A stretch of DNA of 64,000 nucleotides from Amphiscolops sp. MND2022 (Eukaryota): positions 27,158,001-27,222,000 of the forward strand of contig OZ076409.1 in assembly GCA_964187785.1 (NCBI GenBank), written 5' to 3'. The position numbers and the translations under genes were made by a program. Positions within the stretch are counted from its first letter, which is position 1, and every line of letters begins with the position of its first letter. The notes beneath the pieces were generated by a model that made no database searches, was not told the DNA's origin, and saw nothing but the letters and a program-made list of their open reading frames with translations. This document shows, piece after piece, positions 1 through 64,000 of this stretch.

Positions 1-1957
1 AACAACATGTAACTCCACGAAACGATAAAAACAACCGACCTTATTTCGAATCATGCAACGAAATTATGCGACACAAACATGAAATGATCAATACATGTAA
101 AGTTCAAAGACCTGCCAAATCAATGACGGCACGAAAGCAATTAACAATTCCAAACTACATGCAATACAAATGAGCAACGCACGGAAATATACATGTACCG
201 TTCAAAAATGAATGAGATAATATATGCAATTCACAGCAAAACCATCCGAACCTAGACGAATAAAAATAAAACAAACAAACGAAAATACATGAAGTCTACT
301 AATTTACATGCAAAATATAAGAATTGACGAAACACCTACTAAACTAACAAAGGAGTGAGCACCCCCCAGCAAACATCAGTTTATAACAAGCAAAACACCC
401 CTATCGATAAGCCAAAAACATTCCTTCGTGCTGGCTGGCATTTCTCTGAAAAGAGTGCTGGTTAGTTGAGGCGGGGAGCTCACAACCATATTCGGATGAA
501 GCTTGCTGCGTTGGTTATCCAGCGGCTAGTGGATTCTCAGTTAGTTTTGTAGGGGCTTTGTGACGACAAAGCCCTGTCCAAATGAACGAAAATAAAATCA
601 AAAAACATGAAACTAACACCGAACATATAACGACATGTCAATAATGGGGCAACCCATTTAAAAGAACACATCATCTAACAATCCATACATGCAAATACAA
701 GAAACAGATAGTCTAAAACTGGACACATGCATAACCGTAGATGTCAATCACATTGATTGATCGGACTGACCGTCAAATGGACAAACCCATTTCGACGAAT
801 AATGGCAAACAACCAACCGAAAAAATGACATATAGACTATATATAGCCCGAAACTACGAGATTCCATTTATCTGAAAGGAGCGGAGCAGCTCCACTCACC
901 CAGCTCTGGACTGAAGCCACTAGTACCTTGCACGCCTACAGGCTATCAGTACCACTGCTGAGTGAACTTATTTTCGACCGCCACGCAAGCGGCGGTCACC
1001 AGAAAGCGAACTAAAAATACATGCAATAACGTTCCGAAGTTGACAAATTAGAAACATGACGACGATGATCAAAACACATGTACCATAAAATTCATGCAAA
1101 TTCAAAAACACGACAAATGGTTATAACCGTATAACGCTAAAATACATGAAGAAAACAATCCGAAACACCGCAATATTAATAAAATTTCCTCCGGACATGA
1201 AAAATGCAACCCCCGCTTACGTTATACCCAAATAACATCGAAAACACGCAAAAATCCGTACATTTCAAACGCACGATAAAAAGAAGATGAACTATACAAC
1301 AAAATGAGCAAAAAACTTGCCAAGTCAAACTTGCGATACAAAAACGATGAATTACACCAAAAAACTAGCAAAAATGCAAAAATTCAAACGCAAGATGAAA
1401 AAACGATGAAATACGTAGAAAAACCACATGTAACAACATGCAATATTTCTGACGCACCGAAAGATGTAAAAACGATGACAAAAACAGTTTTCACGACGTC
1501 GCTTGGTCGACCGAGGAAAACGTGATGAAAATGAGATGAAAAATCAAAGATCAAACGCTGACGAGTTACTTACACTACCGCGAGATGTAATAACGATGAA
1601 CACCATAAAAGCGACGCGCGACCGATGATCTATGATACAAAAATACCGAAGACAATGCTTCAAGTGAACTGTTGGACGAACTTGTTGATTTACACGTACT
1701 TAATATCCTCTGTAACTATCTCTAACAACTCAAAAGAAAAACAGCTGTTGGGCACCAAAATAACTAATGTTGTAAACACACTACTACCGATCTTTCCGCC
1801 GTAGCATCTGGATTTGTATCATTCTCACTATGGTCATTACTGTGCTTTCCATTTATTGACCTTTTTCATGGGTCTCCCAACATATGAATAACTACACTAT
1901 AATGTAAATACAACAAATTATATAGCAAAACAATGAACAACATAAACAGTTAATAAG

Positions 1958-4900
1958 TCAGTTTCCAATCTCGGGACTGGCAGCCCGCTCCCCGGTCACA
2001 TCGTAACCAAGACTAGCATATAACTGGAGACGATAATCTTCCCCAGCCACGATACCGACGTCGTCCCACAACATGTCCTCTGTAATCTCTGATAGATCGA
2101 CGAGCCTTCTGTGCGACTCCATCACTTCTTCCATCAGTGGCCCACTGACACTACCGTAACTTCGCACATGATTAGCAGACAAATAACTAGAGATTACTGC
2201 ACATACACAGCTCATGACATCGCTCGGCAGGTGCCCGATCCCTTCGCATATGGTATTGCAAGTGCTCTGCACCACCCCTCCCAGGCAAAAGACAAGTTGT
2301 AACAGACTCTGCGACCCGCGACTGGAACAGAAACGCAACAGATCAACGGCTGAATACTCGGCAATCGCCCCAGCTGGCCTAGGCTCGCACCGAAAAGCCC
2401 TTATGAATTCCAGAAATCCGAGCTCCATTCGATCCTGTTCGACTAAACTGATCCGCCCCATTTCCACAAGTAAACCAGTAAAATTGCGAATTTCCGCCAC
2501 AAGATCAGTTTCCGCCACACAAACCAGTCTGGGTGAACTAAAGACACTTCGCACGAAAGCAAGATCGTCACGAATCCCTGGTAGCAATAATACGTTCTTG
2601 ACGATAGACAATAAGAAATTAGGCACTCGGGACACATCCTCTTCATACACAGCCACATCTTCCGTCAAATTCTCATCTGAGCTGAAACTCGCGATAAGGG
2701 CTTGTAACTTAGTCGCTGACACAACATAACTGTCTACATCCACAAACAACCACCCACGGATATCCAGATCAGTGGGCAGGCTCTCTTCATCAACCAGTAG
2801 AGTCAGCAGGCGTTTCACAAACAATGCACTCTCGATCGCCCAGTAACAACTCCGCAATGATGAAGACCCGAAACTCTTTTCGTACGACGTCACTACTGAA
2901 ATGAAAAACACAACAATTCTATACACAGTAAATAATCGGACTAACCCCCCCCCCGTTCCCTTCCCGAAAAATGCGAATTGATTAAACACTCGAATACGTA
3001 AAGCCAACTACAGAAACTTCCCACCCGGTAAATATACGACATACTAACAAGCACGATAGACCATACTAAGTGCTCGGAGCCTGATTGGGATCCCAAACTC
3101 CACCCTCAAAGTAAGATCCAACGCATCTACTGGCCCGTCTCCCGAAGCGAATCGAACTAGACACAGCACTTCTGCCCAATTGGCACGTAATTCATCGCAC
3201 ACATCAGCAAGAGTCCACACGTAGACTTCCCCGGATAGAATAGCCTAAACAAAACATAACAAGCTCCACATAGATAAAACAAAATATTACAATACAAACT
3301 ACTACCAATATACAAACAACAGAAACAGACAAAGAGTACAACTCATAGTAACACTCAAATAAAAGCGGAAGACTACACCGACCTGCAACAGATGAGGGCA
3401 GCTCAACAACAGAGGATCCCTAACATATCCTTTCAGTCTCTTCTGCAGATGATTCAGCACCACGTGAATATCAGTCCCGCCGAGCGCCCGCCCTCCCACG
3501 TCCACAATTGTCCGACTGATTTCACACAATGACAGCGTCTTCAACTCCAGTGACCCAACGCCAGTGGCGGCTTGGAACAGTCCACCCAGCTGAGGCAACG
3601 CATCGCAACACAGTCCAAGTGGAACAGGTTCTCCAAGCAAACAACACCACATGTTAATCATCCACGTGACAACTCGTTTTTCCCAATCCTCAGACAGACA
3701 AAAACTGAAGACACAGTACTGACTGATCCCTTCTAGAGAACACATTGTGACCGTGCCAGTCACGCGCCCCTGCCCAACAGCCACATGAAAGCTGGTAAAC
3801 CCACAGTTAGACCACAGAGTGATTAGCCTCTTCATCGCGTACGGCCACAAACTCAGTAGAACCACACTCTAAAAACAAACATCAACTTTACTATACATTA
3901 ATTCACGATCCGCTTAAAAATAACCCGACACAATTAATAGTTGAAAATCCCCCCTACACCAGCTTCAAAACTACCTATGGAAAACTACCCACTAAATGTA
4001 TTTTTTTTCCATCTACACGAACCTTCATGAAACAAAAAAAAACAAAAGGAAATACGAATTACCATCACGTCATTCACTTCGCAAGTAACACCGAAAAGAG
4101 AGGCATGTTGCGGCTCTGACGCAACCATCACCTCCCACAAACTCGTTACGCTGGCGAACTGACACCCACGATAGATTGCGTCAATAACCAGGCACACGAA
4201 CAGATGCACGGTCTTTTCACACAATAGATCCTCTTCCTCCTCGTCCCCCCACACAGGTCGTCCAGCTGCTTCCAACTCAAACACCTCCAGTACACTAAAG
4301 GAGGGGCACGTCTCAATGAACGGCACCATTGCACCGCCCAGGCTGCTCCTACACTCCACACTCTCTTCATTACTCATCAATGACCCGTCGCGTCGCCGCA
4401 ACGGTAAATCCCGAAACAAACGAATCAGGCAGTCCAAACGATGGTGACGGAGCCCACGACAATGCTCCATGAAAGTAGTGATACCACGGCTGCCAACATT
4501 GATATCACGCTTGCACAGTAAACATCGAACGAATGATAGCCGCGATTGATGACTTCGTGCATAGCCCAGTGCAAGCCCACAGTATTCATGAGAAAACCAC
4601 CATGACTTGATCACTTTTCGCCCTACAAACAGAAATAATCACATGCCAACACATAGCACATCCACTAAAAACAACCACGTTCCCACAAAATACCAAGATC
4701 ATCTTAAAATAATCTTTAAAAACTGAAAAATGAAAAAACCACCGCAAACTTCCAAAAAGTCACCCGGAGTGATGAAAAAATGATGTAAAATAATGTTTTC
4801 ATCAGGAAATATAAGCGAAAAACGAAGAAAACGAAAAGATGAAAAAGAGATGCATTTTGCACATCACCAGAATGAAAAATGGAAACCTTAAAGAATGAAA

Positions 4901-6733
4901 AACTTGAACGATGGAAAAGAGATAAATAGAACGACTTTGAACCAAAAATTGAGATATTTTAGAGCGAAAACAACTTAACGATGAAAAAGAGATGAAAACT
5001 GAAAAGAAAACACCGACGAATAGCGAAAACCGAAAAGAGAAAATTTTAAAGATGTAAAAGAGATGAAAATTCTAGAAGGACTAGAGAGCGAAAACTAATG
5101 TTCAACGACTTTTGACGATGAGAATGTGATGGAAAAATGGAAAACTGCAGAAAACCATATAGTGAAAATAGAAGAACGATGAAAAATGGATAGAAAAGAA
5201 GGAAAACGTGAAAGATGCTAGTGAAAGCAAAAGCGAAGAAGGAAATGAATGAAAAATCTACTGATCAGATACTTCACCAGTTTAAAGCTGTTTAGTTAAC
5301 CTGGCAGACGGGACGCGATTGGTTCGTCATCACTATCCAGTAGACTGGGTCCCATGGGAGAAGCCACGGTCGACATGAGAGCAGCACTGGGAGAGGCAGA
5401 TTCTCGGTCAGGTTCAGCAGGCAGAAGGATGTCGGACGAGAAGTCACCAGGGACTTCAAGTAGGGTCTCAGCACCGCCGGCGGTACTCACGGAAGCATCA
5501 CCAACTATATCAGTGCCGCTGACTGGAAGGGCAGGAACAGAAGAAGAGGCAACAATGACAGGTTCCTCAACAGGAGGATCATGGAAGGTGGAGGACTCAC
5601 TGACTTCCACAACGGCCTGGACTGCTCGATCAGAGGTATCGACAACGGCATCGATGACTGCATCCACGCAATCGACAACAGCATTCACAGCAGCGTCGAG
5701 AGTGATACGAGCAGGAGGAGGACTACTAGCGGCAAAAGAACTCCTCAGCACTGGCGACAGTACAGACACTGGTGCCTGCCTGACAGGAGAACTTACACTC
5801 CCGAATGACAAGTCCTGAAGGAACGAGGACAAGTCAAGTTGAGGAGGCCCTCCCTGAGTACTAGCATCAATGTTCTCAGCCTGGTGATCACTAGTCCCTA
5901 TTCCAATGGAACAGGTGATGGGCCGAGGCCTCGGCGCGTGAATCGGTGTGGGGCCTGAAAGAAGAAACAGTTACTGGACGACGACGATTAGAGAAGAAAG
6001 AGCGCGTACGCCGCGCGAAGAAAGAAAACCGGAGAAGAATACATCCAAAACTCATCTTCAAAAAATGGGATTTACAGCGAGTCAGTCATGAAGAGCTGTG
6101 AATGTTCATGACACATCCTAAATTCATCTCGAAGGTGAATTACATGGGTAATCGACCGCAAAGGACACTACATGCAGATGAGATGTTTACATCGGAATCA
6201 CATCGGAGTGTTCGGACGATAGCCTAGAGAAGTGAAAAGGAAATTGACAAACTCACTGTACTGCTGGATGCTATCCCGCAGCATGTCCCGCATGTGGCGG
6301 TCATACCACCCGAAGGTGATGCTACCTAGGGAGGCATACCAGGGGTAGTGGTCTGAAACACCATACGAAAAGGAGTCAGCTACTGGACGGAGTAAGGATG
6401 AGATACGAGGGATTCGAAGACTGAACTGAAGAATGGAAGGATAGTACTTACACTGCGGAAGATACGGGACGTTAGGGGCCTGTTCAGTTTGCTGCTCAGG
6501 TTGATACTGAGGCGCGTGAGATGCTGCAGGGATTGGAGCATCTTGAGGCGGAACTGTCTGCAACGTAGTCAGTTCGGAGATTATGCCGACAGAGTGAACG
6601 GAGTCCGCTAAAACCAAGACACGCCTTCAATTCCTAATTATTCCCCGGCCCGTTTGTGAAGAAGAAAAATAGTGCACTTACTTCCTGTGACCTCAGTCTC
6701 TGGTAACGAATAGATGGAGTTGATATCCGACAT
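1958..6733 (-). CDS. Predicted spliced ~1,088-aa protein with a Ser/Pro-rich N-terminus, BED-like zinc finger and degenerate hAT-transposase-like body; probable antisense cargo of an LTR retrotransposon
   Basis: Phase-consistent GT-AG exon chain on the - strand: 6733-6682, 6607-6452, 6382-6257, 5954-5301, 4622-4063, 3868-3383, 3244-3062, 3007-1958 (3267 nt). Motif CLLCKRDINVGSRGITTFMEHCRGLRH. The 6257->5954 and 5301->4622 joins are less certain, so this could be 2-3 genes. Confidence 0.6.
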
Positions 6734-7860
6734 CGCGAAGAATTGCAAAACAATCTGAAAAGAATGGAAGACGGTGAAAGAAGGAAAGAAATCGAAGAAT
6801 CCAAGAACAGAGAATTTGATCAGTAATTAAATGGCCTGATCAACCATAATTACAGAAGAACAAGTTCAATAGAAGATTTCAAAGAGCGCGACGCAGCTTG
6901 AATGCCATGTTAATCAAATACTTGAATTCAGAAGATGAAAAATCGATGAAAAACTCTCCGATTTCAAATACTGACATCACTTTTCTTCCCAGTACAACCA
7001 ACTCAAGCTTTCTCTGAGAATGGATCGTCCTCTCCTAGGACTTGACAAAAAAACTTCAAGTATTTGATTTGTTGACAGCTGCCAGTCTCAGATCAATACC
7101 GAAGAAGTTGAGCGGAAACGCGCAAAGGAAATCGTGGCGATTTCAAACTGACTTAAATGGAGGATGATTTATGGATGAGAATGCTGCTGACAACCGGTTG
7201 TAGTTTCCTTCAGTTATAAATTCAGTCTCAGCCAATCAGATCGAGCAACAGTTGCTATGGCGACGAATTCATCTCTTTCTCTTTCACTCAAAAGTCGAGC
7301 AGCGGAAGTAACTTTTGATAGTTGCTATGGCAACGATTCATCTCCTTTCATCGCGAGTAAACAAGCAACGGCGCCAGCCATTCCGCTAAACAGCATCAGT
7401 GTCTCGCTGAGCAAACAATTCATCGTTCATTCATCCCTGACTCGCTGCCAATTTGTCAGTGAAGCTAATCGAATTGTTTACTCAGTGTAGGCGTTTTGGA
7501 GGGAAACTCTTCTCCGAGAAATCAGCTTCTACCGAAAATAACCAGCCGAAACTCCCGTCAAAAGCATGACAACCAATAAAATGCAGATCAGCGGACACTC
7601 GATGGACCAAGAATTAGAGTTGCCGCGTCGAAAATTTTAACCGAAATCACCCAGGATGATGCCAGAAAAGACGATTACCGAAGGTCCTCTTCTCAGAGAA
7701 GCTCTCACAGGACAGAACAAACGAAGGACATGCCAATTCAGAACTAACGAAGGCCATTTTCTCCCCAACCAAACGAAGGACCAGTCGAAGCCAACGCCGA
7801 GACAACCATCCTCTGCACATTTGGCCCCTGCACTCTCAGTCCAAATCCCGCCCCGGGGAG

Positions 7861-10032
7861 TGTCATGCCAGCATGATGGAAATATAATCTACTAAATATT
7901 TGTAATGTAAATATTATGTCTTATGTACTTAGATATGGGCAATATGATGTCATATAATAAGAGCCATGGTTGTGAGCAACCCTACGTTACTTGTACCTTA
8001 ATCCCTACCCCCCCTGAGTTTGAGCTATATATATTTATTTAATACTGAGCGCTCTAGTTCCGGTGTCCGCACAAATGATCTTGCCAATAGCTTTAATGTG
8101 CTATCTTATTCAATATTGGTTTGTCACGATAAGGGAGAGAAGTTTTCCGGTCAGACTGGACCGAGAGATGTAGAAATAATGGAATATGTAACTTCTACTA
8201 GCTCCCTCGCCTCAGGACTTGTAGTCGTGAAGATTTTCAGAAAAGTTCATCACTAATCCATCAGCGGACTTAGTGATCCTTTAACTTCACCTACTAGTGA
8301 AATCACGGTGCTATGTTATCAAGGTTCATCGCAATCACATCGCCAAGATTGCGGGTGAACAAAATTTGGGACATTTATTTGATTTCATTTAGTGATCCAT
8401 CAGCGGATCTCACGGGACTTTAAAATACATGAAAACCATCTTATACTCATCGTCGTTTTGTGAATTTTAACCTTCAATGTGCTTCTCATTTCTTAAAAGA
8501 GCATAACACATCTATATTTCATCGTCCTGACTAGTAACTACAAGGAATGAGAAAGTACATCCTTAATTCATCCTAAAAAAGAGTGAAGTGCTGGATATCT
8601 GTTTTTTTAGATTAACTCATCACTAGTTCATCGTAAATTCATCGCTAGTTCGACTTGCGTTAGAATTAGCCGAAATTTCAGTTGAGTTCATCCTAAACCC
8701 ATCGTAGGAATTTCATTCATTAGATTTTGCTGTTTTATTGAATGTATTCATCCTAAAGTCATCATATATTTGTCTTCACTGCAGAATTAGCTGTTTCACC
8801 TGCTTTGTTGGCTGAATTCATCCTGAATTCATCGCCAATTTCACTAGTGCTGGAAATTAGTTATTTTCGAGGAGAGTTCATCCTTTTATCATCGTCAGTT
8901 CATATCGTGTTGATTTTCGAGCTAAAAGACCACCATTCATCGCATTTTCATCCAGAGCTAAACTAGACTTGAAAATCAGCAAATATTCTGACGAATTCAT
9001 CGCGTTTCCATCTTTGGTTTTGAAGTATTGATCTTAATGCTAGAATTAGTTGGAAAACATCGTTTTCTCATCCTGTGATGCAGTTTACTCTGTTTTGACT
9101 TGAAATTAGTACATTATTGAATGATTTGAGTTGCTATAGAAACCATGACACTGTGTGCAGGCAATTGCGACATTGTAAAGTGATGATTAGTCATAATTAG
9201 CATATGTAGATGTACCATGTGGTTTGGCCAACTTGCGGCAGTTCACAACACCGGTCACGTGACTTACCAATTAGCACCAACTGGCAATAGCCAACAAGAG
9301 TCGGCTGGTAAGAGATTTAGCGTCTTACCAGCCTGAAAAGACACGTGAACTGCTGTATTTTGGACCGCCATTAGAGATTACTCAGACCGAAATTGCGATT
9401 AGCTACTGTCCAGTTGGACGAATTACGACAGATTTGAACTAGAAAAACATATCTCTTATTCATCGTAAAACGCTACCTTCACAACTCTGAGTAATTTCTT
9501 GATTGATACCTGTCCGATGAAATTTGGATGAACTCTACTTAATCCTCGTTAACTATTCTCATTCTATACTAGTATCCTTGTCTTACTGTAAAACTCATCG
9601 CATTTACATCTCAAGTTCAGAAATAGTGAATTTGAGTTCGAATAAAGGCACAAAATAGTAAAATACATCGAAAAATCATCCAGAATCCAGTCTTCACTCA
9701 TAATTCCTTTTCTCTCACCTCTATGAACCCAGATCTAGGCACCGAACTCAGAAGCGGAAGAGTTATTAGTTCCTCATCAGAAACACACGTTCAAACGGAC
9801 CCAGACATGGCTCAGTCTTCTGCCAATGATTCTGATAGCAACGAGGTTTCCGATATCTCGTCTCAGTTATCTGAAATAAAAGAGAGCTATGAGAGAAAGA
9901 TAAACGAATTACAGAATGAGTTCAGTCAACTGAAGGACTTAATGATGGCTGTCATAAGTAAGACAGACACCGAAAACCGACAGTCAACCTCGAAAGGTCC
10001 TTCAAAGCCGACCCACACGGTTGGGCTCGACA
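7861..10032 (+). mobile_element. Long (~2.17 kb) LTR, probably the 3' LTR of a giant Ty3/Gypsy-like element extending left beyond the window
   Basis: Begins TGTCATGCC right after the purine run GGGGAG (7855-7860, PPT-like) and ends GGGCTCGACA (imperfect terminal inverted repeat TGTC..GACA). TATA-like run ~8027, AATAAA ~9642. Followed by a (CT)n microsatellite. Confidence 0.6.
9723..10032 (+). pseudogene. gag-like N-terminal ORF inside the LTR, truncated at the LTR end
   Basis: MNPDLGTELRSGR followed by a coiled-coil (EIKESYERKINELQNEFSQLKDLM). The coding character stops exactly at the terminal GACA; the rest of the ORF is CT microsatellite. Confidence 0.5.
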
Positions 10033-10666
10033 CTCTCTCTCTCTCTCTCCTCCCTCTCTTGTTCGCGAGTTTGTTGGAAATTTAACAAGCATGATCAGTC
10101 ATCGATAGTTGCTTATGCTAATGCCTACTCAGCTTGACTTTATTGTTTCATTTTCCGGTTGATTCATTGTAAGAATCATTTTAAAAACCGTTAGTTTTTC
10201 ATTAGTCATTAATGGATTCAGATTCGATCTCTACTGTCAATTAAATCAATGAATCATCAATCGAAACGATCTCAAAAATTGATTCATCTTTTTTATTTCT
10301 TACGACTTGTGAAATATAAACAGCACTTGTACGGAAACCAGAAGTGCTAAATTGCTTTTTGTAAAAGTTATTTAGTCAATTGATCGATCGATTCGTTTCA
10401 AGTCATTTTAAAAGAAGACTCGAAAAATCAATTTTCTAATTGAGTTAACGTCGAAACTAGTAATTGGTTGAAATTTCCTTGCGTCAATTTGCCTGAATCA
10501 TCTAATGAATGCTAATAGCTTTCTAATAGCTTCTACATTTTCCTCTGAAACGTAGCGAATCATCATTTGCTCTTGCTTCGTTTCCACTGATCAGTTGCTT
10601 TTCTGCGAGAAAAAAAGTAGTTTTGTCAACTGAAGAAACCTCAGTTTCTCAACAGCGCCATAAAAC

Positions 10667-10945
10667 ATGTCTCCTACTTTGCATACGGTTCACCATGCCA
10701 ATGAAAAGTGCTGCAATTTCTTGGGAGAGTCGGGACAGGTCGGGTCTCTGGAGACAGGCTCAGGCACTTCGCTCGTCATCATCTTCTTTTTTGCCTCGTT
10801 TGTGTTGGCACTGGTCTGGGTAGTTGTGGGCTCAAAGCGTTCTCAAACCACGAAGCCAGATGAGCTCCAGAAACATCCAAACGTCAGTCCAGACATCGTG
10901 AGTGTATCGGTTTCCCAAGATCCCCAATGTGTGGATGAAGTCTAA
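10667..10945 (+). CDS. Candidate small single-pass membrane protein (92 aa)
   Basis: Acceptor-like TTTCTCAACAG ends at 10655 and the start context is AAACATG. One hydrophobic segment (LVIIFFFASFVLALVWVVVG) is followed by SKR. GC content is higher than in the flanks. Confidence 0.5.
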   Translation: MSPTLHTVHHANEKCCNFLGESGQVGSLETGSGTSLVIIFFFASFVLALVWVVVGSKRSQTTKPDELQKHPNVSPDIVSVSVSQDPQCVDEV

Positions 10946-12389
10946 CTGGTAACTGATAGAATAACTGAAAAACTTTCAAATTATCAATTCAATTTTATCT
11001 ACTTTTATATAATTTAAAAGTTGTGTTCAAGTAAATGTAACAATCACACACTTTTTTCTCGTCAAGTGAAGGAATTATAGCTTATTTTTAAGAAGCAAAT
11101 AGTAACAAAAGCATGTAGGAGCCTAGATTAGAGCCTGGTGAAAAGAAATGAACAGAGAAAGCTTGAATATGAGTCTCGAAGGTTTTAGCAGTAACATTTT
11201 CCGTGATTCTCTTCAACCCCATGTCTTCCGGGGGCGCAGTGAGGTTGCAAAATTTTCTTGTCTTGGAACTTTTATCAAAAATCTATGTAGAAAATGTGTG
11301 ATTTCTGCACAATACCAAAAATTTACATGGTATGTACGAAAACAATTAGTCCTAAAAAGTTTTTTAACACAACAGTTCACTTAACATCACTTTTTTGAAC
11401 ACTTTCACAAAAGTGGTTTTGATTGATGCTGAATGTCTAAACTATGCACGGAGAAAACTTCAATAGTAAAAAGATTTGTCAGCGTCGTTTTCTTCATAGA
11501 TTCAATCAGACATTCAACTACTGTAGTTAAATGTAGATTTTCCTCTGTCTTACGAAAATAGCAAAAACTAAGTTACAGTGCAAAAACAGAGCAAGTACGT
11601 GCAAACATTCAACTGACTTATTGACGCATTCGGAAAACTCTAAAGAAAACTTTGAAACTTGGTTCCGGCCCAATGATTACGAAATAACATACCTAGTTCG
11701 ATTATCAAAATATAAATTTTTCAAAAACTTTCAGTTCTGTCTGATAAAACAATGCAATTCGTAGGCTCCAAAAAATTTGGACAGTTGGCAATAGTAGCAC
11801 AACATCAAATGTTATTAACCACACAATACACTGGGCGCATTTGCTTTGCGGAGATTCAGCACTGGTGTGAAAGCTATCGTCACTGAGCTCATTAATTTCT
11901 TTATTTTCCAATTTTGAAGTATTTGCATTTGAGAAATAAAGTCTTTGAAATAACCCTGAATTATTCATACGTGTATACTGAGCAAACTCCAAATATTTGA
12001 ACGAGCGTACTTCTGATAAAAATAATTTGTGAAAGTGCACAACATCTTTCGTTCGTTTTTAAGAAAAAAATACTTTGTGTTTCAAAAGAGTTTGTACCAT
12101 TCTTTCATCTTTGGGCGGTTCAAATTGTTAAAGGTACGTAGCAGATATTTGAAATGTTGCTCATCGAATCGTATGAATGATTTACATATCATCAACTGAC
12201 CTTCAACCCATTTTGAGCCATTGTGTTCAACTAATTATCAAAACATGTTTCTCGAGAACAATTCAGTTGCTTTGAAATCACTAGTAAGGCGGAAACGTCT
12301 CAGGTCTTAAGAGAACTCTACAGTGTCAAAAATGATTCAGAAAGGGGACTCGAAATGCTCAAAAGGCTCTTTTCTTACTAAAAATATCA

Positions 12390-12865
12390 AACAAGATGAG
12401 AACGTCGCAAGTCGGCGCCCCGCCCAAAGTTCAAAAACGCAAAGCTTCGTAAAAATGATCAGAGATGCTTTTAGTAAATACAGTAAATGTATTTACTAAA
12501 AACATAATTTCAGTAATTGTGTTTCAGAGCGTCGAACAAATCTAGAGGGCACCATCTGGTCTCAAAAAACTGCTTTTCTTGAACTGAAATTATCAAAAAC
12601 CCAAATTGGTTTTAAAATATCATGCGAAACAAAATTTTTCGAGAAAAGTTGCACAGTGCTGAATAAAGCCCAAAGGGAGAACGCTTCGATCCTGTCAAAT
12701 TTCGTGACCATGACAAAACACGACTACTTGGAAAACCTAACCAAAAGTGGCGGCATGAATAAAGTGTGTCAAAAATTGGACAATTCAGGGTGAGTTCTGA
12801 CAAAAAAGGAAAAAAAACTTGCCACTGTAAGAATTGGATTTTTCTGTTCCAAAAAGTACCGACTA
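12390..12865. mobile_element. DINE-1/Helentron-like non-autonomous element (HINE), diverged copy
   Basis: One end AACAAGATGAGAACGTCGCAAGTCGGCGCC, the other end GTACCGACTA (subterminal inverted repeat); same layout as the copies at 47581 and 50454. Confidence 0.6.
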
Positions 12866-14099
12866 AACAACCAAACGAGAACTTTATTGTAAATTAAAAA
12901 CTCAGACAATGACGGAGAAACCCAAAAAGAGGGTTTCATGACATGCAGTTTTGTGATTCAAGCGAAGTTTAGAATTATTAGAGCGCGAGTGTACCCTTTG
13001 TTGTTAAACAAATATCGGAGATTTAGAAAAATCGGACAGAGTGCAATAACCACAAACCGGAATTTGGGAATATTCGTCATTTGTAGTTTCGTAAAGACAC
13101 CAAAAAGGCTGATGGGACCAAACTGACCACACGATAAATGCTTCTAAATCAATCGTTAAAATATTAAAAGCAAGTCAATTGGTGTGATGTCTGGTACGAC
13201 TAAACAAACTTGCCACTGTAAGAATCGAGAACAGGAAGCCTGTTACGACTTCGGTTAGTGTCGTTGTTTTGTACATTTCTGATTATTTTCGTTGCTTTCT
13301 TGAAAGAAATTTCTTCTCGTTTGACTTCGCGATGAAAAGATTTTCGTGTTTGTTGATTTTGAATTGAGGTTCGTAAAGTTATTGTTTTAACAAAACAAAG
13401 TTGAGCTTAATAAAAGATCGCAAATTGAAATACAAATTGAATGAATAATTTTACAAGTATAAGCTATATATACCCTCCTAGCATCATCTGTTCATACTCG
13501 CGTACTTTAATTTCCATCGAGATATTAGTCACTTCCTGTAATTTTGCGGCAAATTTTCGATCTGCGTTAGCATTTCGTCAATTTTTGTGTTATTTCCATA
13601 GTTAGATTGATATTAGTCATCGCCCAGTGGCAAATCATTTCATTCCGAGGTCCTTTTATTTCCTCCCATTGGTTGGCGGGAAATTTCACGCGGAGCTAAC
13701 ACTGGCGTGAACAACTAAAATCTGATTTTGAATAGCAACTTGAGAAAATATGACTAATTATCTTGATTTAGGCAATTTGGTGATGCTAAGAGATTGACTG
13801 ATTTACATGAGGCTAAACAATTAAAAATTTCAACCATTAACAATTATATATCTAATAAAAGTTAGGAGCAACACCTTTGAGCAACAATAAAGGACGACGT
13901 GACATCGTCAAACAGCCAATGAATTTAATAAATTAGGTAATCAAAGCAACCATTTAAAAAGCCTTCTTAGACTGCACTTTATTACCACAAATTGAATATA
14001 AACTGTGATTCTCCAATTTAAATTGTGTTAAAACACTGTTTTTTTTTAAGTTAGTATGAAAAAGCCCGGCATAAATACCATATTCCGCTCAAATTCAAT

Positions 14100-14500
14100 C
14101 TTAGTTGACGCAATACTGACGTAGAAATGTTTTCTTAACTTCTTGTACATTAGTCAACGTAGCGTTGACGTAGATGCAAAATCTCTCTTAATTGGTGACT
14201 TTGCGACGTAGTGTTGACGTAAATTCTAATTTAGTTCGGGCTAGCAATTTCTGCTGACGCAGCGCTGTCGTAAGTTCAAAATCCGTCATAGTTAGGTATT
14301 TTGCGACGCAGTGTTGACACGTTTTATTGGCAAACTTGGCAAACTTGGCAGCGTGACTAGTTTGACGCAATGCTGACGAGTATTTAGAATGATTTCCTAG
14401 CTAGCTGCCAAGGGGGTGACGTAGCGTTGACGGATATTTGGAATGATTTCGTAGCTAGCTGCCAAGGCGGTGACGTAGCGTTGGCGGATATTTGGAATGA
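14100..14500. repeat. TGACGTAG/TGACGCA-rich array including a ~54-bp tandem repeat (14375-14500)
   Basis: About 2.3 copies of GACGGATATTTGGAATGATTTCGTAGCTAGCTGCCAAGGCGGTGACGTAGCGTT plus many dispersed TGACG motifs. Confidence 0.7.
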
Positions 14501-15624
14501 AATTCTAGAGATTTAATTTTAGTTTGTTTTCAGCCTGACACAGTCCGGACGCGGACTGTGACAGTGCCACTGTCATGGGTCAAAAGTTTTCATGGGGTTG
14601 ATGGAATGCAAAAGAGGATATTGTGATTTGTATACTTTCCGGACGACAGTTTCTGTACTAGAAAATTTTCCTGTTTAGAATTGAGAATCAATTCCCGACA
14701 GTTGTTATCAATACATTTTACTTCTTTAATCCTAAAATTTGACGTAATTTCATTCTTTTTGCGGCGGCTATTTCCATTGATATGTTTCGGTTGCGTTTCG
14801 CAGGAAAATGATTGAAATGCTACCATCGTCGCTATGTATGACTGGAAATGTGTGAAGTTATTTCGGAATGTTTTATGTTCTGGAATCGTTCATAAGTTTA
14901 GATTTTGTTGGTCGTATTTGTCAGGACTGTGACAAAGCCTAAACTTAAAATTGAGCTAGCCTGCTTCAAAGCCATTTAAGTTTTCCGAAAATTGTTGAAT
15001 TCTCGACATTTTTCAAGTAATACTGTTTCGCAGCGTTTAAAAACATACCCCATGTTGAGCTTTCCTTGAGAATTGGTACAGATAGACTTTTAAGCCATTT
15101 TTTCTTGAGGATCTGTAAAGATCGTACCACTGCTACGTAAGGACAACTCCAGATCTGCAAAGATCTTTACAGATGTTCAAAGATTTTGTCTAGAGGTTTT
15201 TCAGGATAATTTTTGTCCCGGAGCTTCTAGAGAAACAATGTATTGCATTTTTGGGCTTCTTCAACTAATTCAACAAGTATTTTAACTGACCCAATTCTCA
15301 GTCAGATGAATTTTCCATCTGTCAAAATTCGCCAGCAGGATAGATTGTCCCCATCGCGGTGTTTTTTGTCTGAGAATGTTCGGTATTGGTTATGTGTTGC
15401 TGGAGTAGTTTTAGTGATTGCGGTAAACTTGGAATACTTTATAGTAATCTGTTGGTCATTTTCGTATGGCTAGTTTTTAACAGTTCTGTACAGATTCGCA
15501 CAGAAACTTTTTTGAAACTTCAATTAAGAGGCATGTTTATCTTATAGAGCACTTTTTAATCAACTATTTTCAATTTCAAAACTATATTCATGACTAGTTA
15601 AATTCCGACAAATCCTGGAATATC

Positions 15625-17773
15625 TGTCAAGACCTGTTGTCGGTCTGTGTTCAACATCTCATTCGGGAATCATCCATCGACCGTGACGCAAGAAGTTTTG
15701 GACACAGGAATGGACAAAACTTCTAAACTTATGGTTAGTCAACAAAAACTCTACATGCAATACAGCTGGATAACTTGTAAGGCTTTTTCGAATAATAAAA
15801 GCTAACGTCAGGACAACGTGGTACTTTGCAAAATATTTTTGATCTAGCTAAAACTTCCGGTCTAACAGTTTTCACGGGTGGCTACTTTCACTTTCCGGAT
15901 TATCCTATGAGATTTCCATACTGATCCAAACATCAAAACGGAGACAATTTTTCTGAAAAAATATATAAATCCACCCTTTTTATACCCTGAAATAAAACAT
16001 TACGAACAAAACAAAACGATTTTACAAAATAGTATAGTAGATTGTTTTTCATTAACAATGTAGTTGTCAAAATTCACTTACATTACAATCAAGCAATTCA
16101 AGCAAACAATTACAACGTTATGGCGGCGTCACTCAGCTAGACCAGTAACTAGTGTTTCTATTTTCACGGACCAATAACGTCGTCCCTTGGCCAAAGTATT
16201 TGCGCTCAGTCCAAAAGGAATGATTTTCTTATTATGTCATTAGCTGAGAGAATATGAATGAACGCCTACGCTCTCCACTGTCTCTCCGTTAACTGCTATT
16301 CAGCTATACCCGATCTTATTACGTACGAAGACGTTACGGAGCAAATTGTAAAAATGTAACTAAGAAAGCGAACCTCTAAGCTCGATCTCAAGGATGTTGT
16401 CAGGAAAGCGATGCTGTAGCGGAACCTTAGGATCAGGATTTACATAGTAGAAGCTGTACTGTAAAGGAAAGCCAAAGTTGTGATCATAACACGCCTGTTT
16501 GAATACTGTACTTAAGCATTAATGATGAAGTTACGTTCATCTTACGTCGCAAACTCCATATTCAGAAAATAATGATTATTAATCATGATTTACAATTCAT
16601 ATGTTATTCAAAATTGCAACGTAGGGTTTCCGTTATTCATCATCAAACCATCGGTGAGTTGTACTGTTCCGTTGTGATAACATTTCGATTGCTATTATGT
16701 TATGTCCAATTCGTATAGAGTTAGTGAAATTGGTTTCCGTTGCTATTACGTTATGTTTTATGTTTGTGAAACGTTTATAGTACGATTTGTAAATCGTGTA
16801 ATTTGCCAATGTATGAGTTTGTGTTTTCAACTTTTGTAGTTTTGCAGTAACTTATTTTGTTCGCGCTAATTGTCGGATTGTGTTATCCTAACATCATTTG
16901 TTCTCTTCAATTTCATACTTTAAGCATTTTCAATCCTGTTCTGTTTCAGTCACGTCTTTATTTTTGCGTGTCATACTTTTGTCATCACTTTCAAATGTCG
17001 CAACTTGGAAATTGACTAACTGATCACGCTGTCGTGGTTTCGGTGATGAAAACATTGAGCAGTTTTCTTTTGCCGCTATTTCTTGTTCAAACAGGAAATG
17101 CGATAGCATGAACAAAATTGATGTCAACAATGGCTACGGAAGGATGACGCAACTAGGAATTTTGATACCTGATTTTATGACTGGGTTGATTTGGATTATT
17201 AAGGTTTTTTTAGTCAACAAACCCGATTTTAATGATTCCTACAAATTTTAGGTGAGGAACAAAAGATGCAAGGAAAGTATAAATATGTAAACCAGACATG
17301 TAAGTTTTAGTTAGTACTCTTGTTATTGCACGAAATTATCATGTTCCGTTACATCCATTGTATCCAAAAATCGATTTTCTTCTTCTCAACTCAAAAATGA
17401 CAAGCAGAAGTCACAAAAGAAAAGCCGTAGCAGAGTTAGCGTCAGGAGAGTTTGAAGCCTTTGTAGCCGAAAATAGTCATTCTGAGAACCTACTAGCAGG
17501 ACCCAGTAAGTCGCCTAAAATTCAGACTGAGAAACTAGATGAAATGAAAACGTCCCCTAGAAAAGAGATAATGTCCGATCTGACAAAAATCTTAGCTGAG
17601 AACCAGATGGAATTGTTGAAACTTATAGCCCTTGCTATCAAAAAAACCTACAATCCACCGAAACGTGGAAGATTCAGACTCTGAAACGGAAAATAACCGT
17701 CCAGCATCTACGTCAACACCTATAAAATCAAAAGCGACTGATTCTAAAACTACTCCGATAAGTAGCCGTAACA
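15625..17773 (+). mobile_element. Probable solo LTR (~2.15 kb) ending in a frameshifted gag-like ORF start
   Basis: TGTC...TAACA flanked by ATATC direct repeats (15620-24 and 17774-78). The ORF MTSRSHKRKAVAEL... (from 17398, frameshifted near 17640) runs to the terminal CA. Confidence 0.5.
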
Positions 17774-20700
17774 ATATCTGTCAGGATCTGTACAGTTTCG
17801 CAGGTAGTGCTCAACGTAGGACGTTTCAAACTTGGTAAATATTGGCGCCAGTTTCTCTAAACTCCAAAGCTTTTGATTGAAAATAAAACAAATTTATTCA
17901 CTATGAGGTTTTTTGTCAGCAGCTTAACATTTCGAAACTAGTGATTTGTACGCAAACTTCTCAGGCAGTTGGACAGTGAATCCCGATTTGATCATTTAAC
18001 CGGCACTGAGTTCGTTTAACAGTTTAATTGATAGATTCTCTCGTTGACTGAAAACGTGCAGTTAGTTTCTGGTTGATAGCACCTTTAACATTTCATAAAT
18101 GATATCGTAACCAATCACATTTAGATATTTCTGATACTCTCAGCGACAATATTTCAATTTGTAAAACTGTTACTCTGAGATGCCTTTGTTTTTTTACATT
18201 CTGAGAACAAAATGCTAAAAGGATTTAAATTTAAACGATATTGTCAATTTAAACGTTCAGCTGTCGAAACAACAGTTGTTGAGAATGATTAAAAACGTAG
18301 AAACACCAAATGCTCTCTTTCTTCTCTGTAAGATTTTAATTTTTAGCCGTTTCGATAAAAGTCTCACTGTTTCTGCGCGAAGAACAAACTATAGACAGAA
18401 CTACGTTTATCGCGTTTCTGGACATCCGGAATAGAAGAGGCAGCTGGAAAGGTTGACCATAGCGTTTTTTGTTATTTTTTATTTGGCAAAACTGGTGTAT
18501 ACTTAGTGGACAGTATTTGAACACAGGTCAAAAGTTGACGTCACCAAAGTAATTGTTCGAATCGGTGGAAACACAGTTAATCACTAAGAGGGAACTTTTT
18601 TAGGTTTCACAGTTGAGCAAAACTATTCTAAAGCACTAAATTGGAAAGCCAAGTGATGACATACGGAAGACACCCCGAAACAGTTTTCTCGCAGACTATT
18701 TTTTCTGGGGGTATGGCTTTTGGCAGAAGTGAACATGAGCAGTTGCGCTACTTGTATATAAAATCAAAAAGGCACACAAAGTCCGTCGATCCCCAGCGAA
18801 GGCGTCAGTAGAGCACAGAGTAAGTCATATTATACAGAGCATTGAGAGCCCATAGAATATTAAGCTTTTTGCGTATGATTTGGGAACCCTGAGACGTGTG
18901 TAGGGGGTACTATATGGAATAGGCATGGAGTAGGGGGAACTATATGTGTAGGGGGTACTTGTGTGATACTATATGGAAACAGACACTGAATAAGATATCA
19001 ATCTGCACCAGTTGTTTCTACAATCATGAAACTAGTGCAAAACACTTACCCACAAGCTCTCATTTAAAATATGAAATATAAAATGATCCATCAATTGTGC
19101 GAAGAGTATTGTTCGTTTAGGCTACGGGGGACCGGACACGCGGTCCCGGCAGTAGAGAAGTTTTCGACCTTGGCTTGTAATATCTTGGACGAATCAAAAT
19201 ACTGAAGGTAGGTGATTGATAGCGTGAAGAGAACTGGCATAGACCCCCGTTCGGTGGTAACCGTCTTACTAAACTGTGGTTTCTTGAAAACACATTTTAG
19301 AAGATTCGTAAACTAACTTTTGTCACTTTTTTGGAAATGTCAAAACTTCCTGGCTTCGTGATGTAAGTAAAGTCACGATACGCAAATCATGAAACTCAGA
19401 ACTTTAGAACCCTATAACTCGGCATTTGATAACGTTACGAGACACGTCAAGGTCACAGGTGGGCCCAATGTTCGTCTCACGGGTAGACACTTGAATATAT
19501 GAAAAACGTACATCAAACCTGCCTGAAAATCAGCGTCAATTGCGTGATTTTCCATTGATGCTTTTCAATTAGACGACAGTATTCGCGGTTAGCCCCACTC
19601 ACAATGACGGTAAAGTGTCCCCATGTATAGGGAACATTCAAAACAGTTTAACTGAATGTCATCGAGTGGTCGTCTTTACATTAGATGTATTTTGGGAGAC
19701 TTGAAATCCCATGGAATGTGATCTTCGGACGATTTGTTGAACTATTTGTCATTGGCGGCTGAAAATATGTAACCGAAGAATAACTATGTTAATAGAGGCG
19801 TTCGCTTTACCATTAAAAGAGATGTAAACATGAAAGTGACCACAGACGAACATAAGACGCCAACGCCCAGTGATCTCAATTTTTTAAGTATGGAGGAACG
19901 TGAGGATGAGACCACAAGAGACAAGTGCAAAAACAAATACATCTTAGGAAGATTTGGTACATACCTGGAAAACGAGATCCGAGTTAAAGAGCTTGAAGCA
20001 AGCTGAGTCTCGTGAATACAAGATACTTGAGAGCTAGTACCGAGATAGTACTGGCGCATCTGAGATGAAAACACGGAATGAGTTACAGGTTTTTGCCGCT
20101 AATGGATCTAGAATAGTGAAGTCTACGAGAGGCCGAATCGTGGATCTCCATCTGAGCCAGTTTTGTTATACTTGATTGACGATGAAAAAAAGTCGATTTG
20201 ATTATCGCTATTAAAAGTTTTTAGATTGTTAAAATTATCTCCTCTTGATCAGTCGGAGAGCGTATTCAAAATTTCTAGAGTCTCATATCTTCCCCCATGC
20301 GTTAAATATTCAACTTTTTACCTTCCTGAAATACACTAAAATTACTATTTAACAATTTATAACAGCTTTTACTTTTTTCTAATTAGATGATTTCACATGG
20401 ATTCCTACAATCAGTTACTTATTGAAGCCAGTTTTCAACAAAAATCTTGAGTGCGCGGGGTGGAGAAATGCGGGGTTTTCAACTTGTTCCTCACTCCTTC
20501 CTAGTAATCATTACACTTTCTAGCTACACATACAAACTCCTAGACAGTTTTCCTAGACACTTGGTTGTAAACACGCTGTGTGTTGGGGCGATACTAGATT
20601 CCCTCAAACCTATACCTGCAACAATGGTATCTATATTTCCAGGATAGATTCTGTAGACAGTGGCGCCTTGGATGAGCACGAGTTGAACAAAATAAGAATG

Positions 20701-21559
20701 AAAAGGGTCCTCGATGATTAAAAGAACGCTGCTCTCTCTGTACTGCCAGTTGGGGTTTCTGAAAAGAATTTTTTGTGAAGTATTGATCCTTGTTCTCTGT
20801 TTCTGAAACATTAGATAGAAACATTGAAAAATTGCTGCTTTTTTCCTCCTTTTCAGAATCTTTCAGCTCTTTTTTCTTCTCAAGTGAAAGCAGAAGTTTT
20901 GTTTTTGCTTCAGTTTTTGTTACAACTCTTTGTTTGCCAACAATAGCAATTGCAGGAGACAGCAATGATAATAAATGAGTTATATTTTATTAAACAGTTG
21001 GATGGAAATTGAATCCCTCAGACAGTTTTGAGGCTTTAATGCAGCACCGTTCGATGCTTCTGAAGCCGGCAATGTTTTCACAGGTGTTTACCAACGCGGG
21101 AAACGCTGAACGCAAACTTGAGAATTAAATGCAGGCCCTTGAGCCAGTACACTGATGTGTGATTGCTCAAAGAGAGATAAATAGGTTCCTAAAACACACG
21201 GAACGGAGTTTCAAAAATTGCTAACATTATGACCAGCATCAAAATTTATTGCATTATGAATTTCAAATTCGCTAAACCGTCTTTGTACTGCTTTTGATGA
21301 CGTAATTATTATGTAGAAGCTTCCTTTGTACCAAGACCTCTTCTTACGTGCTGCAGTTTTGCTACGTACCAGAGAAAGATTTACCAGGTAATCAAAACTT
21401 TCAAAATTTTATCAAACCAAGTTTTGTAAATCGAAAATTGAACACAGACGTGTAATTGGGAAAGAACAAGCTCACATTCGAATATACATCTTCATTGATT
21501 GCCGTCAGCTTTTTGATACATAAATGCATATATATTGTAATGCCCCCCCCGTATAAGCC

Positions 21560-21828
21560 CCCCATTTTCAAAATTTGAGAGAGAGAGAGACTTGTATGCC
21601 GTGTCTAAAAAGAGAACTAGAAATTCAGTTACCGCCGCAGCTATTCAACTTTGGCTCTATTTCCAAAATTACGTCCAAAAATCTGAAGAACCAGAACATG
21701 ATGATCTTCCAGGTTATCCTTATGATGACGAACTTGATGATACTGCGATCGATTTTGTTTTTGTAGAGGATTCGGAAGATGGAACTGTTGATGATTCAGG
21801 GATGATTCTGACTTTTGCCCCTAAATGA
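21560..21828 (+). pseudogene. Possible decayed hAT-like transposase C-terminus
   Basis: ERDLYAVSKKRTRNSVTAAAIQLWLYFQN plus an acidic tail loosely resembles the hAT dimerisation segment. The upstream region (19.7-21.4 kb) has stop-riddled coding-like frames. Confidence 0.25.
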
Positions 21829-21835
21829 TTTCTTC

Positions 21836-22730
21836 GGTACTCCTGACTAAGTGTGATCCCAAGCGATTTCTCCTTACTAAGTGTGGTCCCTTTAATGTAA
21901 GTGTGGTCATGTAACGTTAGCATATTTGTTGTATGGCTCGGTCGCTTCGCTCCCTTCGCCAAGTAGCAACATTGAGGCATGGCCATATGGCACGTCGCTC
22001 CGCTCCTGCGTTTAGGGCACTAGGGGTATGTGAACATATCTGACTATGTTATAAAAATATTTTGTTTTTGAATTATTTGGGACTCAATTGTCGCGGGACT
22101 CAATTGTCGACCCCCTAAATTTAATTTATTTTGGGACTCAATTTGTATATCTGTATAATCGTTTGCATAGATTCACTCTCGAAAACTGTTTAAAAAATGA
22201 GACCCCGGATCTATCTAGCTGTCTCACTTGAGTCAATATTAAATTGACAAAACTGAGGTGACTGAAGCCAGATTTTGTCTAAGAAAATCTGGTACTCCTG
22301 ACTAAGTGTGGTCCCAAGCAATTTCTGCTTACTAAGTGTTGTCCTTATGATGTAAGTGTGGTCCCTGCATATTTTGTCGGAATAATAATTATAACGTAGT
22401 CAGCTATATTCACATACCCCTAGTGCCCTAAATGCAGGAGCGAAGCGAAGCGGAGCGACGTGCCATATGGCCATGCCTCAATGTTGCTACTTGGCGAAGG
22501 GAGCGAAGCGACCGAGCCATACAACAAATATGCTAACGTCTTCAAATCAACTTCCATACATATTGGCTGTAACCGCACTAAAAGCTAGTAAATTGAATTA
22601 TGCTGTTTTGAACTACATGTAATATTTGCTTTACGTTGGCTATTCTAAATTTGCTAGGGACCACACTTAGTCAGGAGTTTTCAGGCCGGCTGCATAAATT
22701 TTGTAGGGACCACACTTAGTCAGGAGTACC
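21836..22730. mobile_element. Merlin-like non-autonomous DNA transposon (composite)
   Basis: TIR GGTACTCCTGACTAAGTGTG..CACACTTAGTCAGGAGTACC with an exact 8-bp TSD ATTTCTTC (21828-35 and 22731-38). Extra TIR copies at 22291 and ~22657. GG-starting TIRs with 8-bp TSDs are typical of Merlin. Confidence 0.75.
21914..22539. repeat. ~140-bp inverted repeat pair nested in the Merlin-like element
   Basis: 21914-~22053 is the reverse complement of ~22389-22539 (GCATATTTGTTGTATGGCTCGGTCGCTTCGC...). Confidence 0.85.
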
Positions 22731-22857
22731 ATTTCTTCGTTGTACCTATAATTCACAATTCCAAAAACTTTTTTTTTCAATTTGGAGGGGATCGAGGTTC
22801 GCTGATTGAAATTAGGACGGTTTTTACGCCAGACATGACGGTGTATACACCGTATAC

Positions 22858-22981
22858 ACTGCATACGATGTGAAAAGGTTCTGCCAGATAGTGGGCCCAT
22901 TTTCAGCAGTTTGCTTATATATAAGCATACTGCTGAAAATGGGCCCACTAACTGGCAGAACCTTTTCACATCGTATGCAGT
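22858..22981. repeat. 124-bp near-perfect loopless palindrome
   Basis: ACTGCATACGATGTG...TGCTTATA|TATAAGCA...CACATCGTATGCAGT, centre 22919/22920, two mismatched pairs. Confidence 0.9.
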
Positions 22982-23548
22982 TTTAAAGAGATTATTGGTG
23001 TTGAATACCTTGTTACTTGTCTAAATAAATTTACGTGACCCAATCGATTTAACGACTGTAGCCAACTCATATTCAAATTAGCCAGTTTTGCAGCTATTTT
23101 TGTATTCTTCTTTGCAGTGGGTTAAATTGTTTCTTGAATATTAGACTTGGTTTTTTCGCAATTGTCTTTATGGTACCAAAGGTCATCATGATCATAACGA
23201 AAAAAACCCAGGAAAAAACGCAAAATCTTGTACCTTTGAATCGGTTCTCTAACTATTTTTCTGAAAACCCTCTCAATAATTTACATTGCAAACAGGTCAC
23301 AAAATACGAATACTTCAAATTTCACTCCGTGAAATTTTCGTTTCGACGGGTTTACAACAGTTTTTGCAAAGTAGAACTCTGTCTTTAATTGTAACTCTCT
23401 CACGTGAATGCGTACGGAGTTTTCCTTGTTTCAGATGCATTTATTCACACTGATCACTGATTGACTCTTGTAATTGAATCATCGTCATCGTCCGGATGTA
23501 TCTACAATGCCATGAAGAAATGTGCAGATAGTTCATCACCGTGCTAAC

Positions 23549-23670
23549 ATGACAGATCTTCCTTGCAAACCCAAGAGGAACAACAGAAAAGGCTCCATAG
23601 TCGTCATCAATGTGGGGGGAGTTAGACACACTACTTACAAACACACACTACTTAGTCTGCCGAACACCAG
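23549..23670 (+). CDS. Shaw: Kv3/Shaw-like exon 1 (T1 domain start)
   Basis: MTDLPCKPKRNNRKGSIVVINVGGVRHTTYKHTLLSLPNT; in-frame TGA upstream at 23513; donor AG|GTGAGC. Confidence 0.85.
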
Positions 23671-23805
23671 GTGAGCAACGAAACATGACGTCAGAAAATG
23701 GTAAATACCCTACTGATTTTATGTTGTGATGAGAAGATTGATGGCAGCGGAAAGTCACACACAGTCGAGAAAACAAAAGGTCTTTTCCACAAATATTGAA
23801 ATCTG

Positions 23806-23881
23806 TGAAACAGTGAAATCTGGATAAAATTCGGTATTTCTGGCAGAAGTAACGAATTTTATCCAGATTTCACTTGTTTCA
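23806..23881. repeat. 76-nt hairpin in Kv intron 1
   Basis: TGAAACAGTGAAATCTGGATAAAATTCG pairs with CGAATTTTATCCAGATTTCACTTGTTTCA. Confidence 0.85.
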
Positions 23882-23962
23882 GGCTGTAAAAAGTAAAACG
23901 TGTTTCTAGTTCAAATTTCGAAGTCGAAGATTCTAGATTAGATTGGATTAGATTTGTTTCAG

Positions 23963-24142
23963 GTTATCACGCATGTTGGGCAAAAACGGACAGAGACTGG
24001 CAAATGATTACGATTTTCAAACGGGAGAATTTTATTTCGACAGACATCCAGACCTATTTGTTCACGTGCTAAATTTCTACAGAACTGGTAAACTCCACTT
24101 TCCCAGCGAAATATGCAGTGGCCTCTTTGGAGAAGAGTTAAC
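23963..24142 (+). CDS. Shaw: Kv3/Shaw-like exon 2 (T1)
   Basis: TTTCAG acceptor; LSRML...[38 protein letters not shown]; donor GTTAGT. Confidence 0.92.
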
Positions 24143-25677
24143 GTTAGTTTTCAGTTCTGTGAGATGCATACAGCTTCAATAGTTCAAAAAAAACAATTAT
24201 GGTCTATAAAAGTAACAATAAAGCGAAAAACTCTTGAGAAAAAAATCTAACGAAAATTGATAGAAGTTTACTGTATACAAGAAAGCCCGGAAAGCACAGG
24301 GATTTTTTGTGCTGTGTTGTTTTAAAACATACTTTAGGCCACGGGCGTGACTAAAAACTTACGCCAACCCAGTGCAAACAATCTGGAAACGCTTGCCAAG
24401 ATCTTGTATTTTCTAACATTTTCTATCACTCTTGAAAACCTTGAAAAGATTTTGTTTATTCTCGCTTCACACTAACCACTTGAATATCCTAATACGAATC
24501 TTGGTAAGAGTTTCATCAAGACTGTCAAGAAAAAAGTAACTTGCAAAGATTATTATTGTTTACAATATTATTTTACAAATAAAATAGTATTACAAATACA
24601 ATACAAATATTGTATTACAAATAGTATTGTTTGTTCTGAAAGTTTTTTTGTTTTCTTGACACTCTTGATGCAGCTCTTACCGAAATTGGTATTCAAGCGA
24701 TTAGTGCGAACCAAAAGTTCTATTCGAACTACCCGCTATACTATTGTTCTTTGTAGTGCTGCTGTAATTAAAATCAGCATGTGATAGCGTAATTGGTTGT
24801 CTCAACGGCTGCAGCATAATAGGTACGCTGATCAAGCCGCAGTTGGCGAACCCTTTTTTTTCTTGTTCAAATTGTAAGTTTTAGTCCTGAAACTCTTGAC
24901 AAGACCTTGCAAATTATTGTTTATTTTTGGACTCTTGATAAGATTGTTGCCAAGTTTCTCATCAAGAGTTGCACGAAATTGCACGATTCTTGTGAGGAAT
25001 TCCAGGAACTTTCAACATGGAACCAGGTCTACGTGGAACTCCTTGTTTGATCAAAAAAATATCAACTGTTCAACTATGACCAAAAGTTTGGCATCTGATT
25101 AATAGTTCTCAACAAAAATGCTTTGAATCTCTCAATCTACAAGCTCTATTCACTGGAAAATTTCAAATTAATCCAAAAATTAATCCAATTTTGGACAAAG
25201 AATAGCCATCTTTACTGGCTCTCTCGAATATAGTACCGCAGAATACGAAACGGGTGTACCAGTATGCTGGTTAAAGAAGTGGCTGCTTCAGTTCAGGGTA
25301 TGATTTTTGTTTTCCGCCCTTAATCCACGTGGGTTTTCCGGTTTTCCTCAAGTTTTGTCTTGTTCCAATTTTACACCCCAGTCACAGAGATTCTTCCACA
25401 GATTCTAACTTCGACAAAATTAAGCGCGTGGCATATGAATAGTAGTGTGGTTAAGAAATCGTGCCCCTGTCAGCCAATTAAACATTGGAGTTCTGCGAAA
25501 ACGAAAGGGTCATTTGTAGGATAACAGTCATTCTCAAAATCAGCAAAAATTGAACAGAAACGTTTCATGACATTTTCAAATTTGGCAGGGCTTCATTTTT
25601 ATTCGGCGCTTTTCTTGACTATTACAGAGGCTAGTTTTTTTCTTTTTTTCGTCAGACCACAGACCTCACCCTGTATG

Positions 25678-28600
25678 TGTTCTATTTCTTGGTTCGAGTA
25701 AGAAAACAAAAGGGTTTTATTTAAAATGTCTCTTTAACATAAAGTACTGTCAAGCGATATTTCTTTAACTAAGATATCTGTAACAAATGATATAGTCTCT
25801 GTATGAAATGAGAGTACGGTGTTTACATATATGTAAAAACATAATCTTGGTAGCTCTAGGAAAAGATCTAAGTTTGATTGACAATGCCACCGAAAGATCG
25901 GTCCGGTATATGTACCGTATAACATTTCCTCCCTCCTGGGTCTTCTTCGGTTTCTTATTTTGATGTTCCCGGTGTTGGAGTTTTCTCGCGGATGAAGTCT
26001 GCGGGCTTCGTTAGTGGTTTTGGCGTCTCCTTTCTGTTGTTCCATTTTCCGGCTGTAACACTTGTAACAATTAATTTTTGATTTACACACAAAAATTTTT
26101 TGTATATGTAATCCCCCCGTATCTATTCGGTTGTCTACTTTCAATGTTGGACCGTCTTATTTTTTCATTTTCGGTTGTTTTACTATTTGTTTGTTTCTCA
26201 CCCGGATTTATCTCACCGTCTCTAGGTTCAGTTCATCTTCGGAGGATGTTGTGATTGGTTGGTAGCGGCCGTCTTGTTCAGAAGTGTCGTGATTTTCAAA
26301 GTCACTTTCTTCGTCTTCTATTTCGCCTTCCTTGCTTTCAGAGTCTGATTCGGTTCGCTGATGTTGTACAATTTTCAGCTTTCCGTTTAATACATCTCTT
26401 AGAATCTCGTTCCATTGAATGTATTTGCCATCGACTCCCCTGAGACAGTGTCGGTTTTTTGGAGTGATGGTATCTCCGATCTTCGGCGCTGTCTCTCTTT
26501 CTTTCTGAAATACAATTGGATCCAAAATAAATTTTCGGTGAATTATTTTTCCGGTATTAGTGGTTACGGTGTGTTCTGTGCCGTCCACTGCGGTTTGTAG
26601 GTGTTTGTGAAATCTTGCTTCTAATGATTTTTATTGTGTTTTTTTTCGAAAAATTGGAAGGGGTATCTACCAACCGAATTATTCTTTTTTGGTGATTTTT
26701 CGGCAAGTGTTTTTTTTCCGTTTTTGTTCGGGCCGTAAGGAGGTGATTAGATACTTCTCTTTCACCATTTCTGGTCACATAGATCGGTATCTTTGGGCGG
26801 TTGTTTGTTAACACAGGTAATTCTGACCAATTTGAAAGGAAAGATTTTCCGTCCTTTATTATATTTGTTAATTCGGTTCGTGGTTTTCGACCGTGATGTA
26901 ATTCAAACTGTGTGGTCTTTAGTCTCGTATGAATTGTCAACCGCATAACATTCAATGCTCTAATTACGCATTCGGTTAAACACGTGTTATCTTCCAAGTT
27001 TGCGATAATTAAGTTCTTTAGTGTTTGTATTGCGCGTTCTACTGCTCCCGTACCGGTATGCATTCTCGGTGTGCTATATTCAATCTCAATATTTTTCGTG
27101 TTACAGAATTCCTTGTGTTATTTGTCCCCCCCTTTGTCCGTTTTTATTTTCTCCGGTAATCCGTATAAATTGAAATTTTGTTTCAAGAAGTTTAATGCTT
27201 TCTTGGTTCGCGATGATTTGCAAATTTTGCAGTTGGCCGTTTACTGAATCTATCTATTGCGATTGATATTTGGTATTCTCCGTTTAATTTTTTGTTGTTT
27301 AATTACCGGAGAAATCTATTAGAAGTTCTTGTCCCGGTTCCGTCAATGTTTTTAGTTTTCCATACTCAGTTTTTGGTAATTGGTATTTTAAATTCTTGTC
27401 CGATGACATGCAGGCCACACACTTTTCTGTTTTGCCTTCTATCTCTTTTTGCATCTTCGGCAACCAAAATATTTTGGCCTCTGCTGTCAATTTGGTAGCT
27501 CCGGCATGTCCGAAATGTAGAGTGTCCAATATTTCTTCCGTAGTTCGGTCGGTACTACTATCCGGTCGTCGTTAAATGTAAGCCCCCATTTGTTGTTCAA
27601 CTTTTCGAAAATTGTTCGGTATTGATCCGGGACCGTGTTTTTATCGCCTCGTAGCTTTGCATCCCGTACCCGGCTGAGTTCGGCATCCGTTGTTGATTTG
27701 GCGATCAGTTTTTTAGATCGAGCATAAAGTTGAATTCAGACTTTTCGATCGTGTCTTCGGTGTTCTTTTTCTCACCGGTGACTTTTCTAATGATCTGGTT
27801 TATTTGTATAAACTGAACTTCCTTTCTTTCCTTCCGTGTTGTATGCCTTTAGATTAACGATGGGAAAGTTATCACCCCGGATTACTTGGCTTTCACCTTC
27901 GCTCTCTTGTTCGGTGTCTTCGATAGTTTCCGGTTTTTGGGCTTCTTGCTATTCTTCCACTCGCTCTTCGAGGGGTTGATATGCCCCGCCGAATCAATAT
28001 GCCCTTGATAGCAAATCACCGTCGATCTCCGCAATTTCTTCGCGACTTCTCTTAATTGGTCTTGAAGGTACCCAGATCTGTCTTTCCGCGTTCATGTCAA
28101 ACTTTCGGCGTATTGTTCCGGGCCGGGAGATTTCTAGTCGTCTTTCTACGAGCCGGAGGGTTTCTGGGCTTTTTCTTCGTCTTCTTATTATCTCCATAAT
28201 TTCAGCAGTTGCGCCCCAGTGAGAATAGTCTCTGTACATTTCGCTCTTAAATAGAGGTAATTCTTTTGATGATGTATTTTGAATCGAATTTAAATTCATG
28301 TTTCGGGTTGAGCTTTCCGTTTTGGCTTTTTGTCGGCGTTTGTTCGATGCGCTTTTTGTTTGTTCGTAGTTTTCATTCACTTCTCGGTTTTTCTCGAAAG
28401 TTCTGTTTCGATGTGATTGGTTGTTTAAATTCTCTTCGGTTGTTTTAGTACTTTTCGGTGCGTTTTGTGATTGGTCGACGAATAGTGGTCCCTATTTTGC
28501 GTTTAAATCGGTTTGTTCTGAGAGAATATTAATTATGTATTGCTCGTAGTATACGTCTTCGCTCGCTGCTTTCTCTACCGGATTTCTACTAAGAAAGTCG

Positions 28601-31547
28601 GTGAATTTTATATTGTTTCCTGCGATGGGTTGGATAGCAATATCAAAGTGCGCGAGTCGATCTAACCATCTAGTTAGTCTTGCGCTGTATTGTCTTTTGC
28701 ACCGATTTCTTTTAATCAAAGGTTCAAGTGCCTGGTGATCGGATATAAAAAGATTTTCTTTCCGTATAGATAAAATAGGAATTTCTCTAGCCCCAAACAA
28801 CTGCGAGTATTTCAATTCTAATTCTCCGATTGAGTAATTCTTTTCGCTATTGTTTAGGTATCTGCTTCCGAATGCTATCGGTTTCATTTCTCCATCCGAC
28901 TGTTTTTGCCATAAAGTTATTCCAAGTCCGGTTTTACTGGCGTCGGTTGTAACTATGTTTTCTCTGTCCTTGGTGTAATGGGTTAAACTTTATGTGTTCT
29001 TCGGTTAACATTTCTTTTATTTTATTGAAGTCCTTGTCTTGTTCTTTCCCCCAGTTCCATACCGAGTCCTTTTTTAGGAGTCTTCGGAGTTTTTCTGTTT
29101 TTTCCGATAATCTCGGTAAGAACTTTGCAAGGTATTGTATTGCACAGAGGAATGACTTCAGTTGGTTTTGGTATTCTGGATGTTTCAAATCCAGAATTGC
29201 TTTCACTTTTTCTTTGTTCGGTTTACTTCCCGTCTCATCAATTTCATGTCCGAGCCACTTTGTTTTATTTAGGAAGTATTCGAATTTTCTTTCACTTGCT
29301 CGGTATCCGGCGTCTTCTAAACTCTTTAATACATCGAATAGTTTGTTTTGGTGTTCGTTTCGGTCGCCTCTAGTTACTACGATCATATCGTCAAGCCATG
29401 CCGGTGTGGAATTTTCTAGAGTTCGGTCAATTGTTTCTTGGAATATTGCTGGGATATCGGCAAGACCGTAGAATTCCTTTTTGAATCGATAATATCCGCT
29501 GAACTTTCCTTCGGTTATTGCAAATACACATTGTCGGCTTGTTTCTTTTGATAATTTGATCTGACTATATGCATAGTCGAGATCAATTTTCGACATCTCT
29601 AATTCTTTCGTCCGGTCTCTTGTGATTTCTACCGAAATTTGGTTTGATAGTTTTTCCAGGTTCGGCATGTGTGGTTGGTTTTTTATACAGCTGTCGTTCA
29701 GTTTTCTCGAATCTAATGCAATTTTTACCGACTTGTCGTTCTTTACCCTTTGAAACAAAGCTCTTCATCTACGTGTTTTACTTTCTCCATGTGTCCGGTT
29801 TTTAATAATATCTCCAATTCTCTCCCGACGTCTTCTTGTAGATGTAGTGGGATCGGTTTTGCTTTTTGTTTCACCGGATAGTGTCCCGGTTTTAATTGGA
29901 TGTTGATCTCGGTGTCTTTTATCGTGGTGTTATTTTTAAATAGGTCCGGGAATTTTTCAATTATTCGTTTCTTTTCCAACTGGTTACTGTCCTTTACTCG
30001 GATGATTCCAACTGTTAGTTTGATATTTTTATCCAGTCCATTCCGAGTAACGGTGTTATGTCGTTTCTTTCGGTAATCAAGATTAGCATTTTTTGTTTGT
30101 TGTTCTCGTATTCGATATCAGCCGGTATCTGTCCCCGGAATTTCACTTCATTTTTATTCACGTCTTGGTATTGGTGTTTGACTTTCTGTATCTCGGTTCG
30201 CTCCATTATATTCTCGTCTACAGGCATTATTGAAATTGGTGATCCGGTATCCACTATGAATTCTTTTTCGATTCCGTTTACTTTCACTATTGTTGTTAGA
30301 TATTTGTTTCTGTCGGTAATTCTATTCATTTTTTCGATTCTGTGTATACTCATCTCTGATTCGTCTGTTTCTCCTCCAATTGCATCTAATTCTTCTTCGG
30401 TAACATTACGTACTTTGCGTTTGTAGTTTTCTCTTTGTTTGCAAACGCGTGCGAAATATCCCTTCTTCCCGCAGTTATTGCAAAATTTTCCAATGCCGGC
30501 CATTTGTGAGTGGGATTCCAGTTCGGTGCGTTACAGAATTTACAAGGTTTCTCGTTTGTAAATTTATTCCTTGGTCTTGTATCGTATCTTTCCATTCTTT
30601 GTATCGGTTCTTCTTTTATTAATTTCTCTCGGCTTGATATCAGTGCTTCCAGTATACTATTTTTCCGATTTTTTCCTTCATAAGTATTTTGTTTGATCAT
30701 TCAAATTGTTTTCTTCAGTTCAAGCGTTTTCTCTTTCATCAATTTGTCTCGGAGTTTTGTATCCGTAATTGCGGTCATGAATTTTGAAACTAATGTGTCT
30801 TCGGTCGTTACTCCTTCGAATGCGCATTCTGTTTCTATTTCTTTGAGTTTCCGCCAGAAATATTCCGGTGTTTCGGATGCGGTTTGTCGTGTCCAGAAGA
30901 ATTCCCCGCGGTTATGATAAGTGTTCCGTTTCGGTAAGAAATATTCGTTGAATAATCGGATAAGGTCTTTTACCGATATTTTGTCGGGTTCTGTTTTGTA
31001 CTCCGCTCATTTGATATAGTGCTTTGGGTCCGATTCCCCATATGAAATCTTCTTGAATTTCATCTTCTTTTCCGGACCAACCGGTTTGTGTTATTCCAGC
31101 TTCCCGTATTAATTCGGTGACGTCCATTTTGTGTTTTCTCTTGGTATATTGCCGAAATCTTTCAAGCCATTGTTTCGGAGTGAACATTCTTTTCCTGTCT
31201 GCTGTGGCTTCGAAATTCGGTACTTCGATGTTGCTTTCTTCTGTCGTTTTCTTTGTCGTAATTAGAATTTCTAGTGTAGTTTAGATTGCTGACTGCGCCA
31301 TGTTCTATTTCTTGGTTTGAGTAAGAAAACAAAAGGGTTTTATTTAAAATCTCTCTTTAACATAAAGTATTGGCAAGCGATCTTTCTTTAACTAGGCTAT
31401 CGGTAACAAATGATATAGTCTCTGTATGAAATGAGAGTACGGTGTTTACATATATGTATAAACATAATCTTGGTAGCTCTAAGAAAAGATCTAAGTTTGA
31501 TTGACAATGTCACCGAAAGATCGGTCCGGTGTATGTACCGTATAACA
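25678..31547 (-). mobile_element. Full-length decayed Ty3/Gypsy LTR retrotransposon
   Basis: 247-bp TG..CA LTRs (25678-25924 and 31301-31547; ~12 differences by eye), 5-bp TSD GTATG, PBS TGGCGCAGTCAGCA (tRNA-Ser-like), PPT AGGAGGGAGGAAA. Domain order gag-PR-RT-RH-IN. Confidence 0.95.
26200..31187 (-). pseudogene. Frameshifted gag-pol (zinc knuckle, aspartic protease, RT, RNase H, integrase)
   Basis: CNNCGKKGYFARVC; FIVDTGS; WLDD (YXDD-like); SDHQAL and IAFGSR; HFGHAG..CVAC; GAVERAIQTLK. Split over many ORFs. Confidence 0.9.
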
Positions 31548-32231
31548 GTATGTACCACTTTTTAGTACAGACTTTAATCAGTTTAGGGGAACCCCTCGGT
31601 CGCGGGTTCGAGTCGCTGCTTCAGCCAGAAACGTTCGGTGCATTTGCGAAACCGAACAAGTTTGAAAGGTCCTCAATTTCAATTTTTTTTCGGCACTATC
31701 AGTTTTTTTCTAAAACTTTTCTCATGTCTAAGGGGTCCCCACTTCACCTTTTTAAAATATTTTGCAACAAACTGGAGTTTCAAAAAGCCCAAAGGGTTTC
31801 CCCTTTTACATTTTTGGGAACTATGAGGCTGTTTCAGAATTCTCATTTTTCGTCTGAACTTAGGTTTTCTCAATATATACCCACAAACAATTTTTTTCAA
31901 TACTATCTGAATTTTGACGTAATATAGGGAGTAAAGCGCTATATCGGAATATTTGGCGTTATATCTGAACTATATTGCGTTTTACTAAGGAGGAAGCGGA
32001 GGTTCGAAAACAGCAGTTTTTCATGTAAATGTCCTACGCGTGTTTTAAAAACGGCCTTTTTGAGGTGTTATAGCCTTATATAAAGCGCCGACTTTGGACG
32101 TTCCCGTCTTGTTGTTTCCTATTCCCTTCTTGTTTTCTAACTTATAAACAAAAACGCAATAAGTCAATCTCAATTTAACGCGAACTTCAATCTCAAACTG
32201 GAAAGGGCACTTTTGTTGTTTAATGTTCCAG

Positions 32232-32451
32232 TTTCTGGGGCATCAATGAGAACCACATCCAGGAGTGCTGCTGGATCAACTATCTGGAACAGAAGGAGGT
32301 GCAGGAGTACTGTCGGAAGCAGTGGGCAGAGAAACAGCTAGAACTGAAGAGCATGTATAACACGGGGCACAAGGTCACCTCCAAGTGGCAGCACTTCCGA
32401 AAGATGCTCTGGATTCTGCTGGAAGACCCCCTCTCCTCTGTGGCCGCTAAG
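32232..32451 (+). CDS. Shaw: Kv3/Shaw-like exon 3 (T1 end to pre-S1)
   Basis: TTCCAG acceptor; FWGINENHIQECCWINY...LWILLEDPLSSVAAK; donor AG|GTTATC. Confidence 0.9.
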
Positions 32452-33353
32452 GTTATCCACCGTCTTAACGAAGTCCGGAGAACGATTCGAGTGTATACTG
32501 AGTAGTTTATAAATTATAGACAATAAGTTTACATTTTTAAACATTAAAACTTAGCGTCTGTATGTCAACATGTACCATTAGTTGGTAGCCATTACGACGC
32601 CAATCGGGGAAGTTTTCAATTTTTCAGGATTTGACAAAAGTTGGTTTTCGCACCTATCAAAATGTGTTTTCAAGATTTCACAAAAGTTGTGCACTTCAAA
32701 GAAAATGGCAGTGCCGCCAAAATGATTGAAGAATTCACACACTAAAATTTGTAGTGCGAAAATGAAAGTTTCAAGAAGTGAGAAAATACTTTGTGGATTC
32801 TTCATATTAATGATAATCTATGCTGCACATGCAACGGCATTGGTGCAGGAATTCTTCGCTTTTGTCATTTTTTGAACACTTTTGTGATCTCTTGAACACT
32901 TTTCTGGATTCTTCAAACATTTGAAGTGTTCGCTTTTCATGAGATCTTCGTATCAAATCTTTGTATTTTTATGTCAGAACCACAGTAATACCGTCATTTG
33001 AATAGGTAGTTTTGATTTAAACTTCATCAAGTGACAAAAAGTCAACGAAAACTAAGACAACTGCGATAACTTTCCTTGTATCTGATCAATAAAGCATCAA
33101 TTATTGTTTTTAGCTACGATATAGTCAAAATTTTCTTGATGATATACAGCAACTAAATATAAGACTACAGGTTTATAGTTTCATAGTCTAATAATAGCAT
33201 GACAGTTTTATAGTCTTGTAGCCTTACAGTCTGTAGAAGTGTGACTTTCGAAGTGTTACGTACCTACTTCAAGTTACAAAATTGGAAGAAACATTGTTAC
33301 AAAATAAATTCGCCCATTTAGGAGCAACGTAACAAATATAACAACAATATGCA

Positions 33354-34856
33354 TTACAATGAATTAATCTGAAGAACCGTTCGAATTACATCTAGCCCCA
33401 AGTCGACATCTTCCGCTGTTATACACATAGGGGGTTTCACCCGCAAGACATTCCCAAATGGACCCCCTCGGCCCACTAGGAGCCCCAAATCTTTCAAATC
33501 TTGTAAGAACTTCACAGCTTTTCTTTCTTCCAAAGGTTTCTTGCTCTCTTTGTTTTCTACAAGCTCAAGCCCAATCATCAAACCTTTCCCTCGAACATCG
33601 CCCACCATTTCAAACTCTTCTCTCAACTGACAGAGTCCTTGAATTAATCTGGTTCCAACTTCGTCGCAGTTTTGTTGCAAATTCTCATCTTCCATAATGT
33701 TCAGAACTTCTTCACCAACCGCACATGCAAGAGGGTTGCCTCCGAAAGTGTTAAAATAAGCACCCGTCAGATGTGACGCAACTTCAGGAGTTGTAACTAC
33801 TGCCGCTAATGGAAACCCATTACCGATACCTTTGGCCGTTACAACAATATCGGGAGTCACACCGTGCGACTGAAAGCCCCAGAAATGACTGCCAAGTCTT
33901 CCAAATCCTGTTTGTACTTCGTCAGATATGCAAACACCTCCACATTCTCTCGTGATTTTGTATGCTTCGTTTATAAATCCTCTTGGATATTGCACAGTAC
34001 CACCGACACCTTGTATTCCCTCAGCAACAAAAGCGGCCAAGTTTTTGGAGGTCGTGAAATTAACGGTGTCCAAAAACTCTTGAACATACTTCCCAGCTGC
34101 CGAACACTTCCCGTTTTTACACTCACAGCGTCTGCCAAGAACCTGTGAGATGCTGTCACGACAACTGGACCCACCGTAAGGACCTTGGTACGGGTCTACC
34201 AGTGTCCCGAGATGGAGCATTCCATGCCTTTTAGTGACGTTGAAATGCCAACCAGGTCCGCTGCTAAGACCCATGGTACCGATGCCTGTTCCGTGGTACC
34301 CGTTTCGCAGGGCCACAATCTCATGATTTCCCGTTGAAATTCTTGCAAGTAACATAGCCAAGTCGTTTGCTTCAGATCCGGAATTCACAAAATGAGCCAC
34401 GCTCAAGTTTTTTGGCAACTTTGAAGTCAGTTTTTTAGCATAGGAGGAAATTTGTGGGTGTGTGTAGATAGCTGCTGTGTGCCATAAAGTTTCAGATTGT
34501 TCTTGCAAAACCTTGACTAGTCTTGGATGACAATGACCAACTGAAACAGTTGCGATCCCAGCAAAAAAATCTAGGTACCTTTTTCCATTGTGATCAAATA
34601 TCCATTGTTTACTGGCCGTTGAAACCATCAAGGGCTCTTTGTAATAGGGTTCCAGAGAACGATTCAAATGAACTTTCTTCAGTTTCAGCAATTCTTCGTA
34701 ACTGAACTTTGATCTACTAAGAAAAGATTCCGAAGCTTGACTGGAACTGACGTTTGCTTGAGCAATCGCTGAAAACGCGGCTTTAGGAATCCATGATGTG
34801 GTTGTTTTAGGAAACCAAACTGTCTTAGGGGCTTGAGAAAGAATGACTCTCAGCAT
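33354..34856 (-). CDS. AGXT2: Alanine-glyoxylate aminotransferase 2-like (class III PLP aminotransferase), paralogue A, probably mitochondrial
   Basis: 500-aa intronless ORF with YLDFFAGIATVSVGHCHP, NSGSEANDLA, ISDEVQTGFGR and TAKGIGNG (PLP Lys). Arg/Ser-rich, acid-free N-terminus. Likely 5'UTR intron 35132-34885. Confidence 0.92.
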   Translation of the reverse strand: MLRVILSQAPKTVWFPKTTTSWIPKAAFSAIAQANVSSSQASESFLSRSKFSYEELLKLKKVHLNRSLEPYYKEPLMVSTASKQWIFDHNGKRYLDFFAGIATVSVGHCHPRLVKVLQEQSETLWHTAAIYTHPQISSYAKKLTSKLPKNLSVAHFVNSGSEANDLAMLLARISTGNHEIVALRNGYHGTGIGTMGLSSGPGWHFNVTKRHGMLHLGTLVDPYQGPYGGSSCRDSISQVLGRRCECKNGKCSAAGKYVQEFLDTVNFTTSKNLAAFVAEGIQGVGGTVQYPRGFINEAYKITRECGGVCISDEVQTGFGRLGSHFWGFQSHGVTPDIVVTAKGIGNGFPLAAVVTTPEVASHLTGAYFNTFGGNPLACAVGEEVLNIMEDENLQQNCDEVGTRLIQGLCQLREEFEMVGDVRGKGLMIGLELVENKESKKPLEERKAVKFLQDLKDLGLLVGRGGPFGNVLRVKPPMCITAEDVDLGLDVIRTVLQINSL

Positions 34857-36090
34857 GGTTGGTTATCTTTTAATGTCAACTGGGCTGAAAAAAAGGTTTT
34901 TGATAATATTTGAAAACTTGGATGATTGAAATTGTCTTGAAGAAAATGCAAATCTGAAAAAAAATCTGATATCGAGATTGTTTGATTATAGATTCTTGTG
35001 TTTTAGAGTTTAAACTATTACTCTCATAAACCGATCAATATTTCCCATTAATTGTTTTTCATGTAATGTTTGCTGTAATTTGTTAATTCTGAAAACTGCG
35101 ATTGGTGTTAATATTTATTCAAACCAACTTACCAAGTTAAGCTAGTGACCTCTCAAATCGGAATGGCCGTAGAAACTATCTCTTCGGTGTAGAAAGTTGT
35201 CACGTGTAGAAACTAGTCAACTTTGTTCACAATGTGCCAAGCCCCCAAATGTAACACAGTAAGGTATTAGGTTTGCATTTCATGCCGAGTTTCATAGAGA
35301 CCTGCAACATGCAAACACAAAGTTTTGGTCGTTTAGATGGAGTTTCGGCCATAATCAGCTGGCCGTTTATTCTACGCTTTTGTCCCAATTATGACAACAA
35401 AATTGTTACAACAAAGATGATAAAACTTGAAGTTTAACATCTATCAAATTTCCATCCTCCGCATTTCATTGAGATTTTTCATTTTCCACTCATATATCTG
35501 AGAAAGATCAAGAGCAATTTTTTAAATTGGGTATAAAAAGAATTATTTGAGAAGCATTTAAAAATTAATTATCGATTAGGAACACAGGAATAAAAAGTTC
35601 ATCCTCAGCCGGCATTTTTCCTAGATTCGTATCATACGTATTTTGAAAAAATCAAAACTTTTTATCAGAAAAGCAGCTCAAAATTTAAGAAAAAACATTT
35701 GATCAATAAAATGTTTTTAATTTCAATCTTGAGTTGGAGCTTGTTTGAACGATGAAAGCTTACTATTCCGAATTTGAGTCAAATTGCTCTCTCGTTTTTT
35801 TTTCAATCCTTGTGGAAAAGACCAAACGAATTGTGTTCTTAGCCTTAGATCAGATAACTGCCACAAAGACACAGAAAGTCCTTCTTTAAGTTTGTTCTGC
35901 TTTATTTCGAAAACTTTGCCATTTCATTTTCTTTGCCGTGCTTCCTTTGCTTTTTTGATGCTTTCAATTTTAAAAAACTTTCTCAACTGAAAGGGCCCTT
36001 TAATTTTTTTCTGGTACTGTGATACTTTCGAATTTTGTTTACTGCAAGATTTCGACGAACAACTCTACCGGAAGAACTTTAAAGTCGTTT

Positions 36091-36150
36091 GGCCTAGTGA
36101 CTAGAGGTCAAGGGTTATTGCAAGTATGTCATGGGTTCGATTCTGAGAAA
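36091..36150 (+). repeat. tRNA-derived (SINE-head-like) fragment
   Basis: A-box-like GGCCTAGTGACTAGAGG and B-box GGTTCGATTC (36134-43); no intact cloverleaf. Confidence 0.35.
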
Positions 36151-36231
36151 GGTCTGAGTTTTTTATATTATACATACACTATTTTGGTATGGTCTGTTCC
36201 CTAAACCGTTTCGCGCCTTGAAGATGCGCCT

Positions 36232-36400
36232 TGAATAACGTCTAACGAATAACGTGTAAAAGTGTTTCGGGAATAACGTCTAAAAGAATAATGTCTAAAA
36301 TTCGATGTTCCAATATAGCGATGGGCATGGCTTGGCTTTAGACGTTTTTCCCGTTTTGCCTTTAGACGTTATCCCTTAGACGTTATTCCCGCTCCCCGGC
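36232..36400. mobile_element. MITE-like element made of inverted GAATAACGTCTAA arrays
   Basis: About 4 forward copies followed by 3 reverse TTAGACGTT(A/T)T copies. Confidence 0.5.
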
Positions 36401-36720
36401 GCTAATTTATGCCCATTCCGGATAGTTGAATCCATTGTACAAGTTTCCAACGGACTTTTGACTGTTTGTTTCCGAAATTGTCGAAGACAGAAAAGATCCC
36501 GGTGCTTGACGAGCGTCTCGTTAAATATTGCTCGGAGCGTTTTGTGTATTTATGGCTTATATCAATCGTAACTGCTTCTTGCAAAGCTAGAGATGATCAA
36601 TATAAGGTTGGTCAAAATGCTTAACTGTATGAACGTGAAAGAAAAATATTCAACAAGAAATGAAAAGGAACTTTCGTTGACAAGTGAACGGTAATTCATG
36701 TTTTCTTTCACTATCTCTGT

Positions 36721-38904
36721 TGTAGTCTTTCTTGTTATATGAACAAGAATTCAATCATCAAACAGAATTGTTATCTATCTTTTTTCAATATGATTAAGCT
36801 AACGCTTCTTCTCCACTTGTTTGGCAGGTACTAAAGAATTAACACAAATAAAGACAGTAACAAAAGTAGACAAATTAATTTAGGCAGTCTGAGGTCTTTA
36901 CATTCCCGCCACTACTATTGGCTGTTGTTCGGCCAGGGGGGTTATGTTGATCTTTTTTGTGGCGGTTGTTCCTCCAGTGGTCAATTGTTTGGTAGACAGG
37001 TAACCTTTAATCGCTTTTGTGGTTGTCATGGTGTCGATTTAATCGTGACATCCGAATATGGCTTGTTGGATGGGCTATTGTTTTCCATCCCCGGCTCTGT
37101 GTCCATTTGAACCAATGTCATTCCTGAGTTTCACCTTTTTAAGGTGTTTCCTGTAATCATGGCATACTGGATGAATAAATCTAACAATCGGATTGGATTT
37201 TGTCAAATCTTTTCGATCTGCGTACAGATTTTTCTTCTTCTTCATGTTTAAGATCATTTTGTGATTTAGTACCCGAGCAGGCGGTTGCTTGCTAGCTCCA
37301 GTTCGGAGATTTGTATGCTATTTCCTTCCTCTATGTTGGGGTATGAAATAAGGTTTTTAAATTCGTTACCGTTTGCGTCGCTGATTAAGAGTTCTTTGTC
37401 AGCGCGTTTAAGTCGTCTAAAGCATTGTAAGAGGCAGTAAGGGTAAGGTCCTGGCTAGTTGAAGCTGTTGAGGTTCCCGGTCTACTTTCGTGCTAGTTTG
37501 GTTAAGGCGGTGTTGGCCGATCCTTTTTCAGATTGCTCCACTCATCTTGTCTTGTTTGGCGTTGGAATCCCCCTCTGTGCTGTGGACCAGTTCGTTGACG
37601 TAAGTCTCCTCGATTTCAGATTATTTGCTGTATTCGTTTTTCGATTACTTTTTTGTCTTTTCTCAGAAAATTGGGCCCGTGGTAACGCTTCCACTTTTTT
37701 CCCCGGCCAACTGATAAATACCGGGGTTAACCGCTTCTGTCCATCTTCGGATTAAATCTGTCGTTTCAGCGGATAAATCTGTCCTTTCAGCGCCGCAAGG
37801 ATATCAATTGTTCATGCGCCTCCTTCGACTGTAGTTTGTGTTTACTTCGTGTTTGCTTCCGACAGCTCCGCTGTCTGATTGGTCGGGGTGGTTGCTAAGG
37901 CAACTGTGTTTGAAAATGATATTGCTTTGCGGCAAAATCTTCTTGATGACGTTTTCTTCGTCGAATACGTCATCCGTTTCTGGCTGCGCTGTAGGATTTC
38001 TACTTAGGTAGTCCGCGAGTGCTAAGTGTTTCCGACTCTATGGTACAGTAACAGTGAAGTGTGCTAATCCGTCCAGCCACTCGTTAACCGTGCGCTGTAC
38101 GTTTTGATTTGTTAGAGCGGCACCGTTTAATTAACAGTTCTAATGCCTGGTGGTCTGTCAGTAACTAAGGCGACTCACGGTAAATACATGATTGAAAATA
38201 TTCTCAGAACTAAACTACTGCTAACAAATCAAGTTCGTTTATTGCATATTTTTTTTGGGTGAGACAAAAAGCGCTTGCGAACTTTATTGGTTTGAGTTTT
38301 CCGTCAGACTGTTCCTGCCATAAAGTTGTACCGAAGGTGTCAGTTTATATGACGTTCGGGTATTTCGAGTCGCAGTTGGCCAAACGCGGCATTCACGAAG
38401 ATTTTTGTTCGAGGATTTCAAATGCTGCTGTGTGTTCGTCCGCCTGACTGGTTTCGTCACTTCTCTGATAGCATTCTCTTCAATTGCCCATTGAAATATG
38501 TCTTTTACTTCTGTTTCCAGTTGATCACGGTCTCGTGGCAGTATGTCTTTGCTACCAGTATGTCATGGTTGAGAGATCGACGTCCTTTGTCATTTTCATA
38601 TACTGTACAAACTTCCGCCACCACATGTTTGCATGGTTTGGTCTTGTCTTTCCGTTGTTCGAATGGTAAGTTTTTGGGGACAGGTCCGGCCTGTCGTCCT
38701 GTTCAGTGTATCTTTGTGTAGCAGTTGTCCACTTGACCGTGGTTCCGCCAACGTCTTTGCCGCCCCCCCCCCTCTTTGGTGTTGTTTCCACGTTTGCTTC
38801 CATGTCGTTCTGTTGAATTTTGTGGAAATCGGATGTAACACTTTGATGGATACTGTGACTGCGTCATGTGGTATTATACCTTGTTATATGAAAAGTATCG
38901 CACA
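36721..38904 (-). mobile_element. Heavily deleted Ty3/Gypsy element
   Basis: RNase H remnants (TDHQAL, YSARLT..WLDGLAHF at ~38050-38160), gag-like WWRKFVQYMKMTKDVDL, PBS-like TGACGCAGTCAC next to 38867. Probable LTR 36721-36902 shares CTTGTTATATGAA with the sequence from 38867. Confidence 0.65.
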
Positions 38905-39078
38905 TTTTTTTTTGATTTTGGAACCCCAGTTTCAACTGTGATACACTTTGGCTCAGTAGGTTCAGTGAGTGGGCCTTGAAAAAAGTGTCAGTAGGATTAA
39001 AAGGATTACTGAAATGGATTACTGAATGCGCTGAAACGGATCAATTTTTCGACTTCACTTAATACTACACAAAAAATG

Positions 39079-39527
39079 TTTAGTCGGCATTTTTTGTAAG
39101 AAACTTTTACAAAGACTAGTTTGAAGTTTCCGTAAGACCACAATGTATCCCAATGGTCGACGCCTCAACAGAATTTGTTCACGCCGGCAGTAGTTAGAAT
39201 GCGTGTTCTGGCAGCAGACGGATTGATAGGTAGCTAGGACTATACACCTTTTTTTGCAAACCTTGGCGTTTCTGAGAGACCTCCATTTGTGGCACTTTGC
39301 CAATTTTTCTTCGAATTTTTCAAACCATCGGGTCCACTTTCAGTTTATCCCCTGTTTCAAATTTCAAAAAGACATTTTCCAGCCAAAGAAGTTCCGATTT
39401 TCAGGTCTTCCGACTTTTTTGATGAAATTTCTAGAGTTTTGAATTTTGGTCAAATCTCAAAGTTCATAAAACTTTTAACAGCTCGAGATTTAAGTGAGGC
39501 ACCGACTTTAGACGTTCCCATCTTGTT
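39079..39527. mobile_element. HINE (DINE-1-like) copy, reverse orientation
   Basis: TTTAGTCGGCAT ... GCACCGACTTTAGACGTTCCCATCTTGTT. Confidence 0.65.
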
Positions 39528-39606
39528 AAAAGTAAACCCAAACCAAGAGATTTTCACCAATTATTCGAACATGGTAATGTTGAAGAAAAATCAGCTTAAA
39601 ATCTCC

Positions 39607-40311
39607 TAGTCAGCACTTTACTTTAGAAAAGTGTCGACTATGACCAACTGGCTTTTCGTCAGTTTTTCTTTCGATACACCTCAACTAGAGATGATAATTT
39701 TACAAGTTCTTCAATTTTGGCAAAGTTAGTAACTTCTCATTGCCAATTGGCCAATTGGTGGTATTCCTGTCCTTGTGGCGAGAAGCAGTATTTGGGTTCA
39801 GGTCTTGCACTAAACCATTTTTTTCATGTTTGCGAAAGTAGGAGAGAGACCAAAGATCCCCCACTTGAATGTTTCGTCACTATGCGACTTACCGATGTGA
39901 AAAAATTTGTGTTTTTTGCGGATTTCTGCGAAGGAAAATTGTTTCCTCATTCTTGAAGGTGATATTTTTGTTAATTTGTGATTCTGTGGAACAAATGAGT
40001 TTTTAATGATTGTGGAAAAAACCTTTTTTTGAGCTTTTTTCGGCTCTGAGTTTTTTCCCGAAACTTTCATAGTTCAAAGCACTTTTCTGGCACTTTGAGG
40101 TTTTTTTGAAAAAAGATTTCGAGAAACGTTAGTTTCCAAAAAATGTTCTTTAATGTGTTTCCACTTTGGAACAAAATGCTTTTCGATTCTTATGCGTATC
40201 CTTTGTTGTAGTTTTCGGAATTAGGAAATTAATAAAATTTTTTACAATAGTGTCCTGTGCATATTTAGGAAACTCCAGCAGGGCGCCGACTTGGGCCGGT
40301 CCCGGCTTGTT
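39607..40311. mobile_element. HINE (DINE-1-like) copy, reverse orientation
   Basis: TAGTCAGCAC ... GGCGCCGACTTGGGCCGGTCCCGGCTTGTT (reverse complement of the 47581 end). Confidence 0.7.
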
Positions 40312-41409
40312 GATCTAGATATTCTTTCTATTACGTTTTCAAAACTCGTTTATCTTGAAAAGCAGAACCATCGAAGTCGATTTCTTATCTTGGCTGTATG
40401 TAAAACTGTATGTAAAGTTGCGGCCCACCGCAAAATTTTGAGTCATGATCACAAGAAGGAATGGTAATCTAATGAGCATCACAAAGAGCAAGATTGGTGA
40501 CTTCGAGTTTACATCTGATGTAAAAAACAGAAAAATTATATAAAAGCCTTTTGTGAATAAAAGTATAGCACTCGGAATTTGGAAACAGGATAAAACAGAT
40601 GACGTTTAAACGAAACCCCACTTTTAAAAAATGACACAAAACGACATGTTTCTTTGCACATCACGTGCACGAATACTACTTATAGAATACTAAAAGCAAT
40701 ATTGAAAGAAAATCACCGTTGAATCTTTTGATTTAAAGGATCTTTGAAATTCGACTAAAATTTTCCATCTCTGATCAGATAGATATATTCCGAAACATTA
40801 ATCAGGCTCAAAAAAGTTGCTAGTAATGAACAACGACTACTGTTTTCGAGCGATTGCTACTTTTAGGTTTTTCATTTTTTTTATTTTTCCCCAGTCGGGT
40901 CGGCCCTTTTCTCCTATATTCATCCCCTTCCAGAAATACAATGTTTTGTAGCTTTTAGAATCTGTTGTTTTGTTACGCATCCCCAGAATTTACTTAGACA
41001 AACATCTGAGCAGAAATTCAATCACTTTTTTGCGATAAACTTTGATCACTGCTTTGTTGAATTAAATACGAGCGAATAATAATGAATAATGATCAAAAAA
41101 TAATACTTGGTTGATTTTCCCAAACTTCATTTCAATTGCTAAAACGGTTCCGAATTGTTTTTACAGTTTCACGAAAATGTCACTTGACAAAAAAGTAAAT
41201 CAAGTCGGCGCTTTTTGAAATGAAACGCAACTATTTCAGTCTTTTGGTAATTTTTTTGTTTTCTTTAATCTGGTCAAAAAATCCTCCATTTTTGTACGTT
41301 AGCTTTTTTGAACCACAAAGCAATAATGCTATACTGACGCTTTCAAAACGTTGATTGTTGAAGTTCAGTTTCTAATTTACGATAATCAGTTCAAGTAAAA
41401 ACCTGTTTT

Positions 41410-42909
41410 TCACGACATATTGTTTGTTAAAACATCTCGAATTACATCAAGTGCGAAATCGGCATCTGCTGCTGTTATACACATAGGGGGCTTTACTCTT
41501 AAAACATTCCCATAAGGACCGCCTCTGCCCAAAAGCAAACCCTTCTCTTTGGCTTCTTCTAGAATTTTCAAAACTGTTTCCACCTGCAGCGGTTTTTTAC
41601 TGACTTTGTCTTGCACGAGTTCGATTCCGATCATGAACCCTTTTCCTCGTACGTCTCCTAGGATTTCTAACTCTTCTCTCAGCACGCAAAGACCTTCCAG
41701 TATCTTTGTTCCAATGACGTGACAGTTCTGCTGTAAATTTTCATCTTCCATTATGTTCAAAACCTCCTCACCCACAGCAGATGCCAAAGGGTTGCCTCCG
41801 AAAGTGTTGAAGTAGGCGCCTGTTAAATGAGAAGCAACTTCAGGAGTTGTGACAACAGCAGCCAATGGGAACCCGTTTCCGATTCCTTTTGCCATAACCA
41901 CAATATCGGGGACCACGTCATGAGACTCAAATGCCCAAAAGTGGGTCCCAAGTCTACCGAACCCAGTTTGGACTTCATCCGAAATGCAAACACCTCCACA
42001 TTCGCGGGTCAATCGGTATGCCTCTTTCACAAAGCCCTTGGGAAACTGAACGGTGCCTCCGACGCCTTGAATTCCTTCGTTTATGAACCCTGCTAGGTGT
42101 TTGGAGGTTGTGAAACTGATAGTATCTGAAACTTCTTGCGCATATTTTTCACTAGCCAGACATTGCCCAGATTGGCAGTTACAATCTCTGCCTATGACTT
42201 GGGCTACGCTGTCACGGCATTTTGACCCTCCGTAAGGACCCCGGTATGGGTCAACCAATGTACCTACGTGAAGTACTTGCTGTCGTTTTGGGACATTGAA
42301 GTGCCAATTAGGGACGTTGGTCAAACTCATGGTGCCAATGCCTACTCCGTGGTATGCATTCCTCAGAGTTAGAATCTCAGAGTTACCAGTTGAGATTCTT
42401 GCAAGTAACATCGCCAGGTCATTAGCTTCCGATCCAGAGTTAACAAAATGGGCCACACTCAAAGACTTTGGAAATTTGGATGTGAGTTTTTTGGCGTATG
42501 AAGATATTTGTGGATGGGTGTATATAGCCGCAGTGTGCCATAAAGTTTGTGCCTGATCTTTGAGAACTTTGACTAGTCTTGGATGACAATGACCAACTGA
42601 TACAGTTACAATCCCACCATAAAAATCCAGGTACCGCTTGCCAGCGTGATCAAAAATCCACTGCATGCTTGCTGAGGATACCATGAGAGGGTCTTTGTAG
42701 TAGGGTTTCATAGCTCGGTTAAGATGCTCATTTTTTAACTTCAAAAGTTCCTCATAACTCAATTTAGATTGGTTGAAAGATTTGGGAGCAGGGCCTGGAG
42801 GGAATTGAGCATGAATTGTGGCTGATAGAGAAAAAGTGGATCTGGGGATGAGAGAAGTTAGGGAATGCTGGCTACACATGAAAGCCGAGGAAGCACTAAG
42901 TCGTAACAT
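41410..42909 (-). CDS. AGXT2: Alanine-glyoxylate aminotransferase 2-like, paralogue B, probably mitochondrial
   Basis: 499 aa from the first ATG (MLRLSASS); the track ORF starts at a non-ATG codon upstream of a splice acceptor at 42958. Same class III motifs (MAKGIGNG). Likely 5'UTR intron 43632-42958. Confidence 0.92.
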   Translation of the reverse strand: MLRLSASSAFMCSQHSLTSLIPRSTFSLSATIHAQFPPGPAPKSFNQSKLSYEELLKLKNEHLNRAMKPYYKDPLMVSSASMQWIFDHAGKRYLDFYGGIVTVSVGHCHPRLVKVLKDQAQTLWHTAAIYTHPQISSYAKKLTSKFPKSLSVAHFVNSGSEANDLAMLLARISTGNSEILTLRNAYHGVGIGTMSLTNVPNWHFNVPKRQQVLHVGTLVDPYRGPYGGSKCRDSVAQVIGRDCNCQSGQCLASEKYAQEVSDTISFTTSKHLAGFINEGIQGVGGTVQFPKGFVKEAYRLTRECGGVCISDEVQTGFGRLGTHFWAFESHDVVPDIVVMAKGIGNGFPLAAVVTTPEVASHLTGAYFNTFGGNPLASAVGEEVLNIMEDENLQQNCHVIGTKILEGLCVLREELEILGDVRGKGFMIGIELVQDKVSKKPLQVETVLKILEEAKEKGLLLGRGGPYGNVLRVKPPMCITAADADFALDVIRDVLTNNMS

Positions 42910-43199
42910 GATTATTGTCAAGCTGCAATTTGTGGGTACGATGGATGCTCCACTGACCTGAGAGAAGGAATGAATCAAAACATACTTTGGTTTTTACACT
43001 TTCTTAAAGTTTTGGAATGGTCAGAAATGTGCCCGACAAATGTTCAGACAACAGAATGTATGCGTTCCACTGTTTGAACAGAGTTTGTTTACGCTCCCAG
43101 TAGTTAGGATGCGCGCATCCTTAGAAGACAGCCGTTGGTTTTATGCCTGCCGAAGTCTAGATATTTTTGTTAACAAACCTTGACGTTTGCTACATTTTG

Positions 43200-43358
43200 G
43201 ATTTTGGGCACTTTGCGACTTTTTTCGGAAACTTTTTCCATCAATTTGGTTATTTATAATACTCTGAAAATTTCTTAAGAGCCACCCTGAGCATTTCTAC
43301 GAGACTTTACACTTTTTGAGCTTTAAGCGGACGCCGACTTTAGACGGAATGTCTTGTT
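43200..43358. mobile_element. Truncated HINE end
   Basis: ACGCCGACTTTAGACGGAATGTCTTGTT terminus. Confidence 0.45.
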
Positions 43359-46300
43359 TTGTTGTTTTCTAGTTTCACAAATCACTGTTTAGAAAATATT
43401 TATTCGAAAAGCTGCCTAAATTGATGAACATAGTTCATACATTTTCTGACTTTTCTGTTGAATTGATAGAAATATTCAGCTCAAGATGATTCAATTGGTC
43501 CAGTTGTACTGTAATTTCAACTAGTATCCATTAAAAAGCTTTAGTTTTTTTTCGAAAAATGCGGTTTTTTTGTTGGTTGTATTGTATAAGTCGAAATGAT
43601 AAGGAGTCAAATTAGCAACAATAATTACTTACCGATTGGTACTTAATGATTGGTTCAAAGAGCTAATAAAATTTGCTAGCAGCAGTCTTATTCAGCTATC
43701 CTGATATACACAGTGTACTTGATGTACAAGCTTAGCACGAATACTCAAACAGAGGTGACAGAATCAACCCAAAACTACAAAACTAGTTCTCAGATCAGTT
43801 TGCCCATTGCACACATTGCTCATAGAACATGCACTGGTAATGAGCAAACAAATGATCAACCGGAGTTCCAAGTAGATGCACATAGAAGTATACTCATTTA
43901 TACACTTTATAGCACAACATAATTCTGCATGTTTGGACCATTGGATGTGACTTAATTGGAAATATTTGGATGGAGACTTAAAATATTGAATTTAATCTGG
44001 AGATATGCATATTAGGGTATATGAAGGTGGAATTATGTTCATCTCGGTGAGGTGAAAACGAATCTCAACCATGTTTCTAGTGCCTTTAAGTTGACAATTT
44101 ATAACATTATTATGATAATTTAGTCAAAGAAGTAGAATAGAACAATAGCTGATATCAAATTCCTGAGACTTCAAATTCTAAATAGTCAAAACACCCCGAG
44201 GTAGGCTGATTAACTAGCCGGCTCGAAACGGTGTGCACTATTCTGGAGGTACTATTTAATATATCTCCATAGACAATTCATTATACTGTTTTGTGTCATC
44301 GAATGAAATGAATGGCTTTAGTTTAATGAAAAACTTTAAACCTAATTTTGCTAATCGCATCAAGTATTCATAAAAAAGGCCAAAATCAATCCATCATTTT
44401 CGTATCAAGAACTTGCTGATAAAAAATTATAGTTATAGGTTCTAAAAGTGTTCCTAACAGCTATTTTTAATTTTAAAAACGAACTAATTCAAACTATATT
44501 GATGCTTGAGTCTTTTGAACCAAAAATTGCGAGCAATGAAGAACTAACGTGTAATGGGCTCTCGATTAAGAAATCGATTTTGGGGAAGAAAAATTACTAA
44601 TGACTTTTCACAAGTTTGCCATTTTTCAATATACACGCAAATCATGAAGTTTTTTCCATTTAATTCAACAACAATGAAGTTAGTTTCATAGGACAAATAG
44701 TTTTGAAGCAATTTGTCTGTTTTTGAGAAGTTGCCTAAGATAAAAGAGCCCAAAGGGCCCAAAAGTGACACTATATAGCCAGAAGATGCCATTTTACGAC
44801 GAAACAAGAAGCCATCCAGCACGCTTTTTAGAACAGAAAGTTGAAGCTTTAAAACTGGTCTAAAAATATTTTCAAAGTTCTGACCGTGTTAAGCTTTTTT
44901 ATATCATGCTCAAAAGATTCAAGAGTATTCATATCCAAGAGTTCTGAGATACGTCATCCCGATTAAAGAAAAAATAATATCAGTTCAAAAAAGCTCCAAA
45001 ATGCACTGAAAAGAGGAACATGCTAAATCAATCCAATGCTGAACGTTTCAGGCAGTTTAATACTACAATTTTTGGATGTATCAGCGAGTAACAAGATCTC
45101 GATCGAGAGATTAGCGTATGTGAAATTGCAACTTTTTGAAACATGACTATGAGTAAAGCAAAAAAGATATTTCAATCGAATATGTACCATGATGTTCCAT
45201 TCAAACGAAGCATTGAAACAATACAGCTATATTCAATTAGGATAGAAAGGAGCCTAATGGCTCGTCTTGTTCTCACCTTTGAGAATCAACTTTGAAACAC
45301 AACTTTTAACTCTCAAGTCTTATAATGTAAAGATCCAATTGAGGTAGAAAAAGAGAATCAACAGTTAATTGTTGTCAAAGATGTACAGTGTTTGGAGTTT
45401 CTATATCTAGGGTAGAAAGTTGAGATGAGTTAATCAATGGTGATTTTTACAGCATGCATTTGTAAGCATTTTCGTTTCGTTAGAGTTCTTCCTCTAATTA
45501 GACCTTAATTTAGACCTTGCCACAAGTTTTTAACTGCAGCCGAGTTCATTTCAGGCTATAATGTTGTTGGAGATTGTGATTGGAGGTGTCTGAAGAGGTG
45601 ATTTTTTCCCTTTACTTTGATATCTTCCTGTTTTCCGGAGCATATGTCAAGATCCAGATTTCACATTGGTCTGTTTTGACATGTAACTTGTTCGCCGTGT
45701 ACCATTCAGTCAAAAGATGTATATCCCTAATGATGTTACATACGTTTTTTGCTCTTTTGTAGGCTCGTATCATCAGAGAGAAGCCTAATTGCAGCTTGAA
45801 TGACAAAATTAGTTAAATCAAGAATTTAGGAAAAATATCAATTGTGCCACAATCGATACTTGTTGTACACCGGTTTTTATTTTACGGCACTTAGTAGCTT
45901 TTCCAACAACAAAAATGTTTTGAACTCGATTTCGTAAACAGCTTTTCAGGCGGTTGTTTTCATCCCCGTTGAATTAGTATTAATACAATTTTTCAGCAGA
46001 TTATCGTAGTCATGTGTATCAGAACGCCTTTTGGAAATGAATGGAATACGCCTGTACAGTAGATTTTTTGTATACTTCATCTCTCATGAATTCTGTCACT
46101 GTCCTTGTCGCAATAGGTCATGACTTTTTTCATCAAAAACTAAACTGCGCTCATCTCAAAATGTTATGTCGTTAACAGAAATTGATCATACGCTCGAACA
46201 AAAATATTTTCAATTTTTAAGTGGGACAACTGATTAACATAATCGGTCGGTAATTTTCTTAAATTTTCTCTCACCTTTTCAATTGAATAAAGGAGCTATT

Positions 46301-47580
46301 TCTGTTTTTTTAAAGAAGTCGGGAACGCTGACTCATCTATTGTTTTTTAAAAGTTTTCGCCATGTAAAGGTTAAATACATGAGAACAGCATTTGAGAATT
46401 GCATTGCTGTTACCAACAGGTCCACAAACTTTTTAAAATTTTTATATCACTTTCATGACTTCTTAATGTTTCGTGTTAGAGATCACCATTGGATTTTGTT
46501 TTGTCGTGATTTTGTTGAAGGACTTCGTTTGTAGTAACAAAAAACCAAGATCTGTGTAGTCACTAGCATTTGGGTTATTTTTGTGATTGACTTCAAACGT
46601 CTCTAAATTGTTCTGAACTTAAACTGTTACCAAAGTTATCGAGAATGTGATGACGTTGCATACCTTTTTTGGTGTATTGTCACGGTTGTTCATTGCATTT
46701 TCAACTTGATTTGAGATCTAGTTTGAAGAGATTTCTTCTATATGTGATATCATGCAGATATCTTGACCTTCAAAACTATGAACCTAGACAGAGAGCATAC
46801 TATTGTTGTTAAACATAAAACTCTAATTACTGTCAATTTGAGTTTACTACATTTTGTGTTGTACAATAGAGTATTGACCATTGTACTTGAGATTGATACT
46901 ATAGATTAGTTGCTAAAGGAGATACGAATTTATCGTCTTAGATAAAGAACCTTTTTACCGTAATAGACCGAGATTACAACATGGCGCAGTAGCAAGATTT
47001 ACTTTTATCCGTAAATCCAATTTTAACCGACCACATTTTTTTATCACCAGCAAAGCGATTCACACATTCCACGATGGTTTCAGTAATGAAGAAAAACTGA
47101 CTTACAGCATTACAATCAATTAACATTTTATTAATTTTTTGATCTGGAATAAAAAAATAGGAGTTGTCGCGATTTATTTTCACTAACGTCTTCTTTGAAA
47201 TTTTCTTGAATTTCTCTGATTTTTCATCTGGTGTTTTTAAATTGACAGAAAAAATAATAACTAATTCTTGTTTTTATTGTTTTATTGAAAGTCTTTGTTC
47301 GAGACGAAATAATCAATACAAGTTTTAGATTTAAAACTCACTCTTTTAGGTTGAGATTTGCGAAACTGAAAAACAAATGCAGCCAAAAAAAGTATCATTT
47401 TAAAAGTTATCTATGCTGTCTTGTATGTATGTATGCTACATAGTATGGTGTCTATGTATGCCTCAAATACGATGATTGTAGTTTTTGTACAATTTTGGAT
47501 GTTTGTTTCAGCAAAAAAGTCAATTAGCTACTCAGCATACGCTCAAAAAAAATTCCAATGTTTTTTCCTCAGAAAAGGTA

Positions 47581-48133
47581 AACAAGCCGGGACCGGCCCA
47601 AGTCGGCGCCATATCCAAGGCTCAAAAATAGCAAAAAGACTTCCAAGTGTCAAGTACTCTTTTACAGTACTCGAAAATCAAAATTTTTTGAAAAAAAAAT
47701 TTTTGAAAAAATTACATACTCAAAAAAATGTACCGAATGGCGCGCCGGGGCTCGCTAGGGCGAGCCCCTGGCGCGCTAAAGTCTCACAATGCCGAAAAAC
47801 TGAAAGGGGGGACCCTTTGAGGTTTTTCAACATCCATTCTGTCGCAAAACATCAAAAAATTGCAGGGGGGACCCTTTGGGGAAAATTTTTTTCGAAAAAA
47901 AAGTCTCGCAGTGCCGAAAAAAATGAAAGGGGGGAGTCTTTGGTCTCGCCCGGTATTGAAGTTACGCGGAAAAACAGGAAAAACCTTTTTGGTTCAGTTC
48001 GCTAGACCAAATAGTGCATTTTGATGCAATAATATTTTGTAGAACTTTTGTAGAACTATTTTGGTCAGTTCGTGTGGATAGAAAAAAAAGAGTCACTATA
48101 ATAGTCGCGTTTCACTTCATGAAGCGCCGACTA
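47581..48133. mobile_element. HINE (DINE-1/Helentron-like) copy
   Basis: AACAAGCCGGGACCGGCCCAAGTCGGCGCC ... GAAGCGCCGACTA: terminal short palindrome plus subterminal inverted repeat AGTCGGCGC, with internal repeats and A-rich flanks. Confidence 0.8.
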
Positions 48134-48233
48134 AAAAGGGCTGGAAGTGTTACGTCTTTAATCTTTAACAGCTTTTTGTTCAGCGCATTCATATGAAAAT
48201 GTGCCCGACTATTTTAAACTTGTGACTAGTTTA

Positions 48234-48521
48234 ATCAAGCCGGGACTGGCCCATGTCGGCGCCATATCTAAGGGTCAAAAATAGCAAAAGGACTTCAAAG
48301 TGTTAAAATAATCTCTTATACAGTACTTGAAAAACCCAAAAGTTGACCGAATTAGCGCGCCAGGACCCGCTAGATTTGGGCCAACAGGTACAATTTGACG
48401 TCTTCTTAAATTTTTGTACAACTTTTGGAAGAACTATTTTGGTCACTTTAGGTGTATCAAAAAAACACTGACGAAAAGTCATGACTATTGTCCACTGTTT
48501 TCTTAAGAAAAGCGCTGACTA
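48234..48521. mobile_element. HINE copy (short)
   Basis: CAAGCCGGGACTGGCCCATGTCGGCGCC ... AAGCGCTGACTA. Confidence 0.75.
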
Positions 48522-48770
48522 AAAAACTTTCGTAACAACGTTGAATGTATGCGCATGATTCATCTTTCAGTAGCGTTCTTGTACTCGCCGGAAGTTTGCT
48601 CAGGCAGCTAGTAAGTTATAATTGGCGCTTCCCTTCCAGATTTTCTGATATTTAAGCTTCCAAAAATGTTTTTCAAGCCGAAAAATCTGTCTTTGGGTTT
48701 TTCGGCACTGTACGAATTTTTCCAAATTTGGACGGTTTTTGATTTTTCCATTGAAAGAAAGCGTTCGCGA

Positions 48771-49090
48771 GGCCTTAGGTCGTAGTGGTTAGAGCATTCG
48801 ACCTGTACTGGGGCGGTATCAGGTTCGAATCTCTCTCAACTCACCATTATTGGTCCTTAAGCAAGTCCTTCATCCCTAGCTTAGTGGTATGGTCAATGAC
48901 AAAAAATAACGCATTGGGCGGAGAAAAGCAAAACAAAAAGAGCAACGGTGAGCAGTCAGACCTTTGTGGCCTTGAGCAAGTTACTTTGAAACCACAGCTT
49001 CAAGACCACCATTGCTTGACCACTTGGCTGCAAATATGGTACCATAGCTTGCTATGGGGAGATAGTATCCGAAAGGGCGCCGACTTAGAG
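48771..49090 (+). mobile_element. tRNA-derived SINE-like repeat
   Basis: A-box TAGTGGTTAGA (48783) and B-box GGTTCGAATC (48822), followed by CCTTAAGCAAG/CCTTGAGCAAG core-like motifs. The body recurs inverted at 63118-63245. Confidence 0.6.
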
Positions 49091-49927
49091 AAGCAGAACT
49101 TCCACCCCACGGTAATGGGGAAATTAACTTCTCTCTTCTCTAAGAATGGTTAGTCACAAAAATAGTTCGTGTGGGAAAATATATCTTGGTGACAAATCTA
49201 CAGAAAATCTAATGACAAATTTCATGTACTTTGTAATTTATAGTTATGGTATTAGAAAAGAATAGAAAGAGTTTCAACAAGGTGGGAAGTCATTGCGTAC
49301 CCTCGGAACTTCGTTCTAAATTATCAGATAGGGAACAAATTCTCAATTTGTGTTTACGTTGGGAAGAACAAATATGTCGAAGAAAATCAAGCCGAGAGCT
49401 TAAACTTTGTCTTTTTTAACTTTTGCCGTGGAATTTAGAAAGTGCTCTGAGTCATAGCCCAGTCTTTGACAAACTGAAATGCCCAAGTCTTGCAATTTTT
49501 GATTTTTGGAAATGGCGCCTATTGCATTTTACTCAAGTTGGGTAAGTAACAAAGACAGTAACCCTATTGAACGGAAAAGAGGAATTCATTTGCAGGAAAT
49601 GTGACAACTTTATGACAAACTTCCTTTTTTATACTCACAAAATGGCCTTAAAATAAAGCCAGCTGTCCAATTAAAAAAGGAAATGCTCTGTGGATAACTC
49701 ACTTGTGTCATACATTGAACGAAAAGTTATTGCATTATTGATTTCCAGTCCATAATAGGTCTCAAAATTTACCGAAATTGAAATAATCAGAAACCACTGA
49801 CGCTGCTTTAAAAAAAGGACTCGCAATGAAAATGCACATCTTTTCTTTTTCCCCAGAAGCAAAACAATTATGTCAAGCAGTTGTAGAACTAGCAAGAATA
49901 GTAATTGATTACATGAATTCATGTGAA

Positions 49928-50167
49928 CCCAGCGATCGAAGACATGGTACGCTTGCCAAGAACCATGGTAGATCGCTAGCTAGCCTTGCCAAGATCTTAC
50001 CATGATCTTACCAAGATCTTGCCAAGGATACCACGATTATGCAAGATCGTGCCAAGCATACCACCTATCATGATTAGCCATGATCTTGACAAGGGTACCA
50101 TGGTTAACTATGATTTAGCAAGATTAACCATGATCTTGGCAAGCGTAGCGTGTCTTCGATCGCTGGG
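49928..50167. mobile_element. MITE with CCC-starting TIRs (CMC/EnSpm-like)
   Basis: TIR CCCAGCGATCGAAGACA / TGTCTTCGATCGCTGGG, AA on both flanks, internal CTTGCCAAGAT subterminal repeats. Confidence 0.8.
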
Positions 50168-50256
50168 AAATCATTAGAATAAAGGAAAATGATGTAGAGT
50201 GCTTCAGGAATTAAATAATTTTAGTATATATTTTAGTAAATTAAATAATTTTAGTA

Positions 50257-50407
50257 CTGTTCTCGTACTCGTTTGGTGGCTCTTCCTTTTCCCGCCACAC
50301 ATAGAAAACTGAATTTTTGACTAATAAAATAATAATTTATTAGATAAAAATTCAGTTTTCTATGTGTGGCGGAAAAAGGAAGAGCCACCAAACGAGTACG
50401 AGAACAG
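50257..50407. mobile_element. Hairpin MITE with TA TSD (Tc1/mariner-like)
   Basis: TA-CTGTTCTCGTACTCGTTTGGTGGCTC...GAGCCACCAAACGAGTACGAGAACAG-TA; almost entirely palindromic. Confidence 0.8.
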
Positions 50408-50453
50408 TATCTTGAAAATATGTCGATTTCTGTTTGTGTTCTATTGTGAAGAA

Positions 50454-51193
50454 AAGAAGCCGGGAACGGCATAAGTCGGCGCCATATCTAAGGCTCAAAA
50501 ATAGCAAAAGGACATGAAAGTGTCAAAAAAACTCAAAGTATCAAACTCATATAAAGAGTATCAAACTCGCAAAAAACCCAAACGACCGAACTGGCGCGAC
50601 AGGTGCCCGCTAGCGCGGGCCCATGGCGCGCTAAAAGGGGGGGCCATTTCGCATTTTTTAAAACATCCATTGTGGCAAAACATCAAAAAATTGAAAGGGG
50701 ACCCTTTGATGAAAAAAAAATTTGAAAAAAGTCCCACAATTCCAAAAAAAATGAAAGGGGACCGTATATTGTGGAAAAACATATATTGTGGAAAAACATC
50801 AAAAAATAGAAGGGGGACCCTTTGATGAAAAAACATTTTTCGAAAAAAGTCTCACAATGCCGAAAAAACTGAAAGGGATCACCCTTTGGGATTTTTCAAC
50901 ATCCATTCTGCCGCAAATCATCAAGAATTGAAGCGGGGACCCTTTGGGGGAATTTTTTCGAAAAAAGTCTCACACTGCCGAAAAAAACTAAAAGGAGGAC
51001 CCTTTAGTCTCGCCCGGTATTGTATGCTACGCGGGAAAACAGGAAAGCCTTTTTGGTTCAGCTCGCTAGCAAATGATTAAATTTGGGACCATAAAATTTT
51101 GTAGAACTTTTAAGAACTATTTTGGTCAGTTCGTGTGGATTGAAAAAAAAAGTCATCATAACAGTCGCGTTTCACTTCATGAAGCGCCGACTA
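50454..51193. mobile_element. HINE copy
   Basis: AAGCCGGGAACGGCATAAGTCGGCGCC ... GAAGCGCCGACTA; body similar to the 47581 copy. Confidence 0.8.
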
Positions 51194-51994
51194 AAAATTA
51201 AGAAGTTTTAAGAATTTATTTTGATTGTCAGTATTCATGAAGTCAGTCTTAAATTTCAACAGTTGAATCAAACTTTTGAAACATGAGCTTTCAAGAATGA
51301 TATGCACTTCAACAACGGAGGACTATCCTTTTTCATTTGAACTAGGGACCAAACTCATAAATATTTTCCAGTGAAGGTCGAAGCAAAAAAAACTAGACAA
51401 AAGTTTTGAAATCCGTAAAGCTTTTAGAAGAAAAAAGACTTGTAACTGTTTTGGAACATTTTGTTGTGAGTGTTTTCATCCTAAAGAAAACAATAAAGTA
51501 TTTGTATATGATGCTGAAGGTTGCCTCTGTAGATTCAAATAATAGATAAATAAAAGAAATTTTCCGAGTCGAAATTTTAGTTGTTTACCTGGTAGTAGTT
51601 ATTTGTTTTTTTTTCCAGCACCAGAGAACCCATAAAGTTTATATGAATCCAGAATAATCATAATTATTATTGAAACCAATTCTCTTTTATCAAAACTTCT
51701 TTCACTCAGTTCTCCATTATTTAAAGGGAACGTGAATATCGAAACCTTAAGGTGAAATGATAACGTGTTGAAGGGGGGTTGGTGTTTTTGATGTTTTTGT
51801 TTTTTTTTCTCAGTGAAAGTTTTCAATAATTTATACGAAGAGACAGGCATAATATCGGTCCTAATTGGGCGTCTTGGTGCTCTTCCAGCGATTTCATCGA
51901 TTTTCGACTGAATTTTGACGTAATCAGTGGACTTATATTTTTCCTGCATTAATTGTTGTTGGTGTAGTAAATCAAATCAATTCTGGTGTTTCAG

Positions 51995-52201
51995 TTGTAT
52001 TTGTGCACCTCAAACCTGTTTCTGCTGCTGATGTCTATCCTGGTGTGTTTGGGCAGCTACCCCAACTACCACGTAGTGGACAACGGATACCCCCGCCCCA
52101 AGAACGAGATAGAGACAGGCATCTTTGTCTGTCAGTTCTTCTTCTCCCTCGAGTTCCTTCTCCGATTCATCTCATGCCCCAGATACTCCTTCTTTTTCAA
52201 G
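51995..52201 (+). CDS. Shaw: Kv3/Shaw-like exon 4 (S1-S2)
   Basis: TTTCAG acceptor; LYLCTSNLFLLL...FFFSLEFLLRFISCPRYSFFFK; predicted GC donor AG|GCACTT. Confidence 0.85.
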
Positions 52202-52582
52202 GCACTTCCCTTTTGTTTATTCACTCATTTTTACTTCCCCTTTTTCGCAGAAGAATGGCACAATTTTATTGAAGTCAAATAGAATATATATTGGAAACCT
52301 TTATGCCCCCAAAATACAAATAGTCCCTTTTCATACAAATGAAAGACGAAATGAAAAAATGTGAAAATTTTCTGACTTCAAGTTAAGAGCTTTAAAGTCT
52401 TTGGCTTTTTCCGGTAGAAGCTACATATTTGAAACTTCCTACCATCTTCGCTTCTTGTGTTTGCAATGAAAACAGACCATTGCTTTCCGATACAATTTCA
52501 TTTTATCCTTTTTAGAAAAACTGTTTGCTTTTTTGTTGGTATGTTTACCCGTGGGGAACCAAAAAAGGATTCCTATTTCCAG

Positions 52583-52759
52583 GATTTTCTCAACATCGTG
52601 GACATCATCACAGGCATGACTAGCATCCTGATGTTCGTGTGTTTCCTCACCGGCTACTACTTCCAGTTCCTGAATGTGTTGCTGCCTCTGAGGGTGCTCC
52701 GCGTACTTAGAATCACCAGACATGTCGAGGGGTTGCAGATACTGGGTCACACGTTCAAG
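52583..52759 (+). CDS. Shaw: Kv3/Shaw-like exon 5 (S3-S4)
   Basis: TTTCCAG acceptor; DFLNIVDII...LRVLRVLRITRHVEGLQILGHTFK; donor AG|GTTACT. Confidence 0.92.
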
Positions 52760-54423
52760 GTTACTGCACCTTTCAAACTTAACCATATCATCCGGGTTTC
52801 CTCAACATTTTGTTGATCGATCAAAATCTGACTATTGTTTGTCACCATACAATTCATGCATTTGTTCTAATACGATCTTACTATGATTAGCCTGGTTGAT
52901 ATTTTTCATATATGGCCCACTCGATGATCAGTTTGAAATCGTCCTGCTTTTAAATGACAGGCTTTGATAAGGATGTCTTCGCAGCGCAATGAAATTCGGA
53001 AACATTATTAGAAACAACAGTTCAATTGATCTGATTTTACTCACGTAAGTTAGGGAATGTGTAAGACAAAAGATTATTCTAGCTAGGAATATGTTCTTTC
53101 AGATAATGCTGTCTCGAAACTGAAACTTGACTCGGATGCCTACCCTATTGCGATCTTAATGCTAGAATGATGGAGCTTCTCTCTCCGATCACTTAGCTAG
53201 CGTTTCCACACTCGTCTTCAATTGAAACTTGAATTCTCAATTACTTTTACACGAAAAATGTTATTTGATGAAAGACATCGAGAAACTCAGTAGCAAAGCA
53301 AAAAGCAATATATCGTTTTGATGAAAATTTACTTTCACATTTTTGAAGAGAATTAGAAGCGAACATTTCAATTCATTTTCTACACGTTTTGACATTGACA
53401 CAGAGTTGATCATGCGATTCAATATTCTTTCATGATTTTCACGGAAAATGGAGAATTGGAGAAAAGTTTAGAAAAAGTTTTAACTGATTTTTGATTCGCT
53501 AGTAAGTGGCTTTTTCACTATAAAATTCAAATAATTTCTATCTACAAACATATAATATATTAGTGGAATCATCTATATAAAGTGGAGTCATCTATGGCCT
53601 AGACTGTGGTCAACTTGGAATCATAAACTTTTGCGGCTCATACAATGATCTGTTTGTGATTATAATTTCACCCGAATGTCCTTGAAACGCAAGTTCCAGA
53701 GACAAACAGCCATCAGCTTGTGAAGTTGAACATAAAAACGGCAATTGGGCAAACTTTTGATCTTAAGTCTTCATAATTTTTCATGTCGAATCACTGTATA
53801 CTTTTAAGGGGAGTTCAAAACGTAATTTGCATAAACGTTAGAAACGTCTCTGTCACTTTCCCCCCAGAATCGAAAACCAATATTTTTGAAGTGTCACTCC
53901 GTGTTGGAATGAACCCTTCAAGCAGTCGTCAAAATTAGCTAGATTTTTTAAAATATCTTGAACTGACACATGTTAAAAGCTTGAAGTTTGAGACTATTGC
54001 ATTATCAATTTTTCTCTTTTGTTTTCTTGAACCAGAAAAATCTTGGTTTCGGGGTTAACAAGAGTTTCTCTGTTTGATGATGGGGTCTAGGAAATCATGA
54101 TGGGGTCTGGGGTCCCCTTAGGTATTATATGATAAAGTGGGACTGATGTGTGTTTTTTCAAAAATACATTAATGTGTATACAAAAAGGTATCCGTCTGTC
54201 CCAGGTATCCGTCTGCGACGAAAGTTTCACTCGATCAGGCATACGTGCGAGAGAGCCCTTCCAGGAACAGTATCATTGAAGTAAAGCCCTACACAAAACT
54301 GCAAAGAAACTGGATCTGTTTTGCCTAATAACAGTACTAAAGTTTTTAAGTCCGAACCTTTGTTAAAATTTAATTTATTAGACATCAAATATAGCAACTG
54401 ACAAGCAAAGGAATTGAGTTCTA

Positions 54424-55403
54424 CCCGGGTCGACCCTCCATGGATATCTTAGTAAGATCTTGGAAAAATCTTAGCTAAGATCTTGCCAAGATATTGGCAA
54501 GAATTGCAAGATATCATGGTAAGATCTTACCAAGAGAGCCATGTTCCCAAGAAAACTTTTCTTGTAAAATCCTATTTGGAAAAAAATCTGAAAGGAAGTC
54601 AACAAAAATCAACATTTCTGCAGATTTATATTGTTAGACATTAAAACTTCTGTTAGCAATGTATAAAATTTGGTTGAAGAGATATTTATTTAGGAAGATG
54701 CTGATTAAATTGTTCTTTCAATTGCAAAACTGTCGCCAACAACGGCGTCAGAATAGCCTTGAGCTGAATCATTACCCAAATTAGTGCAATGACCGCGGTT
54801 TCTAGCAGTAATAAGGCTGCTGAAACAGGCTCAAATAAAGCTGGAAATATGATATTCACAATAATTTCCGGATTTTAAGGTCTTTCTTTTGTAACTTTCC
54901 GATAGTGGGTCTGGACGTTTGAGATCATATATCTCCGTCTCTGGAATCGACAGGAGTGATAAATTACAAGTTTTGGAAAGCCCTTGAAATGACCTTCCAT
55001 TTGGTACATTCGCATTTCTCAGTCCTAAACAGGTGAGCAGTTATTAGGATTCTCGTCAAAATTTCGGAAGCCAGAATACGTTATCGTAATTTTTCACACA
55101 TTTTTGCATGCAAAATTTTTTCAGCAGGTTTAAGCATTTTGATTATGAAAACGAGTAGAAATAGTCGTTGTTGGGTGAAATGAGCCCTTAGATTGAGTCT
55201 CGGCTGCTTGCACCGAAGGTATAGTGTTTTTTTATAATCTTAAAATTTTGTCCATCGTGATAAGATACGATCTTGGAAAAGGTTTTATCTTAGTAAAATC
55301 TTAATAGGAATCTTGCCATGGGATCCATGGTTGCCAAGATTTAGTAAGAATTTGGCAAGATCTTGCCAGCCAGCCAAGATGCTAGTAAGAGGGTCAACCC
55401 GGG
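54424..55403. mobile_element. Non-autonomous DNA transposon with CCC-starting TIRs
   Basis: CCCGGGTCGACCCTC ... GAGGGTCAACCCGGG; subterminal ATCTTGCCAAGAT repeats like the 49928 MITE. Confidence 0.7.
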
Positions 55404-55833
55404 TTTTGTTTCCCTGTCCAAATTGGCTAAACCTTAGAAAGATTATTCCAACTAATCACAGTGCTGCTGACATTCAATTTGAAGATGCTTCTGCACATAT
55501 TATAAGTGAACGGCCCAGAAGGCCATGCGTCCTAAAAAACTGTCGCCGTAAAGCCAATTAGCAGGGTATGGCCTCATTTTAAGACAAATGTTGTTGCTAT
55601 CTTGCTCTAAACAAACTTGCTTCTGAAGGACTAAAACATACCGAAATGATAGTGAACGAATAAATACGATGCTGTTTATACTTAAGTGTCTAATTCCTTG
55701 CCTTTATTTCCATTTGATTTTGTTCTTAAATAGACTGCTGGTACATTTAGAAATGCTGGCCTAATTTCGTGTTATATCATGTACACGTGCAACGTAATGT
55801 TGTTATTTTACATGTAAATTATGATATACTGGT

Positions 55834-57296
55834 TGTGATAATCCTTTTCCTCAGAGTCCTCATTTGAGATCATTGTTTCATCTAGGTCTATCTCATTACG
55901 GTACAAAGATTTTGCAGGATGTCTCATATCCTTGGAGCCTGAGGCTTTAAGAGGATAATCCTCGTTTTCTGAGTCAGAATTTTCAATGTTAGATGCGTGT
56001 ACTCCTATAGACTTGGATCCCGATGGTTGTGAATTTTGGGCTTCTGCTGCTTCTGACCTGGGATTCGTTGTTGTTGACATGCTTTTATTAGATCTAATTT
56101 CCTTTAAGATGGACTCTAGTTTATTGTCCATTTCTTCTCTCATTTTGGTAATTCTGTCATTGCTTTTTTGCTCTAAAATCTGCGTCCAAACTTGTATTTC
56201 GTTGCTAGTTTGACTGGGTTCGGCTAGTTGATTTTCTGAGTTGTTATCACCTAAATCTCCCTGAACATTCACGTTTAAATTAGTCAAAGTTTCATTACCT
56301 GTTTGGCGTCTCTAACTGGATGTTATTGACTTCTCTCTCAGGGGAAGGTGTCTCTAATCTCCTAGAACGTCTGTTTCTCTTGTTTCCCATCTTTACTTGG
56401 TTGATAACATCAGTTTGCAAAGGGGAAAACAATTGAATTTCTCCAGTGAATTGGTGCAAATAAGAATAGGTTGATGGCCAAAAATGTTGAAGGAAAGTTT
56501 ACAGATTGAGCAAAAGAGTTACAATTAAGAAGCAACTGCACTCTATGAAGGTAAAAAACAATTTTTAGCAAATACTCTTATTGCACTCCTTGTTTCAAAA
56601 ATAAAGAATGACACTCCTTTTTATGAGAATCAGGGTAGGAAAAGTACAAAAATAACATTACGTCAAAAAGACGTCATGCTATTTATATCCTGCAATCATC
56701 AAAGCATGATATTCAAAACGAACCTAACTGCCCTTTTGGACCCTGGAAAAGAGTTATAAAGCGACGTAAGAGGTATTCCAAATGATATAGAGCACCGTAT
56801 ACGCATTATCTATACAGTGTGGTTAATCCTGCTGAAAAGGTATAATACAGTGTGTGCATCACCACGGAAAACGTATGTTACCGTATGCAGAAAAGCGCAT
56901 AATAACGCATATGCGTTACTCTTAAAAACGTATAATGCCGCGTACCAACATTGCGCAAATCAGTATGATGCCGTACATACGGCACTCTACAAACTGTATA
57001 ATGCCGTATTGCCAAATTGAGTGAAGAAGTTCATTATTGCATGAATGAAATAGCAAAAGCACTATAGCTCCGAAATTACGTCATATAAAGATGACTCAAC
57101 TTAAGGTTTTGAATATTCATGACGATAAGACTAATTTAACATTACCATCAAATCGAAATGTCTTTGAATGAGAAAATATTTAACATTTACATGACCTCTA
57201 AAAATAAAACAAATCTTTAAATTTAGTTGGGTTTGGCTGCTTTTCTGTTTGTTCAGGGTTGCACTACGGCTCCATCGCAGCGCTGGGGCTCCGACA
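55834..57296 (-). mobile_element. Probable solo LTR (~1.46 kb) ending in a gag-like ORF start
   Basis: Minus strand TGTCGGAG...TATCACA with flanks CTGGT/ATGGT (one mismatch). Coiled-coil ORF ...RITKMREEMDNKLESILKEIRS... ends at the terminal CA; degenerate ATG at 56410. Confidence 0.5.
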
Positions 57297-57717
57297 ATGG
57301 TGTTAAACTATCCATGTTTTATTCAGTTGGTTATATAAGGCTTTGCGAACGAAAGTGCGTGCGGTTGCCTTTGAAGGCTACTTTACCCCGATGATGATGA
57401 TGTTATGCTGCTATATTTAGAACTGAAAGGTGCTGTAATTAGTAGTATGACATTTTGTATTTTGGGCGTCATCCCACTTGGGGTGCACAAAAGAAGTTTA
57501 GGAGAGCTCAATAACGACTTTTATATCATTACTTTGTTATTTTCCGACCCACATTTTCAATGGGGGAGAAAATTCATCATCTGCGTTGCGTTTTTTTTCA
57601 AATTCTGCCAAAACTCCACTTTGTACTACATGCCCCACTTACTCAGTTCCTTCAAGGCTGAGTAGGGAGGCTGAGTAGGTTACTCAGCCCCGCGACTCAG
57701 TCTCCCTACTGAGAGGA

Positions 57718-57860
57718 GGGAATAATATCTAAAGTAAAAATGGGAATAAGATCTAAGGGGAATAAGATCTAAAATTTCAGGACGGAAATAAGATCTAAAG
57801 GGAATAAGATCTAAAATCACTATATTTTAAATCTAATTCTTTAGATTTTATTTCCCCTCC
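57718..57860. repeat. GGGAATAAGATCTAA tandem motif array (MITE-like)
   Basis: About 5 copies plus a reverse copy TTTAGATTTTATTTCCC. Confidence 0.55.
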
Positions 57861-59086
57861 CAAAATAACAGTGGCTCAGTTGGTGAAGGCGAAAAGGGAG
57901 GAAAATATCCCGGTGCTTAGCGGGCGTCTTGTTACTATTCAAACCAGTTGTTAGAACTTTGTTAAAATTCAAATCTCAATAAAACAGAAAATATGATTAT
58001 TTTCCTGAAATACTCTTCTCAATGCCTTCATCGAGGCGACAAAGACTAGAACAAGACGCTCTACAAAGATGTACATCTTGTCCGACCAGGATAAATATGG
58101 ATAGATTGTTAGTAGAGAACGACTCAATTCCAATCGAGAGAGAACTAGAAAACGGCCCTTATGGACAGGCAGACACTGATGCCGTCCCCACGTGTAGAGT
58201 AAACTCTTCTCAAGAAAGTGAGATAAGGAGTATGAGGAATGGGAATGAGACTTGTAGGCCAGATACCTACTTCTCCCTACCTGAAATAGCAAACAATCTC
58301 TGGTTCTTTCAAAGGGTATCACCTTTGGTTAACTTTTTAGAGCTTTTGTCGTTAAAAAATAGACAACTCAGAATGTTTTATTGTTTTTTCGGCATTGTTA
58401 GATTTTTTTCCAAAATTTCTTCATGTCGCGAAAGGGTCTTTTCGTCGGTTATTTTGTTTTCTGCAATAAATTGAATAATAAACAAACCCCTAAGATTCCG
58501 TTTTTTGCGTTTTTCAGCACTGTGAGACTTTTTTCGAAATGTTTTTAGATCCTGTGGATCCGATGAGTTTTCAATGATTGTGAAAAAGACCAAAAGTTTT
58601 TTCCGACATTCCGCGAATTTTTTATTCAACTTTCTTTTGGTCAAAGGGTACCTCCTTCATTTAAATAAATGTCTTCGGCCTTAAAAAAGCGTTTGGTGTG
58701 CTCAAAGCTTCTTCTTCGACACTATGAGGTGTTTGCCCGAAGACATTTTTCGATAAAATTTATTTTTGTTCGAAAGTTCAGTTTTTGATTTTTGAAGTTG
58801 AGGAAACGCGGTTTTCGAGTCTTATGCGATATAAGAAAAATTAATTAATTGTGGGAATGAATTAATTTTCCAGGACGCCGAATCCAAAAATTGTAACTAA
58901 GCTTACCACAATATGTGATAAAAAAGAGCGGAAGGCAGTATTTTTTGAGACATTATCCAGTAGTCCTAAAACAATCTCCCATTGGAACTAAATATTTAAT
59001 ATGATAAACATCTGTAGATAACTTGACTAGTAGAACTGCATATCCAACTATTTATAGTAACTACAGGTCGTGTGTTTTTGTTCCAG

Positions 59087-59410
59087 TCAAGCGCTCAAGA
59101 ACTTATCCTGTTATGCTGTTTGTACATCATCGGAGTGCTGATTTTCGCCGTGTTAGTGTACGCATTCGAGCAACAAAAACGAGACGATCTCATCAACGTA
59201 GTGTGCCATCTTACCAACGGACACCACAGTGCTTCTGTATTCAATTGGACGGCCTATGCCAATGAAAGCTACCGGGGGGAGTATTTGGGAGAAGTCATCC
59301 AATGCATAGAAAGGGAACACCCCGGGTTCACCAGTGTGCCTATGTCTTTTTGGTGGGCTATTGTTACCATCACTACTCTGGGCTATGGGGATATAGTGCC
59401 AGAAACGGAG
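59087..59410 (+). CDS. Shaw: Kv3/Shaw-like exon 6 (S5, turret, pore)
   Basis: TTCCAG acceptor; SSAQELILL...[28 protein letters not shown]; donor AG|GTTTAA. Confidence 0.95.
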
Positions 59411-60484
59411 GTTTAAAAGTTTTCGTTGCTCTAATGAATATTCTTCTCCTTCAAAAAATGGGAAAAAAGAGAATTATTAATATGAATTGCGGACTGTATA
59501 TTCGAAAAGATTTTAGTCCAAAGAGAACAAAAGGAGATAAAGAACGTTTTTAATAATTGATGGATGAAAGTTTTCTTCTTTGGAATCTAATTCACTCGAA
59601 TGACCATCAGTAGTTTATTTGGAATACGATAACAATCAGTGTTGATGAATAAAGTATGGAAGCATTGTTTCATAATGACATTCCATTGGGTATGCTTCGA
59701 GTTTTCCTGAACTCCTGAGTTCCAGCAGAACTTATTACAGATCGAAATTTTTCATTATTTATTATGTATGTGTTTTAAGCTGTTACATTTCTATGAATAA
59801 AACAGAATCACTCCGCGTTGCTATGTATCAAGAAGTATTTAAGGCTTGGGTAGCGGGTATTTGCTACAAAAAATGATTTTGCCATTAGAACATTAGTTAT
59901 TACAAAATTTTCTACAATGCGCAAAATGCCAGATGGAATTATTGAATAAGCAATTATCGACAATTTTACCAACCAAAACATCGATAAACTTCTTGGAATT
60001 TAGCATCACAATAAAAGCTATATTCGTACAGAAAACCACTCGTTCTTCGGCAATCGGAGACTTAACATTTGGGCAATTGTGCAAAACTTGAGCAATTGTT
60101 GAAAAAGCAATGGAAACCGAAAGTTAGGTGACATCAGTTGCGCTGAAAGCAGACGTCTGTTCCATTAAAGTATTTTTTTTCTCGAGGCCACCTTTCTGAT
60201 TTGGAAAAAACACCTGTTCACTGTTTGGATGGCGTTTCACATTTAAACGTTCGAACTGCAATAAAGTTTCAAAATTTCAACATTATCTCGAAAATGGTGA
60301 TGGCTATGATCCTAGCACTCTAATCACACGTAGAATCCCATACAATTCGAATGGAATTGTAAACTTTCACTTCCACTGAAAACGGATGAACTGGATATGA
60401 TTCCATTGATCACCATATACAATGTATGAGAAGCATGAGAATGTCCCATATGTTTTTGTATGGAGTTCAACTTGGGTTATAACC

Positions 60485-60885
60485 AACAAGTTGGGAACGG
60501 CATAAGTCGGCGCCCGCTTAAGGCTTAAAAAGAGCAAAAGTATTTCAAAGCCTCAAGCATTCTCTTTTGAAAAAATTCTCAATCTCATAGTGCCAAAAAA
60601 TACCAAAGGTGGACTCTTTGGGTTTAAAAACGTTTTTTTTTCCTATCCAAAAAACTGAAAAACCAAATTGGGCCTTCTTGGAAAATTGATTTTTTTTCTG
60701 AAAAATGTCGCCTGAAAAAAAAGGTCCAAAAATAACCTATTATGTTACGGAAAAGAACGTATTTTTTCGAATATGTTTGTGAAAGTATGAATGGGGAGAC
60801 CCTACCGAATAACTTGCATGAAATGATCACTTCGACCGGATTGGAAAAAAAACGACGAAAAGTCACTATAATAATCCCGATTTAT
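60485..60885. mobile_element. HINE copy (diverged)
   Basis: AACAAGTTGGGAACGGCATAAGTCGGCGCC start; AAGTCACTATAATA near the end. Confidence 0.6.
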
Positions 60886-60924
60886 TTGATAGGTATGCAT
60901 GTGTTGAAGTGATTTTCTGTTCAG

Positions 60925-61075
60925 GTTGGAAAAGTGATCGGAAGTATCTGTGCAGTGACAGGGGCTCTAGTCATTTCTCTACCAGTTCCCTTCATTACCA
61001 AAAGCTTCGCTAACTTCTACTCACAGGCCAAAATCCACAAACAGCTCAAGCAGAAGGAACAGCTTTCCAGACCAG
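60925..61075 (+). CDS. Shaw: Kv3/Shaw-like exon 7 (S6)
   Basis: TGTTCAG acceptor; VGKVIGSICAVTGALVISLPVPFITKSFANFY; donor AG|GTCAGA. Confidence 0.92.
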
Positions 61076-61646
61076 GTCAGATGAGTGTAAAACTGATTGA
61101 TTTGGAAATAAACTTTTGGAAAGCCAGTGGATACTTTCTGTTGTTTCATGTTTGTTAATGTGTGAATACCGCTTTCTGCTTGTAGATGAAAGATTATATT
61201 CGTTCATTCAAAATATTGAAAATTCATTCAAAATTCGAAAACAGGAATGTTGAAAAGAATTCAAAATTCGAAAACAGGCATGTTGAAAAGAAGAACGTAT
61301 TGTTCCATTCTTTAGTTGCTTTTAGTTACAAGTGGTGATAATTCAGTGAAATCACTGAAGAATCTCATAAATCCGAAAACATTTTGCTTGCTTTCATGCT
61401 GGATAATTGCCCGTATAAACCAGTGTGTTTGTTTCGATCTTGCGGCCACTGAATTTTTTGTTTATTTTTTTGTCATGTGCCGACTAAAAAAGAGTGTGTA
61501 ATATGATGCGTGTTTAAATGAATTGTGGCGTATCGAAAGTATCACTAACAAGCATAATAGCATATATTACATAACTCAGCAGGGTTTGAACTAAGTTAAT
61601 AGAACGTATTGGTTATCATCTAATTGAGTGGTACCTGGTGTTGCAG

Positions 61647-61855
61647 GCGGTGGCGTGGGAGGCAGAGGCAGCAACCATCAGATAGGGCTGTCTGTATGTT
61701 GTGTGCCCGACTATGACTCCAGTTCCTGTGACTCGGTGGTCTCTGAGGAGGAAATGACGTCACAGGTGAGGGCCCGAAGGAGACGCGGGCTAGGGGACGC
61801 CACTGTGAATGACACCCAGTTCGACACTGTTAAGTCAAGATTGGACGAAGATGAG
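61647..61855 (+). CDS. Shaw: Kv3/Shaw-like exon 8 (C-terminal tail)
   Basis: TTGCAG acceptor with phase 1 matching exon 7; donor AG|GTACAA. Confidence 0.7.
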
Positions 61856-62075
61856 GTACAAAGACATTTTAGACCAATACGTATTTGATACTTCTGAAGT
61901 ATCCACAGAATCGAAGGCTTAATGAAAATCGGATTATGCTTTCGGTAACTCTGATGAATAATTACTATTGATGATAACTTCTGATCCGATCCAATTTAAA
62001 TCTGGGACATAATTTTTTCAATATCATCAGACAGTCTTTCAAGTTACTCACTTCATTAGAATGTTTTTTTTTCAG

Positions 62076-62288
62076 ATAAATTCGCGTCTGAGTGATAGAA
62101 GCATTCCAACGGCAGAGGCAGTGATGACGTCACGGGATACAAACAAAAGGGATACTGCGAGGTCACGTGACTCCCATGGTGACGTAATTGATGACGAGAA
62201 AGCTTTCGGCGAGTTGGATGAACTGGATTGGGTCAACGATGCCACGATACTCACTCGGAAGCAAGGTTTGACTCAATTTGAGTGCTAG
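62076..62288 (+). CDS. Shaw: Kv3/Shaw-like exon 9 (terminal)
   Basis: Poly-T-CAG acceptor with phase 0 match; ends LTQFEC*. Confidence 0.7.
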   Translation: MNSRLSDRSIPTAEAVMTSRDTNKRDTARSRDSHGDVIDDEKAFGELDELDWVNDATILTRKQGLTQFEC

Positions 62289-63117
62289 TTTCCGACATGA
62301 TACTAATTATTTCGATGTATATCCGTTTTGAAATGCTTGATAAAAAAGTCTGATGAATAAAGTTAGAGGTGCACCGGGCGTAAAAACTTGCATCAAAAAG
62401 ATGTCATTTGAGATCGTTTTCTCAAAATAGTTCAAGTCGTTTCCTTTCGAATGAAGCTTCTCATAAGTTGAATGAATCAATTGAACACTTTTACACAAAA
62501 TTTTTGTGTCCAGTTCCTTCCATGTGACATTTTTGATTCATAACTTCACATTTTTGTCGTTTTTTTTTCATTTTTCATCTCAGAAATGCGATCATTTGCT
62601 AAGATATTTGTACGGTCAGATTCCGTCAAAAGTCCAGCCGGACACCGTACCGGACTTTTTCTTGAAATCCGGCCGGATACCGGACCGGAATTGATGTTCA
62701 GTACACCACTTCCTGAAGGAGTGACTTTACTATAATGACCTATGCTCCATGATGATCCTTGTCTAGCCGCATGATATCCCATAACAATAGTAACAATAGG
62801 ACATGATCAGTTTACTATTTCATTGCTCAGGTGATCAGTTTGTGTCAATTTGCTTATAACGAAGTCTCCAATTAGGGCTCAAAAAGCAAAGTTTTTTGAA
62901 TGAGTCAAGAGGCTGTTTTTATGTACAGTTTGAAACATTTAACAATGCCGAACCGTTTGTCATCTTTGTCAGGTACTCTTTAGTTCTTAGGCGAAAATTC
63001 TGTAAACAACGGACATTCAGATACATTCTGTCATATGACGAAAAAAACTAGTCACTTCAAAATTCGGGCTCATTTCGTATAAAAAGGATGAAAGAAAGAT
63101 GCAGTTTTGCTTTTTTC

Positions 63118-63245
63118 AGTCGGCGCCCTTTTTCGGGTTCTATCTCCCCATAGCAAGCTATGTCACCATTTTTTGCCGCAAATAGTCGAGCAATGGTCGC
63201 CTTGAAGCTGTGATTTTACTGTGACTTGCTCAAAGCCATAAAAGT
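63118..63245 (-). repeat. Second (inverted, headless) copy of the 48771 SINE-like body
   Basis: Reverse complement of ~48960-49085 (CTTGAGCAAG..CACAGCTTCAAG..CATAGCTTGCTATGGGGAGATAG..GGGCGCCGACT). Confidence 0.75.
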
Positions 63246-64000
63246 CTGTTTAGCGTTGCAATGTAAACAAGATATAAGTCACATTAGAATCACAGCTTCA
63301 AGGCTTCAATAACCAATAAAAGGAAATTTTGAGGTAGCGGATAGTACGTTGCTAAAATATTTCTGAAAAGCGTTTCGGACCGAATTCAATTCCCGGAACA
63401 GGCTAGTATTCGATAACTCCAAAATAATCCTAATTTCAAAACGTTTGAATGTTTATATTTTTGGTCAAGATATGTTGGTCTCTTAACCTAGAAAAGGTCA
63501 GAAGTTCTTGCCAGAGTTGTTTACTAATTCTTTCTTGTACGTTTCGATGATTTTTTTCAGTTTCACCATGTCCATGCAGTTCATTTGATACATTATTTTG
63601 CTCCGATTTATGATGAAAGAAATGACAGCAATATTATATTACTGAAGATTTAGACAGTCATTTGAATACCAAATACAATTCCAAATATTTATTTTGTATT
63701 CTTCCCATTTCTAAAACAAGACGCCCGCAGACCAGCGGGATATTTTCCGCCCCAAATCTCTTCGAAAAAGACTACTGGACAACAAATTTGTTCCTTGTTG
63801 ACTCTTTTCAACATTCCAATCTACGAAGTCTGTCGAAAATTTGACAAAAATTGCATAAAAAAACTTTGAAAATTGGAAAATTTTGGGTTTTTTGTCATTT
63901 TCGGTTTCAATTTGATATATTTTTCATTTAGAAAACAGTCATTATCTCTTCGGAAAAGCATACTGGACAACGAATTCCTGCCATTCCTGTCACGTTAAGC

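Follow-up and report, generated by a model that had tools for sequence, protein, structure and literature searches.

We found that the stretch of DNA analysed here (the window; 64,000 nucleotides, G000:C1:27158001-27222000, from a host genome of 1.07 Gb) contains the 3' part of an intact, recent Ty3/Gypsy retrotransposon that carries a conserved eight-exon gene on its antisense strand. The gene likely derives from a catalytically dead hAT transposase, and its product probably acts as a DNA-binding regulator by which the element maintains the activity of its own LTR promoter; we give this reading as a whole about an even chance. The element and the exon-intron structure of its gene, purifying selection on that gene, its linkage to gag-pol across sister families and the exchange of old alleles as cassettes were observed directly. 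All copy counts below are lower bounds from the matches listed, and loci were hand-picked to span identity bands.

An intact Ty3/Gypsy retrotransposon

A first-pass annotation of the window had reported an LTR of about 2.2 kb with TGTC...GACA ends behind a polypurine-like GGGGAG, and both are present (Table 1). It had also predicted that a 5' LTR, gag-pol and a CTCTC target site duplication (TSD) would be met to the left, and all of these were found. The partner LTR (G000:C1:27148877-27151049, 2,173 bp) lies 16,984 bp leftward of the 3' LTR, and the pair differs by five substitutions and one gap. The whole element is 19,156 bp long with an internal region of 14.8 kb. CTCTC flanks it at both ends, which alone is weak evidence because the insertion site is a (CT)n run. 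Perfect 5-bp TSDs flank 16 of the 17 paired copies in the genome, and the seventeenth matches over 4 bp.

Gag is 501 aa long with two CCHC knuckles, and its start codon lies within the LTR. Pol, in the 5' half of the element, is 1,703 aa long and lies in the -1 frame at GGGTTTT. Its domains, placed by Pfam matches, follow the Gypsy order PR-RT-RNase H-integrase. The integrase is complete and includes a C-terminal domain of its own. The end of pol lies 665 bp beyond the left edge of the window, and its stop is 8,525 bp from the 3' LTR. As the first-pass annotation had stated, no pol domains were found in the at least 7.8 kb before the LTR (1-7860). A sense env ORF was likewise not found between pol and the 3' LTR, where the longest sense frame is 180 aa and overlaps exon 8. 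The gag frame crosses the LTR end and the PBS, the last 310 nt of the 3' LTR (9723-10032; L011:2164-2473) being the first ~104 gag codons, and in each 3' LTR these codons read on into flanking DNA.

The primer binding site (PBS), TGGTGACAGGAG, follows the 5' LTR and was found together with the polypurine tract (PPT) GGGGAG in 17/17 paired elements. A tRNA-like 3' end matching this PBS has 1,009 genomic matches against 1 for the control; no full tRNA gene was called for it in the four loci checked. Judged from the first 100 of the 1,009, most of these matches appear to lie in a long tandem array at G000:C8:35587000-35635000 and beyond, with units of ~236-296 bp. Paired LTRs, a TSD, the order gag-PR-RT-RH-INT and the PBS and PPT thus place the element among the Ty3/Gypsy LTR retrotransposons.

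A solo LTR, the other possibility raised on first pass, was rejected when the paired LTR was found. Scoring of 40 LTR matches gave 17 pairs (34 matches) with TG...CA ends and 0-6 substitutions each; five of the other six abut a PPT or PBS and one is cut by a gap. The full pol frame is kept in 14 of the 17 paired elements. The family is young and largely intact.

Other features of the window include a second, small Gypsy-type element (25678-31547, minus strand; 5.9 kb, 247-bp LTRs 95% identical, broken RT, PBS start TGGCGCAG), which has no room for an accessory gene and almost no GATGAA words. On the minus strand, two class III aminotransferase ORFs without introns (33354-34862, 502 aa, and 41410-42993, 527 aa, both measured stop to stop) are 70% alike over a 300-nt stretch, and their best NCBIfam model is PRK06148, below cut-off. 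Clusters of inverted and direct repeats at 21836-22981 and 47575-51197 resemble non-autonomous DNA transposons.

Table 1. Positions in the window of the 3' part of the element and its antisense gene
Feature	Position	Strand	Description
Spacer	1-1957	+	Non-coding, from pol to the stop of the antisense gene; A-rich; [CG]GATGAA arrays and CATG-core words
Exon 8	2895-1958	-	938 nt including stop; predicted all-helical; varies between alleles
Exon 7	3244-3049	-	196 nt; donor GTTAGT invariant in 8 aligned copies
Exon 6	3868-3383	-	486 nt; predicted helix-b1-b2-b3-helix-b4 RNase-H-like core, without conserved Asp
Exon 5	4622-4063	-	560 nt; BED-like zinc finger C-x2-C...H-x4-H
Intron 4	4623-5300	-	678 nt; middle 82-91% identical between otherwise diverged alleles
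Exon 4	5954-5301	-	654 nt; S/P/A-rich low-complexity linker, varies between alleles
Exon 3	6352-6257	-	96 nt; 32-aa W/Y-rich segment, nearly invariant
Exon 2	6607-6452	-	156 nt
Exon 1	6682-6754	-	ATG at 6733 (coding 6733-6682); conserved 5'-UTR acceptor 6754; branch-point-like TACTGAT near 6820
Putative promoter core	7232-7334	-	X-box-like 14-mers GTTGCCATAGCAAC (7321-7334) and GTCGCCATAGCAAC (7251-7264), adjoining CCAAT box (7232-7239)
Polypurine tract	7855-7860	+	GGGGAG; short, abuts 3' LTR
3' LTR	7861-10032	+	2,172 bp; TGTC...GACA ends
TSD	10033-10037	+	CTCTC, within CT microsatellite

The antisense gene has eight conserved exons

Aligning diverged copies set the exon boundaries from 6733 to 1958 and bore out the phase-consistent GT-AG gene of eight exons that had been proposed for the opposite strand. 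Its coding sequence of 3,138 nt is interrupted by seven introns and encodes 1,045 aa with no internal stop. A first-guess acceptor at 6553 and donor at 3067 were discarded, as they were not conserved across copies. The conserved acceptor ahead of the ATG, together with the branch-point-like word, implies an intron in the 5'-UTR.

Splice donors and acceptors occupy homologous positions, in the same phases, even in copies with only ~43% protein identity. For 48 of 56 loci, every one of the eight exons could be given boundaries at an AG and a GT of the expected phase; the constancy of exon length is stronger evidence, because the placing script looked only for an in-phase AG and GT within 24 nt. 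Length differences were a multiple of 3 in 137/158 exon comparisons versus 72/271 intron comparisons, six truncated or unplaceable loci and any locus with an unplaced exon being omitted. When elements were picked by LTR similarity alone, the antisense ORF was stop-free in 15/17 and broken or truncated in 2. The scored matches, whose longest open frames are 314-424 aa, included no intronless copy. It is established retroelement biology that the introns of an antisense gene survive, since in the packaged sense RNA they are antisense and hence not spliced, and so are copied intact.

The gene is under purifying selection

By Nei-Gojobori counts, pN/pS between the window copy and six copies of the same allele was 0.09-0.14, close to that of pol (0.03-0.10). 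Values above 1 were seen in two of 12 close pairs with few differences each. Between alleles pS is ~0.78, which is saturated, and pN is 0.20-0.38, and in pol the same elements differ at only ~4-8% of synonymous sites. We conclude that the antisense gene is under purifying selection. Exon 3 has a mean pN of 0.04 and pS of 0.48, and its peptide is almost invariant while the neighbouring exons diverge; judged by this pattern it may be both a motif for interactions and a block at which crossovers occur.

The gene is linked to gag-pol across related elements

On first pass the window was assigned to a Gypsy-like family with an intron-containing accessory gene between pol and the 3' LTR. The loci fetched agree with this: the gene is multicopy and linked to the LTR and gag-pol, and the alternative of a single-copy gene failed. 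At 57-85% identity, 10/10 loci have a homologue antisense to gag-pol together with paired LTRs. In a further 10 loci the LTR's gag piece lies upstream in nine and pol downstream in seven; another 20 loci all have the PPT and LTR upstream, and 18 of them have the integrase tail downstream.

A remote match (P0162) led to at least 150 additional copies, and 8/10 fetched loci of this type are complete elements. Their RT is 77-80% identical (five copies aligned over most of the domain), and in a quick tree they form a sister clade, hereafter the distant clade; around the finger exon their introns occupy corresponding positions. A third gene type was found in elements with RT 87-92% identical at six of seven loci, the remaining locus being a tandem array that lacks gag and pol. 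The linkage to gag-pol in near, distant and third types indicates that the gene has a long history in this Gypsy clade.

At G000:C6:65036000-65051300 (L195-L197) the third-type gene is present as three partial copies in tandem that are 99% identical, and no gag or pol was found near them in the 40 kb fetched. Two loci (L141 with L199-L200, and L144 with L201-L202) carry two accessory genes, the downstream one divergent from the first. These have no pol within the next 20 kb and are possibly non-autonomous or recombinant.

Old alleles are exchanged as cassettes

Six versions of exons 5-8 (58-66% DNA identity) were found on elements 98-100% identical in pol. Identity between elements falls at ~1300-1800, the left edge of the swapped cassette, recovers within intron 4, falls over exon 4 and recovers at ~5950. 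Greedy clustering at 88% of 56 hand-picked loci gave 17, 19, 20 and 19 alleles for exons 1-2, 4, 5 and 8 respectively. Exons 5 and 8 travel together, and exons 1-2 and exon 4 recombine with them; exons 1-2 are also swapped independently of exons 4-8. Since so many diverged cassette versions sit on a near-identical pol backbone, we conclude that old alleles are shuffled on a homogenised backbone. From its identity profile the middle of intron 4 is likely a crossover zone, and exchange likely occurs by template switching at the conserved blocks. The diversity may be kept by selection, or divergence may itself block recombination inside the cassette.

A putative promoter and repeated words

A promoter near the LTR had been suggested on first pass. 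The motifs suggest that it is likely within the 1.1 kb that separate the ATG from the PPT and not, as far as motifs can tell, in the LTR itself. Both 14-mers of the putative core fit the RFX X-box consensus (PMC4168999). The X-box/CCAAT pattern, which was written after the sites had been seen, was found upstream of the ATG in 52/53 near-clade loci, upstream of the gene in 7/10 distant-clade loci and in 0/1,000 shuffles. It was not found elsewhere in the element or at 10100-64000 of the window, and it is absent from the third gene type. The genome has one RFX domain match. We lean towards the gene being driven by a promoter of its own that lies between ATG and PPT; the RFX/NF-Y-like sites of this clade would then suggest expression in ciliated cells or the male germ line. 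RFX2 reportedly acts in spermiogenesis.

U3 contains 14 TTCATC[CG] words against 0.38 expected, and the spacer contains 11 in the opposite orientation against 1.0 expected. These arrays are present in the near clade and absent from the distant clade, and the words are no more than candidate binding sites. CATG-core words (ACATGT, CATGCA, TACATG) are enriched in the spacers of both clades (window 1-1957; L153-L169), unlike the GATGAA words.

A likely relation of the protein to hAT transposases

In hAT transposases a finger is followed by a linker, an RNase-H-like core and a helical tail, an order also visible in our alignment A5. The BED zinc finger match has E 0.0016 and 18.8 bits, below the 20.6 cut-off, and recurs in 8 of 15 alleles; the Cys pair is invariant and the His nearly so. 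In the fold comparison Hermes ranked first of 48,161, with a weak fold score. Across 26 copies, neither strand 1 nor the stretch after strand 4 has a conserved Asp, and no position for the Glu could be located; a conserved DDE triad was thus not found. Neither Pfam nor hhalign matched the dimerisation domain PF05699, and that part of the model has pLDDT <50. Terminal inverted repeats around the gene were not seen among the 25 longest inverted repeats of at least 30 nt.

Sequence searches returned no named or Pfam-family homologue in three protein collections and nothing below E 0.8 in the PDB. The exon 6 profile had 42 matches of 53-252 aa and the finger profile 47, none of them named. Exon 8 had no matches among longer proteins and no clear match in fold searches, and exons 4-8 had no Pfam match to TRP28 (PF04195) at E up to 1. 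Profile comparisons detected no link to the sampled hAT families of this genome, a negative that is weak because the alignments of hAT ORFs were shallow (7 rows; 23 and 7 rows). The genome holds at least 150 hAT dimerisation-domain matches. We think it probable that a hAT element with introns once integrated in reverse orientation into an ancestral Gypsy element, at a point between pol and the PPT, and that its ends and catalytic residues were then lost. Neither this likely transposase origin nor the swapping of cassettes was part of the first-pass annotation.

Discussion

We propose that the antisense gene is transcribed, probably from the PPT-proximal promoter, and then spliced, and that its protein would bind the element's own non-coding DNA and activate or de-silence the element in trans. 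That it does so at the short repeated words of LTR and spacer, by analogy with Spm TnpA and VANC, has in our view slightly less than an even chance. Alleles would move by template switching between co-packaged RNAs at the spacer, intron 4, exon 3 and promoter blocks. More tentatively, a Gypsy clade might have domesticated a hAT transposase, introns included, as a backward gene under an RFX-type promoter, with an ancient allele library under balancing selection and shuffled by cassette; we doubt that all of this holds, and it would make a class I element with an allele-specific arms-race module from a class II enzyme.

A protein of the same origin could instead aid integration by binding cDNA ends or chromatin and tethering or importing the pre-integration complex. 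A transposase-like, DNA-end-binding body and motif arrays in U3, near the cDNA end, suit that role, and nuclear import is proposed for antisense ORFs in the available text of PMC7264820. However, the 17 TSDs share no sequence, the integrase is already complete and the gene's own promoter suggests a function outside the particle, which makes this unlikely. We regard as similarly unlikely a dominant-negative or allele-specific repressor that limits copies, excludes related elements or blocks hAT elements. Many old versions would then be kept because rare alleles are favoured, as the persistence of such alleles on a homogenised backbone would allow, and potential hAT targets abound; yet the family is expanding, as its LTR pairs indicate, and the sampled hAT families have no sequence link to the gene. 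Deep allele diversity, the modular swaps and the RFX-like sites, from which the gene could be expressed during sperm development, would also fit a germ-line drive or a poison-antidote module with alleles that each recognise only their own kind. This seems very improbable to us: there is no toxin-like domain or clear membrane segment (top 19-residue hydropathy 1.6), no second isoform was identified, and dozens of dispersed copies per allele would make locus-specific drive hard.

Origin can be questioned as well. The negative hAT profile comparisons, the weak fold score and the lack of a named homologue would suit a true accessory gene from the host, with a BED-like finger on an unrelated fold. 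This is rather improbable, since the order of finger, linker, RNase-H-like core and helical tail matches hAT, Hermes ranks first and no single-copy host-like homologue was met among the loci fetched. Stops or frameshifts in some copies might suggest a nested transposon or passenger sequence decaying neutrally, a reading to which we give practically no credence; it is refuted by purifying selection, conserved splice sites and indels that stay in frame despite the saturated synonymous distance. We therefore retain a regulator derived from a dead transposase as the preferred reading.

For antisense extra ORFs of LTR elements, PMC7264820, in its available text, calls origin and function unknown and urges a search for spliced antisense transcripts. 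The present family is a multi-intron case with a candidate origin and many young, intact copies. Because it offers natural allele swaps on an almost constant backbone, gene function is directly testable. If the hAT origin is true, the route from dead transposase to regulator, known in host genes and DNA transposons, also works between transposon classes. Standard annotation based on ORFs would miss such genes.

The nearest likeness is to plant Ty3/Gypsy elements. Grande gene23, rice RIRE2 and Retand TRP28/PF04195 are antisense ORFs between pol and the 3' LTR. In maize Grande, gene23 is driven by a separate promoter upstream of it and its product is nuclear, with a proposed regulatory role; the origin of these ORFs is called unknown and the idea of a nested transposon is given no support (PMC7264820 and PMC11963269, as far as available). 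The region spans 8.5 kb here versus 2.9-6.6 kb in Retand, in the same texts. The gene described here has this placement (the aORF-3R class) and is intact in most elements, but differs in its seven coding-region introns, BED-like finger and likely transposase core, many swappable alleles and lack of TRP28.

HTLV-1 hbz, which is spliced, is short and driven from the 3' LTR, whereas the gene here encodes 1,045 aa and has a probable internal promoter. Both lie antisense in the 3' part of an LTR retroelement, hbz as a regulatory gene (available parts of PMC11963269 and PMC7264820). Long LTRs and extra coding capacity recall Ogre and Burro. The element was called giant on first pass; it is indeed large, its 19.2 kb lying inside Ogre's 16-25 kb, but its internal 14.8 kb falls below the bar of >20 kb for giant retrotransposons (PMC6431247, available text). 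The extra domains of Burro are, unlike here, mostly fused in one giant gag-pol polyprotein with an env-like region, and the word 'antisense' does not occur in the available text of that review.

Spm TnpA, domesticates with a dead DDE (bioRxiv 10.64898/2026.08.24.746577) and VANC (PMC5735166) are, in the available texts, likewise element-encoded; the protein here would share with them a probably non-catalytic, DNA-binding nature and short repeated words in non-coding DNA. TnpA and VANC serve DNA transposons, whereas the carrier here is a retrotransposon and binding and activation are proposed by analogy; the available main text of the bioRxiv paper does not use the word 'retrotransposon'. In a brown alga an antisense accessory gene sits in a DNA transposon, not a retrotransposon. 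No report of introns, likely transposase origin and an allele library in combination was found in the literature searched, which lay mostly outside subscription journals and supplements.

With hAT transposases (Hermes, PDB 8edg) the protein shares a BED-like finger followed by a predicted RNase-H-like core. It differs from them in having no conserved catalytic Asp and no detectable dimerisation-domain match, and no terminal inverted repeats were seen. ZBED and SLEEPER are hAT-related genes domesticated by the host; here the domesticator would be another mobile element.

Follow-up and report, generated by a model that had tools for sequence, protein, structure and literature searches.

It is very probable that, throughout an abundant Ty3/gypsy clade of Amphiscolops sp. 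MND2022, the gag frame starts 100-216 codons inside the long terminal repeat (LTR), and that the N-terminal part of Gag is likely translated from the 5', LTR-derived end of the genomic RNA. The window, by which we mean the whole 64,000-nucleotide stretch of contig OZ076409.1 analysed here, contains three LTRs of this kind. As the first-pass annotation had described, one of them carries a 103-codon ORF that runs to the terminal GACA: its ATG lies at 9723, and the 310 nt up to 10032 make 103 codons and one base. The two further elements that it had listed, at 15625-17773 and 55834-57296, were also found, and both start with TGTC. The features of the three LTRs and their surroundings are the following.

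1..7860, plus strand: internal region of a family-A element after pol, with antisense open frames; gag and pol are in sequence L031, before the window starts
7841..7860, plus strand: sequence at the position of a polypurine tract, a short purine run ending in GGGGAG that abuts the LTR; a candidate for this role by its position
7861..10032, plus strand: 3' LTR of 2172 bp, TGTC...GACA, differing from its own 5' LTR by 5 mismatches and 2 gap positions
9256..9387, plus strand: likely promoter, putative in function, with CACGTG at 9256 and 9342, CCAAT at 9267 and an initiator-like TCAGAC at 9382
9723..10032, plus strand: in-LTR start of gag (103 codons), with a basic LRSG start, an acidic linker, one long helix and a disordered tail
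9849..9980, plus strand: predicted single helix, codons 43-86, coiled-coil-like (AlphaFold2, block pLDDT 67-90)
10033..10085, plus strand: target-site duplication (TSD) CTCTC (10033-10037) in a CT run, then 17 chance read-through codons to a stop
15625..17773, plus strand: family-B solo LTR of 2149 bp, TSD ATATC/ATATC, with a gag fragment from 17397 that is frameshifted after ~83 codons
55834..57296, minus strand: family-C solo LTR of 1463 bp, flanks ACCAT/ACCAG (4/5 match), with a gag fragment from 56390 that is frameshifted after 30 codons

The LTR at 7861-10032 is no solo LTR; it is the 3' LTR of a full-length copy, because a paired copy of the LTR with the 9723 ORF is found 16,983 bp further upstream, before the start of the window. 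The full-length family-A element (G000:C1:27148877-27168032) is 19,156 bp long with the TSD CTCTC. Among the 40 scored of 1,507 candidates from a DNA search of its own genome, many were paired 14.6-17 kb apart. All eight full-length family-A elements, that is the window element and 7/7 others, have perfect 5-bp duplications, and their LTR pairs have 0-5 differing sites. The sequence at 7841..7860 precedes 8/8 examined 3' LTRs with at most one change. Between pol and the 3' LTR of family A, antisense frames are found on the minus strand at 1958-2461, 3302-3835 and 3985-4470 of the window, and one such frame has a sub-threshold Pfam match to a BED zinc finger (E 0.002). In the family-A U3 (window 8230-9080) a loose TTCATC motif with a ~60-nt period was seen by eye, of which Tandem Repeats Finder reported a short piece only. 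The solo LTR at 55834..57296 aligns end to end with the 5' LTR of L252 at 89%. Elsewhere in the window, the minus strand carries two intronless class-III aminotransferase ORFs of ~500 aa, at 33354-34856 and 41410-42909, which agree at 70% in a segment of 300 nt and form a tandem host gene pair, and long inverted repeats with palindromes at 21836-22981 and 49928-50409 are probably miniature DNA transposons.

The in-LTR ORF is the N-terminus of Gag, as the first-pass annotation had proposed to check in full-length copies. The distance from the ATG to the LTR end is exactly 310 nt in 30/30 fetched family-A copies, 15 of which, the 5' LTRs, go on into TGGTGACAGGAG, and the other 15 into unrelated DNA. 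In all fifteen 5' LTRs the frame continues, giving an ORF of 501 aa in 13, and it crosses CA|TGG as D-M-V-T-G, goes on to encode capsid and two zinc knuckles, and is followed by a -1 pol. The 1703-codon pol frame overlaps the gag end in the -1 frame, and most of 13 representatives have heptamers at the gag end that we take to be of the slippery type. The junction frame is the same in family C, with 186 in-LTR codons, and in family B, with 126; it is intact up to the junction in 6/10 and 4/4 of their 5' LTRs, respectively, the family-B relatives having been gathered by protein search as the family-B junction pattern matched one copy. The length of 100-190 codons given by the first-pass annotation was thus about right, the range found being 103-216. 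Its fixed breakpoint was also borne out: 79/83 scored ends without a primer binding site (PBS), from families A, B and C, end in CA at one point, and therefore the fragments do not result from random truncation. In one family-C copy, L246 (G000:C1:3822772-3832771), a single frame of 1558 codons runs from the junction, and the sequence after MVTG resembles the protease region, as though a deletion of capsid had joined the N-terminus from the LTR to pol.

This layout is widespread in the genome. A 15-mer across the LTR end and PBS has 7,449 exact genome matches (control, 1), and the junction word xAC-ATG-GTG-ACA-GG is read D/N/H/Y-M-V-T-G. Family A contributes 556 junction copies. We sampled the first 90 junctions fetched, all from contig C1 and all with the exact 15-mer, so that clade members with other junctions are uncounted. 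At least 100 open upstream codons were found in the junction frame in 68 of these 90 and in either other frame in 0/90, and in 47 of the 51 copies with at least 300 downstream codons, 80 or more codons separate an upstream ATG from the junction. Clustering of the 68 N-terminal proteins (at least 80 codons) gave 7 groups at E<1e-12 and 3 at E<1e-4, and representatives, aligned on the invariant M-V-T-G as anchor, have 103-216 in-LTR codons. In families A, B, C and D1, copies without a PBS confirm that the LTR stops at the junction; its end is placed from one tRNA-tailed copy in D3 and from the PBS in D2, E, F and the L238 type. In an RT tree of 23 copies from this genome, rooted by midpoint with no outgroup, a deep split at ~65% identity separates A+E from B+C+D+F, and the layout is found on both sides; it would have arisen once, before the families split. 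Of 148 profile-search representatives, 35 contain a junction-like motif or begin at one. In the metagenome contig L255, H-M-V-T-G is preceded by 129 codons and the rest of gag takes up 412; a TATAAA stands 197 nt ahead of the ATG, and the LTR end is putative. The contig is likely from another host, because the closest match to it in this genome, at 70%, covers just part of the query.

The in-LTR gag codons are under purifying selection in every computable family. By the Nei-Gojobori method, in-LTR dN/dS was 0.07-0.47 in all 75 computable of 99 pairs, the remaining 24 being saturated or without silent change, and pairs share history and are not independent. For first, second and third codon positions, diversity among 20 haplotypes of family A was 0.164/0.162/0.355 within the in-LTR ORF, compared with 0.285/0.283/0.310 for the 320 nt before it and 0.042/0.016/0.293 for capsid, and there were 12 indels in the in-LTR ORF versus 258 upstream. 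That the fragments are random 5' gag pieces left by deletion, or a chance ORF in an A-rich LTR, is a reading with practically no probability left: the A-rich composition is the sole point for a chance ORF, whereas the fixed CA end, the 5-bp duplications in 8/8 elements, the 0/90 control frames and the codon-position pattern all contradict it, and it is already refuted.

The family-A Gag was predicted by AlphaFold2 (mean pLDDT 60.6) to have a helix at residues 43-86, a disordered junction and capsid helices from ~177. By analogy, the helix may be matrix-equivalent; coiled-coil Pfam matches for the in-LTR part were sub-threshold only. In a fold search with the capsid, dArc1 and PNMA2 ranked first, with a best E of 0.005 and none at E<=0.001.

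In Ty3/gypsy elements, gag normally begins after the PBS. Several features place the present clade in this group. In the 1703-codon frame, Pfam matches are in the order protease, RT, RNase H, integrase, the protease match being weak (E 0.007), and the best PDB match of pol is Ty3 Gag-Pol. Pfam zf-CCHC was found in 15/24 and Retrotrans_gag in 9/24 at E<=0.01, with two zf-CCHC in the family-A Gag. The elements have direct TG...CA LTRs, a 5-bp TSD, a Gag with capsid and CCHC, and a tRNA PBS. Thus they share with Ty3/gypsy (Metaviridae-type) elements the PR-RT-RH-IN order, the CCHC knuckles, the capsid fold, the TG...CA ends, the 5-bp TSD and the tRNA PBS, and differ from the usual ones in having ~20-35% of gag in the LTR, a length of 19 kb and antisense frames after pol. 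Ty1/copia (Pseudoviridae) was ruled out by the position of integrase after RNase H; the likeness to Ty1 and Tca5 is in layout only, namely a gag frame that opens in the LTR and crosses the PBS. In L032/L033, which represent one copy, no errantivirus-like env was found among sense frames of at least 150 codons after pol; besides the gag fragment of the 3' LTR there are two such frames (172-180 codons), and neither gave a Pfam match.

The primer is tRNA-Leu(CAG). The PBS is a 12-nt match to tRNA-Leu(CAG) plus CCA with no spacer; the tRNA-Leu(CAG) genes, as which 2/5 scanned loci were called, end in CTCCTGTCA, and CCA is not encoded. Families A, D1 and D3 supply three LTR ends that directly abut 42-47 nt antisense to mature tRNA-Leu(CAG) including CCA. 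Such tails are what would be left if plus-strand synthesis had read into the primer, and these tRNA-tailed ends fix both the identity of the primer and the lack of a spacer between CA and TGG. It is because no spacer separates CA and TGG that an ATG forms at the junction. The tRNA-tailed ends are in L168, L170 and L173 (position 1497 onward, oriented), of which two lead into internal sequence and one into unrelated DNA. The longest tRNA copy halts immediately on the 3' side of the position that follows the anticodon, at which a methylated G, a modification that we presume to be present, would block RT. The pattern of the tRNA-Leu 3' end has 1,034 forward matches genome-wide, and sequence of this 3' end is also held in a large tandem array of ~180-300 bp units at G000:C8:35587100-35632697 and beyond.

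Transcription would start ~90-340 nt upstream of the gag ATG, inside the LTR. A TATAAA is found 100-330 nt upstream of the gag ATG in 26/53 copies, with no intervening ATG in 16 of the 26, and in the two bins from -200 to -100 it occurs 17 times versus 5 on the other strand. The remaining 27 of the 53, all family-A copies among them, are without TATAAA in the tested interval. Family A has two CACGTG and a CCAAT at -780 to -690 from the LTR end and an initiator-like word at ~-650, followed by two short upstream ORFs after the presumed start. CACGTG is present at the two places in 78/90 and 71/90 family-A copies, and TCAG[AT][CT] near -650 in 38/90. A TATATA at 8026 was dropped as a promoter candidate only since conserved boxes are located near -780 to -650. 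As for poly(A) signals, no AATAAA position is common to all families; in family A, the AATAAA at 9641 is found in 12/90 copies and that at 9875, within the ORF, in 61/90. Reverse transcription from the PBS would then copy the 5' end of gag into minus-strand strong-stop DNA, which would carry it into both LTRs, and Pol would be made by a -1 frameshift at the gag end. The gag fragment is duplicated in both LTRs.

Alternatively, Gag could start at the junction ATG, formed by the CA of the LTR and the TGG of the PBS, with the upstream frame being no part of Gag or a minor long isoform. The junction ATG is invariant and has good context: +4 is G in every copy, and -3 is a purine in 67/90. In an unrelated gypsy element of the window, a stop immediately precedes the corresponding junction, and a gag-like frame, broken after 6 codons, opens at the ATG formed there. 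Conservation of the junction ATG is uninformative, however, because CA and TGG force it, and the 100-216 codons before it contain no in-frame stop and show purifying selection wherever this is computable. We consider this alternative highly improbable. The upstream in-LTR ATG often has a pyrimidine at -3, and because its context is poorer than that of the junction ATG, a shorter Gag may also be made, the long and short forms being mixed by leaky scanning. The unrelated element, at 25678-31547 on the minus strand, is decayed and has 247-bp LTRs; its apparent start at the junction ATG is a possible ancestral state for the in-LTR layout.

At silent sites, the LTR-borne part of gag diverges 3-4 times faster than capsid. 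In 90 family-A copies, the median third-position divergence of the LTR ORF was 0.09, 0.16 and 0.31 at capsid divergences of <0.03, 0.03-0.06 and 0.06-0.10, and it plateaus near 0.4. One possible, though tentative, reading is that the LTR-borne Gag domain is an exchangeable cassette, the first strand transfer between co-packaged RNAs swapping the block from the transcription start to the LTR end. This would agree with the fall of divergence within 15 nt of the LTR end in 10/18 close pairs (chosen after the profiles had been seen), with L214 and L123, which differ solely in the block from ~-650 to 0, with the mutual rejection of in-LTR and post-PBS trees in 2/4 groups, with a clustering of parent switches near -660 and 0, and with 108/883 family-A pairs that are near in capsid yet far in the LTR ORF, compared to 11 for a later gag segment. 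On the other hand, only 3/34 parent switches in six groups were near the junction, and in 45 family-A haplotypes the cluster at 0 is matched in size by those at -220, +660 to +810 and +1015, the junction cluster being one of ~six among 235 non-independent switches. Furthermore, distances correlate as well across the junction (0.82) as within gag (0.79-0.87), and LTR-ORF divergence climbs monotonically with capsid divergence, which fits a faster rate. Five kinds of test did not establish exchange at the junction. The broader proposal that the LTR-borne Gag domain is fast-evolving and swappable, and that young solo LTRs express a coiled-coil peptide that joins or poisons Gag assembly, seems unlikely to us; as the domain sits in the strong-stop block, co-packaged elements would in that case exchange it together with the promoter.

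The first-pass annotation had further supposed that each solo LTR leaves a promoter and an open ORF reading into host DNA, which could yield fusion peptides or dominant-negative Gag fragments. Both true solo LTRs of the window, 15625-17773 and 55834-57296, are in fact frameshifted. In the sample, the ORF is retained in 45/83 ends without a PBS, with intact fractions of 15/15 in young family A, 13/20 in family C, 13/20 in family-B copies selected by protein match and 4/28 in old family-B copies. Expression of the fragments from solo or 3' LTRs, with relevance to the host or element, is quite unlikely, although young copies without a PBS do keep the ORF downstream of the putative promoter (all 15 of family A and 13 of the 20 of family C) and the in-LTR fragment contains a complete predicted helix. 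One copy of family A, the 3' LTR of L028 (G000:C10:53452116-53455548), reads in frame at least 500 further codons and is the sole long read-through among 45. For the 45 copies with the ORF, median read-through is 10 codons versus 12 for random window DNA; the fragment is without capsid, as the LTR ends at residue 103 and the predicted capsid helices begin near 177; and the ORF is intact in so few of the old family-B copies. Omega for private mutations of solo and 3' copies was 1.50 in old family B, 1.11 in protein-selected family B and 1.01 in family C, values that use an assumed transition weight and hold at the level of the class, at which single domesticated copies would be invisible; family A, with 3 private changes, is too young for such an estimate. 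There were also 19 new stops among the private changes. With no capsid, a median read-through of 10 codons and an omega of 1.0-1.5, the proposed fusion or dominant-negative use found no support. The gag copies in 3' and solo LTRs are a capsid-less by-product in neutral decay as a class, and because of this decay, the short read-through and the lack of a capsid such as Ty1 factors have, a consequence of their expression is unsupported as a class property.

As far as the accessible parts of the literature go, the layout has precedents in other groups. In Ty1, the GAG AUG precedes the PBS, with a 53-nt 5' UTR and the PBS at nt 95-104, and the LTR end and PBS are coding; unlike the present clade, Ty1 has ~13 codons before the PBS, copia order and no folded domain in the LTR (PMC5454406, in the text available). 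In Candida albicans Tca5, the first ATG is 382 bp into a 685-bp LTR, giving ~101 codons, and the available text of a review calls the real start unclear (PMC4139406). The first-pass annotation had named Ty1, with a few codons in U5, as the known case, which is too narrow in view of the ~101 codons in the LTR of Tca5 given in the same text (PMC4139406), and because of this precedent the depth of the gag start alone is not new. Tca5 is described there as Ty5-like, with copia order, an initiator-Met primer, low copy number and few solo LTRs (PMC4139406, in part), whereas the present clade is Ty3/gypsy, with thousands of copies, at least 7 N-terminal types, up to 216 codons and measured selection. 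The Ty1 restriction factors p22/p18 and Drt2, which depend on the capsid C-terminal domain according to the portion of PMC10951436 available, are alike in being truncated Gag products of element remnants; unlike p22 and Drt2, the LTR fragment stops before capsid and as a class shows no selection once inserted. Planarian Burro and plant Ogre are also gypsy elements of large size, with long LTRs and additional coding capacity, Burro having a giant polyprotein with env, which was not seen in the element of this clade, and the accessible portion of PMC6431247 describes no gag start inside the LTR for either. Likewise, the available parts of PMC3601003, PMC7055915 and PMC3095310 hold nothing on a gag-in-LTR layout. 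By full-text phrase matching, a narrow search with subscription journals, Repbase and supplements outside its range, we found no description of a gypsy clade with at least 100 gag codons in the LTR.

In summary, an abundant gypsy clade, with 7,449 exact junctions or one per ~140 kb, breaks the rule of non-coding LTRs. The LTR end, the integrase end signal and the primer site also serve as protein code, and every new copy carries a folded Gag domain in duplicate. The evidence of selection that is missing for the Tca5 precedent is supplied here. For annotation, calling gag from the PBS on misses 20-35% of the protein, and solo LTRs give rise to thousands of short false genes. The step in silent divergence at the LTR end offers a rare comparison, within one frame, of substitution and recombination rates between LTR and internal sequence.
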